From positions 33,220-97,219 of the IMG/VR virus record IMGVR_UViG_3300046533_000211: 64,000 bases of DNA. The stretch is one strand, 5' to 3'. The notes beneath the pieces were generated by a model. That model had not been told where the DNA came from, did no database searches, and was given only the letters and a program-made list of their open reading frames with translations. Made by a program: the position numbers and the translations under genes. Numbering within the stretch: position 1 is the first letter of the stretch; each line of letters begins with the position of its first letter. Source of the DNA: a virus (lineage: Duplodnaviria > Heunggongvirae > Uroviricota > Caudoviricetes). Below, piece by piece: positions 1 through 64,000 of this stretch.

Positions 1-347
1 GCTGCGTCGAGTTCTGGGATTCGCTGGACGCCGATGAGCCACCAGAGCTGGACGACTCGGTGAGCACCTACCGGGCAGTGCGTGAACTGCACCCCGACAT
101 CACGGAGGGCATGGCAGCCGAGATCTCCTGGGAGATGGCGTGGGAGTACGGGCGGCTCCAGGTCGATGCCAAGCAGACCGAGCAGGCCCTGCGCGGGGTC
201 AAGGCCAAGATCCTCGCGGAGATGGGCAACGCCCAGTTCGCCACCTGCAACGGAGACATCGTCGCTGCCCGCCAGCCACACGCCAAGGGCGGAATTGCCT
301 TGGTGCAGAAGGGAAGTGGAGTCGATGAGCCTGCTGTTCAGCCATGA
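1..347 (+). CDS. hypothetical protein, 5' truncated by window edge (frame 3 is open from base 3; possibly the exonuclease partner of the downstream RecT-like gene)
   Basis: Open frame from window start to TGA 345-347; codon usage consistent with neighbours; position immediately upstream of RecT-like gene. Confidence 0.5.
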   Translation, partial: CVEFWDSLDADEPPELDDSVSTYRAVRELHPDITEGMAAEISWEMAWEYGRLQVDAKQTEQALRGVKAKILAEMGNAQFATCNGDIVAARQPHAKGGIALVQKGSGVDEPAVQP

Positions 348-480
348 CGAACTGGTCGCACTGGGCCGCTGCACCACCTGCGGATGGCACCCGCCGACAC
401 AGGGCCACGACCCCAAGATTCGGCACCGGCCAGTGGCGACTCCCGGCCAGCGGGAACTGAAGCGAAGGGCTGCGAAATGA
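325..480 (+). CDS. small Cys-containing protein (51 aa; GRCTTCGWH motif)
   Basis: ATG 325 in frame of ORF 82-480; overlaps previous gene end; short, so uncertain. Confidence 0.3.
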   Translation: MSLLFSHDELVALGRCTTCGWHPPTQGHDPKIRHRPVATPGQRELKRRAAK

Positions 481-595
481 TAGCGGCGGGTGAACGTCAG
501 GCGTACTCTGCGCGACAGGTAGGCCCGTTCTGGACCCGTCGCTCAAGAGATGTGGACCGCCACAAGGGTGGTCCCGAATTGAGGAAGGTGTCCAC

Positions 596-1606
596 ATGAG
601 CGAGGACAGCAACAGAGAAGTCGAGGTGATGGAAGCCCAGCCGCTTCCAGAAGTCTCGGAGATCACCGAACCCACCACGGGTTCGCTGCAGCGGCTCGAA
701 GCCGAAGCACTGGCCATGGACAAGGCCTACAAAATTGCGAAGGCACTGAGCGCAACGCAGATGGTTCCCGAGCACTTCCAGCGCGACTTCAAACCACGCG
801 GATGCACTGACCCACTCGGGGACTCAGCAACCTGGAACCTGTCGGCGGCGATCATGTACGGGGCCGAGCTGGGCCTGACCGCGATCCAGTCCGCACAGAA
901 CATCTTCGTGATCCATGGCAAGCCAGCCGTCTACGCCCGCACGATGGCGGCGCAGGTGCGGCGGGCTGGCTACAAGATCGAGGAGGTCGAGGCCTCCGAC
1001 GAGCGGGTGATCTGGCGCGGGCTGCGTGACGGCAACTGGGCCAGCAGCGAGTGGACCATGGCGAGGGCCACCCAGGCTGGCTACACCAGCAACGAGCGGT
1101 ACCAGACGAATCCGCAGGAGATGTTGCGGGCCAAGGCGATCAGTGAGGTTTGCCGGATCCAGTATCAGGACGTGCTGCTCGGCATGGCCTACTCGGTGGA
1201 GGAACTGCAGCTCGACACCGTGGTGGTGACCCGCCCGGTCAAGACAGGGGTGCGCGGGACTGCCAAGCTGCGGGAGATCGCAGAGGCGGCGCAGAACGGA
1301 AGCGGCGAGGCCAGCCCCTCGGAACCGGAGGCAAAACCGGAACCACCCGAACCACCCGCTCCCGCCGAGGTGCCGATGGCCATCGAGGAGCAGAAGGAGC
1401 GCATCCGTGACCTCTACCGGGCCAAGGGTGTCAGCGCCACCGGAGTGCTGGAGGACATCAGCACCTTCTTCAAGCTAGACCGCAGGCTGCCTTCGCTACA
1501 CAAGCTCTCGTCCGCTCAGGCCGACGAGGTCATTGCCCGCCTGACTCAGGCAGAGGATCAGGGCGAGCCGTCTCCACCGCAGGAGGAGAACGACACACAG
1601 ACATGA
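596..1606 (+). CDS. recT: RecT/Redbeta-like single-strand annealing recombinase with Pro/Glu-rich C-terminal tail
   Basis: 336-aa ORF; N-terminal 230 aa resemble RecT family (KIAKALSATQMVPEHFQ..., NIFVIHGKPAVYART...); GGA-rich region before ATG. Confidence 0.6.
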   Translation: MSEDSNREVEVMEAQPLPEVSEITEPTTGSLQRLEAEALAMDKAYKIAKALSATQMVPEHFQRDFKPRGCTDPLGDSATWNLSAAIMYGAELGLTAIQSAQNIFVIHGKPAVYARTMAAQVRRAGYKIEEVEASDERVIWRGLRDGNWASSEWTMARATQAGYTSNERYQTNPQEMLRAKAISEVCRIQYQDVLLGMAYSVEELQLDTVVVTRPVKTGVRGTAKLREIAEAAQNGSGEASPSEPEAKPEPPEPPAPAEVPMAIEEQKERIRDLYRAKGVSATGVLEDISTFFKLDRRLPSLHKLSSAQADEVIARLTQAEDQGEPSPPQEENDTQT

Positions 1607-1614
1607 CGCGGGAA

Positions 1615-1654
1615 CGGCCCCGGCACTGGAGGAAGGGACCAGATGCCGGGGCCG
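1615..1654 (+). terminator. intrinsic terminator hairpin (11-bp stem CGGCCCCGGCA/TGCCGGGGCCG, T-rich tail)
   Basis: Perfect inverted repeat 1615-1625/1644-1654 followed by tgaccgtttctt, 9 nt after recT stop. Confidence 0.6.
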
Positions 1655-1898
1655 TGACCGTTTCTTAGACACAGTGAGGATACCCCGTTATGTGTTCAGG
1701 GCAGAGCACATTCGGCCATCGGAGTGTTGGTCGAAATGATGTTTGCCGAATAGGTTCCCAGCGCCAATATGGCGGATTAGAGTCACCCAGAGAATTGCCC
1801 CGGCGTGGTCTGCACAACCACCCGAGGCGTGGCCAGCTACCGAGAGCTGACAGGCGTGAGATTACACGGATGTCGTTCCCTGATGGGGATGAATCCCG

Positions 1899-2750
1899 GT
1901 GACTGACGCAAGGTTCCCAGAACGCTGGCTCACGGATCGGCGCATTCTTCGTCTCAGCAGTGACGCCTTCCGGGGGTTCGTCAACAGCCTGGCGTACTCG
2001 GTGTCAAACAAGACAGACGGAGTGATCGAGCCAGACGACCTCCCGTTGATCCCCAGCTTCGCAGAGCACACCGACAAGGTGCTATGCGAAGCGGGGTTAT
2101 GGCAGGAGGGTGAGGACAACTGGCTGATCGCTGAGTTCGCCGACACACAGCTGAGCAGCTCGGAACTCGAAGCACTGGCCAAGGCCCGGAAGGCCAATCG
2201 AGCGCGTCAGGCTAAGTGGAAGGCTAAGCAGTCTGACCAGGCAATTTCGAATGAGAGCGTTACCAATAACGTTAGCGGAGACGTTAGTGAGACCGTTACT
2301 GCACAGGTAAGGACAGGACAGGACAGGAGTCCTGTCCTTATAGCTACTAACAACGTAAGTGGTCCACCTCCTTCTCAAGAGCTTCAGTTGTCACCTAAGT
2401 CGGGTACGTCACCAGAGCCGCAGAAGCCGAAACGGAAACCGGCCCGCAGCCAGCTCCCCGACGACTGGGTTCCACCACCAGAGGTCCGCGAGCGCATGAA
2501 GGCGAAGTATCCGCACCTCGATCTCAAGGCCGAGTGCTTCGCATTCGTCAACCACCACCAGGCCCACGGGAACGACATGGCCGACTGGACGAAGGCCTTC
2601 TGGACCTGGCTGGGCAACACCCGCAAGTTCGGCAGCAATGGCGGGGAGGTGAACGGTCGCCCGGTGACGGGTGCCGACAAGAAGGGCATGGACTGGATGG
2701 CACTGGGCCGTCAGGTCAAGGAACGAAAGGATCGCAAGGAACTCACATGA
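1899..2750 (+). CDS. putative replication initiator / DNA-binding protein with internal iteron-encoded linker
   Basis: 283-aa ORF; lambda-O-like architecture: N-terminal domain, low-complexity linker encoded by an AT-rich repeat region (2255-2340), C-terminal domain; follows recombination genes. Confidence 0.55.
   Translation: MTDARFPERWLTDRRILRLSSDAFRGFVNSLAYSVSNKTDGVIEPDDLPLIPSFAEHTDKVLCEAGLWQEGEDNWLIAEFADTQLSSSELEALAKARKANRARQAKWKAKQSDQAISNESVTNNVSGDVSETVTAQVRTGQDRSPVLIATNNVSGPPPSQELQLSPKSGTSPEPQKPKRKPARSQLPDDWVPPPEVRERMKAKYPHLDLKAECFAFVNHHQAHGNDMADWTKAFWTWLGNTRKFGSNGGEVNGRPVTGADKKGMDWMALGRQVKERKDRKELT
2255..2360 (+). repeat. candidate origin of replication: 4 iteron-like repeats (AACGTTAGCGG / GACGTTAGTGA / ACCGTTACTGC / AACGTAAGTGG, about 12-bp phasing), 3x GGACA direct repeats and a 19-bp palindrome AGGACAGGA-G-TCCTGTCCT in a locally AT-rich stretch
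   Basis: Read directly in sequence 2264-2360; GC content drops well below the window average. Confidence 0.5.
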
Positions 2751-3373
2751 TCGAATCCGATGACATCGGTGATGCGCTGGCCATGCTCTCGGGCAACGCA
2801 CCAGACAGGACGCCGCAGCCCAGCGAGCTGGTGATCGAGGCCTGGCTGGACTACTTCAAGAGCTACCCGACCTGGACCGGTGACGAGCTGGTGGCAGTCA
2901 CGGCTGAGTATTGCAAGACACCGCGCGAGCGGATGGTCCAGCCAGCAGACCTGGGCGACATCATCAAGGCCTGGCGCAACGATGCGCTGTCGAGGATGGA
3001 CCCGGATGAGCGGGCCAACGCCTGGAACGACCTCGGTGGAGGTGGCTACCCAGGCGACGAGAAGCCACGGGTGCCGCGTGACATCTACGGCGTCCCCGAC
3101 AAGTCCTGCATGGACGAACCGCCCTACCCGCTGGACTGGTCCACCGACCAGCGGCTCAAGGCGTACTGGGAGCGGGTGCGCTCTGGGGTCATCAGGCCTG
3201 GCCGGGTCAAGGACGAGCCATCCACCGTGAAGGCTGGCTACGGGAACGCACCGGATGAGCATGCGCCTGCCGGGGAGTGCCAGGACCCCTCCTGCGACAA
3301 GCCGTCCACCTTCGGCCCCTATTGCGCCAAGCACTACGTGCTGAGCTTCCAGCTCGTCAAGGATCTGCTGTGA
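2747..3373 (+). CDS. hypothetical protein (C-terminal CxxC...C..C zinc-binding-like tail)
   Basis: ATG 2747 overlaps upstream TGA (ATGA coupling); 208 aa in frame of ORF 2534-3373. Confidence 0.6.
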   Translation: MIESDDIGDALAMLSGNAPDRTPQPSELVIEAWLDYFKSYPTWTGDELVAVTAEYCKTPRERMVQPADLGDIIKAWRNDALSRMDPDERANAWNDLGGGGYPGDEKPRVPRDIYGVPDKSCMDEPPYPLDWSTDQRLKAYWERVRSGVIRPGRVKDEPSTVKAGYGNAPDEHAPAGECQDPSCDKPSTFGPYCAKHYVLSFQLVKDLL

Positions 3374-3759
3374 TCGCAGCGATGGCCACCACCTGCCCGC
3401 ACTGCAAGTCGGGTCCGGGTGAGGCCTGCCTGGGACCAGCCTGGCGGGGCAAGGGCCTGAACTCGCGCAGGCCGCTGCGGTTCTCTGCCGCACACCCCCA
3501 GCGCATCGCCAAGGCGGCAGCTCTGGAGGCGGGGGCCAGCGACCGCGAGGCCAGAGTGGCAGCCCGGTTCGCAGTGCTCACCACCCAGCCCACGGAGATC
3601 GTGCCGTACCTGGAGGTGGCCCGGATGGCAGTGGAGGATGCGGGCCAGGTGTCCATGGGCAAGTACCGCAAGCACAACCCGCCAGCCCCCGAGGTGCCCA
3701 TCGCCAAGGCAGAGCCGCCTGAGCTTGAGCCTGAGCCGGAACCGGAGCCTGAGGCATGA
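3370..3759 (+). CDS. hypothetical protein (N-terminal CPHC..C zinc-ribbon-like; PE-repeat tail)
   Basis: GTG 3370 overlapping upstream stop (GTGA); alternative ATG 3382. Confidence 0.5.
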   Translation: MIAAMATTCPHCKSGPGEACLGPAWRGKGLNSRRPLRFSAAHPQRIAKAAALEAGASDREARVAARFAVLTTQPTEIVPYLEVARMAVEDAGQVSMGKYRKHNPPAPEVPIAKAEPPELEPEPEPEPEA

Positions 3760-3896
3760 GCGCCATGGACACCTGCAAGTGCCGGGAGTACCGCGAGGTC
3801 TCGCCAGGCGTCTGCAGCTGCACCCACACCAGGAACTACCACAAGCGCAACGTCGGGCCGTGCTGGTACCCGACCCAGATGAAGGGCACCAGATGA
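3756..3896 (+). CDS. small Cys-rich protein (46 aa, C..C....C.C..C)
   Basis: ATG 3756 overlaps upstream TGA; ends ATGA-coupled to next gene. Confidence 0.45.
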   Translation: MSAMDTCKCREYREVSPGVCSCTHTRNYHKRNVGPCWYPTQMKGTR

Positions 3897-4300
3897 CCGA
3901 CAAGCCAAGCACCGCAGCGGATGGCCGGGGCCTGCTCGGCCCGGACTTCCTGGGAGGGATGGACCCAGCCGACTGGGTGAGGGAACAGCGTGATGACGCG
4001 CCACCCATCCCCGAGGGCGTCCAGCAGCGGGTCGACTGGGTGAACTCGCTGCTTCCCGAGGGCATGCGGCTGGACACCACGCCGGTCCTGCCGCCGAGCC
4101 AGGATTTCGTCCCTGAGCCTTACCCGAGGCCTGGCTGGTCCTCCCTAGCCGACAACGCACTGTTCGTGCGTCAGCAGGCCGCACGGGTCCAGGAATGCCC
4201 CCTGTGCGGTGGGCTGTGGGATGGGGATGGGCCTGACTTGTGCCCAGACTGCGAGGACTACATGGCCGAGCTGCCAGGCGCGGTCTGGGACGAGGCCTAG
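3893..4300 (+). CDS. hypothetical protein (C-terminal CPLCGG...CPDC zinc-ribbon)
   Basis: ATG 3893 in frame of ORF 3638-4300, coupled ATGA. Confidence 0.6.
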   Translation: MTDKPSTAADGRGLLGPDFLGGMDPADWVREQRDDAPPIPEGVQQRVDWVNSLLPEGMRLDTTPVLPPSQDFVPEPYPRPGWSSLADNALFVRQQAARVQECPLCGGLWDGDGPDLCPDCEDYMAELPGAVWDEA

Positions 4301-4308
4301 GAGGCCAC

Positions 4309-4473
4309 ATGATGAACTGCAGCATCTGCCAGCACCAGTCGGGACGGCGCGAGATCTGCTGGGAGTGCGCGCCCATCCTCTGGCCACACCGCAAGGTCAA
4401 CAACGGAGCGAAGGTGCTGCACGGCAGGCTGATGGCGGTGCCGGATGTGCCCGTCGTTCCGCTGCTGACCTGA
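4309..4473 (+). CDS. small Cys-rich protein (54 aa; CSICQH...CWEC)
   Basis: ATGATG start 4309 within ORF 4240-4473; GGAGG 8 nt upstream. Confidence 0.5.
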   Translation: MMNCSICQHQSGRREICWECAPILWPHRKVNNGAKVLHGRLMAVPDVPVVPLLT

Positions 4474-4547
4474 ACTGGAGTAATTGATACTCCGCTGCTA
4501 TTCTCACAGGGAGCGGTTGGCACAGGGCCGACCCGGAATGGAGACAC

Positions 4548-5306
4548 ATGAGCAATTTGCTGGTGGTGGACTGGGATTACTTCTTTTACAACCCGATGTA
4601 CGCCCTGCATGGTGACGATCCACGCTTCTGGCTATTCGACTGGGGCCACCAAGAAACCAACATGTTCATCGACACGCTCTGGCCCCTCCGGGCCGCCGCA
4701 TTCCTGAAGTACGACATGGAGCTACCCGGCGTCGAGGTGCCCCCGGACTGGTGGGATCGGTTCACCATCACCGAGGACGCCATCTGTGAGGTCTCGGACT
4801 CGAACATGTATTCCGGCGTGGTGGATGACGAAGCGGCCTTCGATCACGTCTGGCTGTTCGATGCTCATCACGACCTGTTCAGCATCACGACCGAGGAGCA
4901 GCTGCAGGCATACCGCGACAAGGGCCAGATCACCTGCGAGGACTGGATGTTCGCCCATCACCTGCGCGGCGCGAAGCTGCACTGGCGCTGGCCCAAGTGG
5001 TTCGACTACGGCAAGAACTACCGCAAGGACATCCCCAAGTGGGTGGGCTGCGATGCACGTCGGGACGACCTGGGCCGGTTCGATCCGAACATGAGCTTCG
5101 ACGCAGTGTCCATCTGCCGGTCGGGTGCCTGGGTTCCGCCCTGGTGTGACGAGGAGTTCGAGCGGTTCTACAGCTCCTGTCCCGTCAGCGAGATCACGCA
5201 GGTGGACAAGATGCCCCTGAAGCGTGGCTGGGACATGGAGCTGGCGTGGAAGAACGTCGAGGCCATGAAACGGATGGATGAGCAGATGGAGGAGCAGCAG
5301 GCATGA
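4548..5306 (+). CDS. hypothetical protein, 252 aa, Trp/His/Asp-rich (possible metal-dependent hydrolase-like fold; unassigned)
   Basis: Clean ORF with GGAG before ATG; preceded by 75-bp AT-rich gap containing two small hairpins. Confidence 0.65.
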   Translation: MSNLLVVDWDYFFYNPMYALHGDDPRFWLFDWGHQETNMFIDTLWPLRAAAFLKYDMELPGVEVPPDWWDRFTITEDAICEVSDSNMYSGVVDDEAAFDHVWLFDAHHDLFSITTEEQLQAYRDKGQITCEDWMFAHHLRGAKLHWRWPKWFDYGKNYRKDIPKWVGCDARRDDLGRFDPNMSFDAVSICRSGAWVPPWCDEEFERFYSSCPVSEITQVDKMPLKRGWDMELAWKNVEAMKRMDEQMEEQQA

Positions 5307-5614
5307 GCGCACCATGCAAGATCGGGGATCGGATCAGGCTCACCGCCCCGCTGGCCGACGAATACCCACCCCCCGGACTGCCAGCTGGGCTGGAGGGCAC
5401 CGTCGACTGGGTGGGCCAGTGGGAGTCGGAGCTGACCCGTCAGGTCGGGGTCCGCTGGGACAACGGGCGGCGGCTGATCCTGCTGGATGGTGACAGCTTC
5501 GAGGTCATCCCTACCGAGACGTTCCATGAGCCACGCGGTCGCACCACCAACGCCAGGGCGCAGCGGTTCGCAGACCCAACCGGGTTCCCGTGTGAACTGG
5601 ACACCCTGCCATGA
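5303..5614 (+). CDS. hypothetical protein (103 aa)
   Basis: ATGA-coupled ORF. Confidence 0.6.
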   Translation: MSAPCKIGDRIRLTAPLADEYPPPGLPAGLEGTVDWVGQWESELTRQVGVRWDNGRRLILLDGDSFEVIPTETFHEPRGRTTNARAQRFADPTGFPCELDTLP

Positions 5615-5811
5615 GCGCCCCACTGCCGGGTGAGCAGATCACCGTCAACGTGACGATCAGCGTCAACAGCACCGGGACCGTCAACCTGTCGTTCACCGAC
5701 ATTCCACCGGAGGACCTGCCCGCGCTGCTCTGCTCGGTGGGCACCGAGGAGTTCGCCCGCAAGATGTCTGCACAGCTTCAGGAGGACGCACAGAAACGGA
5801 GGCAGCCATGA
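5611..5811 (+). CDS. hypothetical protein (66 aa)
   Basis: ATGA-coupled ORF. Confidence 0.5.
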   Translation: MSAPLPGEQITVNVTISVNSTGTVNLSFTDIPPEDLPALLCSVGTEEFARKMSAQLQEDAQKRRQP

Positions 5812-6023
5812 CCGCCATGCGGCTCACCAAGACCTGCGGCATCCCGGTGTACGTCAACTCGGACCAGGTGCTCTATTGGTTCGGAACCGAGATGCTGGGA
5901 CGGCCCAGTGAGAAGTGGACCCGGATCGTGTTCAGCGGTGTCGGGGACGGGGCGGCACTGGGCGTGCGCGAGACACCCGAGGAGATCGCGGCGATGTTCA
6001 ACGCAGTGGATGTCGCCCGATGA
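5808..6023 (+). CDS. hypothetical protein (71 aa)
   Basis: ATGA-coupled ORF. Confidence 0.5.
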   Translation: MTAMRLTKTCGIPVYVNSDQVLYWFGTEMLGRPSEKWTRIVFSGVGDGAALGVRETPEEIAAMFNAVDVAR

Positions 6024-6244
6024 GCTGGGACCTGTTCCAGTGGATCAGCATCGTGATCCTCTGGTGGCTCATCGTCAAGAACCTGCGGATCATGCACCAG
6101 GTCAAGCGCCGCTGGCAGGCAGAGCGGATCGAGCTGGTGGAGATCACCGGCCTGTCGCCATTGCAGGTGCAGGTCGCCATGGATGCCGCAATGGCGATCT
6201 TCCACCAGCGGATCGAGGAGATGAGACAGCCCCATGACCAGTGA
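6020..6244 (+). CDS. small membrane protein (1 TM: WISIVILWWLIV)
   Basis: ATG 6020 in frame of ORF 5915-6244, coupled to upstream stop. Confidence 0.5.
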   Translation: MSWDLFQWISIVILWWLIVKNLRIMHQVKRRWQAERIELVEITGLSPLQVQVAMDAAMAIFHQRIEEMRQPHDQ

Positions 6245-6404
6245 CGGCCTGGAGGTTGAGGAGTCCGACCACGGGTTCAAGTGGGTGTACCAGTCCACGG
6301 GCGGGGCCTGCTTCATCTCGCCGAAGCTCTACAAGACCAAGGCAGCAGCCCGCAAGGCTGGCCGTACCTGGATCGCCGAGCAATACCCATCAGAGGAGGA
6401 GTGA
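6234..6404 (+). CDS. hypothetical small protein (56 aa)
   Basis: ATG 6234, GAGGAG upstream; ends ATGA-coupled at 6404; below ORF-track size cutoff. Confidence 0.4.
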   Translation: MTSDGLEVEESDHGFKWVYQSTGGACFISPKLYKTKAAARKAGRTWIAEQYPSEEE

Positions 6405-6631
6405 TGCCGGGAGCACCGGACCTCAAGCAGAGCAACCCACTCAAGAAGCTCGTCGCCGATGTGGTGTACGAGGCGGTCGCCAAGCTGGACTTCGCCTACA
6501 CGGCAAACGTCGGTCATGTGGACGTGCGCCGGGTGAGTGACCTGCGAACCGAGGTCACGATCACGCGGGCGGTAAACAGCGCCAACTTCCCGCCTCGCCA
6601 CTTCACCGTGCAGGTGATCGAGCACCAATGA
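6404..6631 (+). CDS. hypothetical protein (75 aa)
   Basis: ATG 6404 in frame of ORF 6281-6631, GAGGAG RBS. Confidence 0.5.
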   Translation: MPGAPDLKQSNPLKKLVADVVYEAVAKLDFAYTANVGHVDVRRVSDLRTEVTITRAVNSANFPPRHFTVQVIEHQ

Positions 6632-6708
6632 GCCTGCCGCAGGGGCGTGAACGTCACCGAGCTGAGCTATCTGCTTTCCTCAGCTGACAACGGATCGATG
6701 GATGGACC

Positions 6709-7221
6709 ATGACGATCAGAAACTCCGATCAGAGTCCTCCCCAGCGCCCCTGCGGCACCCCGCGACCCAGGAGCTGCCTTGTGCTCTGCCCCGTCTGTCT
6801 CCAGCCCGTCAAGACCAACAGCCGGGGTGAGGTCAAGCCGCACACCGACGCCCACTTCGGTGACTGCCCGATGGGTGGCCGGGTCGCCCCGCCTTGGGAT
6901 GAGGACAGCACCCGGCCTGCAGTCCAGGGCCGCTCCGGTGGTATCTGCGAATACTGCTCACAGCGGCTGGCCACCGACATGCACCACCGCAAGTCGCTCG
7001 GCGTCGGAGGCTTCTGGCAACCGGCCAACATCATCCACATCTGTCGGCCCTGTCACCGCTTCATCACTGAGCACCCGAACTGGGCCTGGTCGCTCGGGCT
7101 GATCGTGCGTTCCACAGAGGACCCGGCCAAGAGATCTGTCACCCGCGAGAACGGGGACATGTTCCAGCCCTCCGATGACGTGGCCCCACCGCTGCCCAAG
7201 AAGCATCGAAGGAAGCGATGA
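6709..7221 (+). CDS. HNH homing-type endonuclease
   Basis: CxxC...CEYCS...HHRKSLGVGG...NIIHICRPCHRFITEHP: HNH His-Asn-His zinc-finger nuclease motif. Confidence 0.75.
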   Translation: MTIRNSDQSPPQRPCGTPRPRSCLVLCPVCLQPVKTNSRGEVKPHTDAHFGDCPMGGRVAPPWDEDSTRPAVQGRSGGICEYCSQRLATDMHHRKSLGVGGFWQPANIIHICRPCHRFITEHPNWAWSLGLIVRSTEDPAKRSVTRENGDMFQPSDDVAPPLPKKHRRKR

Positions 7222-7310
7222 CCTGCAAACGCAAGCACAGCTACACCGTCCAGCGGCGAGGCAGGCGTCCGATATTGGTTTGCGTGAAGTGTGGGAAGGA
7301 GATCCGCTAG
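7218..7310 (+). CDS. zinc-ribbon peptide (30 aa, MTCKRKH...LVCVKCGKEIR)
   Basis: ATG 7218 overlaps HNH stop (ATGA); below ORF-track cutoff. Confidence 0.35.
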   Translation: MTCKRKHSYTVQRRGRRPILVCVKCGKEIR

Positions 7311-7314
7311 AGCC

Positions 7315-8604
7315 GTGACGAAGATCGTCCTGCACCCAAGCGCCCTGCCGCGCTTCCCCCAGGCCCCGTGCGAGCTACACGGGGCCTGGAAGTGGTGGCG
7401 GGTGCGAGTTCGCGGCGACATCATCCAGCGGTACGAGCCAAGCCGGGACGACATCCAGACAGCGATCCTGGAGTTCGAGGACGGCTACCCGGACACCGAG
7501 ATCACCGACCCGCCAGTCATGCGGGTGGTCACCGTGAACGAGATCCGTGACTTCGGCAGCCCGCTCAGATCAGCGATGCTGGACTCCAGCACCACCGAGG
7601 CCCTCATCGTCTGGAATGGCAGCCCCGGCCCGGACTGGCAGCCACTCCCCGGTAACACCTGTCGCCCTGGTGAGTACGAGATCGTCACGCTGTCCAACCG
7701 GAGCGAGGAGCGCAGCAGCTGGCGGGATGCCTACGAGGCCCGGTGGTCCTCAGACCAGCGGCGGCTCCAGTGGCCACCCCAGCGGGCCACCCAGCGCAGG
7801 CCACTCACCGTGGCCGAGGCCGAGCAGGCGCTCAGGGATGTCAGCAGGACCGTCCAGGTTTACCGGGGCCAACTGGACGACACGGTATTGGCATTCGAGC
7901 GATTCGAGGAAGCGGCCCGGATCAACCGGGAGCAAGTGCAGCAGCTCTACGCCGTGCCACCTGAGATCCTGCTGACACCACCACCCAGGCCCCGGCGTCA
8001 GCCGCTGCCGCCGCAGACCGCCCGTGTGGCCTGGAACCCAGACGGCTCCAGGACTTACACCTTCGACGCACCCACCGGCACCTACGACGCGGTGGTGTTC
8101 CAGGACGGCACCGAGGTTCCCTTCCCCACCATCACGATGGCCTCTCAGGGTCAGGTCATCGTGACGGTATCGGCTGACAACACGGTGATCCCCGACAGCC
8201 AGCCCCGGTTGCGGCGGGCACTCGGTGACCCCAACCGTGCGCGGTACGCCCGAGTGGATACCAGGTGGGAAGCCAGCCCTGCGCTGACTGATCCACGGTT
8301 GAACCCGGAGAAGAAGGTGCTGGACTCCATCGAGGAGCTGGTCAACGACCAGATCACTCGGGCGGCTCCCCGTGGTGTGCCACTGGACGACTACGACACC
8401 GACCGCTACCCGGAATGCAAGGAGTGCGGCCACGACTGGCACGGGCTGGAGTGCGACCCCGAGGACGGCTCCTGCGAGTGCATCAACACCGACTGGCTCG
8501 GACCTGACCAGAGGACCAAGCACCTAGACCTCGATGAGCCGACCCCGCTGGAGATCCAGCGCCCTGAGGGCACCCGGATTCGGAACCTGGACATGGACTG
8601 GTGA
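7315..8604 (+). CDS. hypothetical protein (about 430 aa; C-terminal CKECGH...C.C cysteine cluster)
   Basis: ORF 7291-8604; GTG 7315 has GGAAGGAG upstream (alternative GTG 7291). Confidence 0.6.
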   Translation: MTKIVLHPSALPRFPQAPCELHGAWKWWRVRVRGDIIQRYEPSRDDIQTAILEFEDGYPDTEITDPPVMRVVTVNEIRDFGSPLRSAMLDSSTTEALIVWNGSPGPDWQPLPGNTCRPGEYEIVTLSNRSEERSSWRDAYEARWSSDQRRLQWPPQRATQRRPLTVAEAEQALRDVSRTVQVYRGQLDDTVLAFERFEEAARINREQVQQLYAVPPEILLTPPPRPRRQPLPPQTARVAWNPDGSRTYTFDAPTGTYDAVVFQDGTEVPFPTITMASQGQVIVTVSADNTVIPDSQPRLRRALGDPNRARYARVDTRWEASPALTDPRLNPEKKVLDSIEELVNDQITRAAPRGVPLDDYDTDRYPECKECGHDWHGLECDPEDGSCECINTDWLGPDQRTKHLDLDEPTPLEIQRPEGTRIRNLDMDW

Positions 8605-8616
8605 TGGCCACACAGG

Positions 8617-8656
8617 AAGGCCCCGGACGCTGCGCCATGCAGGTCTCCGGGGCCTT
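8617..8656. terminator. bidirectional terminator hairpin (stem AAGGCCCCGGA/TCCGGGGCCTT; core identical to copy at 43455-43495)
   Basis: Inverted repeat 8617-8627/8646-8656, 13 nt after stop of 7315-8604, in a convergent gene gap. Confidence 0.6.
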
Positions 8657-8809
8657 GCTGCTGGGGGTAGTGGTCTGGTGTGCCGGTGACACCTGTACTG
8701 GGCTGACTTGTTTGGCTCAGCTAGACCTGCGGTCAGGTTCGACCACTACTTCCAACACCAGAAGCATATGCTAGCGCGCTACCAATTGGCAACCCACGTG
8801 GCGTGTGAT

Positions 8810-9433
8810 CTACACCTCAGCGTCGTACTCGCCGTATTCGATGATCAACCCAGGCACAGCCCCAGCCACCCGAGCGGCCACCGCGCGATGCCAGCAGGCC
8901 GGGTAGCGGCTCTTGTGGTCATCCCCGTCACGCTGGGTGAGCAGGACGACATCCTCCCCGGTCTCCTCGGCCTTCTTGACCTTGGCCTTGTACTGCAGGA
9001 CCAGGTTATTGACCAGGTTCGTGGCCACCTCGTACATCTCATCAAGCTCATCGACAATCGCGGCGGGGACTGCCGCCTCCTCACGCTCCATCCGCTGGAG
9101 CCGCCGAAGCAGGTTGGCCGATGTTTGCTGGGTCGGACGCTTCGGGCGGATGTCCTCGGGCAGGTCGCCAACCGTCGCCACACCATGGCGGGCCATCGCG
9201 CTGATCAGCTCCTGAGTCTCGGCGATCTTCAGGTGGGTGGCCTCAAGCTGGCGCTCCCACTGCTCGACCCGCAGGGACAGATCAGCGGCAGTTCGGGCGT
9301 CACGGCGCTCTGGCTCAGGCCGTTCGGGCAATCTGCCCCAGAGGTAATCAGCGAGCTGGGCCAGGCTGAACCCCAGGAAGATCCGTGTGGTGGCAAGCTC
9401 GGCACCAGTCATCAGGTCAGTCTGCGTGGGCAT
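8810..9433 (-). CDS. XRE-family HTH transcriptional regulator, candidate immunity repressor
   Basis: N-terminal HTH (MTGAELATTRIFLGFSLAQLADYL); ATG at 9433 with GGAAGGA RBS; divergent from a Cro/Xis-like HTH gene. Confidence 0.6.
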   Translation of the reverse strand: MPTQTDLMTGAELATTRIFLGFSLAQLADYLWGRLPERPEPERRDARTAADLSLRVEQWERQLEATHLKIAETQELISAMARHGVATVGDLPEDIRPKRPTQQTSANLLRRLQRMEREEAAVPAAIVDELDEMYEVATNLVNNLVLQYKAKVKKAEETGEDVVLLTQRDGDDHKSRYPACWHRAVAARVAGAVPGLIIEYGEYDAEV

Positions 9434-9530
9434 TCGATTCCTTCCAGGGACGGGTGGCCGGTTGCCATACCTTTGGACAGCATAGTCCAAGGCCTGGGCC
9501 TTTAATGCCTAGTGAGGTATGCTAATCGAC
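9434..9530. promoter_or_regulatory. divergent regulatory region (candidate genetic switch) carrying GCATAGTCCA and TAATGCCTAGTGAGGTA motifs; -10-like TATGCT 7 nt before ATG 9531 (leaderless-type)
   Basis: Motifs shared with 26360-26400 and 47340-47365; TATGCT at 9517-9522. Confidence 0.45.
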
Positions 9531-9779
9531 ATGGCTAATCGAAAGCGAGCACCGAAGGATGTGGAGGCGCGCCACCGGGCGATCCTCACCTCGGCTGCTG
9601 GGACGATGGTCAAGAAGCGCAATGACGCCTGGAAGGCCGAGCTGGTCCTGCGCGAGAAGGTCCGAGACGCATTCGCGGAGGGTGTCACAGTCGGGCCGAT
9701 CAAGGAAGCGACCAACCTGTCGACCCCCCGGCTCTACCAGATCAAGAACGGGGACGAGCCAGAGTCCGCATCAGCGTGA
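9531..9779 (+). CDS. small HTH protein (Cro/excisionase-like; ...ATNLSTPRLYQI...)
   Basis: ATG 9531 (alternative ATG 9519 lies inside the -10 hexamer); C-terminal HTH-like segment. Confidence 0.55.
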   Translation: MANRKRAPKDVEARHRAILTSAAGTMVKKRNDAWKAELVLREKVRDAFAEGVTVGPIKEATNLSTPRLYQIKNGDEPESASA

Positions 9780-9802
9780 TCCACGCCTACGGAGGAGTTC
9801 AC

Positions 9803-10174
9803 GTGGGTGGCCTGTTCGATGACCGCACGCCTGGCCATGGTCGGCTCCACATCGGCACCCACACCGAGACTGGTGAGCTGTTCATCATGGACGGCCCCGA
9901 CCCCGAGGTGCTGTTCGCCGACGAGGTGCTGTGGAACCTGGTGCACCATCCCGAGATGTGCTCCCCGATGGTCAGGGTGGACTGGCAACCATTCCCCAAG
10001 TGCGATCCCCCGGCGACCTGCTGCCAGTCCTGCCCACAGGGTCCGATGGTCAACCAGCGCGAGTGCTTCTACGGCTCCAAGCTGACCATTCAGACCACCA
10101 CCGTCACGCTGATCTACATCATCGGCGAATACCACTGGGAGCTGAACGCCTGGTGGGCGCACTGGCCCGACTAG
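9803..10174 (+). CDS. hypothetical Cys/Trp-rich protein
   Basis: GTG 9803 with GGAGGA 6 nt upstream, in frame of ORF 9776-10174; convergent with the lysis operon. Confidence 0.5.
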   Translation: MGGLFDDRTPGHGRLHIGTHTETGELFIMDGPDPEVLFADEVLWNLVHHPEMCSPMVRVDWQPFPKCDPPATCCQSCPQGPMVNQRECFYGSKLTIQTTTVTLIYIIGEYHWELNAWWAHWPD

Positions 10175-10353
10175 TCGCAGCAGCAGCCCCAGGCGTGGTA
10201 GATGTTCTCGTCGGTGTCCTCCACCCGTACCCCGTTGTGCTGGCCCTTGTGGCCCTTGAACCGGGTGCAGATGTGACGGAACGCGGAGATCTCAGCACAC
10301 AGCCCACCGTCCTTGGCGTACTGGACAGTCTCCTCGAAGGTCAGCCTGGCCAT
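10171..10353 (-). CDS. small Cys-rich protein (60 aa; ends GCCCD)
   Basis: Terminal gene of leftward late operon. Confidence 0.5.
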   Translation of the reverse strand: MARLTFEETVQYAKDGGLCAEISAFRHICTRFKGHKGQHNGVRVEDTDENIYHAWGCCCD

Positions 10354-10580
10354 CAGCCGAGCACGGCTCTCGCCGCAGCGACCTTGGCCTGGAGCACCTT
10401 TCGCGACTCGGGGTCTAGCTCACCGGACACCAGCTCCACCGCAATGACCAGTTCAGCCAGCGCCGCCGTCTGCTTCTCATGCTTCTTGCGGCTCTGGATG
10501 AAGGCGTTGACCCCTGCCGTCACCGCCGCCGAGATGGCAGTGCCGATGCCGGTGATCAGGACATCGCCAGCGCTGGGCAT
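10353..10580 (-). CDS. small membrane protein (holin-like, 1 TM)
   Basis: ATG at 10580 within ORF 10353-10646; hydrophobic ITGIGTAISAAVTAGV segment. Confidence 0.5.
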   Translation of the reverse strand: MPSAGDVLITGIGTAISAAVTAGVNAFIQSRKKHEKQTAALAELVIAVELVSGELDPESRKVLQAKVAAARAVLG

Positions 10581-11044
10581 CAGGGGTCCTTGCGGAAGAA
10601 CAGCATCCAGACATCCCGCCCGACCAGGAACAACGTGAAGGAGCACACGGCGAAGAAGACGTAGTTCGTGAAGATGTTCACATCAGCGAACGGGAAGTCC
10701 GCATTGATCCTGGCCGACCAGACGGACCACATCACCGTGGACAGCAGGATGTCAGCCACCAGCCGCAGCGACTTCCCTGCGTAATCGTGGTGATAGATCC
10801 GCAGCAGCCACCCGCACAGGTACAGCGCCGGGGCAATCAGGCCAATCGTCTCCCAGATGGCATAGCCGAGGGCGACCGGCTTCTCCAGCACCTGCATCCG
10901 CTGTGCGCCGGGGGTGATCATGATGTGGATGATGGCCGCGAACACGAACGGGTAGAGCAGCACGCTGAACCGGATGTACGGGTCAGGCTCAGCCTTCCAG
11001 CGCTGGAAGGCGTCGCGGAACTTGACCAGCGGCGGGGTGATCAC
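10580..11044 (-). CDS. 4-TM membrane protein (holin/lysis-associated)
   Basis: 154 aa with 4 hydrophobic spans; adjacent to endolysin. Confidence 0.6.
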   Translation of the reverse strand: MITPPLVKFRDAFQRWKAEPDPYIRFSVLLYPFVFAAIIHIMITPGAQRMQVLEKPVALGYAIWETIGLIAPALYLCGWLLRIYHHDYAGKSLRLVADILLSTVMWSVWSARINADFPFADVNIFTNYVFFAVCSFTLFLVGRDVWMLFFRKDP

Positions 11045-11445
11045 GCTGGCTTCACTACGGACGGGGTGCCCTTGGGTCCAATCTTCGAGCAGCCCAGCGA
11101 GGTGAGCACAGACGCCACGGCCATCCCGGCACCCACCACCAGTGCATCAAGTAATGGGACCGCAGTGATCCCAGACGAGTCGCCCGCCTGGATCAGGCCC
11201 AGGCCCACGACCACACCCTGGCCGAAGGACTTGATGGCACGCTCGGCGGCATCCTTCCAGAACGCCTTGGTCCAGATCGCCCCGGTCGCCTCTGGTTGGC
11301 TGAACTCAGCAGCAGCCTGCTGGGTGATCTGCTCCTCGGTGACGGGTGGAGCTACCCGCTCGATCAGATCCTCGGTTGGTTTGACCGGCTCGGCTGCCCT
11401 GTGCTCACCCACATAGTCGGGCTGCTCGGGTCCTGCTTGGCCCAT
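11041..11445 (-). CDS. holin-like protein (C-terminal 2 TM)
   Basis: Hydrophilic N-terminus then GVVVGLGLIQ...GAGMAVASVL TM pair; immediately downstream of endolysin. Confidence 0.6.
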   Translation of the reverse strand: MGQAGPEQPDYVGEHRAAEPVKPTEDLIERVAPPVTEEQITQQAAAEFSQPEATGAIWTKAFWKDAAERAIKSFGQGVVVGLGLIQAGDSSGITAVPLLDALVVGAGMAVASVLTSLGCSKIGPKGTPSVVKPA

Positions 11446-11454
11446 GGCGACCTC

Positions 11455-14013
11455 CTATTGCATCGGGACTCGCTGCGCCGCCCAGTAATGGACGTGCTGG
11501 ATCGCGTGGGCGAGGTAGGTCTGGCCGGGGAACACCTCGCGCATGTGGTACTCGATGTGTGGGGCGGTGCCCTGTGCGAAGAAGGTGATCGCCAGCACGG
11601 CTGCGTAGATGGCGGCGGCGATGCCCTTCACGGACAGGAACCGCTCGTCGCTCCCCAACCGACCAGCCAGCTCGTTCAGCCTGGGCAGCCGGGTCGCCCC
11701 TTCGAAGGTCACACCGAACCGTGCAGCCTGCGCCTTGGCATCCTCACCGGCATCGCCGTCCAGGTTGCCCAGCAGCTCGATGCAGTTGTAGGCGAAGTCA
11801 CGGGCGAACTCACGGAAGCCATCATGCAGCTGCATCTCGGTGACCATCGTGTACACGTCGCGCATGATCTCACCGGCCAGGCCCAGCGGGACCCCGGAGT
11901 ACATGTCCCCGTCGTCGCACTCGTCTGCCCAGTTGTCGAACATGTCGATCTGGCGATATTGAGCGATCCCCTCGTCCGGGCGGGGAGGGCCACCGTAGAA
12001 GGTGTGCCCCTCCTGGCGGCTCGGGTTGCCGAAGGTGTATCCGGCCACGAAGTTATCCCGCACCGACTCCAGCCGCCCACCGGGCAGCGTCTCCTGGTGG
12101 ACCCGCGCAGCGGCCTCGCCACCCTGGCTGTAGCCGCCGAGCATGAACGTGCGATTCGGGTGGGCAAGCAGCCAGTCCACCGACCAGTCCACCGCGATCT
12201 GGACGCTCTCCTGGTAGCTCGGGGACTGGGCACCCTCACCGCTGGCACCACCGAGCGGCCCCATGCTCCAGGGGGCCTGGACGGGGACCTCCTCAACGAC
12301 GCCTGAGCACCCGTCAGCCACGTCCGAGGGGTAGCCCACCCCAGGAGCGGCCCACGTCCCGCTGAAGGTCAGCAGGGCATGCCTATCGGCAGGCTGACCG
12401 CCACCCTCGGGCGGGGGGATGAACGGTGGTGGGGTGCCGCCCTCCAGCACGCGCTTGATCTCGGCCACGCAGTCGGTGATGGACAGGCCACCCAGCTGCG
12501 GCCAGCCATGTCCGTCCACCCCGGCCAGCTGCTCCCACTCCAGCTTCGCGTAGTCCTCCGCAGTGAGCGAGCTGGCCTCAATCGACAGGCCTGCTGGCTG
12601 CACGGTCTGCTGGACCAGTGAGCGGACTGCCGCCAGGGCATCGACCAGGTAGAGGTTCAGCCCCTCGGCGTTCTGGCCCAGCTGGGGCCAGCCTGTGCCG
12701 TAGCCCGTGGCCGGATCGACCGGGCCGCACAGCTGCTCGTAGGACAGCTTCACGTAGTCGGTGTCCGCTGGGGGCGGCGGCTCGACAACCGGGGCCGGGA
12801 CCGCCGACCAGGTGTAGCCCTTGGGCGGGATCAGGGTGGCCACCTGGTCGAAGCTGCACCAGTAGCCGAACGGGTTGAACCCGCTGTCCGCGATCCAGAT
12901 GTGCCGACCCTCAGGCCCCTCGTAGTAGCCCATCCCCGCCACATAGTGGAACACCGTGCCGCCACCGTAGCTGGGTGACTGCGACCCCCTGGTGCCGCGT
13001 GGGTAGTTGGACGGCGGGGCGACCCAGTTCATCACCACACCCCAGCCCGCATCGAAGCTGTTCTTGAGGTGCACCCACAGCTCGTCCTTCTGCTGCTGGC
13101 TGATCGGGTCCTGCTCCAGATACAACTCGCGGTAGTCACCCTCGGGCACGTAGCGGTCCAGCACGTCCTCGATCAGCCCCACATAGTCGGTGCCACCCGT
13201 GTCGGTGCCCATCTCGTTGGCCAGCTGCTGCTCGGAGACGAAGATGCCCCTGGCATTGAGCACCACCTGGGTGGCGGCGGGTCCGCACCAGTAGCCCGTC
13301 TCCTGGGGTGTGATGCTGTGGTCGTAGGCGAGAACCTTCTCGACCGCTTCTGGTGCTGGCATGGGTGGACCTCCTCCGATTCCCAGCTCAGCGGCGAACT
13401 GCACTGGGTCTAGGCCGTAGGCGAAGTTGTGATCGCAGTTGCCGAACGGCGGTGACGACTGCGGCCCAGAGCCGTAGCCCTGGCCATCGGTGTACTGGTG
13501 GGCGATCTGGCCTGGATAGTTGGGGCGTGTGGTGCTGTACTTCGCCACCACCAGCCGCACCCCCTCCGGTCGCTGCGGCCACAGGCTGTCGAGATCGCCC
13601 TGGTTCCCGTAGCCGATCACCCTGCGGCGATCCCCCAACCAGGCGCAGAGGTCCTCGAACGCCGCGTTGATGCCCCCGCTCTGGTTCCCGGTGATCTCCC
13701 CACCCCACGATTCCACGTCCAGCATGATCGCCATCTTGGGATGTGGCTGTCCCACTTGGGACTTCAGCGTGGCGACGGCGTCCTGCCAGTTGGGTCGCCA
13801 GACGAAGTACACCTGGAAGAACGTCAGCCGTCCCTCGTCGGTCTTGCGCCTGCACCAGTCGTAGTTGCCTGCCCATTTCTTGTCCCGGTAGGTGCCGTCG
13901 TTGGATCGGATGCAGATGACCGGGTGCGGGTACGAGTCGTCGCAGGGCACCTGCCACTCGGACACGTCGCAGTAGAGGGTGTCGGCCACCTGGGCATCGT
14001 CCCACGCCGACAC
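11455..14013 (-). CDS. multidomain endolysin: GH25-like muramidase + C39-like cysteine peptidase + 2 repeat modules + LysB-like cutinase/esterase (GYSQG)
   Basis: DVSEWQ GH25-type start motif; YWCGPAA...FHYVAGMGY papain/C39-like Cys-His; tandem about 45-aa repeats (YxxLxxEQL.G...GWPQLG); C-terminal GYSQGGE serine-esterase motif as in mycobacteriophage LysB; GTG start 14013. Confidence 0.75.
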   Translation of the reverse strand: MSAWDDAQVADTLYCDVSEWQVPCDDSYPHPVICIRSNDGTYRDKKWAGNYDWCRRKTDEGRLTFFQVYFVWRPNWQDAVATLKSQVGQPHPKMAIMLDVESWGGEITGNQSGGINAAFEDLCAWLGDRRRVIGYGNQGDLDSLWPQRPEGVRLVVAKYSTTRPNYPGQIAHQYTDGQGYGSGPQSSPPFGNCDHNFAYGLDPVQFAAELGIGGGPPMPAPEAVEKVLAYDHSITPQETGYWCGPAATQVVLNARGIFVSEQQLANEMGTDTGGTDYVGLIEDVLDRYVPEGDYRELYLEQDPISQQQKDELWVHLKNSFDAGWGVVMNWVAPPSNYPRGTRGSQSPSYGGGTVFHYVAGMGYYEGPEGRHIWIADSGFNPFGYWCSFDQVATLIPPKGYTWSAVPAPVVEPPPPADTDYVKLSYEQLCGPVDPATGYGTGWPQLGQNAEGLNLYLVDALAAVRSLVQQTVQPAGLSIEASSLTAEDYAKLEWEQLAGVDGHGWPQLGGLSITDCVAEIKRVLEGGTPPPFIPPPEGGGQPADRHALLTFSGTWAAPGVGYPSDVADGCSGVVEEVPVQAPWSMGPLGGASGEGAQSPSYQESVQIAVDWSVDWLLAHPNRTFMLGGYSQGGEAAARVHQETLPGGRLESVRDNFVAGYTFGNPSRQEGHTFYGGPPRPDEGIAQYRQIDMFDNWADECDDGDMYSGVPLGLAGEIMRDVYTMVTEMQLHDGFREFARDFAYNCIELLGNLDGDAGEDAKAQAARFGVTFEGATRLPRLNELAGRLGSDERFLSVKGIAAAIYAAVLAITFFAQGTAPHIEYHMREVFPGQTYLAHAIQHVHYWAAQRVPMQ

Positions 14014-14060
14014 GACAGCGTGGCGATGATCTGTCCGTGTCCGGGCCTACAGTTGGGCCA

Positions 14061-14237
14061 TGAACAAGTGGTGGCCGATCTGGGGGAAGGTGCCAGCCGA
14101 GCCGGTGGATGGTCCCACCAGTACGCCCGCTGACGGCATTCGCCCACTGGTGGACATGACGAAGGGCAATAAGCACGTCCCGGTCAAGCACGCGCTGTTC
14201 CCCAACCGGATGAACCGCAACAAACGGATGCCCTAAG
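14061..14237 (+). CDS. possible small ORF (58 aa) on opposite strand in the lysin/tail gap
   Basis: Only ORF in a 220-bp gap not covered by minus-strand genes; weak RBS. Confidence 0.2.
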
Positions 14238-14466
14238 GCTGCGCAGAAGCCTGAGCGCCTGTGAGCTGCTGGAGGATGGCCTGCTGCATCTGCGGCTGCA
14301 TCTGCTGCGCCAGCATCGCGGCCATCGCAGTCGCGACCTGCAACGACCGGAATGCCTGCTCGGCATACAGCCAGGCCAGCAACTGGATGTCCGACTCCAG
14401 CCTCTCGATTCGGGCTTCGCGCTCGGCCACACTCTGATGGCCGTTGGTGGCTGCTCGGGTGCTCAC
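14233..14466 (-). CDS. hypothetical coiled-coil protein (Q/A/M-rich)
   Basis: 77-aa ORF in tail operon. Confidence 0.55.
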   Translation of the reverse strand: MSTRAATNGHQSVAEREARIERLESDIQLLAWLYAEQAFRSLQVATAMAAMLAQQMQPQMQQAILQQLTGAQASAQP

Positions 14467-14771
14467 ACCGGTCCACCCTTGTCGGTCCAGCCCGACACCT
14501 CATCCCAGCTGGCGTAGTGGCCGCCCCGGTCGATGGTGCCCACCATCCACTCATGGTCGAAGTACGGGTCGGGGATGTTGGTCCGCACCGCCACCGACAG
14601 GGTTGCGGGGTCCTGGAATATCCAGCCGGTGACGTACTGCGGCGGCGTGCCCTGTGCAGGAGTCTCGTCCTGGGGCGTGGGCGCGGGTATGGATGCGGGC
14701 GCGGGTGCGACCGTGGCCCCCAGTTCACCCTCGCCACTCGATGCCGCCTCGACGGCCTTGGCAGTAACCAT
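14463..14771 (-). CDS. hypothetical tail-associated protein
   Basis: 102-aa ORF, coupled. Confidence 0.55.
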   Translation of the reverse strand: MVTAKAVEAASSGEGELGATVAPAPASIPAPTPQDETPAQGTPPQYVTGWIFQDPATLSVAVRTNIPDPYFDHEWMVGTIDRGGHYASWDEVSGWTDKGGPV

Positions 14772-14780
14772 GATCTCCTC

Positions 14781-15161
14781 CTAGTCGTGCAATACCGGAT
14801 CGGGGTTGAGTGGGCGCACATCATCCTCGCTGATTCCGGCTAGATCAATCCGGCCCGCCTCGGGTAGCACCAGCGGATGTGCCAGCTTCGAGCAGGTGAT
14901 GAAGCCCGGACGGAAGGCATTGTGGCAGTAGATGATCCAGGCCCATTCTCCAGCAGGCACCATGATCGTCGCTCGGCCCAGCAGGATGCCGTGCTCATTA
15001 GTCTCCCAGGTGATCTGACCACGCTGGTACTCCAGCCCGAACATCGGCTCCTGACCATTGGACTGCACCGCACCCGCATGGGTGGGCCACACCACAAACG
15101 AGAGGATGCCCTCGCCAAGTGCGTCGAGCGGGGTCGACTGCTGGACCTCGATCTCGGTCAC
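14781..15161 (-). CDS. hypothetical tail-associated protein
   Basis: 126-aa ORF. Confidence 0.6.
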   Translation of the reverse strand: MTEIEVQQSTPLDALGEGILSFVVWPTHAGAVQSNGQEPMFGLEYQRGQITWETNEHGILLGRATIMVPAGEWAWIIYCHNAFRPGFITCSKLAHPLVLPEAGRIDLAGISEDDVRPLNPDPVLHD

Positions 15162-15174
15162 TTAGTACCTCTAC

Positions 15175-15525
15175 CTATGTTTGCGTGTAGGTCGGCGTGA
15201 CGACCAGCTGCCCCTGAGCAGACATGACCACCGAGGTGATCGCCGCCTTGTCCACCATCGTCGAGCCGCTCGCAGCCGAGGCCAGCAGGATGTACGTGTA
15301 CGTGGCGGCGGCGGTGTCGATTGTCACCGCGCTGCCATTCTGCACACCACCCGCACCGGCTGTCCAGGTGGTCTGCTTGCGGGCGTACGCGGGAGATCCG
15401 CCCGACGCCTCATTGGCGGGCACCGAGCTTGTGCCCGGATCACCTGTGCAGACGCCGATCCAGGTGCCGACCGTGGCATAGGTGTTGGCAAGTGTCTGCC
15501 GGGTCGTTGCGACTGCGATAGCCAT
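15175..15525 (-). CDS. hypothetical tail-associated protein
   Basis: 116-aa ORF. Confidence 0.6.
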   Translation of the reverse strand: MAIAVATTRQTLANTYATVGTWIGVCTGDPGTSSVPANEASGGSPAYARKQTTWTAGAGGVQNGSAVTIDTAAATYTYILLASAASGSTMVDKAAITSVVMSAQGQLVVTPTYTQT

Positions 15526-15576
15526 GCGTCACATCGTGGCGCACACCAGGTGATTCCGGGCGGTGACGCGCCGAAG

Positions 15577-17316
15577 TCACTGCCACTCCACCAGGGTGTA
15601 GCCAGGTCCACCAGTCCCAGCGGTGGCCGATGCTGCGTAGTAAGCACCACCCGACCCACCACCACCCGCGCCGTAGCCCGTGCCGTTACCGCCCGAGCGC
15701 TGTCCGTTGCCGCTAGCGCCAGTCACGCCACCGCCGCCGCCACCGCCACCGCCCTGGCCTGCAATCGGAGCCGGGCCAGGGTTACCTGGCGCTCCGCTGG
15801 GATAGGGTGCTCCACCCGTGCCACCAGTCGATGCTGGTGGGCCTGTGCTGCTGCCACCATTGCCGCCAGCAGTAGCACCGCCGCCCGCCGAATTGGCGTA
15901 CCCACCCGCACCGCCGCCGCATCCGGCATCAGTGGTGCCTGTGCCGTGTTCATTGGCCAGGGTGCCGGTCGAGTAGCCGCCAGTCCCACCCGCCTCGGTG
16001 GTGGACCCGCCTGGGAACCCAGTGGGCGATCCTCCAGCGGTGCGGGTGGCTGAGCTGGACCCAGCGGCACCAGCCGCACCCCCACCTGCGGAGAGCGACG
16101 TGGCACCGCTGACGAAGGTCGCCGCTGCACCTGCTGCACCTGCCGCTGCCGTACCGGGCACCACGACGCTGTAGGTCGACCCAAGGTTGGCCTTCGGTAT
16201 CCACGGGGTCTGGAGGTACGCGCCACCGCCACCGCCTTTACCGCCGTACTTGTTGTTGCTGCTGCCGGAGTCGATGACACCTGCGCCACCGCCACCGCCC
16301 GCACCGATCAGCGTCACCCGAACCTGGCTGGCGTTGGCCGGGATGGCGACATTGGTGCGGGGCTGGTTCTCCTCGGTTATCGGGGTGAAGGCGTTGATCG
16401 CAGTGGCTGACAGCGTGCCAGCACCGTCGAGCAGTGACCCGCCAGTGTTGTCCGTGGTGATCGGATAGATCTGCTTCACCGCTGAGCTGAGCGATCCCAG
16501 GCCGACCAGACCACCGGGCACGGTGGTGTAGATCTGCTTGAGCGCAGCAGCCAGATTGCCGACGCCGGTTAGCCCACCGCCACCACCGACACCGACTGCC
16601 GAGAACGAGTCGATGGCACGGCCTGGCGCAGGTCCGTCGTAATAGCACCCGATGTCGACCAGCCGGTGACTGGCATCACGCGGGACGAGGTTGCTGCTGT
16701 CGGTCCAGATGGACCCCGGCACCAGCACGTCGTTCAGCAGGCCGTAATAGGTATTGCCGGTGCGCCGAAGGGCGATCTTGTCTCCGGTGGTGGTGGTCAC
16801 AGCGGGTGACCCGTAACCCGTCCAGGTTGCCCAGTCGGTTTGACTGTAGATCGTGAATGCGGAGCCGCTGGAGAACAGGAATGCGCCCTCGCCAGCGTTG
16901 TTGAAGCCACCGCCGACCATCGCGTAGTTACCACCGGGAGTCGATCCCAGGATGATGGACACCTCGAAGTCGTCGGACGGCATCGGGGTGTTGTTGCTGT
17001 GGATGCACCAGTTGCTGGCACCCAGCGCGACGGCCTGGCCGCTCCTGATGCCCAGCCCGCTGCCAGCGCGATAGGTCCAGCCCGCTCCCAGATCGTTGGC
17101 ATCGGCGCGGTTGAAGTCATCGGTGACGGGGGGTGCACCGCCTGCCATGGACACCTGATACTGCGGTATGACGGCGGCGGTGAGTGACCCACTGCCACTC
17201 GGCGCAGGGCTAGCGGAGAACCGTGGTTTGACATTGGCGGTCAGCGCCCCGGATGAACTGAACGCGGGGTTGGTGCCCTGACCGATAAAGGCGGTCGCGG
17301 TGAGTGTCCCGGCCAT
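15577..17316 (-). CDS. glycine-rich minor tail protein
   Basis: 579 aa; N-terminal beta-rich domain paralogous to the domain in 17323-19320; long Gly/Ala/Ser-rich C-terminus typical of actinophage minor tail proteins. Confidence 0.7.
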   Translation of the reverse strand: MAGTLTATAFIGQGTNPAFSSSGALTANVKPRFSASPAPSGSGSLTAAVIPQYQVSMAGGAPPVTDDFNRADANDLGAGWTYRAGSGLGIRSGQAVALGASNWCIHSNNTPMPSDDFEVSIILGSTPGGNYAMVGGGFNNAGEGAFLFSSGSAFTIYSQTDWATWTGYGSPAVTTTTGDKIALRRTGNTYYGLLNDVLVPGSIWTDSSNLVPRDASHRLVDIGCYYDGPAPGRAIDSFSAVGVGGGGGLTGVGNLAAALKQIYTTVPGGLVGLGSLSSAVKQIYPITTDNTGGSLLDGAGTLSATAINAFTPITEENQPRTNVAIPANASQVRVTLIGAGGGGGAGVIDSGSSNNKYGGKGGGGGAYLQTPWIPKANLGSTYSVVVPGTAAAGAAGAAATFVSGATSLSAGGGAAGAAGSSSATRTAGGSPTGFPGGSTTEAGGTGGYSTGTLANEHGTGTTDAGCGGGAGGYANSAGGGATAGGNGGSSTGPPASTGGTGGAPYPSGAPGNPGPAPIAGQGGGGGGGGGVTGASGNGQRSGGNGTGYGAGGGGSGGAYYAASATAGTGGPGYTLVEWQ

Positions 17317-17322
17317 CAGTGC

Positions 17323-19320
17323 CTACTGGTACGCATAGAACCACGCCTGTCCGCGCCCACCGACACCGCCCGCACTGGAGCTGAGGAACGAGCCATTGCC
17401 GCCAGCGGCACCCGCACCCGGAGCGCCACCCGCACCACCGTTGCCTGAACCAGCGGCACCACCGTTCGCAGAGATGCCGCCCCATGCGGTGTTACCTGGC
17501 CCCTGACCCCCTTGACTGCCGGTACCGGAACCGCCCGCAGCACCAGCTGAGGACGAGGTCGCCATGCCTGTTCCGGTAGCAGTGGTGGCCCCGCCAGCGC
17601 CGCCCGCCACGTTGTTGCCCGAGCCAGCCGTACCGCCCACGCCCACCGTCCCGGTGATCTGGGTGGTACTCCACGGGATGTCGACGCCACGCACCAGGGT
17701 GCCCATCGTGTAGACCGCCGCCTTGCCACCGTTGCCAGCTGTCGAGCTGTAGTTGCCCGACGCACCGCCACCGCCACCACCGAGCAGGATCATGTCGATC
17801 TTGTTCGCCCACCAGGGGATGGCATAGGTGTACGCGCCTGCCGTGGTGAAGTTCTGGCTAGCGGGTCCGTTGGGTGCGAACCCCACTGTGGCCGCCAGGG
17901 TGCCGATGCCGGTGGGGGCGGCTGTGCGGAACTCCCGCTTGAACACCGTCGCCATCATCGTGCCTTCACCACCCGCACCAGAGGCACCGACACCGGAGAC
18001 GCCACCGCTGGTGGCAGTGAACGACTCGATGGCGCGATACCCGGTGCCATCGGTGTACTGGGCCACGCCGACCTGGCGGTGGTTGGCATCGCGCGGAATG
18101 ATGTTGAGGCTGTCGGGCCAGGTCAGTACCAGCCCACCGTTGTAGAAAACGGTGTAGGTGTTGCCCCTTCGCCTGACGGTCCACTGGTCACCGACGTTGG
18201 AGGTGGCAACGGCTGCCGAGGCCTGACTGGCGAGGCCGGTGGTGTCCCACAGACTCTGGGTGTAGATCGTGACCCCGGAGCCGCCATTGAAGAAGGCGAA
18301 GATGCCCTCGCCCGCCGCACTCATCCCCAGCAGGATCGTGGCGTAGTCACCACCACCCGTGAAGGCACCCAGGACGATGGAAACTTCCATGTCGTCCTGG
18401 GCCATCGTGACGGGTGCAGTGGCCTCGCACCAGGTGGTCACGGGGACGGGATACAGCGCGTTGCTGATGACCCCGATGACGCCGTTGCGATTCGTCCAGC
18501 CGTTCCCCGGTGAGGTGGTGGAGTTGGCCCGGACGATGCCATCGGTGAAGGTGGGAGTCGAGGCGTTATAGATCTGGCTGGTGGTCGGCGTCAGGATGCC
18601 ACCGCCACCATACTGCGGTGCCAGCAGGTACTGGATGACTGTGGTCGCACCGAGCGCACCGCCACCGTTGAGGTTGACCAGTGCCCGGAACAGCTGGTAC
18701 GCCTGCGACGACAGGGCACCCGACCCAGCAAACGCCACCAGCACCCGGTTGACCGCAATCACGGTGGCCGAGGACAGCGCGCCAGCTCCTGCGAACTGCG
18801 CGACGACATTCTGGAGTTCGCCGATCAGCAGCCCCGCGAGGCTGCCGTTGCCGGTCAGCTGCACCGCCTGCGGGTAGATCTGATACCACCAGGCCGAGAG
18901 GCCATCGCCCTGTGACCAGCCGCCGATCACCGACGCTGACAGGGTGCCCTCGCCGAGGAACCACGCCGGGTTGCCAATGGTGGCGTCATAGGCGATTGCG
19001 GACAAGGTGCCCTGGCCTGTCTGAGCGATGGCAATGGGGATGATCTGGGAGAACTGGGCAGCGAGTGAGCCATCACCGGCCAGCACAGCGGAACCGGGCA
19101 CGATCGGTTGGGGTGCCCCAACGAGCAGCCCGCCGCCGCTGAACTGAGGAGTTCGCCTCTCGATCTTGGTGACCGTGGCGGTCAGGCTGCCGTCACCGGA
19201 GAATAGGACGAAGGTCGGCAGCTTCCAGCCTGGGACCGGCACCACGGGTGAAGCTGCAGGTGTGACCGCCCAGCCCTGTTGAGGTCCGGGCGGCGCTGGC
19301 GGGGTGACCACCCATGCCAC
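17323..19320 (-). CDS. glycine-rich minor tail protein (paralog)
   Basis: 665 aa; shares ...RRGNTY...PRDA.HR..VG... domain with 15577-17316; Gly-rich C-terminus. Confidence 0.7.
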   Translation of the reverse strand: MAWVVTPPAPPGPQQGWAVTPAASPVVPVPGWKLPTFVLFSGDGSLTATVTKIERRTPQFSGGGLLVGAPQPIVPGSAVLAGDGSLAAQFSQIIPIAIAQTGQGTLSAIAYDATIGNPAWFLGEGTLSASVIGGWSQGDGLSAWWYQIYPQAVQLTGNGSLAGLLIGELQNVVAQFAGAGALSSATVIAVNRVLVAFAGSGALSSQAYQLFRALVNLNGGGALGATTVIQYLLAPQYGGGGILTPTTSQIYNASTPTFTDGIVRANSTTSPGNGWTNRNGVIGVISNALYPVPVTTWCEATAPVTMAQDDMEVSIVLGAFTGGGDYATILLGMSAAGEGIFAFFNGGSGVTIYTQSLWDTTGLASQASAAVATSNVGDQWTVRRRGNTYTVFYNGGLVLTWPDSLNIIPRDANHRQVGVAQYTDGTGYRAIESFTATSGGVSGVGASGAGGEGTMMATVFKREFRTAAPTGIGTLAATVGFAPNGPASQNFTTAGAYTYAIPWWANKIDMILLGGGGGGASGNYSSTAGNGGKAAVYTMGTLVRGVDIPWSTTQITGTVGVGGTAGSGNNVAGGAGGATTATGTGMATSSSAGAAGGSGTGSQGGQGPGNTAWGGISANGGAAGSGNGGAGGAPGAGAAGGNGSFLSSSAGGVGGRGQAWFYAYQ

Positions 19321-19323
19321 GGG

Positions 19324-19626
19324 CTACCCGATCGGTGGCCAGGGCAGCGTCGGCTGCGTGTCGTTGTAGAACTCACCGTTGGGCAGGTTGACCCGCCACA
19401 GGTGGAAGCCGCCGTCCTCGACCCTCAGTGCCACCGCACCGGTCTCCGGGTCACGCCGCACCGTGCCCAGCGGGTCGCCCTCCTGGATGGCGTGATAGGC
19501 CGCGATCACAGCGGCCACTTTGTTGGCGTCGATCTCACCGACCATCGCCGCGATGTGTTCCAGCGCAGCAGGATTAGTGAGCGCCTTCGGCTGGCGGACA
19601 GGGCCGTCATCGTTGCGTTCGGTCAT
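19324..19626 (-). CDS. hypothetical protein (100 aa)
   Basis: ORF between minor tail genes. Confidence 0.55.
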   Translation of the reverse strand: MTERNDDGPVRQPKALTNPAALEHIAAMVGEIDANKVAAVIAAYHAIQEGDPLGTVRRDPETGAVALRVEDGGFHLWRVNLPNGEFYNDTQPTLPWPPIG

Positions 19627-22600
19627 GCGAAGCTCCTATTCAAGAGTGCGACCTCGAAGTAGCAGGACACGCCGTTGGAATCACCGACGAAGGCATTACT
19701 CGCGGCGGCGCTGTAGTAGTAACCGGGCTGGATGGTGTCGCCCTGGTTGATGTACACGATGGCCAGGCCCTCCATGCCGTCCGCTGAGTTGCCGACGTAG
19801 GAATCGGCGAACGCGCCGCCCATCAGCACGTCCACGGCGTTGTTCTGATAGATCGCGCAGTCGGCCTTCCTGCTGGTGGGGATGTTGTTGATCCCGTACC
19901 GGATGTGGACCAGGTAGCTGCCCTCGGTGTTGATGGTCAGGTTCAGCCCGTCCCAGGTCATGTCGGACGAGATCCACTCCTGGGTGTCGAAGAAGTTCAC
20001 CGGCACCCGGTTGGTGCCGCTGCTCGCGGCAACTTGCGCCACGTTGCGGCGGCTGGCCCGGAAGCTGGAGCCGTTGATCGTGGGTGCCTGGTTGTCGCTG
20101 ACCGAGGTGCTGGTGATGGCGGGGGGTGGGTTCGCACCGTTGCTGCCGGTCTTGATCTCGGTGCGGCAGCCCCAGTACCGGAAGCCCGCGCCCAGGCCCG
20201 AGGTGGTGCCGACCTCGGTGTAGTCGTAGACCAACGTCTGGCCTGAGTAGACCTGGTAGCGGCGGGGGTTGCCACCCACCCCGAAGACCATGCTGATGTC
20301 CATCGACCAGGTCAGCGGGATGTTACTGGCCCAGACCGTCTCAACGCCGTTGACAGTGCAGCCGATATCGCCCTTGTAGGTGAGGAAGCCGGTGCAGTAG
20401 CCCCGCGCCCAGACGTAGGTGGTGGGGTTGGCGGGGTTGTTCACCCGACCGCAGGCGGCGATGCGCGGGGTGCCGCCAGAGCTGGCTCCGGGTGGGGCCG
20501 AGGCCAGCGTGCCGCGCACAATCTGGAAGTCGGTGTTCGTCGGTGCGGCGTTGTAGCAGATCATGGCATTGCGGTTGCCGTCGTTGTTCGCTACCCGCCA
20601 CCCGGCCTGGCCGCTGGTGATGCCGATGCTGGAGGTGCCCACCCCGGAGTAGACCGTGGTGAAATTCGACGGCAGCCCACCGTCTGGGTACTGGTTGAAG
20701 TTCACCGTGACGCTGGTGCCCGACACATCCGTGCCGGTGTTGACGCTCCGCATCGCCTGGATGTTCTGGGTGTTCAGCAGCACGCTGCTGTAGATCGAGT
20801 CCATCGCGGCACGGGACTGGGTAGGGGTCATCGAGGCGTACTGGGAACCCGCACCGAACAGGCCGTTCATCAGGTGATCGGTGACGGAGCCGAGGTCGGT
20901 GATGTTGGTCCGGTTCAGCTGGCCGGTGGGGATCTGGGCGATGGCCATGATGCCGCTGGCGATCTTGGTGGCGTCCAGGGACGGGATCGCGACGGTGGGC
21001 AGCAGCGGGTGGTTCGCCATGTTGGACAGGAACGCCGAGTTGAAGGTGCCCGTCGCAGCGACGTTGGTCAGGCGGTTGGTGATCGACGTGATCGAACTCG
21101 GGACATCGGCGAAGCTGCCCAGGCCGAGGGTGTTGACCAGGCTGACCACGTCGGTCTGCAAGGCCCGCGCAATGATCTGCGTGGTCATGTTGGACATGTC
21201 ACCGACCAGGTTCTGCGTCCAGCTCTGCTGGAGCAGGTTCGTCTTGGTCAGGCTGGCGTCGTCCCAATTGATCGTCCCTGTGGTGCAGGCAGGCAGCACC
21301 TGGAGCTGGAGCCGCACAGCGTCGACCCCGGCAGGCACCGTGTAAGTTCCGGACAGCTGGGTCCAGGCCGAGCTGGCTGCTGGAGAGGTGACCGCCTGGA
21401 TCACTGTGCTGTTGACCGGCTGACCCGCGAGGTAGCTCTGCAGCGACAGTTGCATGCACGCCCCGACCCCGGAGACACCCGACCACATCAGCCAGTGCGA
21501 GAGGTTGAGGATCTGCCCCTGGCTCACGGGGGTGGCCGGGTCGGAGTTCAGTGCCCGCAGGGTGCCGTTGGCGATGACCTTGACTGAGCCGCTGCCCTCG
21601 GCGGTATGGGTCTGGGTGCCGTCGTAGATCCAGATGCCTTGTCCCGCAACGGCAATAGACGAGGCATAGTTCGGATTCGCCAGCAGGTTGGGCGTGGTCT
21701 GCCCGATGCTGCTGACCGGGACCAGCGGCAGCAGCCACTGGGGGAACTGGCCCGTGGTGATCTGGCTGGCGTCCAGCGGTGGGATCTGACCTAGCCCAAG
21801 GACACCGGACACAATCTTGGTGGCATCCAGACCGGGGATCTGACCCGCCCCGAGGGTTCCCGTCACGATGCCCGCCGCGATGCTGGTGATGTTCAGCATT
21901 GACTGGGGGAATTGTCCAGTCGTGACCTTGGTGGCGTCGAGACTGGGGATCACCGACGCCAGCAGGGTGGTGACGATGTTGACGCCGGGGATATTCAGCA
22001 GCGAGGTCTTCACCGAGGCCACGGTGTTCCCAGTCGTAGCGCCACCGTTAGACGCCTGGAAGATGCCGTCGATCATCGACTGCATGTCCGTGGACATGGC
22101 TTTCGTGATATTCGGAATCAGGCCGGTAGCAAGCACACCCGAGACAATCTTGGTGGCGTCCAGTCCAGGGATGAGCGTGGCCAGGAACGTGCCGCTGGTG
22201 ATCTGACCTGCGGGCAGGCTGGGGATGTGCGCTACGTCAAGGCCGGGGATCTGGCCCAGCGCAAGGATGCCGGTGACGATCTTGGTGGCATCCAGGCCCG
22301 GTATGTTCGTCGCGGTCAGGACACCCGTGACCAGGCTGGCCGCAATCGAGGTGATGTTCACCATGCTTTGCGGGAACTGACCGGAGACGATCTTGGTGGC
22401 ATCAAGACCGGGGATGTTGGCCGCAGCGAGTATCCCGCTGACGACGCTGGCCGGGATGCTGGTGATGTTGACCATCGACTGGGGGAATACGCCCGAGACG
22501 ATCTTGGTGGTGTCCAGGCCAGGGATGTGCACCGCACTGACGAGCGACGTGAGCGGGTCCATCGGAGCCAGCAGCTTGGTCGGCTGAACCAGGTCAGTGA

Positions 22601-23291
22601 GGAATACCTCGACCGCCGTGACCGGATCGAACCCGCCTGCCGTCAGGGCAGGGTTGCCGAACATCGAGAGGAAGTCGGTGAAGTAGCTGGCGACATCGGG
22701 TGCCGTGCCGGTGCCGGGAGGGAACCCGACCGTGCCCAGGATCGCATCGATGATGCCCTGCACGTCACCGCTGGCGATGGCACTGCCCAGATTGGCCAGG
22801 TCACTCTCCAGGTTCGTGATCTGGCTCTGCGGGAACTGACCGCTCACGATCTTGGTGGCGTCCAAGCCGGGGATGTTGAACATGTGCAACAGCTGGGTCG
22901 CCGGGTCCATCGGGCCGAGCAGGTTCTCTGGCCACAGATTGGACTGGATGAAGTTGTTGACCACCGAGGACAGGTCGAAGCCATTGGTGCCGAGCAGGCC
23001 ACCACCGATCGCGAAGAACTTCTCGATGTCGCCGAAGAACTGGTTGACGTAGGTCCAGGTGCCTGTCCACACCTCCCCGGTGACGCTGCTCAGTGGGCCG
23101 GTCAGCCCGAGAATGGCCTGCACCAGGCTCTCGGTGAGCGCGGTGACCTGGGTGCCCGCGCTCTGACCCTGCCGTCCCATGACATCCTCGATGCCCATGT
23201 CGAGCTGGTTCAGCGGGTTCTTGTCCGACTTGAACAGGTTGATGCCCGCGATAGGTTGCCTACCGGCGAAGAGGTCGACAGCCCCGGCCAT
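19623..23291 (-). CDS. minor tail protein with about 10 tandem IPGLDATKIV(S/T)G repeats and a C-terminal beta-rich (probable receptor/carbohydrate-binding) domain
   Basis: 1222-aa ORF; repeated motif read in translation. Confidence 0.75.
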   Translation of the reverse strand: MAGAVDLFAGRQPIAGINLFKSDKNPLNQLDMGIEDVMGRQGQSAGTQVTALTESLVQAILGLTGPLSSVTGEVWTGTWTYVNQFFGDIEKFFAIGGGLLGTNGFDLSSVVNNFIQSNLWPENLLGPMDPATQLLHMFNIPGLDATKIVSGQFPQSQITNLESDLANLGSAIASGDVQGIIDAILGTVGFPPGTGTAPDVASYFTDFLSMFGNPALTAGGFDPVTAVEVFLTDLVQPTKLLAPMDPLTSLVSAVHIPGLDTTKIVSGVFPQSMVNITSIPASVVSGILAAANIPGLDATKIVSGQFPQSMVNITSIAASLVTGVLTATNIPGLDATKIVTGILALGQIPGLDVAHIPSLPAGQITSGTFLATLIPGLDATKIVSGVLATGLIPNITKAMSTDMQSMIDGIFQASNGGATTGNTVASVKTSLLNIPGVNIVTTLLASVIPSLDATKVTTGQFPQSMLNITSIAAGIVTGTLGAGQIPGLDATKIVSGVLGLGQIPPLDASQITTGQFPQWLLPLVPVSSIGQTTPNLLANPNYASSIAVAGQGIWIYDGTQTHTAEGSGSVKVIANGTLRALNSDPATPVSQGQILNLSHWLMWSGVSGVGACMQLSLQSYLAGQPVNSTVIQAVTSPAASSAWTQLSGTYTVPAGVDAVRLQLQVLPACTTGTINWDDASLTKTNLLQQSWTQNLVGDMSNMTTQIIARALQTDVVSLVNTLGLGSFADVPSSITSITNRLTNVAATGTFNSAFLSNMANHPLLPTVAIPSLDATKIASGIMAIAQIPTGQLNRTNITDLGSVTDHLMNGLFGAGSQYASMTPTQSRAAMDSIYSSVLLNTQNIQAMRSVNTGTDVSGTSVTVNFNQYPDGGLPSNFTTVYSGVGTSSIGITSGQAGWRVANNDGNRNAMICYNAAPTNTDFQIVRGTLASAPPGASSGGTPRIAACGRVNNPANPTTYVWARGYCTGFLTYKGDIGCTVNGVETVWASNIPLTWSMDISMVFGVGGNPRRYQVYSGQTLVYDYTEVGTTSGLGAGFRYWGCRTEIKTGSNGANPPPAITSTSVSDNQAPTINGSSFRASRRNVAQVAASSGTNRVPVNFFDTQEWISSDMTWDGLNLTINTEGSYLVHIRYGINNIPTSRKADCAIYQNNAVDVLMGGAFADSYVGNSADGMEGLAIVYINQGDTIQPGYYYSAAASNAFVGDSNGVSCYFEVALLNRSFA
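21750..22950 (-). repeat. in-frame tandem coding repeats (about 60-75 nt units encoding IPGLDATKIVSGQFPQSMVNITSI-like segments)
   Basis: Visible as recurring cttggtggcgtccag(a/g)ccgggga(t/c) DNA units; purely coding, not CRISPR. Confidence 0.6.
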
Positions 23292-23294
23292 GAG

Positions 23295-24428
23295 CTACGC
23301 CGTAACCGGCATGATCAGGACGAAGATCTGCGCATCGATGGGGTTGAACTGGAACAGCCCGATCTGGCCGTCGTTGTACAGGTTCACGTAGATGGTGCCC
23401 TGCGCTGGGCTGGAGTGATTCGCTGGGCAGACGGCTCGCCCATTGGTCGGCGTGATCGCGTTGGCGGGGGTGTTGGGGTCGGAGTAGTGAGGCATCACGT
23501 TCACCTCGCCCATCGTGTTTCCGAACCCGCGACCCACCAGGGTGCCTGAAGTCGGATCACCCAGCCTGACCTCGCAGCCGATCATCAGTGGGTTGGCCGA
23601 GAGCATCAGCCCGAACGCTCCGATGTGGCCCCAGATGATGGGCGTCCACGGGAACGGCTGGGCCGGGATCTGGAAGGACCCGATGGCGGCGCGCTGGCTG
23701 ATGCCGGTAAACGCAGTAAACGAACTCTCGGGCATCGAGAACGGGCCGGGCAGGATCTGGCTGATGGACACCGGCACCCAGAGCGGATGGTAGTCGGGTG
23801 CTCCTGTCGTCTCGCCGAGATGGCCCAGCAGTGATCCCACTGCTGGCGGGTTGGTCACCAGGTCCACATCCGGGCACAGCGCCATCGCCGGGGCCGGTCC
23901 GTCTGGGCCTTCCTCCACGTCGAGCTTGAGGTGCCACTGCGGATACTTCGGGTTCTGGTAGGTCACGTCGATGGTGGAACCCTCGCCATGTGGGACCAGC
24001 TCGACGGTCGGGGTGATGATCGGGATCGGTCCCGGTGGGCCAGGGGTGCCCAGCATCATCCTGCGGTAGGCGCTGCCGTACCAGATGTACGCCGAGCTGC
24101 CGATGATGTTGCCCGCCCCGTCCACGTCATCGAACATCCAGGCCTTGCCGATGTCGGCCTTGGTGTTCTGCAGCGTCTCGGGCAGGTCGCCAGGATCATC
24201 GAGGGCATCGTTCTGCAGGTTCAGCAGGAACGCATCCTGGCCGCTGGGACCACGTGGCCCGATGATCGCAGCCATGGTCAGGGTGCCCTGGTCGCCCTGG
24301 ATCTCGAAGGTGGCGAAGAACTCGTTGCCGCTGGCATCAGGCGGCACCACCACACCGTAGACACGGGTGTTGATCAGGTAGTTCGCCAGGTATTGAAAGT
24401 CGGTAACCGGAGGCGCAACGGTCGTCAT
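23295..24428 (-). CDS. minor tail protein (collagen-like PGPPGP segment)
   Basis: 377 aa; C-terminal 250 aa paralogous to 24428-25630. Confidence 0.7.
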   Translation of the reverse strand: MTTVAPPVTDFQYLANYLINTRVYGVVVPPDASGNEFFATFEIQGDQGTLTMAAIIGPRGPSGQDAFLLNLQNDALDDPGDLPETLQNTKADIGKAWMFDDVDGAGNIIGSSAYIWYGSAYRRMMLGTPGPPGPIPIITPTVELVPHGEGSTIDVTYQNPKYPQWHLKLDVEEGPDGPAPAMALCPDVDLVTNPPAVGSLLGHLGETTGAPDYHPLWVPVSISQILPGPFSMPESSFTAFTGISQRAAIGSFQIPAQPFPWTPIIWGHIGAFGLMLSANPLMIGCEVRLGDPTSGTLVGRGFGNTMGEVNVMPHYSDPNTPANAITPTNGRAVCPANHSSPAQGTIYVNLYNDGQIGLFQFNPIDAQIFVLIMPVTA

Positions 24429-25630
24429 CAGCCCTCCTCAGGCGGCGGGGTCAGGGTCGGCACGACCAGGATGAACAGCTGGGCGTTCTTGGGGTTGAAG
24501 TCGTAGACACCCAGCGCGCCGTCGTTCCACAGGTTGACGTAGATCGTCCCCTGGCTCGGGTTGGTGTGGTTGGCAGGCACCATCGCACGCCGGTTACTCG
24601 GCGTGATGGCCTCGGTCTCCTTCCCCGCCTTGGAGTAGTGACTCAGGATGTTCACTTCGCCCAAGGTGTTGCCGAAGCCCCTGGAGATCTGGATGCCCTT
24701 GACCGGATCACCCAGCAGCACTTCCGCACCGATCATCAGGGGGTTCGCACTCAGCGTCAGGCCGCCGCTGCCGAAGTGCCCCCAGACGATGGGGGTCCAG
24801 GGCCACGGCTGGGGTGGGATGACGTAGCTGCCGATAGCAGCCCGCTGGCTCACTCCGGTGTAGGCGACGAACGCACTCTCGGGCATGGACCAGGGGCCGG
24901 GGACGTACATGTCGATGCTGGCTGGCTTCCAGATCACATCACCACTGCCGGTGAACTGGTCGGTCGCCATCATCAGGTCGCCGTACCCCACGCTGCCGAA
25001 GTCGCTGGTGTCCACATCAGGGAAGTCGTAGAGGTCTGTCACCACACCGGGGATACCGCGCGGGACCGCCAGCTCGAACACCCAGCTCGGTTCCAGCGTG
25101 GTGCCGCTGGTGTCCACCCACGACGTGGTGTCCGGGTAGGTCGGGTAACCCTGCGGCTCGATGAGATCGGTGTGCGGCTCGATGGCGGGCACCGGTCCTG
25201 GCGGGCCATAGCTGCCCATGATCAGCACGCGATACCGGGTGCCCCACCAGACGTGCGACTCGACGCTGATGACATTGCCCCACTCATCCACGATGTCGAT
25301 GTCGTAGTACTTGCCGATGTCGTCGGGGGTGTCGGTGAGATCGGTGGGGAGATCGTCCACGCTCTCGCACAGCGGCTCATCCTGCAGCCGCAGCGGGAAG
25401 GAGTGCTGGCCCCGGAAGCCACGTGGCCCAGCCAGTGGGTCGGTGTCCATCACGCCCTGGTCGCCCATCACCTTCAGATCTGCGGAGTACAGATTCGGGG
25501 TGTCGGGTCCGGTCGTCTCCGCGTTCAGCTTGGCGCGGATCAGGTACGAAGCCAGGTAGACCAGTGAGCCGACCGGCAGGGTGTGCTCGGGCGTGTACGC
25601 CGGGTCGCCCACAGGCACGGGCAGGGTCAT
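24428..25630 (-). CDS. minor tail protein (paralog of 23295-24428)
   Basis: 400 aa; shared ...IWGH.G..GL.LSANPLMIG.EV.LGDP... core. Confidence 0.7.
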   Translation of the reverse strand: MTLPVPVGDPAYTPEHTLPVGSLVYLASYLIRAKLNAETTGPDTPNLYSADLKVMGDQGVMDTDPLAGPRGFRGQHSFPLRLQDEPLCESVDDLPTDLTDTPDDIGKYYDIDIVDEWGNVISVESHVWWGTRYRVLIMGSYGPPGPVPAIEPHTDLIEPQGYPTYPDTTSWVDTSGTTLEPSWVFELAVPRGIPGVVTDLYDFPDVDTSDFGSVGYGDLMMATDQFTGSGDVIWKPASIDMYVPGPWSMPESAFVAYTGVSQRAAIGSYVIPPQPWPWTPIVWGHFGSGGLTLSANPLMIGAEVLLGDPVKGIQISRGFGNTLGEVNILSHYSKAGKETEAITPSNRRAMVPANHTNPSQGTIYVNLWNDGALGVYDFNPKNAQLFILVVPTLTPPPEEG

Positions 25631-25679
25631 GGCGCTTATGGTGCCCGATCAACCAGGCCGATGAGGGGAAGCACGCCGG

Positions 25680-26333
25680 TCATCGGTCATCGAAGCCCTC
25701 CCAGGTGATCTTCGGCGTGACGCTCCACTCCTCAGGCATCGGTGGAGCCTGCCCAGGATCGCCGTCCCGCTGCGCGGCGAGCTTGCGGGTGTCAGGGGGC
25801 AGGTTGGGGTCATCACTGCGGTGCTCGGGCCGTAGCTCCTCGGCAGCGTTGTCGGGTGCCCGCGAGTCCACCCAGGTGTACGCACCCTCGACCACACCGG
25901 GGCCACCGTAGTAGCGGCGCTTGATGTAGACATGCTCGGACTGCCGGAAGCCCAGCAGGGCCAGCGTCCAGGCGATGGCGATCTTGGGCTGGGTCATGTG
26001 AACACCCGAGAGGTCCACCACGTGGCCGTCCGGGTCGGTCGGGTAGTCCAGCGCCTCGTAGATGTCCAAGTACGCAGCCTGGACCACCAGCATCTCGTAG
26101 GCCCGTTCCTTCTCCTCACCCGTCAGCCCCGCCTGCTCGATGGTGCGTGGGGTCAGCTCACCCCGCTCACCGAACTGGAGCTTGGGCGGTGTGCGGTCGA
26201 ACGGGTTCGGCCCACCACCGAAGGCGTACCCCGAGGTGGTGTCAGTGCGGTAGCCACGGTCTCGCGGCTGGCCCTCGCTGTAGGTCGGACGCCCGCCCCT
26301 GGGCCTGCCGTTGCGCTTGCTCTTGTTACTCAT
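25680..26333 (-). CDS. minor tail protein
   Basis: ATG (MSNKSKRNG) at 26333 with GGGAAGGGG RBS; preceded by a 165-bp regulatory gap. Confidence 0.6.
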   Translation of the reverse strand: MSNKSKRNGRPRGGRPTYSEGQPRDRGYRTDTTSGYAFGGGPNPFDRTPPKLQFGERGELTPRTIEQAGLTGEEKERAYEMLVVQAAYLDIYEALDYPTDPDGHVVDLSGVHMTQPKIAIAWTLALLGFRQSEHVYIKRRYYGGPGVVEGAYTWVDSRAPDNAAEELRPEHRSDDPNLPPDTRKLAAQRDGDPGQAPPMPEEWSVTPKITWEGFDDR

Positions 26334-26500
26334 GAACCCCTTCCCAGCAAACAATTCTTAATCGTTACCTCAATAGGCATTACTGGCCGCATAGTCCACG
26401 TAGCGCGGCGTGCACCCTTCTCAGGCACCACCATGTCACCCCTCTTCCGTTCGTCATTTCCCCAGGTCAGAGGGTGTTTCGATCTTGACACCCCAGGACC
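26334..26500 (-). promoter_or_regulatory. internal intergenic region of tail operon with TAGGCATTA / GCATAGTCCA motifs (candidate internal promoter/operator)
   Basis: Lower-GC gap; motifs shared with 9465-9520. Confidence 0.4.
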
Positions 26501-28456
26501 TCACTGGAAGATCGTGCCCTCGCCAGCTAGCTGCCCGACCAGGCTGTAGACCGCCGCCATCGTCTTGAACGCCGCATTGAACGGGTCGCTCTTGTTCTTG
26601 TCCTGGCCGATGGCCATGCTCACCCGCACCGGCTTGGTCCAGTCCCACTCGCGCTTGAGGGAGAACACGTTGTCGACGTAGATCACGCCATCGTGCTCGA
26701 AGCCCACCCGGTCGCCAAGCTGGTAATCCACGTTGGCGATCCATGGGAACCCATCCAGGGCAGTCGCCTTGAACGCTGCCCACTGCCGTGTCTTCCAGTT
26801 GCCAGTCCGCAGGGTGAGCACGCTCGCGAGGGTGTAAGCCGTGCCGGTGCCCTTCTCGAAGTGCTCCAGCCAAGCCAGCTCGCCCGCGTAGATAGCACGG
26901 ATCGGATCGGTGAAGCGCTGCCAAGCGAGCAAAGTATTATCGAGCTGATTCTGATAAAGATTGTCGAGGCCCGGAGTGCCCGCGACCTGCTGCGGAGCAC
27001 CGAAATCCTCGGCGATTCCCTTGTTTATGACCTCTGATAGCTTGGCTAAGGAGTAGCGTATAGCAAATGTCTGGGCTTGGTTCACAATGACCGGACTCTT
27101 GGAGCCGGTCATCACCGTTTTCACGGTGCCCTTGTGCCATGTCAGGTCCGAGTTCATCAGCCCGTTGAAGTAGCCGTCCCACCAGATCACCCTCGGCGGT
27201 TGCGGGGCCACATCCAGGAGTGACTCGATCAGGTAGGTCCGGTCGATCCCTGCGGCATCCTCCACCGGCAACCCATTGAGCGTGCGGCCTGGGTCGAACG
27301 TCTCGCCAGTGTTCAGGTCGATGGTCACCGGGGTGATCAGGTCGTCCAGCGTGACGCCCACCGTGGCCATCAGGCCATCGGCTGCCGTCCCGGTCGGGCC
27401 TGTGTGCCCCGCGATGTTCTCGAACCCGAAGATGGCACAGTTGCGGGTCGGCGCGACCAGCTTCTCGATGGGGGTGGTGATGTCGTCCAGGTTGACGCCC
27501 AGGATGATCGAGAGCAGATCGGGTGCCAGTGTCATCAGGCTGGCCAGCTCATGGTTCGGGCTGTCCTTGTCGGTGGTCAGGTAGGTGTAGCAGCGCATCA
27601 TTACGCCGCCGTCCATGAGGATGTCCTTGAACGCATCGTGTGCGGTGCCCCATGCAGAGCCGAGCGAGGACCACCGCGACTGATCCAGGAGCGGGTTGAC
27701 GAATGCCACCTGGATCGGCCAGGAAGTGGGCAGCACGTTGAGCACCGCATCGGGCGACAGCGGGTTGATCCAGCCCGCTGGGTTGGCGATGTTGGTCAGC
27801 CCACTCCACCCCGGCATGAACTGCCTCGCGAGGTTGATGAACATCGTCGCCATGCAGATGGTGCGGATCGGCCCTGGCAGCACCCACATGCGCGGCAGCT
27901 GGACCTCAGGCGGGAAGATCGGGTTCGCGGCGATCAGGATGCGCTTGGCGTGCTCGTAGAAGCTCAGCGCGGTCAGCTCGATCTCGCTGGTGCCCTGGTC
28001 CGTCTTCTTGATGTGGATCTCGGTGATCTTCCCGCCCCACCGGGTGCGCCAATCTTGCTGGGTCGGAATGGGATCAATCAGCAGGTGGAGATCGGAGACA
28101 GGCTTGGTCTGGTGGATCAGGTAGTCGGTCAGCCAGTGGTCGTGGCGGATCTTCAGGACGGCCTTGCCGGTGTCGCCCAGCAGCTCCTCAAGGTTGCACG
28201 ACAGCTCGCCATCGACCTCGGTGAGGATGTCCAGGTTGCGGTCACCGATCCGAATCAGTGGGTGTTGCTTGCCCTGGTTGATCGCGATCTGGCGCACACC
28301 CTGGAGGTAGGTCGCACACTGCAGCGGCTGCTTGAGCAGGTCAGGGACGCCGTTCGCTCCGGGCGTGGGCAGCAGGTCATCGATCCACCGGGTGAACTGC
28401 AGCCCGATCTTGGACTGGTCGGGCAGCCCAAAGATGTCGCTGAGGAATTGCGTCAC
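26501..28456 (-). CDS. minor tail protein (Tal-like, 651 aa)
   Basis: Large ORF downstream of Dit-like gene. Confidence 0.65.
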   Translation of the reverse strand: MTQFLSDIFGLPDQSKIGLQFTRWIDDLLPTPGANGVPDLLKQPLQCATYLQGVRQIAINQGKQHPLIRIGDRNLDILTEVDGELSCNLEELLGDTGKAVLKIRHDHWLTDYLIHQTKPVSDLHLLIDPIPTQQDWRTRWGGKITEIHIKKTDQGTSEIELTALSFYEHAKRILIAANPIFPPEVQLPRMWVLPGPIRTICMATMFINLARQFMPGWSGLTNIANPAGWINPLSPDAVLNVLPTSWPIQVAFVNPLLDQSRWSSLGSAWGTAHDAFKDILMDGGVMMRCYTYLTTDKDSPNHELASLMTLAPDLLSIILGVNLDDITTPIEKLVAPTRNCAIFGFENIAGHTGPTGTAADGLMATVGVTLDDLITPVTIDLNTGETFDPGRTLNGLPVEDAAGIDRTYLIESLLDVAPQPPRVIWWDGYFNGLMNSDLTWHKGTVKTVMTGSKSPVIVNQAQTFAIRYSLAKLSEVINKGIAEDFGAPQQVAGTPGLDNLYQNQLDNTLLAWQRFTDPIRAIYAGELAWLEHFEKGTGTAYTLASVLTLRTGNWKTRQWAAFKATALDGFPWIANVDYQLGDRVGFEHDGVIYVDNVFSLKREWDWTKPVRVSMAIGQDKNKSDPFNAAFKTMAAVYSLVGQLAGEGTIFQ

Positions 28457-28462
28457 GGCGGG

Positions 28463-28936
28463 TTACCGCCGAGGGGCTTGACCGGGCATCGCAGCGCGGT
28501 TGGTCTGCTGGCGGCGATCACCCCGGCGACCAATGGACCCGGTGGGCTGCTGGCGCACGTTGTTGCCCACCGCACTGACCGTCATCGGGGTTGCACCCGC
28601 AGGGATCTGGCCAGCTGGGGTGACCATGGCGCGGCGCGGTGGGAGGTCGCCCAGTGGCGTCTCGTTGGCTTTGTTGTCCTCCTGGATGCGCGCGCCCTCC
28701 TCAGCGGCTGCCACAGCGGAGACAACGAAGTCGGCCACCTCACGTGGATCGAGGTGGCGGGGCAGCATCAGCAGGCCGTCCGGTCCCACGCTGATCTCCC
28801 ACGTCCCGGCCCGGACCAGTGACCAGCCGTTCGGAAACCGCTCACAGGTGGCCTCGGGCACCTCGCTGCGCATCTCGCCAGTCTCAGGCTCGGCGGCATC
28901 CTGGGGCGGCTCCTCCACAGCCTTCTTCGGTGGCAC
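28463..28936 (-). CDS. hypothetical tail protein
   Basis: 157-aa ORF. Confidence 0.5.
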   Translation of the reverse strand: MPPKKAVEEPPQDAAEPETGEMRSEVPEATCERFPNGWSLVRAGTWEISVGPDGLLMLPRHLDPREVADFVVSAVAAAEEGARIQEDNKANETPLGDLPPRRAMVTPAGQIPAGATPMTVSAVGNNVRQQPTGSIGRRGDRRQQTNRAAMPGQAPRR

Positions 28937-28937
28937 G

Positions 28938-29156
28938 TCACACCTCCAGCCGCTTGCGGTACGCGATGCGGTCGGCCTCTAGCTCGGCCTGTGTCTTGAG
29001 CAGCTCCACGTCACGATGCTTGACATCGACGCCGGGGCCTTCCAACCGGTATGTCAGCTCGCCGTTGGCACCCACACCGAACGACCGGATGATGAACGGC
29101 TTCGCGAACCAGTAGTGCCCCGCGTCGTCCTTGAACTCGTCCCAGCTCAGTTTCAT
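28938..29156 (-). CDS. hypothetical protein (72 aa)
   Basis: ORF in tail operon. Confidence 0.5.
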   Translation of the reverse strand: MKLSWDEFKDDAGHYWFAKPFIIRSFGVGANGELTYRLEGPGVDVKHRDVELLKTQAELEADRIAYRKRLEV

Positions 29157-29171
29157 GCGCTGATCGTCCCA

Positions 29172-30314
29172 TCATCTCGACCGTTTGAACCTCTGCGACA
29201 CCATCGCCATGATCACGCCGTTTGGATTGCTATGGCCCACGGTGAGATGCGCCACCGTGTGCGGCGGGATCTGGTAGATAAAGCGGTTGTTCCAGGTCAT
29301 CTGGAGCGGGAGGCCCATGTTGGCGATGCCGCCCAGGAAGAAGTTGAGGATCGTGGACTGCCGGATCAGGTCGAACAGCAGATTGTCCTGGGGGTCGTTC
29401 GCCGCCGTCAGAGTCCGGTGACCCGGCTCGGTGTCGCACATGTAGGTGCCCACACTCTTGGTCGTGTTCGGCAGCGGCACCAGCCGCCCAGAGTCGTTGT
29501 CCTGCACGATGGCCTGGCCGGGGCTGGAGACGTAGTACGTGACGAAGCTGGGCAGGTCGGAGCGGTTCGCGACGGGCAGGGTGCCCCAGTAGTAGGTGTT
29601 CCCCACCAGCTGGTCCCACAGCCCGATGAGCGGACCCGATGGAGGCGGGGCGGCTGCGCCCGCCACCTTGGCGTCGAAGATCCGGTACAGCGCGGGCTTG
29701 GTGAAGTACGGCCTGCTCGCCACCCAGTTGATGTCCCACTGGCTGACGTTGTTGCCGTACGCGGTGGCGTCCATCTTCTGCGGGGTGGCAATGGTCTTGA
29801 GAGGCCGCACCGGGTCGAACCGCCAGCCACTGAATCGGGTGTAGACACCCAGCCAGCCGTCGTTGTTCTCGTCCTGGCCAGCCCACCAGTGATCCTCAGC
29901 CATCCGGTATTCGTACTCGGTCATCGGTGGTGCGTGCCGCCCGATGACGATGCCGAGGTTGTATTCCCGCTGCGGGATGTTGGTGCGCTCGATCACCGAA
30001 CCCATGATGTACGGGCTGTTCGTGATCACCTGCTCATAGGGCCACTGCTGGTCGCCAACCATCTGGGTGGCGGCGCGCACCCCTTGGCGTCCCGCGAACG
30101 GACCCGCCAGGTTGTAGAGGTCGTTCGTGGGTGACAGGTAGATCATGTGCGTGTTCATCCCGCGCAGCTTCGGCGGCAAGCGGTCGAACTGGACTGCAGG
30201 ATCGAGGAATGGACGCAGGTCGTAGGTCGTGGTGTTGCCGCGCGGGAAGTGGGCGGTCTGGGAGGTGACCGTCTGCTGACCGGGCGCGAGCACGCTGCGT
30301 AGGGCCGTCATCAT
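29172..30314 (-). CDS. minor tail protein (distal tail protein/Dit-like), immediately downstream of tape measure
   Basis: 380-aa ORF; position and size. Confidence 0.6.
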   Translation of the reverse strand: MMTALRSVLAPGQQTVTSQTAHFPRGNTTTYDLRPFLDPAVQFDRLPPKLRGMNTHMIYLSPTNDLYNLAGPFAGRQGVRAATQMVGDQQWPYEQVITNSPYIMGSVIERTNIPQREYNLGIVIGRHAPPMTEYEYRMAEDHWWAGQDENNDGWLGVYTRFSGWRFDPVRPLKTIATPQKMDATAYGNNVSQWDINWVASRPYFTKPALYRIFDAKVAGAAAPPPSGPLIGLWDQLVGNTYYWGTLPVANRSDLPSFVTYYVSSPGQAIVQDNDSGRLVPLPNTTKSVGTYMCDTEPGHRTLTAANDPQDNLLFDLIRQSTILNFFLGGIANMGLPLQMTWNNRFIYQIPPHTVAHLTVGHSNPNGVIMAMVSQRFKRSR

Positions 30315-33300
30315 GGATTCCCTGGTACTGGAGCAGCGCCGACCGTCGCAGTCTGGCGGGAGCCGTCAACCTGGGCATTGTTCACCGACGACTTGAATTG
30401 GTCCGGTGTGGTCACCCCGTTGTTGTTCACATGGATCTGGACACCGGGCGCACCCGGTCCTTGGCCCTGAGCGCCCACAGGTACATTGGCTGGCCCCTCA
30501 CTAGGGGCCATCGCATTCGGGATGTCAGCGGGGCCAGGAGGGGCACCAGTGCCCGCATGTGTGGTGTCCGTGGTATCGAGGCCGGGGATCTTGATACCGA
30601 ACAGCGACGAGAGGAAGTCACCGGCACCGCCACCGGACCCCGCAGCGGCACCGCCACCGGACCCCGCAGCGGCACCGCCACTGCCCGTCCCCGTCCCCGT
30701 CCCGGTGCCCGTCCCACCGCCCATGTTCTGCAGCAGGCCCATGCCGTAGCCCATCCCGCCCATGGCCAGCTTCCAGATGCCCCACTCCGTGAAGGGCTTA
30801 CCGAACACATCGGGGAAGCCCAGCTCCTGGAACATGCCCTTGATCAGACCCTGGCCCAGCTGCTGCGCTGCGCCCGAGTCACCAGCGCCAGCCTCAGCAC
30901 CCTTGGCGGCGGGCTTCTCCAGCTCCAGTGCCTTGTCACGTTGCGCCTTGGAGACGTTGCCCTGAGCGTCGGCCAGGCTGCCGGTCGTGTCGGCAAGCGA
31001 CTTCTCGGCAGCCGCCAGCTTGTCTCGGGCCTTCTGGATGTCATCGGCCTGGAGCTTCTGCTGGGGTGCGGGCAGCGCCAGCAGCTTGTCCAGGTCGGCC
31101 TGCTTGGCATCGCGGTCCTTCGTCAGGTCACCGATCTTGCCGTTGATCTCATCCACGCGCTTCTGCTTGTCCGCGATGCCCTGGTCCATGTCGGCCAGCC
31201 TGGCGTTGCGCCTGTCCGTGTCGTAGTTGCCACTCAGCGCACCACCGCTGCCCGTACCCGTACCACCACTGCCCAGGCCACCAGTCCCGCCACCGCCCGC
31301 ACTGCTGACGGAGGCATTGAAGATCTGACCGCTACCGCCACCGCCACCGCCCCAGGCGGCTGGTGCTTCACCCGTCCCGTCATTGGTGACGTGCCCGCCA
31401 CTCACCTGGGCAGTGGGTGCTCCCGCCGAGGCCATGGCGGAAGCGAACCGGTCCAGGGTGGAGCGCTCCGCATCGCTGTAGCTGGCACCGGACATGTCAG
31501 CATGGCCCTTGGGCCACCAGTCGATGCCCCGGTTGTATCCCGACTTCTCCTGGTGGCCTGGGTAGGTGCTGCCCTCGACACCGAACTGGTCGCCCAGCGC
31601 GTAGACCCACTGCGGGAACCCTGGCGCACCCTGGCGGATGTCAGTGCCAATCGGCATCCCGTAGGGGGAGCCGTCAGGGGCAGTGAAGAACGAGGTGTGG
31701 ACATGCCCGTGGTGCCCGCCCCAGTCACTCGCGTAGTAACCGGACTGGCCTGTGCCGGGGCCGACCAGCTTGCCGCCCGCCTCACCGATCTCCACACCGC
31801 TCGCCGGGTTGGCCCAGATGACCTGCTGCACGCCCACCTGGCCGCCGCCCGCGAACTTCTCACCCGTGTGATGGTCACCGAAGTTAATGCCGTCCAGGAG
31901 TTGCTTGTGCTTCTGGGCCTTGTCGCGCTTGACCACGTACTCGCCGACCTCCAGCACGCCATGCACGGAGTCCTGTCCCGGCTGCCAGTCACCGGGGATG
32001 GGCTGCTGCATGTCACCGAACGTGGGCAGTTCGGCGAACCCGCCCTCCTGCTTCTGTAGTGGCTTGATCCACGGAATCACGTTCTTGGTGTACATACCTG
32101 CGCGCCACGCAGCCTTCTGGGCTGGGTCAATGGGGATGACCTGGACGTTGCCGCCCGACTGATAGCCGTGCCCCTCACCGATGAAGTTCGGCACGCCCTG
32201 CGAGTTCTGCCCGTACCGCTGCATCACGTAGTCGATGGCGGCGGCAATCTGGCCTGTCGGATCAAGGAACGGGCGGCTCAGGATGTTGTGTGCGTCGTAG
32301 GTGGACTTGATGAACTGCAGGATGCCCTGACTGGGGGTGCCCTTCTGGGCATTGGAGTCGGTCAGGTTGATCGCGTTGACATTGCCGCCCGACTCGGTGC
32401 CGATCTGCGTGACCAGCTTGTCGATCCACGCCTGGGTGTTGGTGATCCCGTAGCGGGGTGCCAGCGTCGTGACCACGTCCGTGACCGCAGGTCGCCAGCT
32501 CTCGGCTGACCCACCGCCAGCCATCTGGCCCAGCGCACCGTAGTTGCCCGCCGCCCCACCGCCACCGGGCAGCACACCAGCGCCTGGCGGGAACAGATTG
32601 GCGAGCGGGTTCTGGCCCGGACCCGCGACGATGGTGGCCGGGAGTTCAACCCCCTTCGTACCTTGGAAGTCTTTCGGGACGCCCGCGATGTCCATGATCT
32701 GGTCGACGGAATGCACGTCCTGCGTCTTGATCTCGGTCTCGATGGGCAGCTTCTTCTTGGTCGTCTCCTCGTACCACTTGGTGAAGTCGTCCTTGATCTT
32801 CTGGTTGCCGGTGAGCACCTTGGTGACGATCCCGTCCGGGCCGGTGGTCACCTCGACCCCGAGCTGGGCCAGCTTCTGCTTGCTCTCGGCCATCTGCTCC
32901 GGGGTGCCGATCAGCTGCATCTGACCGGTGTCGGTCGCCTTGAACATGTCCTGGACGGCTTCCTTGCCGGTCGCCGCATCGGTGATGTTCTGCTTCAGCG
33001 CCTCGCTGAAGTGCGCGCTCGATTCCAGCGGGTCGGTGAACGAGTGCAGGCCCTCCTGGATCTTGGGGATCTGGTCGGCAGCATGGTTGATGCCCTCGCC
33101 GAAGGTCTTGGCGTACTTGGTGAAGTCAACGTCGCCAATCGCCTTGAGGTCCCAGCCCATCTTGCTGACCGCGTCGTTGGCTTCCTTCATCCCCGGGATG
33201 TGCAGGGTGGAGCCGACCGCCGTGACCGCGTGCACGACCTGGAGCATTGCCTGACCCACGTCAACGATGGCCTCCTTGACCACGTTCAGGTAGGGCGCAA

Positions 33301-34705
33301 CCCCGATGATGATGTCGCCGAATACGTGAGCCGCCTCGGCGGTGACATGCAGGATGGTGTCGATGGCCTTGGTCACGAACGTCACGATGTCGCCCTGGTG
33401 CAGGGAGATCCACGTCCCGAGCTTGTCGCCCGCCTGGGTCAGCCCGTTCGCCATCCCCTCCGTGAGCGGCTGCAGCATCGACTCCAGCCTGACCTTGATC
33501 CCACCGATGGCGTCATGCAGGGTCGCGGTCTTCGCATTCGCCTCGTCCAGGGGGCGGTCGATCCCCTCTAGCGCATTGGTCTGATTCGGGAGTTCGACCA
33601 GGCCCTTCTTGAACGCCTCCAGCATGGCGGGAGCATTGCGTGGGAAGTACGTCCGCAGCAGCTCCTCCGCACCCGCCTCGTCCTTGTTCGACAGGTGGTC
33701 CTTGACCGCCTCGACCAGTGACCCCCAGCCTTCCTCGGGGGTGAGTCCCGCCTTGAGGAACTTGCTCGCCGCCATCTGGGCACCCGAGAGGAACTGCGGA
33801 ACCTTCACGCCTTCCTTATTGAGGTTGGCCAGCAGCGTGCCTGCCTGATCGATCCCGTAGCCGAACCCACGCAGCGCGGCAGCACCACCGGCACCCATGC
33901 TGGTGATCAGCTCGTTGACGGGCGTCCCGCTGGCGACGGCGATGTTGCCCAGCTTGTTCACGGTCGCAGCGGTGTCATCAGTGGCGACGTTGAACGCATT
34001 GAGGACACCAGTCAGGTCATCGGTGTTGATCTTCACATCACCGAACAGCTCTGACATGCTGGCGACCGCCTTGGTGGTCTCCTTCAGCTGCTCGGGGTTG
34101 AGGTCGCTCAACCGGGCATGCAGCGTGCCGATGGCATCAGCCGCGACATTCAGATTGTCCAGGCCCTCCGAACCCAGGTCGCGCAGAATGTCCTTCAGCT
34201 CGGGCAGCTGGCCCAGGTCAAGGGTTGTCGCAGCGAGGTGGCGGTCCCACTCCTGCCACTGGGTGCCCATGTCGACCAGGGTGTTCAGGAAGTCGCCCGC
34301 TGGCCCCTTGAAGGCGTCGAGGGTGCCCAGCATCCCGTCGAAGACCGAGGTGAACATGTGGCCGATGATCGGGATCTTGCCTGCCGTGTTGTCAACGAAT
34401 CCCGTGACCACGTTCTCCGCAAGGTCGAAGCCCGACATCAGGTTGGGCATGTCGCCCTTCATGATCGAGCTGAAGGCGTCGGTGAACGCACCCGCCGCCG
34501 CACCGCCCATCTGGGCGAACATGGGAGCTGCCTCGGACAGCCCTGGGCCAGCCGACTGGAACGGGTGGAAGTTGTCGGCGAAGCCTGAGGTGAAGCCCGC
34601 AGCGGCCTCTGCGCCACCGCTCTTGACCGACTCACCCATGCCCGCGAAGGACGGGACCACACTGACGAACAGGGCGGTGAGATCAGACGCAGCGGCGATG
34701 GTCAC
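30311..34705 (-). CDS. tape measure protein with internal lytic transglycosylase (SLT) domain and HxH metallopeptidase-like motif
   Basis: 1464 aa downstream of tail chaperones; ...IGTESGGNVNAINLTDSNAQKGTPSQGILQF... SLT signature; WGGHHGHVH motif; Gly/Thr repeats. Confidence 0.8.
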   Translation of the reverse strand: MTIAAASDLTALFVSVVPSFAGMGESVKSGGAEAAAGFTSGFADNFHPFQSAGPGLSEAAPMFAQMGGAAAGAFTDAFSSIMKGDMPNLMSGFDLAENVVTGFVDNTAGKIPIIGHMFTSVFDGMLGTLDAFKGPAGDFLNTLVDMGTQWQEWDRHLAATTLDLGQLPELKDILRDLGSEGLDNLNVAADAIGTLHARLSDLNPEQLKETTKAVASMSELFGDVKINTDDLTGVLNAFNVATDDTAATVNKLGNIAVASGTPVNELITSMGAGGAAALRGFGYGIDQAGTLLANLNKEGVKVPQFLSGAQMAASKFLKAGLTPEEGWGSLVEAVKDHLSNKDEAGAEELLRTYFPRNAPAMLEAFKKGLVELPNQTNALEGIDRPLDEANAKTATLHDAIGGIKVRLESMLQPLTEGMANGLTQAGDKLGTWISLHQGDIVTFVTKAIDTILHVTAEAAHVFGDIIIGVAPYLNVVKEAIVDVGQAMLQVVHAVTAVGSTLHIPGMKEANDAVSKMGWDLKAIGDVDFTKYAKTFGEGINHAADQIPKIQEGLHSFTDPLESSAHFSEALKQNITDAATGKEAVQDMFKATDTGQMQLIGTPEQMAESKQKLAQLGVEVTTGPDGIVTKVLTGNQKIKDDFTKWYEETTKKKLPIETEIKTQDVHSVDQIMDIAGVPKDFQGTKGVELPATIVAGPGQNPLANLFPPGAGVLPGGGGAAGNYGALGQMAGGGSAESWRPAVTDVVTTLAPRYGITNTQAWIDKLVTQIGTESGGNVNAINLTDSNAQKGTPSQGILQFIKSTYDAHNILSRPFLDPTGQIAAAIDYVMQRYGQNSQGVPNFIGEGHGYQSGGNVQVIPIDPAQKAAWRAGMYTKNVIPWIKPLQKQEGGFAELPTFGDMQQPIPGDWQPGQDSVHGVLEVGEYVVKRDKAQKHKQLLDGINFGDHHTGEKFAGGGQVGVQQVIWANPASGVEIGEAGGKLVGPGTGQSGYYASDWGGHHGHVHTSFFTAPDGSPYGMPIGTDIRQGAPGFPQWVYALGDQFGVEGSTYPGHQEKSGYNRGIDWWPKGHADMSGASYSDAERSTLDRFASAMASAGAPTAQVSGGHVTNDGTGEAPAAWGGGGGGSGQIFNASVSSAGGGGTGGLGSGGTGTGSGGALSGNYDTDRRNARLADMDQGIADKQKRVDEINGKIGDLTKDRDAKQADLDKLLALPAPQQKLQADDIQKARDKLAAAEKSLADTTGSLADAQGNVSKAQRDKALELEKPAAKGAEAGAGDSGAAQQLGQGLIKGMFQELGFPDVFGKPFTEWGIWKLAMGGMGYGMGLLQNMGGGTGTGTGTGTGSGGAAAGSGGGAAAGSGGGAGDFLSSLFGIKIPGLDTTDTTHAGTGAPPGPADIPNAMAPSEGPANVPVGAQGQGPGAPGVQIHVNNNGVTTPDQFKSSVNNAQVDGSRQTATVGAAPVPGNP

Positions 34706-35172
34706 AGCGTCCTACTCTCGCCGCCGATGGTGACCCTGGCATTGTTGTACCGCTCGATCAGACGCCGGTCCAGCTCCTCCAGGTCCATCTCGTCGGACTC
34801 GAACCAACCACCACCGAACGGGTTCGTAGCCGTGCGCTGGTTTGCCGCCTGGAGCACCTGGCCGGGGCGCTCGTAGGGCTGCGGCAGCTTGGCGAACCCG
34901 CTCTGCTGCTCCTGCATGTTGGCCAGCAGCTGGGCCTCACGGCTCCATCCACCATCGATGAAATAGCGGACCGAGGAGGTGGGCGGGGCGGCAACGATGA
35001 TGCAGGTCAGCTCGTAGAACGACAGGCGAGGCGTGAACAGGTCCTCGGCGCGGTGGTTCAACGCGAGCAGGTCACGGACCAGGGCGTAGCGGTACTCGCA
35101 GACGACCCGCTGCACCATCAGGATTCCCCCGGCGGCTCCCCGCTCGGTGGCGGGACGAATCCCTGGAACCAC
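34702..35172 (-). CDS. tail assembly chaperone, frameshift-extension (T-like) reading frame
   Basis: Overlaps 3' end of 35118-35609 in a different frame (35118-35172), the classic G/GT arrangement between major tail and tape measure genes. Confidence 0.6.
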   Translation of the reverse strand: MVPGIRPATERGAAGGILMVQRVVCEYRYALVRDLLALNHRAEDLFTPRLSFYELTCIIVAAPPTSSVRYFIDGGWSREAQLLANMQEQQSGFAKLPQPYERPGQVLQAANQRTATNPFGGGWFESDEMDLEELDRRLIERYNNARVTIGGESRTL

Positions 35173-35609
35173 TCCTGCCAGAATCGGCGCTTGTCCTCAC
35201 TGGGCAGCCTGAGCACCCGACGCTGAGTCTCGTCGGTCATCTCGGCCAGATCCATCCAGCGCCAGGACTGGTGCATCATGTCGAGTTCCTGCCTGTGGTT
35301 CTCCCACAGGAACTCCTCAGTGACGTTGACCGTGGAGATGTGCGGGACCACGAACGGCTCGCCACCCTCCTCGGTGGTCGGCGTGAACAGCTGGACTTTG
35401 CGGCTCCCGTACGAGTGCGGAGGCAGGTTGGCAGCGGCAACGAGCGGGATGCTTTCCTCTGGCTCCCGAGGTACGAACTCCACGGGTGGCTTCAGGGCGG
35501 CCTGGCCGTTGCCGTTGCTGGCAAGGGCCTGGCCGTTCTGAGCCTTCGCGGTGCGCTTGGCGGCTGGCTTGCGCGCAGTCGTCTTGCGCTTGGTGGTCGT
35601 TCCTGCCAT
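35118..35609 (-). CDS. tail assembly chaperone (G-like)
   Basis: 163-aa ORF between major tail protein and tape measure. Confidence 0.65.
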   Translation of the reverse strand: MAGTTTKRKTTARKPAAKRTAKAQNGQALASNGNGQAALKPPVEFVPREPEESIPLVAAANLPPHSYGSRKVQLFTPTTEEGGEPFVVPHISTVNVTEEFLWENHRQELDMMHQSWRWMDLAEMTDETQRRVLRLPSEDKRRFWQEWFQGFVPPPSGEPPGES

Positions 35610-35614
35610 TCAGA

Positions 35615-36274
35615 TCACGCAGCAACGCCAGTCGCGGTGACCTTGGCACCCTTGCGGGTCAGCACGGTGGTCGACGTGGTGATGCCGTCGTTCCAGTACT
35701 GATAGCCGTGGTTGTTGTCGTTGTCGGGCAACGGCTTGAGAGTCATGTCGTAGAGCGTCAGCTCCTTGTGGGTCCACTTCATCGGACCGACGAGGGTGAT
35801 GCGGGCGTAGGGCAGGACCAGGCGCATGTTGATCTTGCCGTAGAAACCGTCGAACACCCAGACGCCAGTGTCGAGGAGCTGCTGGTTGAGCTTGGCAGCG
35901 ATCTCGGTGCCGGTGCTCGCGGTGGCCGGGGTGACCTCCACGTTGGCGGCTCCATGAGCGGCACGCTGGACATCGGCGTTCATCGCCTGCAGGAGCTTGA
36001 ACTTGATCGTGAGTCCGTACTTGTCCTGCAAGACGGCGACCAGGTTCCCACCCCAGTCCTGGATCTCGACGTTGCCGCGCTCCTCGGTGCGGTCCACACC
36101 ATCAGCACTCACGCGGCCCAGTGCGATGAAGGAGGGATCGAGCGGGTCGTTGGCACTCGCGGGAAGTGTCACCGCGAGGTCGGGGCTGAACAGCACGCCA
36201 CCGGTTACCCGTGGCGAGGGTGCCGCCAGCTCCGCGACTTGCGCGATGATGACGGGCGGGGCCGGTGTGGTCAT
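35615..36274 (-). CDS. major tail protein
   Basis: 219 aa, position upstream of chaperones. Confidence 0.7.
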   Translation of the reverse strand: MTTPAPPVIIAQVAELAAPSPRVTGGVLFSPDLAVTLPASANDPLDPSFIALGRVSADGVDRTEERGNVEIQDWGGNLVAVLQDKYGLTIKFKLLQAMNADVQRAAHGAANVEVTPATASTGTEIAAKLNQQLLDTGVWVFDGFYGKINMRLVLPYARITLVGPMKWTHKELTLYDMTLKPLPDNDNNHGYQYWNDGITTSTTVLTRKGAKVTATGVAA

Positions 36275-36340
36275 GGGTTAGTCCTCCTGATCAGGGATCG
36301 CGATCCGGGTACAGCGTCGCACTGAGTTGCGCGCCTGTCC

Positions 36341-36817
36341 TCACGACACGCTGATTGGCACGCCGGGAACGCGCCACGTGACCATCCCCCGGTACCGGGT
36401 GAGGCGCACCAGTGGGTCCACCAGCTCAGTCGCCAGGGCGGTGATCCGGCTGTACGTGACGTACCACTCCTCGCCGGTATCGGTCATCGTCAGGGTCAGC
36501 CCCTGAGCGTTGCCGCCCCAGGCCAGCGCGGTCCCGCAGAGGTCCTCGGCCTTCCACTCGTTCTCGTAGTCGGCATAGCCGTGGAGGATGGCACTGGCGT
36601 CGAAGAACACGCCCTCGTCCAGGGCGACCCACGAACCGCCCCCTGCCTCTACCCGGAGGAAGCCATCCGGGTACGCCACGTCGTCGTCAGGGGTCGGCTT
36701 GGGGCGTCTGGTCTGGACCGGGGTCGGGGCCATCAGTGGCGTCAGGTAGCCCACCATCAGACCGCCCATCGGTGGCGGCTTGATGGTCGGGAACATCCGT
36801 GGGACAGCGGCGGTCAT
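36341..36817 (-). CDS. tail terminator / head-tail joining protein
   Basis: 158-aa ORF upstream of major tail protein. Confidence 0.5.
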   Translation of the reverse strand: MTAAVPRMFPTIKPPPMGGLMVGYLTPLMAPTPVQTRRPKPTPDDDVAYPDGFLRVEAGGGSWVALDEGVFFDASAILHGYADYENEWKAEDLCGTALAWGGNAQGLTLTMTDTGEEWYVTYSRITALATELVDPLVRLTRYRGMVTWRVPGVPISVS

Positions 36818-37272
36818 GGCAGCGGATCACTACCGACCTGGGCCGAGGCCTTCAGCAGCGTGGAGTGATGCGCGTCGTCCACCATCGCCAGGTAGTTGGC
36901 GGCGACGACACTGGCACGGCAGCGGGTGGTGTCGTCCCGGTTCTGCACCACCACCCGGTATTCCGCGTCCCTGGTGAGCGCCATCCCGTTCGCGATCCGG
37001 GCCAGATCCTCAGCCTTCTTGGTGACCGCCTCGACAGCGTCCGGGCTGTGCAGGATTCGATGCACGTCAGCTGCTGAGATCTGGATCGAGTTCTCCTGGC
37101 CGCCATCCCCGGAACCGAGGGAGATCTTCCCCGCCGTCCTGGCACCCAGCGCAGCCATCCTGGATGCCGAAGCCGACTCACCTGCCCCGGCAGCAGTGGC
37201 AGCGGTGGCACCCTCAGCCGCTACCGCGCCGCCCTCAACCGCCTCGATGACGAGGGGGATCGCCATGGCCAT
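36814..37272 (-). CDS. head-tail joining protein
   Basis: 152-aa ORF. Confidence 0.5.
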   Translation of the reverse strand: MAMAIPLVIEAVEGGAVAAEGATAATAAGAGESASASRMAALGARTAGKISLGSGDGGQENSIQISAADVHRILHSPDAVEAVTKKAEDLARIANGMALTRDAEYRVVVQNRDDTTRCRASVVAANYLAMVDDAHHSTLLKASAQVGSDPLP

Positions 37273-37278
37273 GTGGTC

Positions 37279-37365
37279 ACCTCCGAACGAACGGCACCAG
37301 GTTCAGCAGCAGGATGATGATGACGAGCACCAGGATGATGATCTGGATGATGTCGGGGGTCATTA
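37279..37365 (-). CDS. tiny hydrophobic peptide (28 aa, MTPDIIQIIILVLVIIILLLNLVPFVRR)
   Basis: ATG with clean hydrophobic run; below ORF-track cutoff. Confidence 0.3.
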
Positions 37366-37770
37366 GGTCACTCGTTTCAGGTTGACGGTTCCGCCGAAGC
37401 CTAGGGCCTTGTACACGGACGGGCCAAGGTGTCCTCGGGTGTCGTCGGCAGGATCACCGTCCACGACGTAGGCAGTGCCACCGAGGTAGTTTCCTTGCTC
37501 GTCCTCCTCGCCGTAGATCAGCACCTGGTCCTGGTCCTGGTAAGGCGATACGTCCGAGCATGCCATCAGGACCATCGTCGCGGCCCTCTGTTGACTCTCG
37601 GTGCTGGTGGTCGCCTGCGAAGCCCCGCCGCCCTTCTGGGCCAGCTCCTGACAGGTGCGGATCACCGGGGGCAGCGGGCGCAGCGGGTGGTTCCCGTTGC
37701 GGTCGGTCACCGCCATGTCCACCCTGCGCGGGATGTGGCAGACCTTGTACGGCTCCTGAAACAGGCTCAT
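37363..37770 (-). CDS. head-tail connector complex protein
   Basis: ATG (MSLFQEPYKV) at 37770 within ORF 37363-38118. Confidence 0.5.
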   Translation of the reverse strand: MSLFQEPYKVCHIPRRVDMAVTDRNGNHPLRPLPPVIRTCQELAQKGGGASQATTSTESQQRAATMVLMACSDVSPYQDQDQVLIYGEEDEQGNYLGGTAYVVDGDPADDTRGHLGPSVYKALGFGGTVNLKRVT

Positions 37771-38396
37771 GCGAACTGGCCACCCAGCCGGTAGTTGTCC
37801 ATGATGTGCATCTGCTCGTCGGAGAAGTTCATCCCCGCCTTCACCGCATCGGCGAAGGTCGTACTGTACTGCGGCGACTGGATCGTCTTGACCCCGGAGA
37901 TCAGCCCCTTGGTCGCCCCGGTGGAGTGGGCCAGCTCGAAGGCGATCTGCTTGATGTTGGTCGGCAGTGTCTCGTAGCCGTGGGTCATCGTCACGTCCAC
38001 CATCAGCGAGGCGTAGTTCGGCTGGTAGTACGGGGCGTCCGGGCCGAAGTAGGCCCCCGGCCAGCCCCAGCCCCAGCTCGACAGATGAAGGCGCTCGATC
38101 CAGCCCCCCTCGAACCACGCATAGGTGTCCGGGTCGAGCACCACCACCTCGTCGTCCGGGTTGAGATTGTGGATCTTCACCTCGGCCACATCAGTCACGT
38201 AGCGCGAGGGCAACATCACGATGCCCTTCGATCCGACATGAAGCTGAGGCTTGGTCTGGGTGAGCGACGGGGAGATGTGCCAGCCGCAGTAATCGCGGAT
38301 CGCATCGCAGGCAACCTCAAGCAGGTACGCCTCGTCACCATCCTTGAACTTCTGGTAATCAGGGTCCTCGATGGTGACGAGAGGTGGAACGGTCAC
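37767..38396 (-). CDS. head-tail adaptor/connector protein
   Basis: 209-aa ORF downstream of capsid gene. Confidence 0.6.
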   Translation of the reverse strand: MTVPPLVTIEDPDYQKFKDGDEAYLLEVACDAIRDYCGWHISPSLTQTKPQLHVGSKGIVMLPSRYVTDVAEVKIHNLNPDDEVVVLDPDTYAWFEGGWIERLHLSSWGWGWPGAYFGPDAPYYQPNYASLMVDVTMTHGYETLPTNIKQIAFELAHSTGATKGLISGVKTIQSPQYSTTFADAVKAGMNFSDEQMHIMDNYRLGGQFA

Positions 38397-38405
38397 GCCG
38401 ACCTC

Positions 38406-39005
38406 CTAGGCAGTGTTCTCCCGTGCCTCGGTGACCAGCTCGACCAGCTCAGCCTTGCGGGCGTACTTCTCGTACTCGACACCGGCCTGGTCCAGCTCGG
38501 CCTGAAGCTCGGGGACGGTCAGGCGGTTGGGGTCATCCTCGTCACCCTCCTCGCCCTCGTCCTCGTTCTCCTCCTCGTCAGGCTCGGCTTCGGCTTCTGG
38601 CTCACCCTTGGCCTCAGCCTCGTCTTCGTCGCCATCGGGCAGGTCGTCCTCGCCCTCCAGCCCGCCATCGGGTTCCGGCACCTTGACCTCGCGGCCCGTG
38701 GTGTCATCACCGGAGCCAGCGGCCCCGGCGTCGATGTTGGCCTGCTTCGCAGCCTCAGCCTCGGCCTCGACGGCTGCCGCATGGTCCTCCTCGCCGTCCT
38801 TGCCCTTGCGCAGGCTGCCAGAGGCAGGCGGGCGGGGCACAGCCTGCCCTGCTTGGGCCGACCCTGCCGGGGCGTAGTCGGCATCGACATCGGCGAGCCG
38901 ACCGTGGACGGCCTGGGACTCATCAGGACCCAGGACGTAGGGCGGGAAGTTGTGCGGATCAATTGCGGTAGCCGAGGGGGCTTCGCTTTCACGTGTCTTG
39001 GCCAT
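38406..39005 (-). CDS. acidic (Glu/Asp/Ala-rich) protein with C-terminal Rho-N/SAP-like helix-extension-helix motif
   Basis: ...LTVPELQAELDQAGVEYEKYARKAELVELV at C-terminus; located between capsid and connector genes. Confidence 0.55.
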   Translation of the reverse strand: MAKTRESEAPSATAIDPHNFPPYVLGPDESQAVHGRLADVDADYAPAGSAQAGQAVPRPPASGSLRKGKDGEEDHAAAVEAEAEAAKQANIDAGAAGSGDDTTGREVKVPEPDGGLEGEDDLPDGDEDEAEAKGEPEAEAEPDEEENEDEGEEGDEDDPNRLTVPELQAELDQAGVEYEKYARKAELVELVTEARENTA

Positions 39006-39113
39006 GGCTCACATTCTGTGTCATCCACACGGATTCCGTGGCAACGCCACGCGCATGAAAACGCGCTGGCCGCCTCTTGGGCAGGACCAGCGCGCCTTCG
39101 ATCTCGGGTCAGC

Positions 39114-40556
39114 TCACCAGACTGGAGCCGTCAGACCGGTGACCTTGACCACCGACTGCGGGTACCGGGCTGCGCTGAACGCGAGGTAGTTGTAGATCTG
39201 CAGGATGACCGTGAGCGTCTGAGCCTTGGTCTCGGGCAGCACGCGGGCGCGGATGCCACCCTCCCACAGCACGATGTCGCTGGACCGCAGGACCAGAACC
39301 GGGTCCTCCGTTCCGGCTCCAGCAGTGACGGGCAGGTTGGGATCGGTCACGACCGGCAGCCCCTGGATGTTGCCGACCACCTGTTGGGACGCCACATCGC
39401 TGACCACACCGGCCACGTTCATGGGTCCGTTCGCGGTGCCCAGCACCAGCGGGCGCTGTTGGGTGTCGAGCAGGCTGGTGAACCAGCCCCACCGACGCGG
39501 GTGCATCACGATCACGTCAGGCGGCAGGAACCGCGTCACGTGAACGGTCTGGATCGCGTTGGCGATGGCCGAGTAGAAGCCCTTGATGTCGACCGTCGCA
39601 GCTGCCACGCTGCCGATTCCCGGCGTCGCGAGGATGCCGAGGATCTGTCCCGTGAGGCCGGTGCCACCGATGACCTGGTTGTCGGTCTTGGCGGCATGGT
39701 CGGCAGTGAGGTCACGGAACACCACATCATCGAACGCGATGGGTGACTGGTCGATCAGCTGGATCGCAAGCGACTGCTGACCGGCGATGGTCCGCACCGG
39801 GGCGTTGATGAAGGTGTCCGTCAGATCCACCTGCGACACGGCCTGGTTGTCGGCGGTCTGGACGCCGACTGCCGTGCCCGTGAGCAGCTTCGGGATGTTG
39901 ATGGAGTCCGTGCCACCCGGCAGCGGCTGGCGCTGCACCAGGTTGGCCAGAGCACGGCCCGGACGGGCCAGCTCCACGTACTGGGACATCAGCCACGCGG
40001 GCGGTACCGCGTAGCCACCGGAGCCGTCGACCCTGCTCAGGTCACGGAACTCCTTGTAGTCGTCGCTGGTGGCGACATCCTGTGCGTGCCGGAACAGCCG
40101 GTCGCGGGCGGTGCCATCCTGGTCCAGGTTCATCGAGTGCTTGATGAGGTCCTGCATGTAGGAACGACGCGGGTCGCCCTTCTGATAGATGGCCTTCTCC
40201 TTGACGCGGGCAATCGCACCCTCGGCAGAGCGGATGCGGGCCAGCGAGTTGCTGATCTGGCCGCTGCGCTCTACCTCGGCACGGACCTCCTCGATCCGCT
40301 CTTCGAGGCCCTTGATCTCGTCACCGATCTTCGCCATGTCGGCGGTGTAGCGACGGAACTCGGTGTCCTCCTCGGACTCCAGGGTGTCCCGGCCAGCGCC
40401 GCGCGCCTCCATGAGCACGGCCTCGGCCTTGCCCTTGAGTTCGTCACGGTCACGTACCAGCTTGGTGTGCCGCTTGAGCAGCCGACCAAGGTACTCATCC
40501 ATCCCACCGGCAGGCTCCATCTGGACGCCGGGTGGGCTTTCGTCGATAGTTGTCAT
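39114..40556 (-). CDS. major capsid protein (HK97 fold) with N-terminal coiled-coil delta/scaffold-like domain
   Basis: 480 aa from ATG at 40556 (MTTIDES...); about 110-aa charged coiled-coil N-terminus then capsid-like body. Confidence 0.75.
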   Translation of the reverse strand: MTTIDESPPGVQMEPAGGMDEYLGRLLKRHTKLVRDRDELKGKAEAVLMEARGAGRDTLESEEDTEFRRYTADMAKIGDEIKGLEERIEEVRAEVERSGQISNSLARIRSAEGAIARVKEKAIYQKGDPRRSYMQDLIKHSMNLDQDGTARDRLFRHAQDVATSDDYKEFRDLSRVDGSGGYAVPPAWLMSQYVELARPGRALANLVQRQPLPGGTDSINIPKLLTGTAVGVQTADNQAVSQVDLTDTFINAPVRTIAGQQSLAIQLIDQSPIAFDDVVFRDLTADHAAKTDNQVIGGTGLTGQILGILATPGIGSVAAATVDIKGFYSAIANAIQTVHVTRFLPPDVIVMHPRRWGWFTSLLDTQQRPLVLGTANGPMNVAGVVSDVASQQVVGNIQGLPVVTDPNLPVTAGAGTEDPVLVLRSSDIVLWEGGIRARVLPETKAQTLTVILQIYNYLAFSAARYPQSVVKVTGLTAPVW

Positions 40557-40739
40557 CGCTGACTCGATTCGGATCGGTGCCCAGTGGGCACGGGCTAGTT
40601 GCGAATCGGCCATCCCGTGCCGGGGTGTCCTCGATGCCGAATCGGCTCCCAGTGCCAGGGCTACCAAGTCAGATCTGGAGAGATCGTTGCCCCGGCGCGG
40701 CACCCTGTCAAGACGACACGCGCTGGATACCCTTCCGAC
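40557..40739. promoter_or_regulatory. divergent regulatory region between capsid and MTase genes with three about 23-bp direct repeats (GAATCGG.TCCCAGTGCC-like) and 15-bp palindrome GTGCCCAGTGGGCAC
   Basis: Repeats read at about 40566, 40603, 40639; palindrome 40580-40594. Confidence 0.45.
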
Positions 40740-41429
40740 ATGGTGATTCGGCAGTACGTGGACAAGCTGGAGGGCGACGACTTCCTGCATGCCCAGGCGA
40801 TGGCATGGCGCGACATCCGCGAGTTCATGGAGGAGGACATCATGCCGCTGGTTGCTCAGGCACCAGGCGGCTCTGTGAACGGGCCAGGGTCCAGCCTGGG
40901 TTGCACGGAACCTGTCGTCGCACAGCTGCCCGCACTGCTGCATCGCTACGACGTGAAGACGATGCTCGACGTGGGCTGTGGTGACTGGACCTGGATGCGC
41001 CACGTGGACCTGACCGGGATCGACTACACCGGATGGGACGTGGACATCACCCAGGTCAGTCGTAACCGGAGCAAGTTCCCCGCACACCGGTTCGACTCCG
41101 AGAACATCCTGACCGTGGAGGACATGCCGCGCTACGACGTGATCCTCTGCCGCGATGTGCTGGCTCACCTGCCCACCGAGCACATCCTGGCCGCACTGGC
41201 GAAGTTCAAGGCCAGCGGCTGCCGCTACCTGCTGGCGAGCACCTACCCAGGAGCCGACAACGCCTTCGACTACCGGCCCGAGCACTATGCCTGGCTCGGC
41301 TACTGCGAGCACCCGGTGGACCTCCAGGAACGCCCGTTCGCACTGGCCGAGATCGAGTGCATCGAGGAGACACCTGGACCAGGGGGCGTGATCGCACTCC
41401 CGCACGAACTCGGGCTGTTCCGGCTATGA
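40740..41429 (+). CDS. class I SAM-dependent methyltransferase
   Basis: LDVGCGDW motif I; ATG 40740 within TTG-initiated ORF 40599-41429. Confidence 0.7.
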   Translation: MVIRQYVDKLEGDDFLHAQAMAWRDIREFMEEDIMPLVAQAPGGSVNGPGSSLGCTEPVVAQLPALLHRYDVKTMLDVGCGDWTWMRHVDLTGIDYTGWDVDITQVSRNRSKFPAHRFDSENILTVEDMPRYDVILCRDVLAHLPTEHILAALAKFKASGCRYLLASTYPGADNAFDYRPEHYAWLGYCEHPVDLQERPFALAEIECIEETPGPGGVIALPHELGLFRL

Positions 41430-42340
41430 CCAGCACCGAGCAGCTCGCGAACTTCACGGTGAACTACGGCGCATTCGGCACCCGTGCAGATGCCAACGCC
41501 AACGGCAAGGCCGACGAGGTTCCCCTGCACGGCACGGCAGCCTTCATCGCCCAGCTGGACCGGCCAGCCCAGGCACCGACCTACGTGCCACCGGCAGGGG
41601 TGGACCTGGGCACCGTGGTGGGCTGCATCGACTCGGATGGCCTACTCAAGGACAAGGCAGGCGGCACGGTGGGCCTGCGGCTTCCTGCGAACGACCCGAT
41701 CCTGGCACTGGAGTCGCTCCCGTACCGGGTCAGCTTCAATCTGTTCGACCCCACCGGCAAGCACGTGGACTGGCCCGACACCACCTTCCTCGCCCCCGTG
41801 GATGACTCGCCTGTGGAGCTGAGCACGGCCATGCCCGTGCCTGGAGCCGTGGGTGTGGGCATCACTCGCGGGCAGGATGGCGCTCCCGTAGACGACGTAC
41901 AGCTCGACCCGAACGGCAATCTGGTGTTCTACGTGCAGGGTGTGCCCATCGGCCAGCCCATCGCGATCCCCGCAGGCGCAGGCGGCGGCCTGGTGGGGGC
42001 AGCCATCGAATACAACTACAGCAACGCCATCATCCCCGCCCCGAATGGTAACCAGTTCCGACTCAACAGCCTGGACATGACAGCCGTCACCGAGGGTTAC
42101 TTCCACGTCACCGCCGCCAACGGGTCCGATGTCACCCACGTCCTCGATATGTTCAAGGCGGGCGGTCGGTTCCTGCTCCAGGATCACAACGACAGCAGCA
42201 AGTACGCCGTGTTCGATGTCACCGGGCCGCCCCAGCTCGGCGCAGCCTTCCGCATCCTGCTGCTGGCCTGGGTTGAAGGTCCGGGCAGCTTCAACAACAG
42301 CCAGAAGACGATGATGATCATCGCCAAGTTCAGTGCATGA
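41426..42340 (+). CDS. hypothetical beta-rich protein (304 aa; possible structural/decoration protein)
   Basis: ATGA-coupled to MTase stop. Confidence 0.6.
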   Translation: MTSTEQLANFTVNYGAFGTRADANANGKADEVPLHGTAAFIAQLDRPAQAPTYVPPAGVDLGTVVGCIDSDGLLKDKAGGTVGLRLPANDPILALESLPYRVSFNLFDPTGKHVDWPDTTFLAPVDDSPVELSTAMPVPGAVGVGITRGQDGAPVDDVQLDPNGNLVFYVQGVPIGQPIAIPAGAGGGLVGAAIEYNYSNAIIPAPNGNQFRLNSLDMTAVTEGYFHVTAANGSDVTHVLDMFKAGGRFLLQDHNDSSKYAVFDVTGPPQLGAAFRILLLAWVEGPGSFNNSQKTMMIIAKFSA

Positions 42341-42471
42341 TGGCCGACCGGGACATCGAGCAGATCGCCGACGAGGACATGCGCTGCTCGGACTGCGGGA
42401 CGATCATCCGCTGGCCCCAGGAGCTGACCGTGGGGATCTGCCAGCACTGCCAGCCGTTCCACCAGGAGTGA
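42337..42471 (+). CDS. zinc-ribbon peptide (44 aa, CSDCG...CQHC)
   Basis: ATGATG at 42337 coupled to upstream gene; followed by A-rich gap. Confidence 0.4.
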   Translation: MMADRDIEQIADEDMRCSDCGTIIRWPQELTVGICQHCQPFHQE

Positions 42472-42524
42472 ACAAAAAACTTTCGGCGTGTTTCGGCGCG
42501 CCTGCTTGACAGCGGTAACGGCAA

Positions 42525-42713
42525 TCAGCTGGAGCAGTGACGGTCAGTGTGCTCGATGACGAAGGCAGCCATCGCTGTCGCATCACCAGCGCACGTCGCA
42601 CCGCAGTCATCGCAGGTCAGCAGGCTGTCAGTCGGGTGGACATTGACCTCGATCTCGGCCTTCTTCTCGCCACCGGGGAAGTGCGCCGTCAGCTTCCCCC
42701 TGCGGCGGCTCAT
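42525..42713 (-). CDS. small Cys-rich protein (62 aa)
   Basis: ORF. Confidence 0.45.
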   Translation of the reverse strand: MSRRRGKLTAHFPGGEKKAEIEVNVHPTDSLLTCDDCGATCAGDATAMAAFVIEHTDRHCSS

Positions 42714-42886
42714 GCGCGAGCCGCCCGCTCAGTGATCAGCTGCTCCACCTGGCGCTTGTAGTACGCCACCTCGGAGCGGCCCAGCCCGGTCACCACAGGC
42801 CTGGCCTGGTCACTGCGGAACACCGCCCAGCTGTAGAGGTCATCGCCTCCGTATTTGCGGGCTGTGACCTTGATCTTGCGCGCCAT
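42710..42886 (-). CDS. small protein (58 aa; MARKIKVTARKYGGDDLYSWAVF...)
   Basis: ATG at 42886 within ORF 42710-42946. Confidence 0.5.
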   Translation of the reverse strand: MARKIKVTARKYGGDDLYSWAVFRSDQARPVVTGLGRSEVAYYKRQVEQLITERAARA

Positions 42887-43047
42887 CAGATGTTCCTCAG
42901 CAGCGGCGGGACGCCGTGCTTGACGAACGCATGGTGGGTGTCGCACTCGGTGTAGTCAGAGCCGACCGTGCGGCCCAGCCGACAGCCGAGCCTCACGCTG
43001 TGCTCCGCGTTGAACCGATCCACGTCGGTGCCGTAATCCTGGGCTGG
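42886..43047 (-). CDS. possible small protein (GTG start, about 52 aa)
   Basis: Coupled stop/start with downstream gene; below cutoff. Confidence 0.25.
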   Translation of the reverse strand, partial: PAQDYGTDVDRFNAEHSVRLGCRLGRTVGSDYTECDTHHAFVKHGVPPLLRNI

Positions 43048-43135
43048 TTGTGTGGTCACGATGTCTCCTCAATGGTGGGGTCGTCTGGGCAGTCGAAAGC
43101 ATGGCAGTCCTGTGGCCATCCACAGGTGGGGCAGG

Positions 43136-43360
43136 TCATCGGACCTCGATCCAGCACAGCGACCCATCATCCATAAGGGTGCTGGCGATCTCAGCCGCCA
43201 CCGCCTTGGTGCCCCACACAGAGGGCCGCACGCCGTTGAAGGACAGGAACGCCTGCCCCTGCTGGACGCCGAACCCACGGCCCTGGAAGTGGGCCAGCTT
43301 GCCATCCTCGACCCAGGAGATCTGGGCGATGTTGGCAGCCTTGCGGGTGGTGGTGGTCAT
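43136..43360 (-). CDS. hypothetical protein (74 aa, MTTTTRK...)
   Basis: GGAGGAGAC RBS upstream. Confidence 0.55.
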   Translation of the reverse strand: MTTTTRKAANIAQISWVEDGKLAHFQGRGFGVQQGQAFLSFNGVRPSVWGTKAVAAEIASTLMDDGSLCWIEVR

Positions 43361-43454
43361 GGTGTCTCCTCGGAGGAAGTGGACCGGCCTGGTGCCGATC
43401 TGATGATGACCCTAGCATAGATGCTAGTGGGGTGTCTATTACCCCAGACGGCAA

Positions 43455-43495
43455 GAGGCCCCCGGACGCTGCGCCATGCAGGTCTCCGGGGGCCT
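43455..43495. terminator. terminator hairpin (stem GAGGCCCCCGGA/TCCGGGGGCCTC), second copy of the 8617-8656 element
   Basis: 27-nt core CCCCGGACGCTGCGCCATGCAGGTCTCCGGGG identical at both sites; 13 nt after stop of 43508-44176. Confidence 0.6.
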
Positions 43496-43507
43496 CTGCT
43501 CAAGGGG

Positions 43508-44176
43508 TCAGGCCACCTCCTCCTCGGTCTCGATCCTGACCGCCTTGACGTGGGACAGGACAGTCTGCTCCTGGCCATTCCACTCAGCATGTTCCTTGAC
43601 CTTCCCGGTCAGGGTGGCCTGGTCGCCGCGCTCCAGACCGAACAGGCTCTCGCTGGAGCCGAACACCTTGACGACCTGGCCAGAGGTGGTCTCGGCGATG
43701 ATGAACATGGAGCTGGAGCGGTTCCAGCTGCCCGAGATGTACTTGGCAACCTTGATGGTGACGGCCAGGTCAGTGACCTTGGTGCCCTCCTCAGCAATGA
43801 AGCCCTGGACCAGGCTGGCGATGCGAGCAGCCTCAGCGGCACGCTCCTCAACGATGCGGGCCTGGTCAGCATGGAAGGCCGACTCGGCGTTCAGCCAGTT
43901 GCGGAGGGCCACGTGCTCAGCGATCTCAGCAGCGAAGTCCACACGGTAGGCAGCCTCACGGGCATGCTTGCGCACGGTGTTGACGGTCACGTTCTGGCGG
44001 CCATTGCCACCACACTGGAAGCAGACGCCGTTGTGGACCCACACGAAGCAGGTGTAGCCAGTGCCACCACAGCGACCGCAGTCAGTGGTGGTGAGGTCCT
44101 TGCCGGTCTTACCTGGGCAGGGATCGACGTAGCTGATAAGGGTGCGCTTGCCAAGAAGGCCGGTGTAGGTGGTCAT
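43508..44176 (-). CDS. protein with DnaJ-type CxxCxGxG zinc-finger pair and C-terminal OB-fold-like domain
   Basis: CGRCGGTG and CFQCGGNG motifs; ATG 44176 with GGAG RBS in conserved leader. Confidence 0.65.
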   Translation of the reverse strand: MTTYTGLLGKRTLISYVDPCPGKTGKDLTTTDCGRCGGTGYTCFVWVHNGVCFQCGGNGRQNVTVNTVRKHAREAAYRVDFAAEIAEHVALRNWLNAESAFHADQARIVEERAAEAARIASLVQGFIAEEGTKVTDLAVTIKVAKYISGSWNRSSSMFIIAETTSGQVVKVFGSSESLFGLERGDQATLTGKVKEHAEWNGQEQTVLSHVKAVRIETEEEVA

Positions 44177-44252
44177 GTGAACTCCTGAGGTCATGCCCTG
44201 GCCTCTTGCCTGGGCGTGACACCAGCATATGTTACCCCGCTAGCAATTGCAA
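44177..44252 (-). promoter_or_regulatory. promoter (-35 TTGCAA 44247-44252, 17-bp spacer, -10 TATGCT 44224-44229) plus about 40-nt conserved leader
   Basis: Minus-strand reading; leader core GCCCTGGCCTCTTGCCTGGGCGT identical to 47303-47325. Confidence 0.55.
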
Positions 44253-44280
44253 GCTCACGTAGCGGCTCGCTCCTTCAGCG

Positions 44281-44382
44281 CCCCAGCAGGGCTACAGCAG
44301 CCACGACGACACCTGAGAACACCAGGACCAGGACCAGGATTCCGAGCAGCAGCAGCCAGGGGAACGGCCCCTGCGATCCCAT
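44281..44382 (-). CDS. tiny membrane peptide (about 33 aa, GPFPWLLLLGILVLVLVFSGVVVAAVALLG)
   Basis: ATG at 44382; single hydrophobic span; below cutoff. Confidence 0.3.
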
Positions 44383-44385
44383 GGA

Positions 44386-44583
44386 CTACCCCGACTCGGT
44401 GGGCGGCAAGGTGTACATCACGTCATCGAGCCTGTTCTCGGCGGCATACAGCGCAGCCTGCTGGGCCTTGGCCGCTTCCTCGGTCGGGTGGCAGCCCGCA
44501 AGCCGATCTCCACTGGTCCCACCCACCACCCCGTAGGGCTTACTCGCTGGGCACCGGGCGTCCTTCTTGATGTTCCACGGCAT
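44386..44583 (-). CDS. hypothetical protein (65 aa)
   Basis: ORF. Confidence 0.5.
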   Translation of the reverse strand: MPWNIKKDARCPASKPYGVVGGTSGDRLAGCHPTEEAAKAQQAALYAAENRLDDVMYTLPPTESG

Positions 44584-44624
44584 GGCGATCAGTGTGGCAT
44601 GGCGCTACGCATTAACCTCGCAGG

Positions 44625-45194
44625 ATGAAGGTTGCCGACCTGGGCCGTGTCGAGAAGATCCCGATCAAGGACATCAAGCCGTACGAGAAGAACCCGCGCA
44701 AGATCCCCGAGCGGGCCATCCAGATCGTCGCTGAATCGCTGAAGCGGTTCGGGTGGCAGCAGCCCATCATCGTGGACAAGGAGCACGTCCTGATCGCAGG
44801 GCACACGCGGCTCCTGGCAGCCAGGCTGATCGGTGAGGAGATCGCTCCGGTGATCGTGGCCACCAAGCTGACCGAGGAGGAGTGCCGCGCCTACCGCATC
44901 GCCGACAACCGGACCCACGACTTCAGTGCCTGGGACTACCCGGAGCTGCTGAACCAGCTCGACCTGCTGGCAGGTGACTTCGCCGACGTGCTCGGGATCG
45001 CAGACTGGCAGAAGATCCTGGAGGAGTTCAAGGAGGGGGCCGGGGACGGCGGTGAGGGCCTGGGCAGCTCCGACCCACTGCCGGGGTTCCGTGTCTCGGT
45101 GGTGTTCGTCAGCAAGGAAGCAGCCGAGGCAGCGGAGCAGGAGCTGCTCGCCCTGGCAGGCATCATCGACGTGCCGATCCTGGGTACGACGTGA
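44625..45194 (+). CDS. ParB/Srx-like nuclease-domain protein
   Basis: ParB N-terminal domain motifs (KNPRKIPE..., GHTRLLAA). Confidence 0.7.
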   Translation: MKVADLGRVEKIPIKDIKPYEKNPRKIPERAIQIVAESLKRFGWQQPIIVDKEHVLIAGHTRLLAARLIGEEIAPVIVATKLTEEECRAYRIADNRTHDFSAWDYPELLNQLDLLAGDFADVLGIADWQKILEEFKEGAGDGGEGLGSSDPLPGFRVSVVFVSKEAAEAAEQELLALAGIIDVPILGTT

Positions 45195-45748
45195 AGCCGT
45201 CAGATCTGGGGCCGGTCCAGCTGATGGAGCTGTCCACCGTGCGCCCCTTCCCGACGAACCCCAGGATCATCCCCGACAAGGCAGTGGACATCGTCGCAGA
45301 GTCGATCAGACTGTTCGGCTGGCAGCAGCCGCTGGTGGTGGACACCGAGATGGTGCTCGTCGCCGGTCACACGCGGCTGCTGGCGGCGCGCAAGCTGGGC
45401 CTCAGGAAGGCACCCGTGGTCATTGCCGAGTCGCTTACCCAGGCTGAGATCGACGCCTACCGGATCGCGGACAACCGCACCCATGACTTCACCAGCTGGG
45501 ACTACGACGGCCTCAAGGGCGAGCTAGGCGAGCTGGATGAGCGGTTCGATGACGTGCTGGCAGTGGATGAGTGGCCAGACATCCCCGACGAGGAGGACTT
45601 CAACCTGGACATCCCCGATGACGTGCGGGCCGATGCCGAGGGTGGCTTCATCGTGGTGCTGACCTTCGAGGACAAGAAGGCGGCAGCCGCTGTCCAGCAG
45701 GACATCCTCGGTATCGAGGGGGTGCTCGATGTCCGGTACCGGCGCTGA
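45191..45748 (+). CDS. ParB/Srx-like nuclease-domain protein (tandem paralog)
   Basis: Same motifs (TNPRIIPD..., GHTRLLAARKLG); ATGA-coupled. Confidence 0.7.
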   Translation: MKPSDLGPVQLMELSTVRPFPTNPRIIPDKAVDIVAESIRLFGWQQPLVVDTEMVLVAGHTRLLAARKLGLRKAPVVIAESLTQAEIDAYRIADNRTHDFTSWDYDGLKGELGELDERFDDVLAVDEWPDIPDEEDFNLDIPDDVRADAEGGFIVVLTFEDKKAAAAVQQDILGIEGVLDVRYRR

Positions 45749-46733
45749 GTCCTTCATCTGCAGCCCCGAGCAGCGATCCGGCCTGCTGGTGGCGGTGCTC
45801 AGTGGCCGCAGGCCCCAGCTCGCAGAGCGCCCCACACGCAAGCTCCTGGGCGCACTCAAGGACTTCGGCGCTGCGGACGTGGTGTGGGTGGTGCGGGAGT
45901 CCGATGCCGCTGGCTACGAGCAGGATGAGCACGCGATGGTGGTCTACTCAGACGACTGGTGTGAGGAGTACGCAGCGGCGCACTGGCTCAAGCCAGGACC
46001 ACCTCCCGAGCAGTATCCCCGGCTGTTCTGCGGGCGCGAGGTGGCCAGCCTAGAGGCCGAGAAGCGGGGGTGCTGGGGGGTGCTCCAGCTCGATGACAAC
46101 ATCGTCAAGCTGGTGGTGGCCCGCAACGTCCTGAGCGGGATCGAGGCGGCTCGGATCAACGGCGGGATGGCCCTGTTCGCGGACCTGCTCGCCGCTGTCA
46201 CGCTGTCCACCAACGGCAGGTTCGTGGGTGCTGCGCTCACTTCCATACCGTCCTCGAAGATGGTGGTGGCCAGGGCGGGCTTCCCGTACTCGCTGTTCAT
46301 CGAGCAGGTTGGCAAGGGCCGGGAGCACTACTACGGCCCCATCGAGGAGGACATCATCCAGGCCTACCAGTACGGCAACCGGGCTGATGTCTCGGACTCC
46401 ACCGCTCTGCTGGTGCCCTCGATCCGGTACTGCAAGGAGTACACCAGCAAGGGCGGCATGCGTGCTTTCTACGACGGGACCAGAGCCGTCCCGCTGGCCC
46501 GGATGTTCCCTGAGACTGCCAAGGTCACCATCAAGCGCGCCCACTCCAACGGCCAGGGTGGGCCAAGGGTGTTCCACCACATGAGCGCAGGGGCGATCCG
46601 CAATCCGATGATCGTCCACGACCGCGAGCTGTTCGGCAGGGCCAAGCGCAGGGTCGAGCAGCTCCTCATCGAGTGGCGTGCACTCTCGGTGAAATACAAC
46701 CAGGCCAAGATCGACAAGCGGGTCAAGGCATGA
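45729..46733 (+). CDS. hypothetical protein, 334 aa, function unknown (Rossmann-like N-terminus?)
   Basis: Clean ORF overlapping ParB paralog end by 20 nt. Confidence 0.6.
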   Translation: MSGTGAESFICSPEQRSGLLVAVLSGRRPQLAERPTRKLLGALKDFGAADVVWVVRESDAAGYEQDEHAMVVYSDDWCEEYAAAHWLKPGPPPEQYPRLFCGREVASLEAEKRGCWGVLQLDDNIVKLVVARNVLSGIEAARINGGMALFADLLAAVTLSTNGRFVGAALTSIPSSKMVVARAGFPYSLFIEQVGKGREHYYGPIEEDIIQAYQYGNRADVSDSTALLVPSIRYCKEYTSKGGMRAFYDGTRAVPLARMFPETAKVTIKRAHSNGQGGPRVFHHMSAGAIRNPMIVHDRELFGRAKRRVEQLLIEWRALSVKYNQAKIDKRVKA

Positions 46734-46774
46734 AGAAGCCCCAGCCGGGTGGGCTGGGGCTTCAGGTGTGGGGT

Positions 46775-46927
46775 CAGCGGCGGGGGCGACCGTGTGGCCG
46801 GTAGCCAATCTTGACCTTGATGGCCTCAATCTCTGCGGCTAGCTTGGCCTTCTCATCGGCGGTCATCTCGCGGGCCTGCACGAAGGTCGCAGTGCTGTGG
46901 TTGGCTACTCGTCCGGCTTCGGTTCTC
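46775..46927 (-). CDS. small protein (about 50 aa, coiled-coil)
   Basis: ATG about 46927 preceded by TATGAT -10-like and CATAGTC/TAGCAATT motifs; coordinates +/-1. Confidence 0.35.
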
Positions 46928-47026
46928 ATGGCTCCACCATATCATAGTCGGGTAGCAATTAATCTGTGCTCTGCCTCACATGAACGAAGGCCCCGCCTGG
47001 GGGGGCGGGGCCTTCGGGGGCTGGGT

Positions 47027-47286
47027 TCAGATGGACAGGGCAAGCGCACCAGCGAGATGGGCGAACAGGTGCATCACGTCACCATTGCGGAAGTCGATCA
47101 TGACGAGCAGCTTCTTGATCTCAGCCTGCTCAGAGGCGGGGGCCTCCTTGATCTTGGCCAGCACAGAGCCGAGCGGGATCACATTGAGGGTGCCATTGGG
47201 GCTGGTCTTCTCAAAGATGTGCTCGGTGTTCAGGCCCTTCTCGTCAACCAGGGTGTCAAGCCAGCGAGTGAAGGAAGTGGTGGTCA
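47027..47286 (-). CDS. hypothetical protein (86 aa, MTTTSFTRW...)
   Basis: ATG 47286 with GGAG RBS in conserved leader. Confidence 0.6.
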
Positions 47287-47363
47287 TGTCTGCTCCTGAG
47301 ATTCGTGCCCTGGCCTCTTGCCTGGGCGTACCCCAATTAAAGCATAGCTGGCTAGGCATTGCA
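47287..47363 (-). promoter_or_regulatory. promoter (-35 TTGCAA 47358-47363, 17-bp spacer, -10 TTTAAT 47335-47340) plus conserved leader; second copy of the 44177-44252 cassette
   Basis: Spacer contains CTAGGCATT and GCATAG motifs. Confidence 0.55.
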
Positions 47364-47366
47364 AGC

Positions 47367-47732
47367 TCACGGAGCGGTGCGCTCCCCAAGGTCGTGGGCG
47401 AACGCAGGCAGGCCAGGAGCATGCGGGTCGCGGTGCTTCTCACCATCGACCCGGAACCACTCCATCCGCTCATGCTGCTCAATGCCGGGTATGCACTCAT
47501 CCATCAGCCAGTCCAGGAACTGCTCGCGGCTGGTGATGCGCTCGGGCACGGGGAAGATCGGCCCCGCCTCGAAGGTGCCGTCCGGGTTGCAGGCATCCGT
47601 CCCGGTGGCCCAGATGATGACATCCGTACCCACGCCGGGATGGATCAGCCAGCCAGGCCGGTACGTCACACCATGCAGCCAGGCAGCGATGGTCGGTGCG
47701 TCAGGCACGACGCAGGTACGCCAGCCCCTCAT
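47367..47732 (-). CDS. hypothetical protein (about 120 aa)
   Basis: ORF 47367-47786; start choice uncertain, overlaps protease 3' end. Confidence 0.4.
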   Translation of the reverse strand: MRGWRTCVVPDAPTIAAWLHGVTYRPGWLIHPGVGTDVIIWATGTDACNPDGTFEAGPIFPVPERITSREQFLDWLMDECIPGIEQHERMEWFRVDGEKHRDPHAPGLPAFAHDLGERTAP

Positions 47733-49341
47733 TGATGTTGCGGATGTTCGGGATGCCCGTCTTGTCGCGGAACTCCCGCAGCGCACGGTTCACATTGATC
47801 GGACCAGCCCCGAAGGACAGCTCCTCTTCGTGCTCGTCCTCGTCGCTCGGGTTGAGGTTGGCATCGCCGCCCTCGTAGTCGCTCATGGCATCCTTCGCAC
47901 TCGGCGAACGCTTCTTCTTCTCGTCCTTCTTGTCGCCATCCTCAGGCTCGCGGCCACCGCCCTTGGCGAACGGCTTGGCCTTCTCGCCTGGACCGAAGGC
48001 ACGGTCCTCGTTGTCACCGAAGACATCCTCATCGTCCCCATAGGGATCGTTGTAGTCGGACTTCTGCTCCTCCTCGCCCTCGGCCCCTTCGTTGGGGTCC
48101 TCCGGGTCCGGTTCCTGATCGGCCTGGCGCTGTTGGGCAGTGCGTGCACCCTCGGACCACACGTACGGGAACATGCCGCCCAGCCGGGCATCACCAGGCG
48201 TCGGCGAGCTGCCCTGCTGGATCGAGCTGGCTGGCGAGGACGGCAGCGGGGTGCGGGTGCCGTCGTAGAGCACCGCGACCAGCGTTGTCCCACCGTCCAC
48301 ATTGCGGACCATATCGACGTGGCTCACACCGGCCATGATCTTGTCCGTGTCCAGGATGCCGGTCGGCGCGCGCTTGGTCCCAGCAGGCTCGGCACCGCGC
48401 ACCTTGTGGCCGTGCTTGGCCATCGCAGCGGCTGCCCGCTTGCGGATCTGCTCCAGCTGCTGTGGCGTGTAGCCACTCTGCACCTGGCTCAGCGCAGTCC
48501 AGCTGGCCACGACGTGCTTGGCATCGATGGGGAACCTGCGCACACCGTCCCCGTCGCCTGCCTGCTGACGGCTCGCACTCAAGTGGCCGGGGTCGGCGAA
48601 GTGGGTCGCACTCTGGCCCTCGCCATCAGCCGCGCACTCCGGGCACTGGCCGTCCGTGAGGTCACCGTGCTCATGCTCGGCCCGCCAGGCGCGCTGGTCC
48701 ATCAGGGTCGAGACGGCCAGCGTGGCGCGATGCACCAGGTCTGGATCGAGGCGGCGCAGCTCCACCAGCTCGGCCTGGCTCAGTGAGGCCATCGCCTCGA
48801 CACCGTTCTGCAGCACGGCTCGGGTGCCGGGGTTCATCCCGTAGTTGACTACGCTCACGTCGCCCTTGTGCAGGCTGACCTCAGTGATCGTGCGATTCGT
48901 GTAGTTGTCGTCCCACACCTGATCCTTGACCCGGAAGGCGAAGGACATCTCATCGATGTCGCCCCGCTTCATCTTGGGCACCAGCCCCTGGACATCGGGG
49001 TCGGACGGATCCAGGTTGGCCCGGATGAGCAGGCCGTGCTGGTCCACGCCCAGCTTCATCGTGCCGCTCTTGGTCCGCGCCAGCGGCAGCCCCTCATGGT
49101 TCAGCAGGAGCTGTACGTCCGGGTCGGACCGCAGGGTCTGGTCGAATGCCTGGCGGGCCAGCGTCTCCACCCAGCCACCCCGCTCGGGACCACCGAAGGC
49201 GTCGTAGGGGGTGAACGTGGCGGCGTACCCCGTCAGGATGAACTCGCCGGTCGCCTGGTCCTCACGGAACTCGAACCGGGTGGATGCCTTGCGCTCCTCA
49301 CGCACATCGAGAATGCGGGCACGGCTTCGGTGATCGGTCAT
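47701..49341 (-). CDS. capsid maturation (prohead) protease, HK97 family, with long acidic C-terminal extension
   Basis: ATG 49341 with GGAGG RBS; FEFREDQATGEFILTGYAATFTPYDAFGG protease-domain signature. Confidence 0.75.
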   Translation of the reverse strand: MTDHRSRARILDVREERKASTRFEFREDQATGEFILTGYAATFTPYDAFGGPERGGWVETLARQAFDQTLRSDPDVQLLLNHEGLPLARTKSGTMKLGVDQHGLLIRANLDPSDPDVQGLVPKMKRGDIDEMSFAFRVKDQVWDDNYTNRTITEVSLHKGDVSVVNYGMNPGTRAVLQNGVEAMASLSQAELVELRRLDPDLVHRATLAVSTLMDQRAWRAEHEHGDLTDGQCPECAADGEGQSATHFADPGHLSASRQQAGDGDGVRRFPIDAKHVVASWTALSQVQSGYTPQQLEQIRKRAAAAMAKHGHKVRGAEPAGTKRAPTGILDTDKIMAGVSHVDMVRNVDGGTTLVAVLYDGTRTPLPSSPASSIQQGSSPTPGDARLGGMFPYVWSEGARTAQQRQADQEPDPEDPNEGAEGEEEQKSDYNDPYGDDEDVFGDNEDRAFGPGEKAKPFAKGGGREPEDGDKKDEKKKRSPSAKDAMSDYEGGDANLNPSDEDEHEEELSFGAGPINVNRALREFRDKTGIPNIRNINEGLAYLRRA

Positions 49342-49363
49342 CTCGTCTACCTCCTGGCGGGGA

Positions 49364-50728
49364 TTATCCCCGCGCCTTGCCGTTTGGACCGCCCGACACA
49401 CTCGGAGCGGATGTGGATGGGGTGACTTGGGGAGTGGACTCGCCACCGGCCACCGGCTTCCCAGGCACAGCCTTGGTCGGCGTCTTAGGCGGCTCCTCCG
49501 GTCTGGCTGGCTCGGGCGTCTGGGAGATCGGACTCGGCGCGCTCGCAGGTTTGACCAGCATGCCGTAGGGGTCAGGCTGCATCCCGAGCGGGACGAAGTT
49601 CGCAGGCTGCAGTGGCTCGTCGCCGAACTCCAGCGGCTCCATCTCCTCCTGGGCACGCACCTCGTTCGGGGTGATCCAGAAGGCCTTGAGCGCCTTCTCG
49701 TAGGCCTCGAAGCGGGTCTTGATGTCGCCCTTCAGCAACGCGGAGTAGTCGAACTGGACATACTGCCCAGGTGGCAGCATCCTGCTGAAAACAGACTCGA
49801 TGCACGCCGTCCAGGCCCGGAAGGTGTAGGTCACGGCACCGATGGTGATCTGCTCGACACCCGTGCCCCACGCGGTCGTCTCCTTGGTGTCGCCGATCAG
49901 GATGGGCGGCACTCCATACATGATGCAGATCTCGGAGCGCTGGAACTGCCGCGTCTCCAGGAACTGGCTTTCGTTCGGGGCGATGGACAGCGGGGCGAAC
50001 TTGAATCCACCCGTGAGGACAGCGGGCAGCTTGCGGCCACCGTGGGACTGTATCCAGTCCTTCTGCGCGCGGATGACCGCCCTCTCGTCAAGGTCCTGCT
50101 CGGTCGTCAGCATGCCGCTCGGGTTGGCGCTCTCCTTGAAATATCTATAGCCGTACTCCTCTGACGCCAGGCTCATCCCCACCGCGACAGCTGCCTGGTG
50201 GATCGGACTCAGGCCCCATGGCTCACCCGGCATCGTGAAGCGGCGGATGTGGCAGATGTTGCCGCTCGGGATCTGCTCGCCCATCACCCGATAGACCGGA
50301 TCAAACCAGCGCAGGATGTCGGTTCGCCGCTCCAGGAACACCGAATCGGGGTGCAGGGGCATGATCGCGTTCGGCAGCTGGGTCTTGTCGTCATATCCGG
50401 TGATCAGGCCGTAGTAATTGCCCCTCAGGGCCAGCGAGGCCACCATCGACCACTTGTACTGGAACAGATCGAACCCTGGCCACGGCTCCTGGACCAGAGC
50501 AGGCTGAGGGCGCACCTCCTTGGGCACACCCTTGGCGTCGCGGGTGTAAACCTTCCAGGGCAGGCTCGCGATGGTGTCGGCCAGCAGCCGCACGCAGGCA
50601 TAGACGGTCATCACTGACATGGCCCTATGGACACCCACGTAGTCATCCAGCACACCCACCGCAGGCGGCGGCACGAACGAGCTACTGGTCAGCGTGCGCT
50701 GCTCCATCGCCCCGGCACGCGGGGACAT
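49364..50728 (-). CDS. portal protein
   Basis: HK97-type portal-like body; start among 50728/50707/GTG 50812 uncertain. Confidence 0.7.
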   Translation of the reverse strand: MSPRAGAMEQRTLTSSSFVPPPAVGVLDDYVGVHRAMSVMTVYACVRLLADTIASLPWKVYTRDAKGVPKEVRPQPALVQEPWPGFDLFQYKWSMVASLALRGNYYGLITGYDDKTQLPNAIMPLHPDSVFLERRTDILRWFDPVYRVMGEQIPSGNICHIRRFTMPGEPWGLSPIHQAAVAVGMSLASEEYGYRYFKESANPSGMLTTEQDLDERAVIRAQKDWIQSHGGRKLPAVLTGGFKFAPLSIAPNESQFLETRQFQRSEICIMYGVPPILIGDTKETTAWGTGVEQITIGAVTYTFRAWTACIESVFSRMLPPGQYVQFDYSALLKGDIKTRFEAYEKALKAFWITPNEVRAQEEMEPLEFGDEPLQPANFVPLGMQPDPYGMLVKPASAPSPISQTPEPARPEEPPKTPTKAVPGKPVAGGESTPQVTPSTSAPSVSGGPNGKARG

Positions 50729-50745
50729 CAGGCGGGCCAGCACGC

Positions 50746-51168
50746 TCACGGAGTCAAGTCTCGCGGTCGGGTGAACTGATCGCTGGTCGCCACGCCGAGA
50801 ACCACCAGGCACAGACCTGTGACGATCAGGCCCAGCCAGACGTGCACTAGCCAGAATCCCGCCGAGAACAGCAGCAGACCGACGATCTCCAGGAGGGTGG
50901 AGACGATCTCCCGCCTATCCACCCCGGATTCGCTGGGCGGCTCCTGCTCAGGTTGCTGTAGAGGCTCCGTTTGGGGGGTCAACCCGGTTGCTGACGCCTT
51001 CCTGCGGCGTTTGCTCAGTGACACCACACCGGTTGCCGGATCCACCAGCTCGGGGTCGGGATCGAGGCGTGTGTCCGGGTCGAACAGCTCCTCGCCCAGG
51101 CGCTGCATGCCCATCCGCGCACTGATCGGGGCGCTGTCGTCATATGGGTCGAACGTGTCATCGCTCAT
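50746..51168 (-). CDS. hypothetical protein with C-terminal TM segment
   Basis: 140-aa ORF between TerL and portal. Confidence 0.55.
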   Translation of the reverse strand: MSDDTFDPYDDSAPISARMGMQRLGEELFDPDTRLDPDPELVDPATGVVSLSKRRRKASATGLTPQTEPLQQPEQEPPSESGVDRREIVSTLLEIVGLLLFSAGFWLVHVWLGLIVTGLCLVVLGVATSDQFTRPRDLTP

Positions 51169-52780
51169 GGATGGGGATCACCTCAGCCTCTGCTCCGTCC
51201 TTCTCCCACTGCTCGATCTGCTCCTCCGATGGCCAGGACCAGACCTGTGGCGTGGCCTCGGGCGGGCGACCCTCCAGCCAGACGGCGGCGGCGCAGGCAA
51301 CCAGCGGAGCGATGTCGACAGGTGAGTTCCGTCTATCGAACACCCATGAGTCACCGATCTTGCGCGCCGCGCCGGATGCAGCAGCGCGGTCCAGGATCGG
51401 CTGAGGCCGGTGGTAGATCGTATGGTCACAGATGCCATCGAAGAACAGCGCACAGCCCGCCTGCAGCTCCAGACCAGGCCCCCATTCCACCACTGGGACA
51501 CCCACACGCTTCAGATCACCGATCATCCCGCTCACTGGAGCGCCTGTCTTCTGCACTGCCACGCCCGCGTACGCTTCCTTGCGCTCTGCCAGCCAGCCCA
51601 CCACCCAGTCCGTCCCCCGAGCCGCCTGGATCACTTCGATGTGGAGTGCGCCGTCGTCTCGTCGTGCCGCGATGGCGACGTAGCTTGCTGTGCGGTTGTA
51701 GTTCACGTCCAGCGCGGCGTAGATGACCGATGCCTCTGCCCTCCTGCTGTTCACATCCCTGCCGTCCTGCCAGTACTCGGCGGGGATGACCCCCGGCTCC
51801 AGGGCGTCCACCGTCTGGCACAGGTACTCCGTTTGCCAGCCCGGCATGTTCTTGTATTGCATCGTTTCGAGGCGACCGTGCAGGTCCTCGATGGTGAACT
51901 CGTTCAGCCAGCCCACGGCAGGGTTGGCTTGGGGCCAGTGGCGGGGGTCGCGGGGGTCAGCATCCGGTGGAGCACTCCATTCGAAGTAACCAGTCCGGGT
52001 ATCAGCCGTTGTGCCCGTCAATATGCGCCTGGTGGCCGATTGCTGCTGCGAAAGCAGCACCACAGAGCGTGCATCGCCCGCATTCGTGGTGCACACCACC
52101 TGGGAGCACGGTCGGACGGTGCCCGTGGGGGTGATGGCGTCCCAGGCGTCCCAGGTGGTGTGCTCACGTAGCTCGTCCAGCCAGACCACATCCACCGGCA
52201 GGCCACGGCCACCCTTGCGGCTCGCGGTGGCCGCGCGCCAGTAGCGGCGGTTTGTCAGCACGGCGCGGTTCTTGCCGCTGCCCTCCTTGTGGTTGATCAG
52301 CTCGGGGAGGAGTGCCGGGATCGCCCTGATCTCATCGACGGCTTCCTTCAGTGTCGTCTCGGCGTAGTCGAGGTTCTGTGCTGCGATGACGGCCATCTTG
52401 GCACCGGGGTTCGTCCCGCTCACCGCGCCGGTCTTGGAGTAGAACAGCCGCCAGAGGTTCAGCCCTCGGCCCCACTTCGTCTTGCCGTTCTGCCTGGCCA
52501 CCAGGATGACCAGGAACTGGAATCGGAACCCGATTCCGCCCGGTTTCTTCTCCAATGCGTGCCAATACAGCCATATTTGCCAGGGCAGCAGGCTCCAGCG
52601 GCACACCTTCTGCAGGAAGTAGACGCAGGAGTAGCCCCAGGACGTTCGCTTGCTCAGGCCACACCCACACGGGCACTGCACCTCGTCGGGCTTGGCGTCG
52701 CAGTTCTCTGGCAGCGGCGGCGTGAACAGGCGGGGGGTCATGCAGCCGGTGGTCGGCACCGGCTCGGCAACGGAGGTCAC
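51158..52780 (-). CDS. terminase large subunit
   Basis: Walker A VARQNGKT, Walker B VVWLDE, nuclease domain; GTG 52780 (alternative ATG 52741). Confidence 0.8.
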   Translation of the reverse strand: MTSVAEPVPTTGCMTPRLFTPPLPENCDAKPDEVQCPCGCGLSKRTSWGYSCVYFLQKVCRWSLLPWQIWLYWHALEKKPGGIGFRFQFLVILVARQNGKTKWGRGLNLWRLFYSKTGAVSGTNPGAKMAVIAAQNLDYAETTLKEAVDEIRAIPALLPELINHKEGSGKNRAVLTNRRYWRAATASRKGGRGLPVDVVWLDELREHTTWDAWDAITPTGTVRPCSQVVCTTNAGDARSVVLLSQQQSATRRILTGTTADTRTGYFEWSAPPDADPRDPRHWPQANPAVGWLNEFTIEDLHGRLETMQYKNMPGWQTEYLCQTVDALEPGVIPAEYWQDGRDVNSRRAEASVIYAALDVNYNRTASYVAIAARRDDGALHIEVIQAARGTDWVVGWLAERKEAYAGVAVQKTGAPVSGMIGDLKRVGVPVVEWGPGLELQAGCALFFDGICDHTIYHRPQPILDRAAASGAARKIGDSWVFDRRNSPVDIAPLVACAAAVWLEGRPPEATPQVWSWPSEEQIEQWEKDGAEAEVIPIHER

Positions 52781-52974
52781 GGTCTCATCATGCGACAGTC
52801 GAAGTCGTGCGGTTCCCAGACTTCGATCTGCTCCTCGGCCAGCAGCAGCCAGGGCAGAGGCGGGGCAGTGTTGACCTCACGGTCGTCACGCAGCGCGCGG
52901 CGCACCACCACATAGACCGGGGTCATGGCCAGCCAGAACAGCGCAACGACAGCGTCGGTAGTCAGCCGCTTCAT
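52777..52974 (-). CDS. small membrane protein between TerS and TerL
   Basis: ATG 52974 (MKRLTT...ALFWLAMTPVYVVV); alternative GTG 53049. Confidence 0.4.
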   Translation of the reverse strand: MKRLTTDAVVALFWLAMTPVYVVVRRALRDDREVNTAPPLPWLLLAEEQIEVWEPHDFDCRMMRP

Positions 52975-53038
52975 GCCCGTGTTAGCAGCAGAAGTACGCC
53001 ACCCCAACTGAATAGGGCCGCGATGATCCCGTAAACGA

Positions 53039-53548
53039 TCACATTCCACCCGCTTCCCGCTGCTGACGGAGGCGATACTTCGTCAGCTCGTCCAGCATCT
53101 GGTATCCGGGGCTGTTCTCATCCATGTCGGCCATCTCCGCATCGGACATGGGTGGCGTGACCATGATGCCGCGCTCCTCGGTGAGGTCGTAGAACCTGGC
53201 TTGCTGCTCCAGCAGCCTGCGGCCCACTTCGATGGCCTTGAGGTCACCGTCCATCACCTTCGACCAGGCGCGGCTGATCAGCATCTCCAGCCGCTCCACG
53301 TAGATGGTCTTCGCCTGGTCAGCGAGCAGCTCCTGGCGCTTGGCCGCACCGAGCAGCTCAGCCTTGATGATGTCGTGCACCCATGGCGAGGTGAGCATGA
53401 CCTTCGGGTGCGCGGCGATCCACCGCTCCGTGCGGCCAGCCAGGAAGGCCTGGAAGATGAAGGCGTTGCGCTCCTGGCGCTGCTCAGCGGTCACCCTGGC
53501 CGATCTCCTGTCCAGATTGCCGTCTACCCGTCGCCTCTTGCCCGCCAT
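53039..53548 (-). CDS. terminase small subunit (putative)
   Basis: 169 aa immediately upstream of TerL. Confidence 0.55.
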   Translation of the reverse strand: MAGKRRRVDGNLDRRSARVTAEQRQERNAFIFQAFLAGRTERWIAAHPKVMLTSPWVHDIIKAELLGAAKRQELLADQAKTIYVERLEMLISRAWSKVMDGDLKAIEVGRRLLEQQARFYDLTEERGIMVTPPMSDAEMADMDENSPGYQMLDELTKYRLRQQREAGGM

Positions 53549-53558
53549 CGGGCAAGTA

Positions 53559-54956
53559 TCAGCCCCAATTGAGTGGGTCGTCGGGATTATCAGCGGCGCG
53601 GCGTGCCAGCACGGCCCTCATCAGCCAGGGGCGGCCCTGCGCCACGCGGTAGATCTGGAACAGCTCCCGATTGCGTTCGACATCACGGGTCCACCCTCGC
53701 GAGTCGGCCTTGGCCCCCACGTAGGTGTCGTGGACCGAGCCGGTGGAGTGCTTCGGCTTCTGGTTGTGCTCGAACGAGTAGACGCTGCCCTCCAGCCTCT
53801 TGACCCGCGACAGCGTGCCGACGATGGAGGTGAACGAGGTGTCCTCCCAGCCCCACCCGATGAACTCTGGCGGCTGCCCACCGAGCCGCCAGTACTCCTT
53901 GCGGGTGGCCACCAGGCAGCCACCCACCCCGGCCACGCCGTCACCGTCCCAGGTGTTGATGAACGGCACGCTGGCCAGCTCAGACAGCGGCGTATCCAGG
54001 TATTTCGGGTCGAGAATCCGGTATTTCGTGAACGGCCAGCAGACACCCACCGGTTCGGCCACCGCCCGCAGCACATTCAACGGATCGACCAGGGTGTCGG
54101 CATCGGAGATCACCACCACGTCAGTCTCAGCCTGGCGCACCGCGTTGTTGCGGGCCTGGGCCAGGCTGAACACCTTGGTGTCGGAGTCGGCGGTGATGAC
54201 AGGCCAGCCGAACATCGCCCAGTACTCCTGCACGCGCTTGAACGCTGCGAGCCTGGAGCGGGAAGGACGCCACGGAATGCACACCGTGGCCCGCAGCCGG
54301 GGCTGCAGCTTGGGCATGAGCAGCGCAGGCTGGACCACGTCGAGCGGATGTCTAATTTCCAATTTCGCAATTCGCAATCGGCGCGCGGTGCTGGGCTTGG
54401 CGAACAGGATGATGTTCTGGCGATACCACCATTCGACCCGTTGATCCCACCAGATGCGCTGTCGCACAACATCATACGGCTGAAAACCGTGCTCAGCGAA
54501 CAGTCTGGCCCAGTAGCTGGGCCAGTGCAGGTTGATGTGCCCCGTCCCGTCCTGACCCGGTGGGGCTGCCGAGAAGGCCACGACGCTCCCATGGCGGCAC
54601 AGCGATTCGACCAGGGTGCGGCTCGCCCTCTGCGGCAGGTGCTCGGCCACCTCCAGGCACAGCACCAGGTCGGCCTTGCGGCCCAGGCGTAGCGGCTCCG
54701 TCAGGTCATGGGCGCGGAACAGCGGTCGCACCGGGTCGGGCAGCAGCTCCCTCACCCACTCACCGTCGACACCGGCCAGCATGGTCACGCCCTCATCGAG
54801 GTGCGCCCAGGCGCGCAGCCAGGTGCCCACGCCACAGCCCACATCGATCACCGTCTCCGGGTTGATCAGCTCCTTCAGGATCGGGACGACCACCTGCGCC
54901 GACGACAGTGACCCATCGGCCTGCCATGCATAGAACTGCTCGTCGTAAAGGGGCAT
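53559..54956 (-). CDS. bifunctional SAM-dependent methyltransferase (N-term) / family-2 glycosyltransferase (C-term)
   Basis: VIDVGCGVGTW MTase motif I; GT-A-like C-terminal half with VISDADT (DxD) motif. Confidence 0.7.
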   Translation of the reverse strand: MPLYDEQFYAWQADGSLSSAQVVVPILKELINPETVIDVGCGVGTWLRAWAHLDEGVTMLAGVDGEWVRELLPDPVRPLFRAHDLTEPLRLGRKADLVLCLEVAEHLPQRASRTLVESLCRHGSVVAFSAAPPGQDGTGHINLHWPSYWARLFAEHGFQPYDVVRQRIWWDQRVEWWYRQNIILFAKPSTARRLRIAKLEIRHPLDVVQPALLMPKLQPRLRATVCIPWRPSRSRLAAFKRVQEYWAMFGWPVITADSDTKVFSLAQARNNAVRQAETDVVVISDADTLVDPLNVLRAVAEPVGVCWPFTKYRILDPKYLDTPLSELASVPFINTWDGDGVAGVGGCLVATRKEYWRLGGQPPEFIGWGWEDTSFTSIVGTLSRVKRLEGSVYSFEHNQKPKHSTGSVHDTYVGAKADSRGWTRDVERNRELFQIYRVAQGRPWLMRAVLARRAADNPDDPLNWG

Positions 54957-55091
54957 GAGCCGATCGTAATTGACAGCAGGCTATAATGCTGGGATGACAC
55001 TACGTGAACTGTGGCGGCGCTTCGTCGCCTTCTGGATCGCAGACGATCCCGACCCCGAGTACTCCCAGCTTGACCGCTGGGATGGACTGGG

Positions 55092-55718
55092 ATGATGGAC
55101 GACTTGCGGACCTGGGCGGCGCAGGAGGTTCGGCCTTGCACCGTTCAATATCTGGCCGCCTGCTTCGAGTGTCTCGACGGCAAGCCGTGGGAACCCATGG
55201 TGTTCGCCGATCCAGAGTCCAGGGACGCCTGGCTTGGTGATCACGCCAAGGACCACCACATCCAACTGGGGTTGCGCACCCTCTTCGAGGACGATGCGCT
55301 GCCTAACAACCATCCCAGCCCTGCCGAGCCTCAGCTTCGGCATGCCTGGCGCTGGTACCGGGTCGAGGATGGCCTGCTGGTCTCACCCATCGAGTCCGTC
55401 CCGCTGCCACGAAATGGTGTGCTGTACGACGTTCACGTCTTCCCCAGCGCTGAGCTGATGAACCACGCGCTGAAGGGGAGGTGGCTGGACCACACGCCCA
55501 AAAGCATCAAGGCCAGAGGGTATGCACTGACCATGGGTCCCGCGTATCCACCGTTCCAGGAGGATCACAACATCAACCAGATCTACGGATCGACCAGGGT
55601 GCAACGCTATGAAGCACGGGGTATCTTCACCACCCTGCCGGTCCATTCCGAAGCCTATGACATGCCGGTGACCTCGCACGTTGACCTACCGACCCTGAAA
55701 CGAGCGGAGAGTGGCTGA
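55092..55718 (+). CDS. hypothetical protein (208 aa)
   Basis: Better coding character than antisense ORF 54981-55343; small 33-aa ORF 54996-55095 may precede it. Confidence 0.55.
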   Translation: MMDDLRTWAAQEVRPCTVQYLAACFECLDGKPWEPMVFADPESRDAWLGDHAKDHHIQLGLRTLFEDDALPNNHPSPAEPQLRHAWRWYRVEDGLLVSPIESVPLPRNGVLYDVHVFPSAELMNHALKGRWLDHTPKSIKARGYALTMGPAYPPFQEDHNINQIYGSTRVQRYEARGIFTTLPVHSEAYDMPVTSHVDLPTLKRAESG

Positions 55719-55915
55719 CCAGGTGAGCGTCCAGCGTCCAGAAGCCGCGAAGAGCAAACAAGCCGAGATTGATGCCGCCCGCTGTCTGCTTGAACGGCAC
55801 GGCTACACCGTTTTGCTAGTGCCACCAGGTGCATTGCCGGGTTGGTTGAGGCCGTGGTGGCTGAGATGACTGACCCTGATCCCACCGTGGACAGATCTTC
55901 CCGATGCGGCATGGG

Positions 55916-56137
55916 ATGACCACAGACGCCATCGCACGGTTCGTGCTCGACCGCAGGGAGGACATCTCGGGCATCTCTGGCACTGGAGTCGTGGCCGAGG
56001 GTGTGATGTTCAGCGACGGCACCTCCGTGCTGCGCTGGGTGGTGGGCAAGCGGTCCACTGCGGTCTACGACTGCATGGAGGATCTCGTCGCCATCCACGG
56101 GCACCACGGGGCAACCCAGGTCCGCTGGCTGGACTAG
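55916..56137 (+). CDS. hypothetical protein (about 73 aa)
   Basis: ORF 55904-56137, ATG 55916. Confidence 0.5.
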   Translation: MTTDAIARFVLDRREDISGISGTGVVAEGVMFSDGTSVLRWVVGKRSTAVYDCMEDLVAIHGHHGATQVRWLD

Positions 56138-56391
56138 TCCCGCCACTTGGCCTTCGCCTCATCAATTGCCACCCGAGAGCGACTCTCCAGCTCGCCCTCC
56201 CGCTGCCAGTAGGCCAGGGTGTCGGCGATCATGCGGATCTCGTTCTCATCCAGCTCGTTGGTCGTCATGATCCGGGGGTCCGAGCACATCCACCGATACA
56301 GCCAGATCCGTTCGCCCCTGCCGGTGATCCTGGCCTGACCCAGCAGCGCGAACATGCGCCGGGTCAGCCTGGGGTCAGCATCTGGCGGCAT
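56134..56391 (-). CDS. hypothetical protein (85 aa)
   Basis: ORF. Confidence 0.5.
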   Translation of the reverse strand: MPPDADPRLTRRMFALLGQARITGRGERIWLYRWMCSDPRIMTTNELDENEIRMIADTLAYWQREGELESRSRVAIDEAKAKWRD

Positions 56392-56629
56392 CGTCCCGGT
56401 TGTCGCTTCCGATCCTGATCAGCCAGTTGTGCAGACGCACCCGCAGTGATGGCTTGACTGGCGTATACCACTCGCCCCGAAAGCCGATGATCTCAGGGAC
56501 TCCATGGATCTCGGGGAAGTCATCAGGCCAGTTGCATCCGAACGCCTCAGGCCCGAGGTCGTAGAAGTTGCGCGGGGCCGGGGCGGGCTTCGACAGCACC
56601 TCGGCCAGCTTCAGCGCGATGCTCACGAC
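56375..56629 (-). CDS. hypothetical protein
   Basis: GTG with GAAGGAGGA RBS. Confidence 0.45.
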   Translation of the reverse strand, partial: VVSIALKLAEVLSKPAPAPRNFYDLGPEAFGCNWPDDFPEIHGVPEIIGFRGEWYTPVKPSLRVRLHNWLIRIGSDNRDDAARC

Positions 56630-56997
56630 TCCTCCTTCGCCCGGAAGTCGCGGCAGGCTGGCCACCACGCCCTGATGTCAGAGGACTCGCAGCCCGTGTC
56701 GCGCGGGTGTGGGTACACCTCCACGCTGGGATACCAGCACTTCGGATACGTCTTGTCGTGGTGGCCGACCAGCTGGCGGAACACACAGCCACCACATCGC
56801 GGCCCAGATCGATCCTCCGGGTCGCGTGGCGCATCGGGGTGGAGCAGGACGGGACGGCCCAGTGGGTGCACACCCGTCGCAATGCGGCCCGCTACGAGGC
56901 GCTTCCGGCGCTCGCCACGACTCAGCTCCTCCTTCGGGGGTGGGAGGACCCAGGCATCATCGGGCACCTCGAACAGCGGCACGTCCTCAGTCGTCAC
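56623..56997 (-). CDS. hypothetical Cys-containing protein (124 aa)
   Basis: ORF. Confidence 0.55.
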   Translation of the reverse strand: MTTEDVPLFEVPDDAWVLPPPKEELSRGERRKRLVAGRIATGVHPLGRPVLLHPDAPRDPEDRSGPRCGGCVFRQLVGHHDKTYPKCWYPSVEVYPHPRDTGCESSDIRAWWPACRDFRAKEES

Positions 56998-57451
56998 CGT
57001 CCACCTCCAGCTCGGTGATGGTGTCCTGCTCCAGCTTGATCTGCACGGCTCCAGTCACCTCGTCGGTGTCAACAGAGGCCACCACCCCGGTCAGGATGGT
57101 CCCGGCAGCCGGGCCGTAGTGGATCTCGAACCCCACTCGCTCGCCCTTCTTGACCATGGGCGGGTCCTTGATCAGCGGGTTCGGCGTCATTGTGATCTTG
57201 GTCAGCTGGTCGAGGAACTCACCCGCAGCGATCCGAGCAGCAGCACCTATGTCACCACCCGGCGCGCTAGTGTGCACCTGGATACTGGTGGCTCCACCGT
57301 CACCGCCCAAGCCCGCGATGGGCAGTGACGGTGGGCCGCCACCTCCCATGAACAGCCCGCAGGCATCGCAGGCCACCCCGGACCCGACCTGGTGCATCTC
57401 GCTCTTGCAGGATGGGCAGCGCATGTCCACCCCGCCGCCCGCAGCGGTCAC
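56987..57451 (-). CDS. hypothetical protein with N-terminal CPSC..C.AC zinc ribbon and Gly-rich linker
   Basis: 154-aa ORF. Confidence 0.55.
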   Translation of the reverse strand: MTAAGGGVDMRCPSCKSEMHQVGSGVACDACGLFMGGGGPPSLPIAGLGGDGGATSIQVHTSAPGGDIGAAARIAAGEFLDQLTKITMTPNPLIKDPPMVKKGERVGFEIHYGPAAGTILTGVVASVDTDEVTGAVQIKLEQDTITELEVDGDD

Positions 57452-57618
57452 AGCTTGCCCGCCAGCTTCAGCGCGTTCACAGAGTCCACGGCACGTAGCC
57501 TGCAGTCACAGAGCGGGCTGCTGCGTGGGCACTGGGGCCAGCTCATGGAGCAGTCTGTTTCCAGCCTGGCCATGGTGTTGCCCACGATGGCGTACAGCAC
57601 GTCGTCCTCCTTGCTCAT
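57448..57618 (-). CDS. small protein (56 aa)
   Basis: ATG within ORF 57448-57771. Confidence 0.4.
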   Translation of the reverse strand: MSKEDDVLYAIVGNTMARLETDCSMSWPQCPRSSPLCDCRLRAVDSVNALKLAGKL

Positions 57619-57803
57619 GCCGTCCCTATCCGCTCGATGACCTCGGCCTTGGTAGCCAGGCCCTTCTCGTACTGGCACAGGATGCAATCTGCCTTGTCGC
57701 CCCTTGGTTGCCCGAGGAAGTCGGCGGTCGCACGGTGCCCGATCATCTGGTGCATCGTGATGAGGAACCAACCGATGGAGTCCACACCTGCGCGGGTGCT
57801 CAT
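57615..57803 (-). CDS. small protein (62 aa)
   Basis: ORF. Confidence 0.5.
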   Translation of the reverse strand: MSTRAGVDSIGWFLITMHQMIGHRATADFLGQPRGDKADCILCQYEKGLATKAEVIERIGTA

Positions 57804-57997
57804 ATCTGCGGCTTCATCTGGAGCGGTTCATCGAAGCTGTGGCCCTCCTGCTGGAACGACGGGCCGAAGGTGGCCAGCTCGATCCGGGTGGCGCACTCGC
57901 CTATCGCCTGCCGGTAGTCACCCCGGTGGTCCTCCTCTGTCGCCAGGGACTCCACCACCGTGCGCTTGCCGATCTCCACGATCACGGTCACCTTCAT
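57800..57997 (-). CDS. small protein (65 aa)
   Basis: GGAG RBS. Confidence 0.5.
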   Translation of the reverse strand: MKVTVIVEIGKRTVVESLATEEDHRGDYRQAIGECATRIELATFGPSFQQEGHSFDEPLQMKPQI

Positions 57998-58139
57998 CAG
58001 ATCTCCTCATCTCACTGCCTGCCATGACGGGTGAGCAACGCATCAGCGCCAGGTGATCCTCAGAGCAGGCCACCACGACACGCCGCCCACTCTCGAAGGT
58101 CAACCGGCATCCACACGGGAAGGTGTGGACGACCGTCAC
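57918..58139 (-). CDS. possible Cys-rich small protein (GTG start) overlapping next gene
   Basis: ORF; 80-nt overlap makes it doubtful. Confidence 0.25.
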   Translation of the reverse strand: MTVVHTFPCGCRLTFESGRRVVVACSEDHLALMRCSPVMAGSEMRRSDEGDRDRGDRQAHGGGVPGDRGGPPG

Positions 58140-58270
58140 TTGGGGCGTGGGTCGCTGTGCTGGGGCCGTGGCTCGTCGCGGCGCTCAGGCCTGGGGGCTG
58201 GGGCGGTTGGCTTGTCGCCCCGCGTCTGGGGTGGCGTCTTGATGTCGCGGCGCTCGCTCTGGTCAGACAT
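58136..58270 (-). CDS. possible basic Pro-rich peptide (44 aa)
   Basis: Below cutoff. Confidence 0.25.
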   Translation of the reverse strand: MSDQSERRDIKTPPQTRGDKPTAPAPRPERRDEPRPQHSDPRPK

Positions 58271-58520
58271 TGGTGTCCTCCTCATCTGGTGCGATGTCGA
58301 TCTCTATTTGCAATGTTTCACGTGGAACACCGCAGCCCTCACAGTCGGGATTCGCGCAGGATGTCTCGATGCGCCGTACTGCCATCCCGATGGACAGTCC
58401 GTACAGGACCAGCTCGCCAGCGACCCGGACCTCGATCTCCTGCGGCTCGCCCCACTCGATACCCCGCAGGTGTTCGGGCAGGCTCATGATCGTCATGCGG
58501 CCCTTGGGTTGATTGCTCAT
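58263..58520 (-). CDS. hypothetical protein (CANPDCEGC motif)
   Basis: ATG 58520 coupled. Confidence 0.5.
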   Translation of the reverse strand: MSNQPKGRMTIMSLPEHLRGIEWGEPQEIEVRVAGELVLYGLSIGMAVRRIETSCANPDCEGCGVPRETLQIEIDIAPDEEDTNV

Positions 58521-58759
58521 AGCACTCCGCTCGCTTCCCACTCACGCTGTAGCCGCAGCAGGGTCAGCGCGGCTCCGGGCACATCGCCCTCGTTGCTCTT
58601 GGCCAGGGCATAAGTCAGGCCCGTCAGGAACCCGGTGGCGAACCCGGCCTTGTCGTTCGCCTTGAGATCCTCGGCGGTCAGGATCAGCTCTATTCCAGCC
58701 AGGATGTCAGCGGACTTGTCGCTCGACTCCAGGCTGTCTATCAGCTCATCGAACTTCAT
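58517..58759 (-). CDS. hypothetical protein (80 aa)
   Basis: ORF. Confidence 0.55.
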   Translation of the reverse strand: MKFDELIDSLESSDKSADILAGIELILTAEDLKANDKAGFATGFLTGLTYALAKSNEGDVPGAALTLLRLQREWEASGVL

Positions 58760-58901
58760 CGGGGTGCCTCATCAAGTTCAGCAGCAGGGCAGCGGGGCCA
58801 CCGGGCCGCTCCTCGGCCTGCTTGATCATGGCAGCAGTCGCCCCGCAGTCATCACAGCCGTTGTCATCCCAGGCATCCCGCGCGCAGTTCGGGCAGATCA
58901 T
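58746..58901 (-). CDS. zinc-ribbon peptide (51 aa, MICPNCARDAWDDNGCDDCG...)
   Basis: Below cutoff; coupled both ends. Confidence 0.4.
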   Translation of the reverse strand: MICPNCARDAWDDNGCDDCGATAAMIKQAEERPGGPAALLLNLMRHPDEVR

Positions 58902-59158
58902 CAGCCCTCCTCGAATCGCTTGAGCTGTTCCCGCAGCAGCTTGACCACATCGCCCCGGTCCGCACCGTTGCTGATGTAGTTGCAGCGGCCATCCTTGCTG
59001 CCGAAGGGGAACACCAGCAGGACGAAGCCAGTGCCCCTGTCGTCCCCTGTCCTGTCCCCGTTGAAGATCTCATCGAGGCCATGCGCGACGGCCTTCATCT
59101 TCTCGACATACTCATCCTCGATGGGTGCGTCCCCGAGCTGGTGTTCCTCAGTGCTCAC
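58901..59158 (-). CDS. hypothetical protein (85 aa)
   Basis: ORF. Confidence 0.55.
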   Translation of the reverse strand: MSTEEHQLGDAPIEDEYVEKMKAVAHGLDEIFNGDRTGDDRGTGFVLLVFPFGSKDGRCNYISNGADRGDVVKLLREQLKRFEEG

Positions 59159-59318
59159 GTGGTGGCCTTCCTTCCTTGCCCTGAGCTATGCGGATCAACG
59201 CGGCACGTACGCCAGTCTTGCTCAGCCCCACGGCCTTTCCGATGCGCTCGTAGCTGTAGCCCCTGCTCCGCAGCTCGATGATCATCCGGTCGCGATCGCC
59301 CGCGTTCATCTCGATCAT
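59148..59318 (-). CDS. small HTH DNA-binding protein (56 aa, sigma-70 region-4/LuxR-like: YSYERIGKAVGLSKTGVRAALIRI)
   Basis: My own translation of the minus-strand frame; differs from the listed 59155-59352 frame. Confidence 0.45.
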   Translation of the reverse strand: MIEMNAGDRDRMIIELRSRGYSYERIGKAVGLSKTGVRAALIRIAQGKEGRPPREH

Positions 59319-59437
59319 GTCCACACCCAGACGTAGCCGCAGTCACAGACATTGCATAGTCGCTCGGCGGTGATATCAGAACGCACCCGATGGCGCAGCA
59401 CGTAGACGTGCCACCAGTACCAGCGCTTCATCATCGC

Positions 59438-59626
59438 TCACCGCCCTGACAATTCATTCGGGTTCCACGGCACGTTGCGCTGGTAGATCAGCCGCTGCAC
59501 CTGGTGGTCGGTCTCGTCGTTGATCATCATCTGGAGCCACAGCCCGAACGCACCTGCGGTCGCATCGTCCATGTCCTCCAGCTCGACCACGAAGCGGGTG
59601 ACCACCGGGGGCTTGGGCTGGCTCAT
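59438..59626 (-). CDS. hypothetical protein (62 aa)
   Basis: ATG (MSQPKPP) inside ORF 59438-59848. Confidence 0.45.
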   Translation of the reverse strand: MSQPKPPVVTRFVVELEDMDDATAGAFGLWLQMMINDETDHQVQRLIYQRNVPWNPNELSGR

Positions 59627-59741
59627 CACCGCCCCTTCCGTAGGTGTTCCCCGGCCAGGACGGACACCCCGAACACCAGCACAGCCAGGCCACCCCACTG
59701 GGCCAGGCTCAGACCGGCCAGTGTCTCCAGCACGGAACGGA

Positions 59742-59942
59742 TCACTTCTTCGGCTTCGGGTCCATCTCCAGCGGCAGCTGCTCCTGGAGCGCCACGAAGT
59801 CCAGCACCGCCGTCGTCGCATCGTGGACCACCTGAGCCTGCTCGGCATTGAGCGTGATCGTGGTGACCCCGTCCTCGACAGTCCGCGTGACCTTCCCCGG
59901 CACCTCGATGCCGAAGCTATTGATCTTGACGCCCATCCTCAT
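59742..59942 (-). CDS. hypothetical protein (66 aa)
   Basis: ORF. Confidence 0.5.
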   Translation of the reverse strand: MRMGVKINSFGIEVPGKVTRTVEDGVTTITLNAEQAQVVHDATTAVLDFVALQEQLPLEMDPKPKK

Positions 59943-60399
59943 CTCCTCCTTCTGTGGGTATCTTCTCCCTGACCCGTGACATCGCCGCCAGCAGTCTCTG
60001 CTGGAAGTCGGGCTGGTCCATCTCCCCCTCGACCAGCTCGTCGGCCACCAGCACCAGCTTCTCGGAGGGTGTCGCCCCTGGCCGCAGGATCGCGATGAGG
60101 GGCTTGTCGAGCATGATCATGTAGCCCAGCTCGACGGCGAACTTCACATCGGGCACACCGTCCGGTGGCACCAGGCTCATCGCCACGGCGCTGCTCTTGA
60201 TCATCGGGATCAGCTCGTCGCGCACGTGCTGCGCGTACTCCTGAAAGCCGGGATCTTGGGACCAGTCCACCGGCCTGTTGCCGGGGCGGCTCCGCCAGGT
60301 GTTCGGGCCACACACATCACAGACCACGGTCACGGACTCGGTGAAGTCTGTGGACTTGACGTGCGCGGTGAAGTGCGGACAGAGCACCAGCTTCGTCAT
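59917..60399 (-). CDS. hypothetical protein, 160 aa (possible nucleoside 2-deoxyribosyltransferase-like fold)
   Basis: ORF; weak resemblance only. Confidence 0.55.
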   Translation of the reverse strand: MTKLVLCPHFTAHVKSTDFTESVTVVCDVCGPNTWRSRPGNRPVDWSQDPGFQEYAQHVRDELIPMIKSSAVAMSLVPPDGVPDVKFAVELGYMIMLDKPLIAILRPGATPSEKLVLVADELVEGEMDQPDFQQRLLAAMSRVREKIPTEGGDEDGRQDQ

Positions 60400-60728
60400 G
60401 GCACCCGGCCCATCGTGAAGCCGGTCACCCCGAGCGACTCCAGCACCACCCCGGCAGCGATGTTGGCCCGCATGGCCTGGAAGTCGGCCTCGTCCTTACC
60501 CGCGAGCAGATTGTTGGGGAAGTCCGGGTACGCACCGCTGATCGCCACGGTGGCGATGCCCAGCGCGTGCTCATAGTCCTCACGGCTCAGTCCCAGCTTG
60601 CGGGCCAGCCGCACCGGGCAGCGGTTGTGCCGCCAATTCGCCCAGTCGATCTCCCCTTCACCCTGGTAGCCCAGCGACTCATCACACTCCGGGCAGCGGA
60701 CCTCGATCATGTCGGTGGGCATGGTCAC
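60396..60728 (-). CDS. hypothetical protein with N-terminal CPEC zinc ribbon
   Basis: ORF. Confidence 0.55.
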   Translation of the reverse strand: MTMPTDMIEVRCPECDESLGYQGEGEIDWANWRHNRCPVRLARKLGLSREDYEHALGIATVAISGAYPDFPNNLLAGKDEADFQAMRANIAAGVVLESLGVTGFTMGRVP

Positions 60729-60841
60729 TGGTAGTTCCAGTCCGCGACGGTGCGCAGCAGGCCGTGCAGGAACCGGAACGTCGGCCCGATCTCCCGCAGG
60801 AACACCATGCCGTCATGCAGCGCGTTGATCATGACGCATCC

Positions 60842-61069
60842 TCACTCCACCCACTCCACCTGATTGCAGGCAATGGCCAGATTCATCGCCATGACGGCGC
60901 GGCGCAGCTCACGGTGCGCTGCCGTGGTGTCAGCACAGGGTGGCGCGCACTCGTTGAACAGCTCGGCCAGCTCACGCGCCTTGGCGCGGATCGCCTGGTA
61001 CGCCGTGATCTGCTCCTCTGTCGGTGCGTGGTAGGCGTACCAATTGTCCAACTCGGCCTGATCAGCCAT
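60842..61069 (-). CDS. hypothetical protein (75 aa)
   Basis: ATG 61069 with AGGAAACGGAA RBS. Confidence 0.5.
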   Translation of the reverse strand: MADQAELDNWYAYHAPTEEQITAYQAIRAKARELAELFNECAPPCADTTAAHRELRRAVMAMNLAIACNQVEWVE

Positions 61070-61138
61070 TTCCGTTTCCTCCTGGTTTAGGGACCGGACG
61101 GTGGACTCTGGGGGGAGGAGCACCGCCCGGTCCGGTCC

Positions 61139-61591
61139 TTACTCGCCCGGTTGGGCCTGGGTGGCAATGGCAGGCCCGACGCCAGCACTGAGGCCAGACC
61201 CATCCGAGAGCTTCTGGTCCGAGAGCTTCTCCCGCAGCCGCTTGATCTCCTCCAGGCGGGACCGCAGGGTCGTCCGGTCATGCTCGATCTGCTGGATCGC
61301 CTCGTCGGCGAACTTCTCCAGCTTGCGCAGCTCACCCCTGTCCAGCTTGGAGTGCTCCTCGCGGGTGCGGGCCAGCTCGCCCCGTAGCTCGGCGATGGTC
61401 CTGCCCTGTCTGCCCTGCACCCTGTGCGCTGCCTTCAGTCGGTCCTCGGCCAGCTCCAGCTGGTAGCACAGCTGGCGCTCCCGCCTGGTGAGCTTCTCCG
61501 CTGGTGGGTTGGCATCGAGGAGACGGGTGCTCAGCGGGTCGCTCAGCTCCTCCTCGGTCATCTCGCTGGGGTGTTTCAGTCGCTCGGTCAT
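61139..61591 (-). CDS. coiled-coil protein (150 aa)
   Basis: ATG 61591 with GAGAGGA RBS. Confidence 0.55.
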   Translation of the reverse strand: MTERLKHPSEMTEEELSDPLSTRLLDANPPAEKLTRRERQLCYQLELAEDRLKAAHRVQGRQGRTIAELRGELARTREEHSKLDRGELRKLEKFADEAIQQIEHDRTTLRSRLEEIKRLREKLSDQKLSDGSGLSAGVGPAIATQAQPGE

Positions 61592-61605
61592 CCGGTTGGT
61601 TCCTC

Positions 61606-62553
61606 TCACTTCGGGGGGATCGGGATCTGGATCAGTGGGTTGCCACCCGATCCGATCTGGCCCCAGCATCCGGCTGGGTCCTTGCCGTTGTCGACCATTT
61701 TGTTGATGCAGTTGAAGATCGCCACCCGCAGATCCGGTGGTGCCTGCATCGCACGCTGCTCACTGGCCAGCCTGTTCTGGGTGGCGGTCTGCACGTCCTG
61801 CTGGGCGTTGCGCGTCTCCTGGACCTTCTGGTTGAACTGATCGATCCGCTGCTGGGTGGGGTCGTCGTAGAAGATCCCCGGAATCCTCACATCGATCACG
61901 ATGATCTCGCTGCCCACTGCGGCCTGGAGGTCGGCCTTGACCTGCGCTGCGATCCCCGGCAGGTCTGCGCCCTGGTTCTGGGCCGGGACGGTGGTGGGCT
62001 GGGTCGGGTCCACCACGGCAGCTGTCACCTGTGGGTTGAACACCGCGAAGTGCTTGCTCAGTGCGACCTGGAGCTGCTTGTCGACCAGGTTCTGCCTGAT
62101 GTTCTCGAAGGTCCGGTAGTCCTGGAACATCTGACCAGCGGCGTCCTCCTTGATCCGCCAGTTCAGGTTGGCCTCGACATAGGCGGTGCTGTTGTTGCCC
62201 AGCCGCACCTTCACCGCATTGCCTGGGCTGCCGAAGTTGTCACCTTGGAAGCTCTGCAGCTGGATCGCCGCGTCCATCTCGCTGACCTTCTGCCAGGGCG
62301 CATGCCACTGGAGACCGGCCCCGGTCTCCCTGGAGGGCCTGCCGTAGGTGGTGATGATGCCGACGTTGCGGGTGCCGACGATGTCGAAGCTGGAGAAGAT
62401 CAGGCAGAGCAGCGCGACGAACCCCAGCACCGCACTGGCCAGCCGAACCACGGGGCGCAGCGAGTGCTCCCCCGGCTGAACCACATAGCTGGCCCCGTAG
62501 ACGATGATCGCGATGATCAGGAATGCGATGGCTGTGATGAACCATCCGGGCAT
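61606..62553 (-). CDS. SPFH/band-7 (stomatin/prohibitin-like) membrane protein
   Basis: N-terminal TM then SPFH-type core, Q-rich coiled-coil tail. Confidence 0.65.
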   Translation of the reverse strand: MPGWFITAIAFLIIAIIVYGASYVVQPGEHSLRPVVRLASAVLGFVALLCLIFSSFDIVGTRNVGIITTYGRPSRETGAGLQWHAPWQKVSEMDAAIQLQSFQGDNFGSPGNAVKVRLGNNSTAYVEANLNWRIKEDAAGQMFQDYRTFENIRQNLVDKQLQVALSKHFAVFNPQVTAAVVDPTQPTTVPAQNQGADLPGIAAQVKADLQAAVGSEIIVIDVRIPGIFYDDPTQQRIDQFNQKVQETRNAQQDVQTATQNRLASEQRAMQAPPDLRVAIFNCINKMVDNGKDPAGCWGQIGSGGNPLIQIPIPPK

Positions 62554-62583
62554 AGGACTTCCTCTCGTTGGTTGTGTTGCGGC

Positions 62584-62943
62584 TCAGGCCTGGAGGTAGG
62601 CAGTGTTGCTGGTCACCCAGTTGTCCTTCCAGCCCCAGTCGTCCATCACGTACTGGCGGAATTGCTGCTGCGTCAGCTCGATGGTGTCGTCCTTGGCCCA
62701 GCGCATCATCTCGATGGCGTCGTCGTAGTCGGAGGTGTGATCCTCGGGCGGGGCGGGCAGGTACGCCCGCTCCAGTAGCTCGCCGTTGGCCAGCCTGGTC
62801 AGGTACTCCTCGACCTGCTTGGTGGTCACCTTGATGTAGCCGAGCTTCGCCTTCTCGTAGGCCTCGGCGTGGGTGGAGCGGTTCTGCTCCAGTGCCAGCA
62901 TGAGCCTGTCCGGGTCGACCTGGATGGTGATGCCGTCTCTCAT
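62584..62943 (-). CDS. hypothetical protein (119 aa)
   Basis: ORF. Confidence 0.55.
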   Translation of the reverse strand: MRDGITIQVDPDRLMLALEQNRSTHAEAYEKAKLGYIKVTTKQVEEYLTRLANGELLERAYLPAPPEDHTSDYDDAIEMMRWAKDDTIELTQQQFRQYVMDDWGWKDNWVTSNTAYLQA

Positions 62944-63170
62944 AGTCGCTCCTCGTTCACTGCGTCATGGAATGCCGACCCGGTCCCTGTGGGCGGCGGC
63001 TCCAGTGGTGGTGGTGGGCACAGCATCATCTCGCGGGCGATCCTGATCATCTGGCGTAGTTCGTCCTCACGCTCAGCGAGCTGTCGACGGAGGTAGGCGA
63101 TCTGGTCCGCGATGCTCACCATCCGCTCGGCCACCACGTCGGGGTGGCGGATGGTCTTGCTCATGTCCAC
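62940..63170 (-). CDS. hypothetical protein (76 aa)
   Basis: ORF. Confidence 0.5.
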   Translation of the reverse strand: MDMSKTIRHPDVVAERMVSIADQIAYLRRQLAEREDELRQMIRIAREMMLCPPPPLEPPPTGTGSAFHDAVNEERL

Positions 63171-63171
63171 G

Positions 63172-63546
63172 CTAAATGGCCTGTGGCTTCTCTTTGCGCC
63201 ACCAGGCCATCAGCCAGGCGCGCAGATCACGGATGCCGCGAGCGCGCAGGTCCTCGAAGAACTTGATCGCCTTGTCGTCACCGCCGATCTGCATGACGAA
63301 CGCATTGCGGGCCTTGGTGAAGTCGCGGTCGACATTGTTGGTGGTCATGTCCAAGCCGACCCAGCGGGCATCATCGGTGGGCGGCGGACTAGTGGAGGGC
63401 TGCTGCTGGGACTCCTCGATGTCAGCGATCATCGAGGCCAGGAGACAGTTGTCACGTATCCAGCTGGCGGGGACAGGCTGGCCCGACTTGCGTTGCGCCC
63501 AGGCCCAGACGATGTCGGGGACCTCGACAGTGTGGCGTCTACTCAT
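63172..63546 (-). CDS. hypothetical protein (124 aa), first gene of the leftward early operon
   Basis: ATG 63546 within ORF 63172-63612. Confidence 0.5.
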   Translation of the reverse strand: MSRRHTVEVPDIVWAWAQRKSGQPVPASWIRDNCLLASMIADIEESQQQPSTSPPPTDDARWVGLDMTTNNVDRDFTKARNAFVMQIGGDDKAIKFFEDLRARGIRDLRAWLMAWWRKEKPQAI

Positions 63547-63599
63547 GTGCCGATCCCCCTCTGCCGATCCCGGCCTGGTGCCGAGCTGCTGTTGATAGT

Positions 63600-64000
63600 A
63601 CTCCGGTGTCAACTAATGGCGTGGCAAATTGGGGGTGCGTGTCTCCGGTCGGTGCGGGCCCGATACCTGAGCTGCGCAGATGCTGGAATTGCCATGTCCG
63701 TGCGGCAAACATCAAGCGGCCCACGTGGCGTGCGATGTGCGTGCAGCATGAAGTGTGAAGCGTATAGCGATCTGCTACATGGTGCGTGAATGTTGTTGTG
63801 CCATATACGTTTTCACGTGCACGTGCACGTGGGATGCTATGCGGCATATACGTTTTCAAAACCATCGTTGACCAGCGACGATGCCGCGATCCGTCGCGTT
63901 TATGCAGGTCAGGCCGTTATTTGGAGGGGGTTTGGGCCGGTCAGCCCCCGTTTTTCGCTAGGTTCAGGGGGGAGATACCAAGACGCCCATCTGTGGTTCT
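63600..64000. promoter_or_regulatory. right-end non-coding control region: CCCACGTGGCGTG element, triple CACGTG repeat, two ATATACGTTTTCA direct repeats, hairpin + T-tract near 63920-63955
   Basis: No credible ORFs; lower GC; repeats read directly. Confidence 0.5.

Follow-up and report, generated by a model that had tools for sequence, protein, structure and literature searches.

The closest points of reference for the control region examined here come from phage autorepressors and from dispersed operator networks. Aca2 dimers repress transcription by binding inverted repeats that overlap the -10 and -35 elements of their own promoter (PMC8434428), and the stoperator system of Cluster A phages uses more than 20 genome-wide copies of a 13-bp asymmetric repressor site (PMC9283540). 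We compare these systems, together with the cI/Cro switch of lambda and the MotA-box promoters of T4, with a 97-bp gap (9434-9530) between two divergent helix-turn-helix (HTH) genes, 8810-9433 on the minus strand and 9531-9779 on the plus strand, in a 64-kb stretch of phage DNA that we call the window. TGTCAA forms part of the L5 site, and in T4 the box recognized by MotA, (a/t)(a/t)(a/t)TGCTT(t/c)A, lies 11-13 bp from the -10 element. A leaderless sigma-A promoter places TAnnnT 6-8 nt before an ATG or GTG that is both transcription start and start codon, with no Shine-Dalgarno sequence.

An earlier note on this DNA had proposed that 8810-9433 is an XRE-type repressor in an immunity switch, that 9531-9779 is Cro/Xis-like, and that related motifs elsewhere are operators or stoperators that silence lytic transcription. 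Our analysis leads to a different picture. The source is an uncultivated, high-GC phage whose regulatory network is real yet fairly ordinary, and it is not a stoperator-type immunity system. The gap itself is best read as a compact region in which the promoters of two genes for small DNA-binding proteins stand back to back.

Results

The divergent gene pair around the 97-bp gap is confirmed, and the recurring pieces described in the earlier note resolve into two elements, a bipartite module of ~20 bp and the promoter of the minus-strand HTH gene. The module in the gap (9504-9523, plus strand) forms the rightward promoter and consists of the box AATGCCTA (9504-9511), the spacer GTGAGG, and the hexamer TATGCT (9518-9523). 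This hexamer ends exactly 7 nt 5' of ATG 9531, as in leaderless actinobacterial sigma-A promoters, which have TAnnnT 6-8 nt before the start, and 9531-9779 is probably translated from a leaderless mRNA. The next gene, 9776-10174 (plus strand, 132 aa, gene call), whose start overlaps the stop of 9531-9779 and for which Pfam and PHROG searches returned no match, is probably cotranscribed with it.

The leftward promoter, TGGAC-TATGCT, has its -10 hexamer at 9484-9479 on the minus strand, enclosed by the perfect inverted repeat TTGGAC-AGCATA-GTCCAA (9473-9490). TGGAC-N6-GTCCA does not recur beyond chance (5 matches at up to one mismatch versus 4.1 expected). The string GCATAGTCCA, present at 9480-9489 and 26389-26398, had been taken for an operator piece and is instead the -10 plus one inverted-repeat arm of this promoter; alone it is not significant (4 matches at up to one mismatch versus 2.8 expected), and it is of interest only because both exact copies adjoin a box. 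The 5' leader of the HTH gene probably begins with GGTATGGCAACCGGCCACC (9453-9471, minus strand), 19 nt that are conserved in relatives and occur once in the window at up to three mismatches. Within it lies the dyad TGGC-N5-GCCA (9455-9467), a candidate autoregulatory operator or RNA element that shows only mild enrichment in the window (7 versus 3.2 expected). An exact second copy of this dyad is found inside coding DNA at 7015-7027. 8810-9433 has a promoter of its own, with no gene intervening before its ATG, and 3' of 8810-9433 there is an unrelated promoter followed by a terminator.

The module, AAT(T/G)(G/C)NYA-N6-TAnnnT, is present in the window in seven strict copies and two variants, and two further copies, intergenic and aimed at the next gene, lie in the adjoining 9.4 kb. 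All nine window copies are intergenic and in sense orientation to the next gene, with a TAnnn(T/A) hexamer exactly 6 bp 3' of the box and 6-60 nt from the start codon. Eight of the nine head a unit and follow either a hairpin or a gap of the divergent or convergent kind. The family that the earlier note recognized therefore stands as an intergenic one with fixed orientation to transcription, but its parsing has to be revised: TATGCT and GCATAG are -10-type hexamers, and the shared unit is a box 6 bp 5' of TAnnnT. Every motif string it listed exists, several of them displaced, all within 5 nt, from where they had been placed.

The minus-strand copy at 8768-8787, AATTGGTA-GCGCGC-TAGCAT, overlaps a canonical promoter, TTGCCA-18-TATGCT (8792-8763), and heads a ~146-nt structured noncoding unit that terminates at a hairpin (8652-8621). 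This unit appears to be an orphan structured RNA and is a candidate sRNA; a search of the whole window at the Rfam gathering threshold gave no match. Under this copy and its overlapping promoter fall GCATATGCTAGC (8764-8775) and CCAATTGG (8782-8789), a pair whose range had been begun 4 nt late. The only copy within a long operon, AATGCCTA-TTGAGG-TAACGA(T) (26362-26381, minus strand), sits within the tail operon in a gap of 167 bp and precedes by 28 nt the start codon (ATG 26333) of a gene for a minor tail protein (phrog_1697 / PF10910). It overlaps TAGGCATTA (26374-26382), and placed in tandem with its box, 7 nt farther upstream, is TGGACTATGC (26389-26398, minus strand), the second copy of GCATAGTCCA, which resembles the -10 and one inverted-repeat arm of the leftward promoter.

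Four copies serve accessory units in an island at 42.5-47.7 kb, all on the minus strand. At 44229-44248, AATTGCTA-GCGGGG-TAACAT overlaps TTGCAA-17-TATGCT and heads gene 43508-44194, its box lying in the 16-bp near-palindrome GCTTGCAATTGCTAGC. At 47341-47360, AATGCCTA-GCCAGC-TATGCT heads gene 47027-47287 and covers GCATAGCTGGCTAGGCATT, which is present at 47342-47360, 1 nt from its reported place. This copy is part of an 83-nt cassette of promoter and 5'UTR (47303-47385) that is duplicated at 44191-44273 and occurs a third time at L029:505; a second shared 5'UTR module, distinct from the first, also recurs, so shared ancestry alone could explain some copies. At 46941-46960, AATTGCTA-CCCGAC-TATGAT lies 11 nt 5' of ATG 46929 of a 51-aa ORF and corresponds to CATAGTCGGGTAGCAATT, found at 46943-46960. 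The variant at 43421-43440, AATAGACA-CCCCAC-TAGCAT (12.3 bits), is followed by TATGCT (43419-43414), heads 43136-43360, and corresponds to the palindrome CTAGCATAGATGCTAG (43412-43427, 1 nt from its previous position).

On the plus strand, AATTGACA-GCAGGC-TATAAT (54968-54987) precedes by 6 nt the ATG of a 33-aa ORF (54994-55095), and the unit runs on into 55092-55718 and 55904-56137. The other variant, AGTTGACA-CCGGAG-TACTAT (63595-63614, minus strand; 18.2 bits, 6.7 leave-one-out), heads a long minus-strand operon from 63546 that includes an Acb2/Tad1-domain gene (60842-61123). The units served are thus the small-HTH operon, the orphan structured RNA, the four accessory units, the 55-kb unit, the left-end operon, and an internal tail promoter, and several units have their own terminal hairpins (43460-43491, 46984-47017, 42472-42524). 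The box is asymmetric in most copies; dyads are formed by GCTTGCAATTGCTAGC at 44248 and by GCTAGCAAT-N5-ATTGCTAGC in the relative L091. Three box-like sites have other spacings, one at 4482 (N9) and two in L029 (N9 and N11). No box is present at the promoter of the main recombination and replication operon (RecE/RecT), immediately to the left of the window, which indicates that the module is not a global early switch.

The composite pattern AATKSNYA-N6-TANNNW, which was defined post hoc from intergenic sites, has 7 matches in the window versus 0.11 expected. TATGCT is not over-represented in total (7 seen versus 8.7 expected), though all seven copies, counting both strands, are confined to intergenic DNA, which makes up 7.2% of the window, and it is the most intergenic-enriched of 1957 hexamers tested (p=9e-7). 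The same restriction is seen for ATTGCTAGC (5/5 intergenic at up to one mismatch) and for TTGNNA-N6-TAnnnT (5/5), and nearly so for TAATGCCTA (4/5 at up to one mismatch). The 17-mer TAATGCCTAGTGAGGTA, confirmed at 9503-9519, recurs with one mismatch at 26366-26382 (minus strand) versus 0.02 expected. With a matrix built from the sites, 12 positions score above 10 bits, every one of them intergenic and none coding, a result that answers the concern that the motifs might be equally dense inside genes. On leave-one-out, six window sites stay at or above 16 bits, where the 99.99th percentile is 9. A hexamer 16-18 bp downstream, as a -35 role for the box would require, is present at none of the sites, and a scan with the sigma-70 consensus found only the 8792-8763 promoter, implying that the modules are not canonical -35/-10 pairs.

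We compared the small-HTH promoter across eight related lineages with protein identities of 55-79%; all sequences are metagenomic. TAnnnT always lies 6-8 nt before the small-HTH ATG, and the leaderless arrangement that the earlier note had suggested from the TATGCT 7 nt before ATG 9531 is kept, in diverged sequence, in L103, L001, L009, L007, L008, L101, and L102. Amid diverging flanks, the box never varies at A2, T7, and A8, nor does the TA that follows it by 6 bp. Relative to the ATG, the box stands in one of two registers 5 bp apart, whereas the box-N6-TA distance is fixed, and box and TA persist also in cases in which the leaderless ATG is served by a second hexamer lying 5 bp downstream. 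A fixed box-N6-TA spacing combined with two box-ATG registers is more in keeping with a protein site than with a -35 element.

For the leftward promoter, TGGAC-TAnnnT is kept in six relatives and reads TGGGC in L102, whose promoter was read by eye; the 3' arm of the inverted repeat around its -10 is not kept in L103 and L001. Alignment shows the leader core TGGCAA-CGGCCA in six lineages, with GGTA/CC flanks that differ in L103 and L001, and inspection by eye adds L102. The arms of the leader dyad are invariant across lineages, and the 5-nt spacer is AACCG, AAACG, or AAGCG. In L101 the two HTH genes are tandem, not divergent. Beyond the phage's own contigs, the composite is found only in lineages with the HTH/small-HTH pair and in L034, and none of the remaining ~60 portal-related loci (~790 kb) contains it. 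This limitation to a clade argues against a generic host promoter feature. The window-derived matrix yielded 5 matches in 831 kb from 67 portal-related loci versus 6 in a reversed-sequence null, so the motif is no general feature of the wider phage group. The only link of the window to Mycobacterium phages is the capsid, at 44-58% identity.

The 207-aa product of 8810-9433 (minus strand) is supported by a coding-potential gene call, profiles, and a predicted structure. In place of a classical XRE repressor, these identify an Aca2/YdiL-type HTH regulator with a split HTH. The protein itself has no Pfam match; among 20 family members, 12 match HTH_31 and 4 match Aca2_YdiL PF08965 (best E 4e-7), and its top PDB profile matches are Aca2 (8w35/7vjo, E 0.007). 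An AF2 model (pLDDT 84) retains both HTH helices, and its top Foldseek matches are Aca2, YdiL, and SO3848 (7vjo, 7ezy, 7b5j, 1s4k, 2ox6; probability 0.98-1.0, TM 0.63-0.66 normalized to target). According to Foldseek and PF08965, the C-terminal alpha/beta dimerization domain of the Aca2 fold is present. A ~70-residue insertion (35-101, with a long helix at 49-82) separates HTH helix 2 from the recognition helix, and the family alignment also contains short 128-aa forms that lack it. Predicted fold and profiles thus make the protein Aca2/YdiL-like and set it apart from repressors of the cI or L5 type.

Against 50,697 phage records, neither tblastn of this protein nor megablast of 8000-11000 gave a match. 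A scan of genome contigs for the HTH family returned distant matches only, in MAGs of Streptomyces, Mycobacterium, and Rhodococcus and in Amycolatopsis, and 185,579 reference genomes yielded no close relatives and no prophage copies. The homologue in phage Typha, gp48, is distinct from the annotated Typha immunity repressor gp53, which adjoins the integrase gp52. No integrase or recombinase was detected among the nonstructural ORFs scanned with PHROG or Pfam in the window or in the 9.4 kb beyond, and no integrase in the precomputed Pfam tables of L029, L001, and L002 or in the lysin-to-RecE region of relatives; the genome continues for at least 13.6 kb past L029.

The 82-aa product of 9531-9779 (plus strand) occupies the "Cro position" and has a long N-terminal helix (9-49) followed by a C-terminal helix-turn-helix (54-72). 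Its AF2 model (pLDDT 88.6) shows a 41-residue helix and a tri-helical HTH. It matches phrog_686, "HTH DNA binding," at E 2.4e-4 and has no Pfam match; its 12 homologues are known only from metagenomes, and every one begins MANRK or MANKK. The Cro/Xis-like label does not hold, since Foldseek found no such fold and its closest PDB structures, HTH domains of the TrpR-like and resolvase kinds, reach E values no better than 0.7.

Discussion

In our view, the copies of the module are promoter cassettes that share a box bound by a phage-encoded regulator and are thereby placed under coordinate control, a reading to which we assign a probability of about 0.5. The cassettes form a family specific to this clade, in which the box is probably a regulator site. 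On the rightward side, TATGCT (9518-9523) would drive the small HTH gene as a leaderless mRNA, with the box 6 bp upstream; on the leftward side, TGGAC-TATGCT would drive 8810-9433, with a transcript that probably starts with the leader AGGTATGGCAACCGGCCACC. The TGGC-N5-GCCA dyad in this leader would most likely serve as an autoregulatory site of a dimer-type regulator. Because the box lies in the spacer directly upstream of the -10, a protein bound to it, which may be the product of 8810-9433 or of 9531-9779, would occlude RNA polymerase, and ~11 early or accessory units would come under coordinate control, probably of a negative kind. Since the -35 zone of the leftward promoter is also overlapped by the box at 9504-9511, a single protein bound there could set the two divergent promoters together. 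Against an operator stands the asymmetry of most boxes, as Aca2-type dimers bind inverted repeats. A bolder version, in which the split-HTH Aca2/YdiL regulator is master of ~11 immediate-early or accessory cassettes, including units with Acb2/Tad1- and Acb5-type anti-defense genes, through the box and the leader dyad (in its own mRNA or DNA), seems to us improbable; if true, it would extend the local "Aca" logic of autorepression to a genome-wide anti-defense and accessory program in actinophages.

A simpler possibility, which we find doubtful, is that the copies are promoter cassettes only, each a strong host sigma-A promoter driven by its -10 and preceded by an AT-rich upstream tract, spread by duplication or recombination without a dedicated regulator. 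The duplicated 83-nt cassette and the second 5'UTR module are what one would expect from such a process, the downstream half of the module is merely TAnnnT, the generic actinobacterial -10, and the box ends in TTGNNA-like hexamers that resemble a -35; two copies even overlap canonical TTGCAA/TTGCCA-17/18-TATGCT promoters. However, a 6-bp spacing between box and hexamer is incompatible with a -35/-10 pair, the three copies with AATGCCTA have no TTG, and some copies form dyads. Spread of promoters alone also sits poorly with the retention of box and TA at the small-HTH promoter in eight lineages despite a second hexamer downstream, and with the absence of the composite from ~790 kb of related phages. 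Alternatively, the box could replace the -35 in a class of early or middle promoters at which a phage activator recruits polymerase, as MotA does. Most copies have no recognizable -35 at 16-18 bp, the distance from box to -10 is fixed, the consensus AATTGCTA resembles the T4 MotA box, and the units encode accessory and anti-defense-type genes that would be needed early. Yet the site is centered at about -22 and thus falls in the spacer, a position from which a bound protein would normally block polymerase; the 6-bp spacing differs from the 11-13 bp of T4; no MotA or AsiA homologue was seen among the genes scanned; and an activator is not required, as -10-only promoters are common in mycobacteria. 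We therefore consider activation rather unlikely.

Temperate immunity, as the earlier note envisaged it, appears very unlikely. It draws on the location of the HTH pair between the lysis cassette and the leftward-transcribed arm, the usual place of an actinophage immunity cassette; on an asymmetric motif whose orientation follows transcription in 9/9 copies, as for L5 sites (PMC9283540); and on the copy within the tail operon, where the hexamers (TATGCG, TAACGA) have no final T. The stoperator analogy nevertheless fails at several points: 9/9 copies carry a -10-like hexamer, eight head units and only 26362-26381 is inside a long operon, the copies number ~9-11 rather than more than 20, and the RecE/RecT promoter has no box. 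The fold of 8810-9433 is of the Aca2/YdiL type and not an HTH with a stoperator domain. The claim of lysogeny fares no better, given that no integrase was found among the ORFs scanned in the 64-kb window, the 9.4 kb beyond, or the lysin-to-RecE region of relatives, that close relatives and prophage copies are absent from the 185,579 reference genomes, and that Typha gp48 is not that phage's immunity repressor.

If the box is a regulator site, as we favor, this uncultivated actinophage clade would possess a compact, sequence-predictable regulon comprising the small-HTH operon, a candidate sRNA, accessory and anti-defense units, and an internal tail promoter. A portable promoter/operator pair for high-GC hosts would be a further gain, and an Aca2/YdiL-type protein, so far a local autorepressor, would be working at many promoters. 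Should the box prove to be only part of a duplicated promoter, the modules would still mark where about ten transcription units start, and an "immunity/stoperator" annotation that is appealing but wrong would be corrected.

The locus shares features with each of the systems considered. By family profile and predicted structure, 8810-9433 falls with the Aca2/YdiL autorepressors (phage ZF40 Aca2, 7VJO/7B5J; Salmonella YdiL, 1S4K), which join an N-terminal XRE-type HTH to an alpha/beta C-terminal dimerization domain. In the window an inverted repeat, TTGGAC-N6-GTCCAA, encloses the putative -10 of its own promoter, an arrangement that may correspond to the one described for Aca2 and YdiL (PMC8434428), although its 3' arm is not kept in L103 and L001. 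Unlike these autorepressors, 8810-9433 has ~70 residues inserted in the HTH, is monocistronic without an upstream acr-type gene, has its conserved candidate operator in the transcribed leader and not over the -35/-10, and belongs to a presumed phage of Actinobacteria. T4 MotA-box promoters, for which we identified no MotA/AsiA homologue here and whose spacing is 11-13 bp instead of 6 bp, likewise combine an asymmetric TGCT-core box at a fixed distance from TAnnnT with the lack of a canonical -35. As in lambda cI/Cro, two divergent small HTH genes share a control region of less than 100 bp, in which a single site, the box, overlaps one promoter in its spacer and the other in its -35 zone; in contrast to lambda, the locus has neither dyad operators in a tandem array nor a peptidase-type C-terminal domain nor a Cro fold, and the gene pair is tandem in the relative L101. 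With Cluster A (L5 gp71, the TipsytheTRex repressor), the locus shares a short asymmetric site that is dispersed in intergenic DNA, follows the direction of transcription (here 9/9), and resembles a -35 hexamer. It differs in having ~9-11 copies rather than more than 20, in that no integrase was found among the ORFs scanned and nothing indicates lysogeny, and in the fold of 8810-9433, the Cluster A repressor being a monomer with an N-terminal HTH and a C-terminal stoperator domain. Finally, Cluster A sites lie mostly in intraoperon gaps and act on elongation, whereas the copies described here are fused to a -10-like hexamer.

Results

Phage and genome setting

The window has a GC content of 64.8% and carries on its minus strand a siphovirus-type gene set comprising terminase (51158-52780), portal (49364-50749), protease (47701-49341), capsid (39114-40613), tape measure (30311-34705), lysin (11455-14013) and holin (11041-11445), together with a plus-strand arm (1-8604) encoding RecE, RecT, a replication-initiator-like gene and an HNH gene. 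The capsid shares 44-58% identity with those of Mycobacterium phages, e.g. Bipper, Typha and prophiT37-1. No near DNA match to the window was found among 50,697 phage records, and exact copies of its proteins occur in metagenome assemblies only. The genome is at least 87 kb, of which the window is a part; a metagenome locus of the same phage, L029, adds 9.4 kb on the left, and a further 13.6 kb follows on its contig.

Several other features of this region were apparent. The capsid frame is open over 763 codons (39114-41405, minus strand), known-capsid similarity is limited to residues ~274-763, and its upstream part is overlapped by plus-strand genes with better coding statistics; the true gene is probably 39114-40613. 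Two opposite-strand islands interrupt the structural module at 40740-42471 (+) and 44625-46733 (+). One encodes a SAM-dependent methyltransferase and the other a pair of ParB_N-domain paralogues with a TET-associated glycosyltransferase (TAGT, PF20691) after them, possibly a DNA-hypermodification or virion-glycosylation cassette. A possible genome-end, packaging or origin feature lies at 63800-63860, close to public contig ends and ~250 nt before the first left-end gene, where one direct copy of CATATACGTTTTCA stands on either side of the palindrome CACGTGCACGTGCACGTG. Clustered ACGTTAGTG-related repeats at 2264, 2269, 2281 and 2353 (within 2249-2360), directly upstream of the replication-initiator-like ORF 2496-2750, are possible iterons; our coding model places no gene over this stretch, and public gene calls include it in a 283-aa ORF (1899-2750).

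A recurring promoter-proximal module

An earlier note on this DNA had proposed an immunity switch in the gap between two divergent HTH genes, a large one at 8810-9433 (-) and a small one at 9531-9779 (+), with operator-like strings recurring at other intergenic sites. The underlying observation holds up and is statistically sound. The gap (9434-9530) spans 97 bp, every string is present within 0-5 nt of its reported position, and TATGCT at 9518-9523 ends 7 nt ahead of the ATG at 9531. Nor are the motifs equally dense in coding DNA, and their recurrence is not chance: the 17-mer of 9503-9519 has a second copy with one mismatch at 26366-26382 (-), where 0.02 are expected, and TATGCT, unremarkable in total count, ranks first of 1957 hexamers for intergenic enrichment, with 7/7 copies in intergenic DNA, which makes up 7.2% of the window. 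At no more than one mismatch, ATTGCTAGC is intergenic at all five of its sites and TAATGCCTA at four of five.

Aligned in the direction of the downstream gene, the sites form one bipartite module: an 8-bp box, AAT(T/G)(G/C)NYA, a G+C-rich 6-bp spacer and a TAnnnT hexamer. The pattern AATKSNYA-N6-TANNNW starts at 8787(-), 9504(+), 26381(-), 44248(-), 46960(-), 47360(-) and 54968(+), weaker variants lie at 63614 (-; AGTTGACA) and 43440 (-; AATAGACA), and the adjoining part of the phage holds further copies at L029:505 and L029:1366. These seven matches compare with 0.11 expected, all 12 positions above 10 bits in a site-built matrix are intergenic, and six window sites retain 16-29 bits upon leave-one-out against a 99.99th percentile of 9 bits, figures that overstate independence because the pattern was defined post hoc from the sites; independent k-mer scans agree in direction. 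All nine window copies are oriented toward the next gene, with 6-60 nt from hexamer to start codon, and several of the units they head end in hairpins of their own. Four copies have a second hexamer, TATGCT, 5 bp downstream and overlapping the first, which in two cases completes a canonical TTGCAA/TTGCCA-17/18-TATGCT promoter. The copy at 44248 forms a 16-bp near-palindrome.

Apart from contigs of the phage itself, only HTH-pair lineages and the closest portal relative (L034) were found to carry the composite module, and none of the remaining ~60 portal-related loci (~790 kb) did. A window-only matrix gave no excess over a reversed-sequence null across 831 kb; its three best matches fall in L034 and L091, the latter with two boxes arranged as a perfect inverted repeat, GCTAGCAAT-N5-ATTGCTAGC, ahead of a leaderless ORF. 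No close relatives were found in 185,579 reference genomes.

An 83-nt promoter and 5'UTR cassette recurs at 44191-44273 and 47303-47385 (77% identical) and at L029:~450-505, ending in GCCCAGGCAAGAGGCCAGGGC ahead of the ATG and preceding three unrelated genes, and a second common 5'UTR module, CGGCACCAGGCCGG, lies downstream of the promoters at 63614, 43440 and L029:1366. A 33-aa ORF at 54994-55095 (+), MTLRELWRRFVAFWIADDPDPEYSQLDRWDGLG, begins 6 nt past TATAAT and has a stop codon overlapping the ATG of 55092-55718; it probably encodes a leaderless upstream peptide. Box-headed units also carry two anti-defence-type genes: 60842-61123 (-), an Acb2/Tad1 hairpin-domain protein (E 1.4e-12), and 55904-56137 (+), a 77-aa protein with a precomputed Acb5 (PF26761) match that was not reproduced with local Pfam.

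Within 8605-8809, an interval absent from L001, L007, L008 and L009, where the HTH stop abuts a convergent gene, lies an orphan promoter (TTGCCA-18-TATGCT, 8792-8763, minus strand). Downstream is a ~146-nt RNA without a credible ORF, strongly structured by prediction (MFE -69 kcal/mol, z = -5.2) and ending in a hairpin at 8652-8621, a candidate phage sRNA. The 32-nt sequence CCCCGGACGCTGCGCCATGCAGGTCTCCGGGG, a terminator-like hairpin, is repeated exactly at 8621-8652 and 43460-43491, two unrelated unit ends, and public Logan assemblies of the phage break at it.

The divergent control region and its proteins

The control region was recovered from seven further lineages (L103, L001/L002, L009, L007, L008, L101 and L102), and homologues of both HTH genes are confined to a narrow, metagenome-only clade. 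Small HTH homologues always begin MANRK/MANKK. In every lineage a TAnnnT hexamer lies 6-8 nt before their ATG despite diverged surroundings, which reads as a leaderless-promoter signature, and the box is kept with A2, T7 and A8 invariant and TA exactly 6 bp past it. The box-to-ATG distance falls into two registers, 5 bp apart. The 82-aa protein of 9531-9779, described earlier as Cro/Xis-like, consists of a 41-residue helix and a small HTH; no Cro or Xis fold match was found.

On the leftward side, GCATAGTCCA is a separate element whose minus-strand reading, TGGAC-TATGCT, is the -10 region of the 8810-9433 promoter. It sits inside a perfect inverted repeat, TTGGAC-N6-GTCCAA (9473-9490), that is not conserved in L103 or L001; TGGAC-TAnnnT itself is kept in six relatives, with TGGGC in L102. 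GCATAGTCCA recurs at 26389-26398, 7 nt upstream of the 26381 box; the 26.4-kb site thus combines the two halves of the 9.5-kb control region, which here stand in tandem and not divergently. At 17-21 nt past TGGAC-TAnnnT stands TGGCAA(C/A/G)CGGCCA, in which the TGGC/GCCA arms are invariant and the spacer varies. Under the customary 6-8 nt rule, the 19-nt leader block GGTATGGCAACCGGCCACC, unique in the window, would form the start of the mRNA. The 13-mer leader dyad TGGCAACCGGCCA has a second exact copy inside the HNH gene (7015-7027, plus strand; ~0.005 expected by our own composition estimate) and a one-mismatch copy, TGGCTACCGGCCA, at 46795-46807 (-), within the 51-aa ORF that the 46960 promoter precedes; both could be chance, or additional sites of the Aca2-like protein.

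The 207-aa large HTH protein has no Pfam match itself. Its family includes 128-aa forms, and HTH_31 matches 12 and Aca2_YdiL (PF08965) 4 of 20 members. Searched against PDB, the family profile matches Aca2 proteins best, and an AF2 model (pLDDT 84) matches Aca2, YdiL and SO3848 at probability 0.98-1.0. Aca2/YdiL is its closest protein family. In the window form, HTH helix 2 is separated from the recognition helix by ~70 additional residues, among them a long helix predicted with confidence. The protein's homologue in Typha is gp48, annotated 'HTH DNA binding' and distinct from the annotated immunity repressor gp53, which adjoins the integrase gp52. Another candidate regulator of the phage is an uncalled 216-aa ORF at L029:5688-6338 (-), ~3.1-3.7 kb left of the window start, with HTH_23/Sigma70_r4_2 at residues 26-53 and a second HTH at 174-195; two nearby promoters have GCAATTGACA boxes at 9- and 11-bp spacing.

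Discussion

The 97-bp gap would hold two back-to-back promoters with start points ~58 bp apart. As a dimer, Aca2 binds inverted repeats over its own -10/-35 and represses its own expression (PMC8434428). Autoregulation by the large HTH protein most likely acts at the conserved TGGC-N5-GCCA dyad where the leader starts; the inverted repeat over the -10 may be a further site in this phage. The box-N6-TAnnnT modules would be promoter cassettes. Conserved, clade-specific, sometimes dyadic and placed in the spacer just upstream of the -10, the box is best explained as an operator at which a bound phage regulator occludes polymerase, which would put ~11 units under coordinate control. Since box 9504-9511 overlaps the leftward -35 zone, one bound protein could set both promoters. 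We infer the identity of the box-binding protein and whether it represses or activates.

Alternatively, the modules may be cassettes spread by duplication without a dedicated regulator, a reading supported by the duplicated 83-nt cassette and the second common 5'UTR module, or activator-dependent promoters with the box in place of a -35 in the style of T4 MotA boxes. A -35 element is hard to reconcile with the box because its distance to TA is fixed while that to the working -10 and ATG varies; this combination fits a putative protein-binding site. The remaining alternative is the stoperator-type immunity network of the earlier note, in which >20 asymmetric 13-mers lie mostly in promoter-less gaps inside operons and act in an orientation-dependent manner through a monomeric HTH-plus-stoperator-domain repressor (PMC9283540). 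Of these four defining features the window shares only orientation, and differs in copy number, site placement and repressor type. The earlier interpretation holds for a control region with a dispersed, oriented, intergenic motif, and fails for stoperators, as what the motif marks are promoter-proximal modules. Among the ORFs scanned, none in the window, L029 or the lysin-to-RecE interval of L001/L002 matched an integrase. The gene arrangement resembles that of a cI/Cro pair, whereas the window is without an operator array, lysogeny module or Cro fold, and in L101 the two HTH genes depart from that arrangement by standing in tandem.

Follow-up and report, generated by a model that had tools for sequence, protein, structure and literature searches.

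Mycobacteriophages have two classes of enzyme, LysA and LysB, for breaching peptidoglycan and the outer membrane of mycolic acids, and both are under development as anti-mycobacterial enzybiotics. One open reading frame (ORF) in the DNA analyzed here, a 64-kb stretch of Caudoviricetes DNA from IMG/VR record IMGVR_UViG_3300046533_000211 (the window), raises the question of whether the two can naturally be parts of one polypeptide. A sequence-only reading had described it as an uninterrupted ORF of four parts, namely a GH25-like muramidase N-terminus, a C39/papain-like peptidase, two repeat modules of about 45 aa and a C-terminal cutinase-like LysB with a GYSQG motif. We conclude that the gene very probably specifies a genuine single-polypeptide endolysin, in which a complete LysA (GH25, C39-like and two repeats) is joined to LysB via a Pro/Gly-rich linker.

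One complete ORF spans LysA- and LysB-type regions

The endolysin ORF occupies 11455..14013 on the minus strand, with a GTG start at 14013 and a stop at 11455-11457, and encodes 852 aa; the ORF listing of the window shows no internal stop. All motifs quoted in the sequence-only reading were located (DVSEWQ, aa 16-21; YWCGPAA, aa 241-247; FHYVAGMGY, aa 355-363; GYSQG, aa 627-631) and each of the four parts found support; the description of one uninterrupted ORF holds. That reading had also asked that a fusion created by assembly be excluded. The identical 852-aa protein is encoded on a 22-kb contig of Logan assembly SRR26076634 as well as on the JGI 97-kb contig, both possibly derived from the same sample. 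In addition, about ten diverged metagenomic homologs (P0002-P0010 and P0013; 53-69% identity), drawn from several samples and sequencing centers, carry the C39, repeat and LysB regions in one ORF. The single-chain LysA-LysB ORF is thus real and no assembly artefact.

LysA portion: two predicted peptidoglycan hydrolases and two repeats

The N-terminal GH25-fold glycosidase domain (aa 11-212; 13378..13983, minus strand) shares 76% identity with the central domain (aa 168-369) of LysA from Mycobacterium phage Fionnbharth. It contains the motifs DVSEWQ and DVESW (aa 99-103), and D16, D99 and E101 are invariant among 47 homologs; from their motif positions (N-terminal Asp plus D-x-E), we infer that these are the GH25 catalytic acids. 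A PHROG endolysin family matches over aa 9-215. A profile built from alignment A3 reached in the PDB only the NlpC/P60-type N-terminal domain of other LysAs, not the query's domain, and we therefore took a structural route. The AlphaFold model of aa 1-222 (pLDDT 87.5) has four best PDB matches, 2WAG, 3HMC, 4FF5 and 2NW0, all GH25 enzymes or endolysins; the match to 2WAG has an E-value of 4.9e-5 and a TM-score of 0.65. No Pfam profile, Glyco_hydro_25 included, matched aa 1-220 at any E-value up to 1; the assignment therefore draws on the fold and on similarity to domains of LysA proteins that PMC3314691 names GH25. One relative (P0085) matches the related family PF08924, Rv2525c_GlyHyd-like. 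The proposed muramidase N-terminus is thus supported by agreement of the predicted fold, the Fionnbharth homology and the invariant acids, and a muramidase activity is predicted.

The second domain is a C39-like cysteine peptidase of papain fold, the 'N5' type of Payne and Hatfull (aa 224-415; 12769..13344, minus strand). Pfam Peptidase_C39_2 (PF13529) matches aa 235-377 with an E-value of 3.7e-11 (44.2 bits, the cutoff being 24), and PHROG 1519 matches aa 224-423 with an E-value of 4.8e-106. Cys243, His356 and Asp376 are invariant in the fusion-family alignment (A1). The peptidase call of the earlier reading therefore stands, with proteolytic activity predicted; PMC3314691 treats the N5/C39-like domain of LysAs as a peptidase acting on peptidoglycan.

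Two repeats follow, as had been claimed. Repeat 1 (aa 420-466; 12616..12756, minus strand) has the motif YVKLSYEQL...GWPQLGQ (aa 420-447), and repeat 2 (aa 487-525; 12439..12555, minus strand) has YAKLEWEQL...GWPQLGG (aa 488-509) and ends in IKRVLEG. Self-comparison aligned them with 38% identity over 55 aa (E 1.7e-4). The identical 852-aa protein bears the precomputed label PF27131 Rv3766_C, a family that the Pfam copy scanned here does not contain. We regard the two Rv3766_C-type repeats of about 45 aa as putative wall-binding modules. At the LysA/LysB junction lies the Pro/Gly-rich linker GTPPPFIPPPEGGGQPAD (aa 526-543; 12385..12438, minus strand), which is in frame and contains one C6 run and no slippery heptamer.

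This domain vocabulary, including a C-terminal putative wall-binding module, is that of modular Lysin A proteins (PMC3314691; for example, GH25 in Fionnbharth gp31 and N5 in Bxz2 gp11). However, the order in the window protein is glycosidase, peptidase, binding, whereas 211 of 224 LysAs have peptidase, glycosidase, binding (PMC3314691), and that LysA survey reports no LysA chain that runs on into LysB.

The C-terminal domain resembles mycobacteriophage LysB

The LysB-type cutinase-fold serine esterase domain covers aa 544-852 (11458..12384, minus strand), with the nucleophile elbow GYSQG at 12121-12135 (minus strand). PHROG 102, an endolysin family, matches aa 541-848 with an E-value of 4.8e-73, and BLASTP aligned the domain end to end with Fionnbharth LysB at 32% identity; relative to that protein it has a helical insertion of ~60 aa, where model confidence is lower. 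When PDB sequences were searched by phmmer with the whole 852-aa chain, just a marginal match in the C39 region appeared and D29 LysB was missed, so that a domain profile was needed to reach it. With this profile, D29 LysB (3HC7) was the best PDB match (E 1.9e-9), and GYSQG and GDMY (aa 702-705) align with the D29 motifs of Ser82 and Asp166. Foldseek with the model of aa 541-852 (pLDDT 87.7) likewise placed 3HC7 first (E 6.2e-10), and acetyl-xylan esterases and cutinases ranked next; the structural alignment with D29 LysB has 22% identity. Ser629, Asp703 and His819 are invariant among 62 homologs and form the candidate triad. His819 lies a few residues past TFFAQG, which is aligned to D29 TFFARS, the column of D29 His240 being outside the displayed alignment.

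Matches to this domain were found in 1,154 phage records, 1,141 of them Mycobacterium phages. In a sample of 60, the feature underneath is a separate lysin B gene, one of them named 'endolysin'; a few matches also overlap adjoining lysin A, endolysin or holin features. No second LysB-like sequence occurs within the 64-kb window.

Of the three Pfam families that had been expected, Peptidase_C39_2 exceeded its gathering score, Cutinase (aa 618-706; E 2.7e-4) fell below it and GH25 gave no match, and a search of the protein with NCBIfam profiles returned none. The GH25 and LysB calls hence rest on homology to annotated lysins, profile-to-PDB matches and predicted structures. As to the C-terminus, the proposed cutinase-like LysB is supported at the level of predicted fold and homology, and the concern that it might not be an alpha/beta hydrolase is answered by the 3HC7 profile match and the modeled cutinase-like alpha/beta fold. 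Its catalytic role as a mycolyl-arabinogalactan esterase is predicted.

Lysin B of D29 (gp12, PDB 3HC7) and of Ms6 share with this domain the cutinase-like fold, GYSQG, the GDMY Asp and a cassette position beside the holin, and His819 is a candidate for the C-terminal catalytic His. They are products of their own genes, whereas the LysB studied here is the C-terminal part of a LysA chain and has no start of its own. It also has no peptidoglycan-binding module of its own, unlike Ms6 LysB and others for which such N-terminal regions have been reported. Inspection of the Typha LysB sequence suggests a PGBD-like N-terminus. According to two reports, the N-terminal region of Ms6 LysB has affinity for peptidoglycan (PMC8309991) and the antimycobacterial activity of LysB is regulated by its peptidoglycan-binding domain (PMC13578437), which together support the notion that wall anchoring matters to LysB.

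Lysis cassette and host

Tail genes lie upstream of the endolysin ORF. Directly downstream is a 134-aa holin gene (11041..11445, minus strand; PHROG 443, E 2e-16), whose counterpart in the identical Logan locus carries the label PF16945 Phage_r1t_holin, followed by a second multi-pass membrane protein of 154 aa (10580..11044, minus strand; PHROG 5552, E 1e-5). The two-gene cassettes of Typha and Fionnbharth have the same neighborhood of minor tail genes, small genes, lysin(s) and holin. In those phages, however, the annotated lysA and lysB are separate and abut or overlap by one base (the Typha lysA stop and lysB start share ATGA), whereas the window has one ORF.

The window terminase is 54.5% identical to that of Mycobacterium phage Typha, Mycobacterium phages make up nearly all records matched by the LysB domain, and Mycobacterium and Mycolicibacterium genomes contain related prophage lysins. 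For this siphovirus, Mycobacterium or Mycolicibacterium is the most likely host. GTDB genomes yielded no fused LysA-LysB prophage by which to name the host, because the Mycobacterium prophage relatives there keep the genes separate.

Fusion homologs form a small metagenomic family

Deposited phage genomes bear out the statement that well-studied mycobacteriophages encode LysA and LysB separately. Among 50,697 such genomes, we found no LysA-LysB fusion; the halves are separate lysin A and lysin B genes. In the 1,765 matching phage records, coverage of the query at a single place never exceeds 60%, and the matched places take in lysin A and lysin B genes lying side by side. As judged by its homologs, the fusion is nonetheless not unique to the window but a member of a small metagenomic family. 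The N-terminal glycosidase of the fusion homologs is interchangeable and occurs in three types, GH25-like, SLT-like and GH19, the SLT-like type being called from motif inspection rather than by a profile. Where relatives have adjacent lysA and lysB, LysB begins exactly at the alignment to query aa ~541. In the literature searched, we found neither a natural LysA-LysB fusion nor a lysA-lysB frameshift; terms such as 'LysAB' led mostly to Acinetobacter LysAB enzymes and to clot 'lysability'.

Related junctions carry a putative -1 frameshift site

LysB lacks its own start codon at about 25 related junctions, where it lies in the -1 frame directly past a slippery heptamer. The heptamer, C_CCU_UUA/C, is conserved and in phase at the end of LysA, and the 0 frame stops shortly after it. 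This arrangement occurs in 13 loci and in a further 31 metagenome hits, which represent 16 distinct junctions and are uniformly in the -1 frame. These junctions apparently use programmed -1 ribosomal frameshifting, which would give LysA and LysA-LysB: an in-phase heptamer followed by a start-less -1-frame LysB predicts a short and a long product with a common N-terminus. In the window gene, LysB is in frame and there is no in-phase slippery heptamer, nor any internal start that would preserve the first strand of LysB.

The frame difference between shifted and in-frame relatives is located in the variable linker, and the heptamer-to-LysB spacing is 0 mod 3 in all shifted loci versus 1 mod 3 in L005 and L032. 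Homopolymer error was rejected as the origin of the shifted relatives, the C5 run being equally long in shifted and in-frame versions. Stop-start coupling through a CTGA overlap with a CTG start was also rejected: CTA or TTA stands there in three loci, and the -1-frame residues [DE]RHALLT before the 0-frame stop are conserved. No conserved stimulatory RNA was found downstream of the heptamer; the 70 nt there folded no better than shuffles (z from -2 to +1.4).

The site has the canonical X_XXY_YYZ form of the -1 sites in the lambda G/GT tail assembly chaperone and E. coli dnaX. Those are tail-assembly and replication genes, whereas the site in the relatives is predicted, from sequence alone, in lysis genes. 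Taking these observations jointly, we favor with moderate confidence a reading in which LysB does not occur as a separate protein in this lineage. Most members would make LysB only by -1 frameshifting, as an extension of LysA or of its repeat module, and the heptamer, as a recoding site of a kind not described before in phage lysis genes, would set the ratio of LysA to LysA-LysB. The window gene would be a frame-fixed member, in which the heptamer was lost and the linker changed by one base, making the 1:1 fusion obligatory.

Alternative explanations

Could the merged frame be an error? Gain or loss of one base in the linker, where the C6 run at codon 532 is a possible indel hotspot, would falsely merge separate lysA and lysB genes, and many relatives do carry LysB out of LysA's frame. 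We judge this extremely unlikely, because the identical ORF comes from two assemblies, ten diverged in-frame fusions are known, and the residues flanking the C-run align without a change of frame to those of L003, which has a homopolymer-free linker; moreover, if the frames were split here, LysB would have neither a slippery heptamer nor a start codon for its expression. Still less credible is a virion-associated lysin serving infection rather than lysis from within. Such a role would suit the unusually large protein and the location of its gene just downstream of minor tail protein genes, but the gene is directly upstream of the holin, in the order of tail, small genes, lysA, lysB and holin seen in Fionnbharth and Typha, and Pfam and PHROG scans found no structural or tail-associated domains.

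The remaining alternatives accept the single ORF and concern its product. The low identity to characterized LysBs, the less confidently modeled insertion and the subthreshold Pfam Cutinase score would be compatible with a C-terminal cutinase-fold hydrolase that is inactive or acts on another substrate, perhaps as a general lipase or a trehalose-mycolate esterase; strictly speaking, LysA and LysB activities would then not be united in the protein. This is very unlikely given that D29 LysB tops both the sequence-profile and the structural PDB matches, that the candidate triad is invariant, and that homologs in cultured phages are overwhelmingly annotated as lysin B in mycobacteriophage lysis cassettes. 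The chain might instead be a precursor, cut in the linker into LysA and LysB by host proteases or by the C39-like domain, in the latter version behind a conserved L-x-G-G at the end of repeat 2. In favor are the length, the Pro/Gly-richness and the probable disorder of the linker, and '(V/T)L(E/A/S)GG' ahead of it in most family members. In addition, the relatives seem built to make LysA alone as a second product, and Gly-Gly is the motif behind which the C39 peptidases of bacteriocin exporters cut. On inspection, however, the motif is a poor fit to the double-glycine leader consensus, and the assignment of the N5/C39-like domain as a peptidoglycan peptidase (PMC3314691) also counts against this reading; we consider processing of the chain unlikely.

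Proposed mechanism and implications

Based on these findings, we propose a plausible mechanism for the uncleaved LysA-LysB chain. Adjacent lysA and lysB genes would have been joined, and the window gene, fixed in frame, would make the fusion only, whereas most close relatives are predicted to make LysA and LysA-LysB. As it has no signal sequence, the endolysin would accumulate in the cytoplasm until lysis, when it would be released via the product of the adjoining downstream holin gene. Glycan strands and peptide stems would then be cut by the two peptidoglycan hydrolases of the LysA part, while the esterase tethered to them, which the LysA repeats would keep at the wall, would cut the ester anchor between the mycolic-acid outer membrane and arabinogalactan. 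The fusion would thus fix LysA and LysB at 1:1, export both through one holin lesion and supply a wall anchor to a LysB that itself lacks a binding domain.

A natural and conserved single chain suggests that tethered LysA and LysB activities can work together and that LysB may gain from sharing the wall-binding module of LysA; its native linker and domain order are available for engineers to copy. If the -1 frameshift is confirmed, lysis would be added to the few phage functions known to be under the control of recoding, and automated annotation would be truncating or mis-starting lysB in these genomes.

Multi-catalytic endolysins of Gram-positive phages are exemplified by staphylococcal LysK, which combines CHAP, amidase and SH3b domains. 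Endolysins of this type likewise carry several lytic domains and a binding module on one flexibly linked chain, but they are peptidoglycan hydrolases only, whereas the window protein adds a predicted lipid-ester hydrolase for another envelope layer.

Domain architecture of the endolysin

The ORF listing bore out a single uninterrupted 852-aa endolysin ORF with a GTG start (11455..14013, minus strand), and every motif quoted in the sequence-only reading lies where it had been placed: DVSEWQ (aa 16-21), YWCGPAA (aa 241-247), FHYVAGMGY (aa 355-363), two YxxLxxEQLxG...GWPQLG modules (beginning at aa 420 and aa 488) and GYSQG (aa 627-631). The N-terminal domain (aa 11-212), previously read as a GH25-like muramidase, shares 76% identity with aa 168-369 of Fionnbharth LysA (gp31), and its acidic residues D16, D99 and E101 are invariant in the homolog alignment. 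The AlphaFold prediction for this domain, based on 47 homologs (pLDDT 87.5), has the GH25 enzymes 2WAG, 3HMC, 4FF5 and 2NW0 as its top four PDB matches (TM 0.65). Homology, fold and invariant residues thus uphold the assignment, but the Pfam GH25 profile gave no match to this domain of the window protein. The C39/papain-like peptidase (aa 224-415) was corroborated by Pfam Peptidase_C39_2, which exceeds the gathering score (E 3.7e-11), and by PHROG endolysin families (E 1e-106); its Cys243, His356 and Asp376 are invariant, and it corresponds to the "N5" domain in the scheme of Payne & Hatfull (PMC3314691). The two ~45-aa repeats are also real, sharing 38% identity across 55 aa (E 1.7e-4) and carrying the precomputed label PF27131 (Rv3766_C); they sit where LysA proteins carry a putative wall-binding domain.

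The C-terminal domain (aa 544-852) is a LysB-type esterase, as predicted. It matches PHROG 102 (E 4.8e-73) and can be aligned over its whole length with Fionnbharth LysB (gp32), at 32% identity, save for an insertion of ~60 aa. When a profile built from 62 sequences was run against PDB sequences, D29 LysB (3HC7) was the best match (E 1.9e-9); in that alignment, GYSQG and GDMY fall on the motifs of the catalytic Ser and Asp of D29. The structural model (pLDDT 87.7) likewise matches 3HC7 best (E 6e-10), with acetyl-xylan esterases and cutinases next. Ser629, Asp703 and His819 are invariant and are the catalytic candidates.

A natural LysA-LysB fusion

A Logan assembly of SRR26076634 (22-kb contig) and a JGI 97-kb contig each encode an identical 852-aa protein amid the same neighbours, although the two possibly come from one sample. 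Stronger evidence for a genuine fusion than these identical assemblies is provided by the diverged homologs P0002-P0010 and P0013 (771-828 aa, 53-69% identity; JGI, ENA and Logan data), all of which hold the C39, repeat and LysB parts in one ORF. Single fusion ORFs were confirmed in the DNA of these homologs for loci L003/L004, L005/L031 and L032. The N-terminal glycosidase domain of the homologs varies, being GH25-like in P0002 and P0003, GH19 in P0013 and, to judge from the motif 'LVES...GVFQQR', putatively SLT-like in P0004-P0010; this is modular shuffling typical of LysA. An assembly artefact in the linker could be sought in its one C6 run, but the peptide on either side of that run can be aligned in frame to L003, which has no homopolymer in its linker, and such an artefact is therefore unlikely. 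The identical ORF in further assemblies and the diverged single-ORF homologs confirm that the window feature is a natural single-chain LysA-LysB endolysin of a small, uncultured phage family, not an assembly-created join.

Of the 50,697 deposited phage genomes searched, 1,765 have matches to the window protein, none with >60% of it in one place; the best of these places extend over neighbouring lysin A and lysin B genes that are annotated separately, in agreement with the earlier statement that the two are separate in well-studied mycobacteriophages. The LysB domain matches 1,154 cultured-phage records, nearly all from Mycobacterium phages (1,141/1,154). In a 60-record spread sample, this match falls on a lysin B gene of its own, termed 'endolysin' in one record, and a few matches also overlap an adjoining lysin A, endolysin or holin feature. 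In GTDB genomes, the related prophages of Mycobacterium and Mycolicibacterium have separate lysin genes. In a representative library of 1.84 billion proteins, the full-length fusion amounts to one 50%-identity cluster and a fragment among 1,082 matches, and no natural LysA-LysB fusion was found in the literature searched, reviews included.

Other single-ORF architectures exist in metagenomes. GH25-like and LysB parts are fused in L006 (570 aa; 1440-3149, minus strand, Actinomycetota MAG CAWDEZ010000026.1) and P0249 (614 aa), and C39 is joined with LysB, among other parts, in P0039 (878 aa). These are independent fusion architectures; joining of a peptidoglycan hydrolase to LysB therefore arose more than once.

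Genome setting and host

The window is a siphovirus genome, with genes for terminase, head protease, the major head protein, a tape measure of 1,464 aa and several minor tail proteins on its minus strand. The tail genes are followed by a few small genes, the 852-aa ORF, a holin (PHROG 443 and Pfam r1t-type; 11041-11445) and, at 10580-11044, a second membrane protein of the multi-pass kind; mycobacteriophages Fionnbharth and Typha share the order of tail genes, small genes, lysin and holin. Neither tRNAs nor, in any frame, a second LysB-like sequence were found in the window. The host is probably Mycobacterium in the broad sense, as suggested by the terminase (54.5% identity with its counterpart in Mycobacterium phage Typha), an 82-nt segment of 85% identity to Typha lysB at the endolysin gene's 3' end, LysA-part and LysB-part homologs that are overwhelmingly mycobacteriophage proteins, and a GC content of ~64-65%.

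Several further features were observed on the minus strand. Upstream of the lysis cassette are two large minor tail proteins rich in glycine (15577-17316 and 17323-19320). The 763-aa major head protein (39114-41405) matches the capsid family over aa ~318-760 only, leaving ~320 N-terminal residues outside the match; the head maturation protease match is a separate 651-aa protein (47701-49656). A galactosyl-transferase match falls on a 465-aa protein (53559-54956) that adjoins the terminase at the start of the structural operon. The endolysin start is separated from the last small tail-region gene by a gap of ~220 nt (14014-14232), possibly a region with the promoter or regulatory sites of the lysis cassette, which holds an opposite-strand 58-aa ORF (14060-14236) also called in the Logan annotation.

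Proposed mechanism

By inspection, the window protein has no hydrophobic N-terminus, and its release would therefore be expected to depend on the downstream holin. The GH25 domain would then cut glycan and the C39-like domain peptide stems, while the repeats would anchor the enzyme to the wall and the tethered esterase would cleave the mycolyl-arabinogalactan ester. Fusion would impose 1:1 stoichiometry, co-export and co-localisation, and would give a wall anchor to a LysB domain without its own. Typha LysB, unlike that of the window, appears to have a PGBD-like N-terminus, and peptidoglycan binding by N-terminal regions has been reported for Ms6 LysB and other LysBs (PMC8309991, PMC13578437).

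Candidate -1 frameshifting at related junctions

The related loci L033-L038, L041-L043, L079 and L081-L083, at first sight two-gene cassettes, share a junction pattern. Their LysA or repeat ORF ends in the 0 frame with ...GAG CCC CCT TTA (or CCT TTC), where C_CCU_UUA/C, in phase, has the canonical X_XXY_YYZ form of a -1 slippery heptamer. The -1 frame opens at the heptamer and is the frame of LysB; it holds the conserved LysB N-terminus ([DE]RHALLT[CF][SA]GTWA...), first beta-strand included, usually with no ATG, GTG or TTG ahead of it; the 0 frame stops after 6-40 non-conserved codons. A frame-agnostic pattern search (heptamer, 30-60 nt, LysB N-terminal codons) returned only known loci from IMG/VR; in JGI metagenomes it gave 31 matches, representing 16 distinct junction sequences. 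In all 31, a long upstream ORF is in phase and LysB follows it in the -1 frame. Loci L094-L124 belong to the set with this junction pattern.

The heptamer is retained in genomes of 46% to 69% GC; in those of high GC, CCT accounts for ~5% of proline codons and TTA for <2% of leucine codons. Across the long ORFs of the 13 loci (43,213 codon positions), C_CCT_TTN stands in phase 11 times, and these occurrences are taken to be the junction sites themselves. Heptamer-to-LysB spacing is always 0 mod 3 in shifted loci and 1 mod 3 in L005 and L032, which are in frame; C-run length is therefore not what differs, which argues against homopolymer errors as the cause of the shift. No conserved RNA structure was found downstream of the heptamer in the junction loci, and L080, a genuine two-gene arrangement, has no heptamer. 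The simplest reading is programmed -1 frameshifting in these relatives, which would yield both LysA and a LysA-LysB fusion. We found no report of a lysA-lysB frameshift in the literature searched; the likely shift in relatives raises the interest of the fusion endolysin.

The window gene has no slippery heptamer, and its linker (ACC CCA CCA CCG TTC ATC CCC CCG CCC) keeps LysB in frame; the fusion is therefore its sole product, whose linker may possibly be cleaved post-translationally. In the in-frame fusions L005/L031 (about 11404) and L032 (about 6972), an in-phase heptamer persists, the 0 frame continues into LysB and the -1 frame meets a stop ~5 codons on. Slippage there would give a LysA-only product, the reverse of the logic in shifted relatives.

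Gene callers truncate lysB in contigs with the heptamer junction. In L042, LysA is separated by a ~780-nt insert (~6741-7522) from a small ORF holding only one repeat module and the heptamer, with LysB next in the -1 frame; the insert carries an ORF of HNH-endonuclease-like appearance. In L082, the Rv3766_C repeat module is its own 128-aa ORF (2585-2971), apart from the C39 ORF, and the heptamer ending it leads into LysB (3001-3876); the frameshift partner can therefore be a binding module alone.

Follow-up and report, generated by a model that had tools for sequence, protein, structure and literature searches.

Why do two unrelated genes of one phage carry nearly the same promoter and the same untranslated leader, and does this leader act at the level of RNA? 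The locus lies in a 64-kb stretch of DNA (the window) out of the 97-kb contig of an uncultured actinobacterial phage, whose host is probably an actinobacterium and whose head genes in the window are of the Cluster J-like siphovirus type. An earlier note had interpreted the two leaders as copies of a regulatory RNA element, an interpretation that our analysis partly supports.

A duplicated cassette upstream of two genes

Gene 1 (43508..44176, minus strand) encodes a protein of 222 aa with a Cys-rich N-terminus, assigned to phrog_4095 and weakly matching PF27659, and gene 2 (47027..47287, minus strand) encodes a protein of 86 aa, assigned to phrog_6004, with a 95% identical homologue, P0157. The coordinates first given for gene 1 stand, and the start of gene 2 has been corrected from 47286 to 47287. 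Both genes belong to an island that varies among relatives and is flanked by the head protease and capsid genes. A G+C-rich hairpin, GAAGGCCCCGCC...GGCGGGGCCTTC, was read from the sequence 3' of gene 2 (46986..47015, minus strand) and is probably a terminator, which the consensus terminator scan missed because a T-run is absent. The long-loop hairpin read 3' of gene 1 (43454..43497, minus strand) is probably also a terminator. An exact copy of its 28-nt centre lies at 8623-8650. An integrase was sought among the scanned proteins of the phage and was not found, nor did anything in the analysis speak for the strong or lysogenic expression suggested earlier.

The near-identical promoter and leader upstream of the two genes were confirmed by alignment, and the repeat is longer than had been claimed, at about 105 nt (repeat family D8). 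On the minus strand, copy 1 (44168..44273) precedes gene 1 and copy 2 (47279..47385, from GGAGCG to ATGACCACC) precedes gene 2, both with the order -35 TTGCAA, 17 nt, -10 hexamer, leader, CTCAGGAG and ATGACCACC. The copies agree at 30/35 positions in the first block, GGAGCGnnCCGCTnCGTGAGCTTGCAATnnCTAGC, the 21-nt core of which occurs twice in the window against an expectation of 0, at only 8/21 positions in a middle stretch that includes the -10 hexamer, and at 24/24 positions in the second block, ACGCCCAGGCAAGAGGCCAGGGCA, which is followed by CTCAGGAG, 5 nt and ATGACCACC; the middle stretch is thus enriched in mismatches (Fisher p = 3e-6). As claimed earlier, the 23-mer GCCCTGGCCTCTTGCCTGGGCGT is exact at both sites (plus-strand positions 44195-44217 and 47307-47329) and occurs nowhere else in the window even with up to 3 mismatches, with 0 copies expected from 100 shuffles. 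An independent contig of 1045 nt (L002) is identical to the window across copy 1.

The promoter geometry is as previously described, with TTGCAA at 44247..44252 and TATGCT at 44224..44229 in copy 1, TTGCAA at 47359..47364 and TTTAAT at 47336..47341 in copy 2 (all minus strand), and spacers of 17 nt. TTGCAA is invariant among the four cassettes compared, two from the window and two from the related contig L087, and TTTAAT occurs at the matching position in both L087 cassettes. TATGCT in copy 1 matches the TANNNT pattern of mycobacterial SigA -10 elements (PMC6448022); TTTAAT is without the A at position 2 of this pattern, and is overlapped in copy 2 by a TATGCT at 47341-47346. A simple sigma-70 consensus scan over 41000-48500 called no promoter, TTTAAT included, and the transcript start sites discussed below are predictions from -10-like hexamers alone. 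The Shine-Dalgarno motif AGGAG is located 5 nt upstream of the ATG in both copies (minus strand), at 44182..44186 for the ATG at 44176 and at 47293..47297, within the conserved CTCAGGAG, for the ATG at 47287. Both genes do begin with ATGACCACC, but the common MTT start is weak evidence for a shared element because the phage has many such starts, those at 43360 and 15224 among them.

A family of leader hairpins

The leader core of both cassettes is the hairpin GCCC-A-GGC-AAGAG-GCC-A-GGGC, placed approximately 2 nt past the predicted transcript start (minus strand, 44195..44215 in copy 1 and 47307..47327 in copy 2). The two hairpins are exact repeats and are recovered by a covariance model, copy 2 with 34.2 bits. 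The element had been described from these two sites, but it is not restricted to them, since diverged copies occur at two more positions of the minus strand. The third hairpin, GAUC-GGC-ACCAG-GCC-GGUC (43382..43400; 32 bits), has a -10 TATGCT upstream (43414-43419) and GAGGAG and the ATG at 43360 of a 74-aa gene (43136-43360) downstream. The fourth, CUC-GGC-ACCAG-GCC-GGG (63569..63585; 29.3 bits), is situated between TACTAT (63595-63600) and the ATG at 63546, where a long leftward run of genes begins.

The family core, GGC-A[A/C]NAG-GCC, was found in these 4 leaders and in at least 9 leaders of seven related metagenomic phage contigs, and the window contains 6 occurrences of the motif GGCAMSAGGCC where 0.5 would be expected. 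We aligned 13 members, namely window 47322, 44210, 43396 and 63582, L087 1099 and 1905, and members from L088, L019/L215, L204, L157, L016 and L037 (two). None of the 13 leaders departs from A1, A4 and G5 in the loop or from the three closing pairs, and the middle loop bases are only AG or CC, both types occurring within one genome. The covariance model recovered two members outside its training set, L157 5176-5204 (AAAAG) and L060 1390-1418 (AACAG), each between a -10-like hexamer and a Shine-Dalgarno motif with ATG. No match for the hairpin was found in Rfam.

A -10-like TANNNT ends 7-13 nt upstream of the first paired base in 10/13 members, and was not found for L087 1905, L088 379 and L037 2304. 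By eye, the predicted start-to-hairpin gap is 1-3 nt in 9/11 members, the exceptions being L019 (approximately 13 nt) and window 43396 (approximately 6-7 nt). The ribosome-binding site lies 5-12 nt 3' of the hairpin (9-10 nt in the cassette), and the start codon 18-25 nt from it in 12/13 members, with 40 nt in the weak member L037 2304. This contradicts the outcome named beforehand as refuting, that the repeat would be dispersed and unrelated to start codons.

Covariation in the stem

Structure prediction, as the earlier note had suggested, gave the hairpin as the minimum-energy fold of both cassette leaders. Folding energies are unremarkable compared with shuffled sequences (z from -0.5 to -2.2), and an alternative fold beats the hairpin in L016 and in the window leader at 63.6 kb, for which a 45-nt stretch was tested. 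The pattern of variation is more informative: 84.6% of the cells are paired in all 13 members versus 70.6% in shuffles (0/500), with a covariation score of 0.361 versus 0.142, and in the five variable outer pairs of the 11 distinct variants 74.5% are paired versus 52.1% (0/500), with a score of 0.604 versus 0.243 (0/500), although these shuffle statistics are inflated because the members were collected by a fixed core pattern and share descent. Slid controls for the outer pairs reached at most 45.5%. The change from GCCC/GGGC in the window to GGGC/GCCC in the L087 gene 2 leader is one compensatory example, and a mid-stem mismatch is present in 4/11 variants (A.A in three, C.A in one). The constant geometry and the compensatory changes in the outer stem indicate that the hairpin is under selection as a folded single strand, RNA being the simplest case. 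A shared leader element at the RNA level, beyond the promoter, is thereby upheld: the stem-loop core is found in at least 13 leaders, its outer stem remains complementary, and two extra members were recovered.

Rearrangement among close relatives

Contig L087 is approximately 91% identical to the window at the nucleotide level (90.3% for gene 1, 92.7% for gene 2 and 91.0% for the glycosyltransferase gene), but its gene order differs. It carries a 111-aa gene, a cassette, gene 1, a cassette and gene 2, so that genes 1 and 2 adjoin, each with its own cassette variant, and the gene 2 hairpin differs from that of the window. The same order is seen in L088 and L089, contigs of two other samples. 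The gene 1 unit of the window is 3.1 kb away from gene 2, which has a gene 1-type hairpin, and contig L002 confirms this placement of gene 1. From the adjacency and the distinct variants in L087 we infer that the near-identity of the window cassettes reflects a recent cassette-mediated recombination, with the direction and mechanism inferred from only two arrangements. The exact identity of the two leaders had been taken as conservation; the family is indeed conserved, but constraint alone does not account for the identity, for which recombination fits better given that L087 differs. The cassette is an apparent mark of sites of gene reshuffling between close relatives.

Possible functions of the cassette

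On balance, we lean towards the view that the repeat is a portable expression cassette, comprising a predicted housekeeping-type promoter, a 5'-terminal stem-loop leader, a strong ribosome-binding site and the start ATGACCACC. It would supply accessory genes of the variable island with their own transcription. The stem-loop could shield the 5' end of the mRNA from pyrophosphate removal, RNase E and RNase J, such that short single-gene transcripts would persist long enough for translation. The copies may also serve as homology patches for gene exchange, deletion and movement, which would explain the near-identical copies in the window. The specific role of the hairpin is uncertain because a general stabiliser would need no invariant loop, and the invariant A1, A4, G5 and closing pairs hint at additional recognition by a protein or an RNA.

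Such recognition might even be the main role, with the hairpin as docking site for an RNA-binding regulator of phage or host and 5'-end protection incidental; we consider this a serious but rather unlikely alternative. One possibility for the regulator is an antiterminator similar to lambda N acting on boxB, another a translational repressor or activator joining the transcripts into a regulon. The boxB element is a small hairpin with a 5-nt loop, which our hairpin resembles. In favour are the fixed loop positions and closing pairs next to a free outer stem, and the middle bases, which in the 13 aligned leaders are restricted to AG or CC, coexisting in one genome, and are AA and AC in the two members found by the model. 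The motif also stands ahead of both the long leftward operon at 63.5 kb and island genes, as expected of a regulon mark. However, the loop is not GNRA-like, no adjacent conserved stretch resembles boxA, and no candidate binding protein was found. Moreover, read-through would be unnecessary for island genes that each have a promoter right after the previous terminator, and the hairpin leaves the ribosome-binding site 5-12 nt downstream uncovered.

Alternatively, the two copies could be the scar of a recently duplicated promoter region, with a hairpin that plays no part at the RNA level. The 24 identical nucleotides, in a region where L087 differs, fit a recent event, and the folding energies are near those of shuffled sequence. 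We nevertheless regard this as improbable: the architecture is kept upstream of unrelated genes in relatives with a portal protein only 60-70% identical, and a neutral scar would lose its complementarity rather than show compensatory stem changes at a fixed position.

It is highly improbable that the hairpins lie inside longer polycistronic transcripts as processing sites of the RNase III or RNase E type, like those of T7 early mRNA. RNase III sites contain internal loops, which the A.A and C.A mismatches recall, and the hairpins are located between genes of the same orientation. Yet a stem of 7-8 bp is short for RNase III, the promoters follow terminator-like hairpins, and -10-like hexamers lie just upstream in 10/13 members, in four cassettes with a -35 17 nt beyond. 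Least probable is a double-stranded DNA operator, at which a phage repressor would block the transcription units. In its favour, the 21-mer is an imperfect inverted repeat at the classic operator location (approximately +3 to +23), and the inverted repeats near starts in the extended start-associated sequences of Cluster K phages were judged likelier DNA sites (PMC3203893). Against it, arms contacted by protein should stay constant whereas these change and remain complementary around a non-symmetric centre, A[A/C]NAG, that is kept, as predicted for a folded single strand.

Comparison with known systems

T4-type phages carry the closest counterparts of the proposed expression cassette, namely the promoter-early stem-loop cassettes (PeSLs; Arbiol et al., 2010, PMC2839356; Comeau et al., 2014, PMC4122927). 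Both combine sigma-70-like -35 and -10 elements, a 17-nt spacer, a stem-loop, a Shine-Dalgarno motif and a downstream start codon, and both are direct repeats in variable regions beside small genes of unknown function, at insertion, deletion and displacement junctions between close phages. The PeSL stem-loop, however, precedes the promoter and is interpreted as a terminator, whereas ours is downstream, in the leader, and hosts, phage lineages and sequences are unrelated. Unlike the PeSLs, only two full and two partial cassettes are seen in the 64 kb of the window. Excised mini-circles have been demonstrated for PeSLs.

The start-associated sequences (SAS), along with their extended form (ESAS), in mycobacteriophages of Cluster K (Pope et al., 2011, PMC3203893) are likewise actinophage repeats just before the starts, mostly ATG, of non-structural genes of different families. 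They share AGGAG, conserved flanks beyond what rRNA pairing explains and, in ESAS, an imperfect inverted repeat just upstream. Even with up to 2 mismatches allowed, the SAS consensus GGGATAGGAGCCC gave 0 matches here. In ESAS, arms of 17 bp flank spacers of 4-13 nt and vary in a way that does not speak for RNA pairing, whereas the arms here are 7-8 bp, the loop is fixed at 5 nt and the variation supports pairing. Cluster K genomes have 11-19 copies, compared with 4 per 64 kb here, each with its own promoter.

Hairpins at the 5' end stabilise bacterial mRNAs against 5'-end-dependent decay, as in the ompA, papA, aprE and ermC leaders (reviewed in PMC3997798). The predicted 5'-terminal position of our hairpin is similar, but the known stabilisers are individual cases without a common sequence, whereas here many genes and phages share a conserved loop and conserved closing pairs.

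In lambda-type nut sites, a boxB hairpin is bound by the N protein, with few copies per genome. Small size, a 5-nt loop, location in early phage leaders and low copy number are shared, but the loop of our hairpin is not GNRA-like, both boxA and a recognisable N protein are lacking, and the hairpin is placed at the extreme 5' end in units that each have their own promoter past the preceding terminator.

Finally, morons, as described by Hendrix and colleagues, are promoter-gene-terminator units between conserved phage genes. Genes 1 and 2 are moron-like in that each possesses its own predicted promoter along with a terminator-like hairpin, and in that they sit between head genes with less distance between them in relatives. 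What defines a moron is its gene content and autonomy rather than a common leader, whereas several units here have one leader motif.

Duplication of a promoter-like and leader cassette

A promoter-like and leader cassette is repeated on the minus strand of the window, once before gene 1 (43508-44176; cassette copy 44168-44273) and once before gene 2 (47027-47287; cassette copy 47279-47385). The 23-mer GCCCTGGCCTCTTGCCTGGGCGT, which the earlier note had described as identical at the two sites, is indeed present in exactly two copies in the 64-kb window (44195-44217 and 47307-47329, plus strand), against none expected by chance, and no further copies were found there with up to three mismatches allowed. 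Approximately 105 nt can be aligned between the two sites (repeat family D8): block A, GGAGCGnnCCGCTnCGTGAGCTTGCAATnnCTAGC, with a 21-nt core that occurs twice in the window (zero expected); a poorly conserved middle stretch of 21 nt that contains the -10 hexamer (8 of 21 positions identical); and block B, ACGCCCAGGCAAGAGGCCAGGGCA, which is identical at 24 of 24 positions and is followed by CTCAGGAG, five bases and ATGACCACC, where the homology ends. The mismatches are clustered, with 13 of 21 positions in the middle stretch versus 0 of 24 in block B (Fisher p = 3e-6).

The promoter geometry proposed in that note also holds, with a -35 hexamer TTGCAA, a 17-nt spacer and a -10 hexamer of TATGCT (44224-44229) or TTTAAT (47336-47341), and the distance from the -35 hexamer to the leader is equal at the two sites. 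As a sequence pattern, it is shared by the four cassettes, two in the window and two in the related metagenomic contig L087; a sigma-70 consensus scan of the cassette promoters was negative at its threshold. The start of gene 2 had been placed at 47286 and is corrected here to 47287. Both proteins do begin with MTT, as had been pointed out, but this says little since ATGACCACC starts are frequent in this phage. A short hairpin, GGAGCG-CAC-CGCTCC, is located upstream of the -35 hexamer at site 2, is weaker at site 1 and is absent in L087.

The open reading frame upstream of the second cassette (47367-47786, minus strand) has its TGA stop codon inside the cassette (CCGTGAGC), whereas its homologue of 111 aa in L087 terminates before the cassette, so that the C-terminal residues are cassette-encoded only in the window.

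The phage and its variable island

The searched sequence represents 64 kb of a 97-kb JGI metagenome contig from a tailed phage with a G+C content of about 65%. Its portal protein shares approximately 48% identity with its counterparts in Cluster J mycobacteriophages, and the collection of cultured phages contained no DNA relatives of the 4.1-kb region or, in sensitive mode, of the cassette. From about 10 kb to 63.5 kb the genes are mostly on the minus strand, and both cassettes are located in an island bordered by the head protease gene (47701-49656) and the capsid gene (39114 to about 40400). Within the island is a reverse-oriented block (44625-46733) that codes for two ParB_N proteins and a TAGT-type glycosyltransferase. 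Relatives retain this block while the small genes around it vary, and in the related contigs L017 and L018 the protease gene directly adjoins the reverse glycosyltransferase gene.

No function is assigned to gene 1 (222 aa, phrog_4095) or gene 2 (86 aa, phrog_6004), each of which is accompanied by a predicted promoter and a terminator-like hairpin. Their homologues in mycobacteriophages are mostly found near one end of the genome record. Most of the small proteins of the window belong to no family, and no tRNA genes were found in it; some relatives have intein-type domains (PF14528, PF01079, PF14890) inside their portal proteins (P0078, P0084, P0089 and P0094), and others have tRNA-like repeat arrays (L022 3080-7201; L035 2189-6453).

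The island has the appearance of a DNA-modification or anti-defence hotspot. In the window it contains, on the plus strand (40599-42471 and 44625-46733), the two ParB_N proteins, a glycosyltransferase of the TET-associated type and a SAM methyltransferase, while the related contig L016 has genes for GTP cyclohydrolase I, radical SAM and PTPS proteins (6630-8884), which suggest 7-deazaguanine synthesis, and L018 has an Acb2/Tad1-like gene (14869-15102). Two minus-strand genes, of 51 aa (ATG at 46929) and 65 aa (ATG at 44583), are probably leaderless; their start codons follow -10-like hexamers by 5-11 nt without a ribosome-binding site, as do those of their counterparts in L017-L019.

A conserved hairpin in the leader

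A conserved folded element occupies a fixed place between the -10 hexamer and the start codon. Both leaders in the window fold as GCCC-A-GGC-AAGAG-GCC-A-GGGC, with the first paired base 8 nt past the -10 hexamer and thus about 2 nt past the expected transcript start, and with an unsequestered ribosome-binding site 9-10 nt downstream of the hairpin. The folding energies of the cassette leaders are unremarkable (z about -1.5 to -2.2). The hairpins precede ACGAAUCUCAGGAG and AUGACCUCAGGAG with no U-run, so they do not represent an intrinsic terminator or attenuator, nor did a terminator scan call them. Across the window, no Rfam 15 model reached its gathering score, and between 43000 and 47600 only chance-level matches (E >= 2.8) appeared, none of them on the leaders.

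A search for the core GGCAnnAGGCC, covering the window together with roughly 1 Mb of related loci, revealed a family of such leaders. The more restricted core GGCAMSAGGCC has six occurrences in the window versus 0.5 expected. Two additional family leaders in the window are located at 43396, before a gene of 74 aa, and at 63582, before the first gene of a long leftward run and behind a non-coding region of 400 nt. Members in relatives were found in L019/L215, L204, L157, L016, L037 (two) and L087/L088; the one in L016 precedes a gene 1 homologue that is just 45% identical. The layout is constant: the stem is separated by 5-12 nt from the ribosome-binding site and, in 12 of 13 members, by 18-25 nt from the start codon.

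The variation among the 13 aligned leaders argues for an RNA structure. No variation occurs in the inner stem (GGC/GCC) or at positions 1, 4 and 5 of the loop, whereas the five outer pairs vary and yet remain complementary (GCCC/GGGC, GGGC/GCCC, GCC/GGC, GAU/GUC, GGU/GCC and GACC/GGUC), and the central stem position is A.A, A-U, U-A, C-G, G-C or C.A. For the whole stem in the 13 leaders, 84.6% of the cells were paired versus 70.6% after shuffling, with a score of 0.361 versus 0.142; for the five variable pairs in the 11 distinct variants, the corresponding values were 74.5% versus 52.1% and 0.604 versus 0.243, and 0 of 500 shuffles reached the observed value in either case. When the pairing partners were slid by 1-3 columns, at most 45.5% were paired and the score was at most 0.22. 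These covariation figures, for a family drawn from metagenomic contigs, are indicative rather than probabilities, because the members were gathered via the fixed core and are related by descent.

The family is supported by an independent check: a covariance model trained on the 13 leaders matched only the four known sites in the window, and in the relatives it identified two members outside the training set, at L157 5176-5204 (loop AAAAG) and L060 1390-1418 (loop AACAG, inner stem GGC/GUC with a G.U pair). Both have a -10-like hexamer upstream and a ribosome-binding site with a start codon downstream, and they extend the hairpin family to phages with portal proteins that are only about 60% identical. 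In all of IMG/VR, the combined promoter and hairpin pattern is restricted to contigs of the phage group to which the window belongs; of the 12 loci matched, three are real. Among the matches listed for a looser pattern of hairpin, SD and ATG, most were due to chance and only those in L157 and L204 were real. Exact 23-, 21- and 19-mers gave no matches in IMG/VR, one in GTDB genomes and 12 in JGI metagenomes, and the GTDB and JGI matches all have unrelated flanks and are due to chance.

Two other explanations for features of the hairpin were considered and set aside. A role for the CCWGG sites in the hairpin arms, for example in methylation or in escape from restriction, was rejected, as CCAGG and CCTGG occur at the expected frequency (observed/expected 0.96 and 0.99). 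Furthermore, the 11-mer GGCAAGAGGCC is also present on the plus strand in the flank of the gene 1 terminator (43450-43460), which gives the 3' end of the gene 1 mRNA an exact complement of its own leader hairpin core; the proposed pairing between the two mRNA ends probably reflects chance, the complement being absent from the terminator copy at 8.6 kb and from the L087 terminator.

Rearrangement at the cassettes

The gene 1 unit sits at different places in two near-identical genomes, and the cassette is found at the junctions. The protein P0157, a 95%-identical homologue of gene 2, is encoded on L087, L088 and L089, which come from three different samples, and L087 is 90-93% identical to the window at the nucleotide level in gene 1, gene 2 and the glycosyltransferase gene. 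The order in L087 is protease, 111-aa gene, cassette, gene 1, terminator, cassette, gene 2 and reverse glycosyltransferase. In the window, the homologue of the 111-aa gene is followed directly by gene 2, and the unit of cassette and gene 1 is located 3.1 kb away on the far side of the ParB and glycosyltransferase block, a placement that is confirmed by contig L002. The sequence past the stop codon of gene 1 also differs between the window and L087.

Common to the four cassettes are CGCT-CGTGAGCTTGCAAT, the -10 position, CAGGAG and CATGACCACC. The hairpin of gene 1 in L087 is GCCCAGGC-AAGAG-GCCTGGTC, whereas that of gene 2 is GGGC-A-GGC-ACCAG-GCC-A-GCCC. Since gene 2 in the window carries a hairpin of the gene 1 type, its leader appears to have been exchanged, with the junction between the ribosome-binding site and ATGACCACC. 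The simplest reading of the two arrangements from which this history is drawn is that cassette copies recombined, thereby deleting, moving or inserting the gene 1 unit. Such recombination would account for the fact that, of the cassettes compared, the two copies in the window are each other's closest relatives. No duplicated promoter-leader cassettes were found in 21-kb stretches of seven relatives.

The idea that the leader travels with a gene family was rejected, as a 75%-identical homologue of gene 1 in L003 has an unrelated, A+T-rich upstream region. A gene of 206 aa in L019 with the same leader type was likewise rejected as a gene 1 homologue (17% identity).

Comparison with known systems

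The closest analogues of the cassette are the PeSLs of T4-type phages (PMC2839356, PMC4122927) and the SAS/ESAS elements of Cluster K phages (PMC3203893). Like the PeSLs, the cassette is a composite of promoter, stem-loop, ribosome-binding site and a start codon at the 3' end, with predicted sigma-70-like -35 and -10 hexamers separated by about 17 nt. It is also repeated in a variable island, between the protease and capsid genes, where the gene 1 unit has changed place between two relatives of about 91% identity, the window and L087. Excision of the DNA between two copies as a mini-circle is a further trait of the PeSLs; the two cassette copies in the window are direct repeats 3112 bp apart. 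In contrast, the stem-loop of the PeSLs is the terminator part and is located just upstream of the promoter, whereas that of the cassette is downstream of the -10 hexamer in the leader, and the phage lineage is unrelated.

The SAS/ESAS elements are start-proximal in actinophages and have an inverted repeat adjoining AGGAG, features that are shared by the cassette. However, the 13-bp SAS consensus GGGATAGGAGCCC, found 3-7 bp before start codons in 11-19 copies per Cluster K genome, has no match in the 64 kb with up to two mismatches. The ESAS are imperfect inverted repeats of 17 bp with a spacer of 4-13 bp, placed immediately upstream of the SAS, whereas the cassette hairpin has arms of 7-8 nt, a fixed 5-nt loop and an unrelated sequence, and its variation supports pairing, unlike that of the ESAS. 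The cassette thus resembles a regulatory cassette of the PeSL or ESAS type but is a member of neither. It is not a lambda-type nut site either, because the boxB loop is GNRA-like while the loops here are AAGAG, ACCAG, AAAAG and AACAG, and there is no boxA. As in morons, genes 1 and 2 have predicted promoters and terminators and are located between genes that are adjacent in L017 and L018.

Possible functions of the cassette

We propose that the cassette may supply accessory genes in the late-gene cluster with their own transcription and place a stem-loop at the extreme 5' end of the mRNA, and that its copies may provide homology for gene shuffling. Hairpins at the 5' end of an mRNA hinder 5'-end-dependent decay (PMC3997798), and stabilisation of the mRNA seems to us the likeliest single role of the hairpin. 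Stabilising stem-loops are located within about 4 nt of the 5' end, and in the hairpin leaders the first paired base is 7-13 nt past the -10-like hexamer, from which 0-6 unpaired nucleotides are predicted.

A serious alternative is that a protein or RNA recognises the hairpin, because the invariant loop and closing pairs exceed what a stabiliser needs. One elaborate version, which we regard as rather doubtful, is that the hairpin (GGC/GCC, loop A-[A/C]-N-A-G) is the site of a putative phage-encoded RNA-binding regulator in uncultured actinobacterial phages. One post-transcriptional regulon would then include the main leftward operon together with the accessory genes dispersed through the head-gene island, the two common loop forms, AAGAG and ACCAG, would be distinct specificity classes, and the cassette would double as a homology patch that moves genes between genomes. 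A processing site within longer transcripts is less likely than stabilisation, given the -10-like hexamers upstream of the hairpins. A double-stranded operator and a neutral scar are both unlikely, because the arms change in sequence and yet keep their complementarity.

The kinds of element involved, promoter/stem-loop cassettes and start-associated repeats, are already known. The SAS/ESAS repeats close to actinobacteriophage gene starts have been known since 2011 and have no assigned mechanism, and the PeSLs, as promoter/stem-loop cassettes for gene shuffling, are documented in T4-type phages only. The cassette unites both themes in an unrelated lineage and combines features not seen together in either: compensatory changes that clearly point to an RNA structure, a compact, directly testable 21-nt motif with an invariant loop, and an approximately 91%-identical pair of genomes in which one gene unit has two locations and the cassette lies at the junction. 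Should it be confirmed, the cassette would provide a handle on the independent expression of accessory genes within late-gene clusters, show how such genes move among phage genomes, and offer a small portable expression part for high-G+C hosts.

Other repeats and possible control sequences

A second dispersed regulatory repeat is the exact 28-mer CCGGACGCTGCGCCATGCAGGTCTCCGG at 8623-8650 and 43462-43489 (plus strand), the centre of a hairpin of about 45 nt that closes both the plus-strand gene at 7291-8604 and gene 1. Gene 1 is thus flanked by two different repeated elements, with the cassette before it and this terminator repeat after it; the terminator after gene 1 in L087 differs from that in the window.

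A possible non-coding transcript of about 135 nt is located at approximately 8615-8795 on the minus strand, just downstream of an HTH-like gene of 207 aa (8810-9433). Its promoter-like sequence, GCCAATTGGTAGCGCGCTAGCATATGCT at 8760-8795, is almost identical to the L019 hairpin-leader promoter, no open reading frame follows, and the stretch terminates at the 8615-8660 hairpin.

The 10-nt motif AATKSSTASY (e.g., AATTGCTAGC) occurs at six intergenic sites, on the minus strand at 8778-8787, 44239-44248, 44604-44613, 46951-46960 and 47351-47360 and on the plus strand at 9504-9513; the count of 6 versus 0.55 expected is not independent, as the motif was defined after the sites had been seen. In all six cases a -10-like hexamer follows 4 or 9 nt downstream. 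The motif also precedes promoters in the relatives L016-L019, L157 and L204, and may represent either an extended promoter element or a site for a regulator. Finally, the non-coding stretch of about 400 nt at 63600-64000, upstream of the hairpin-led leftward gene run, contains AAAACGTATATG twice and three consecutive copies of CACGTG, and may be a control or origin region.
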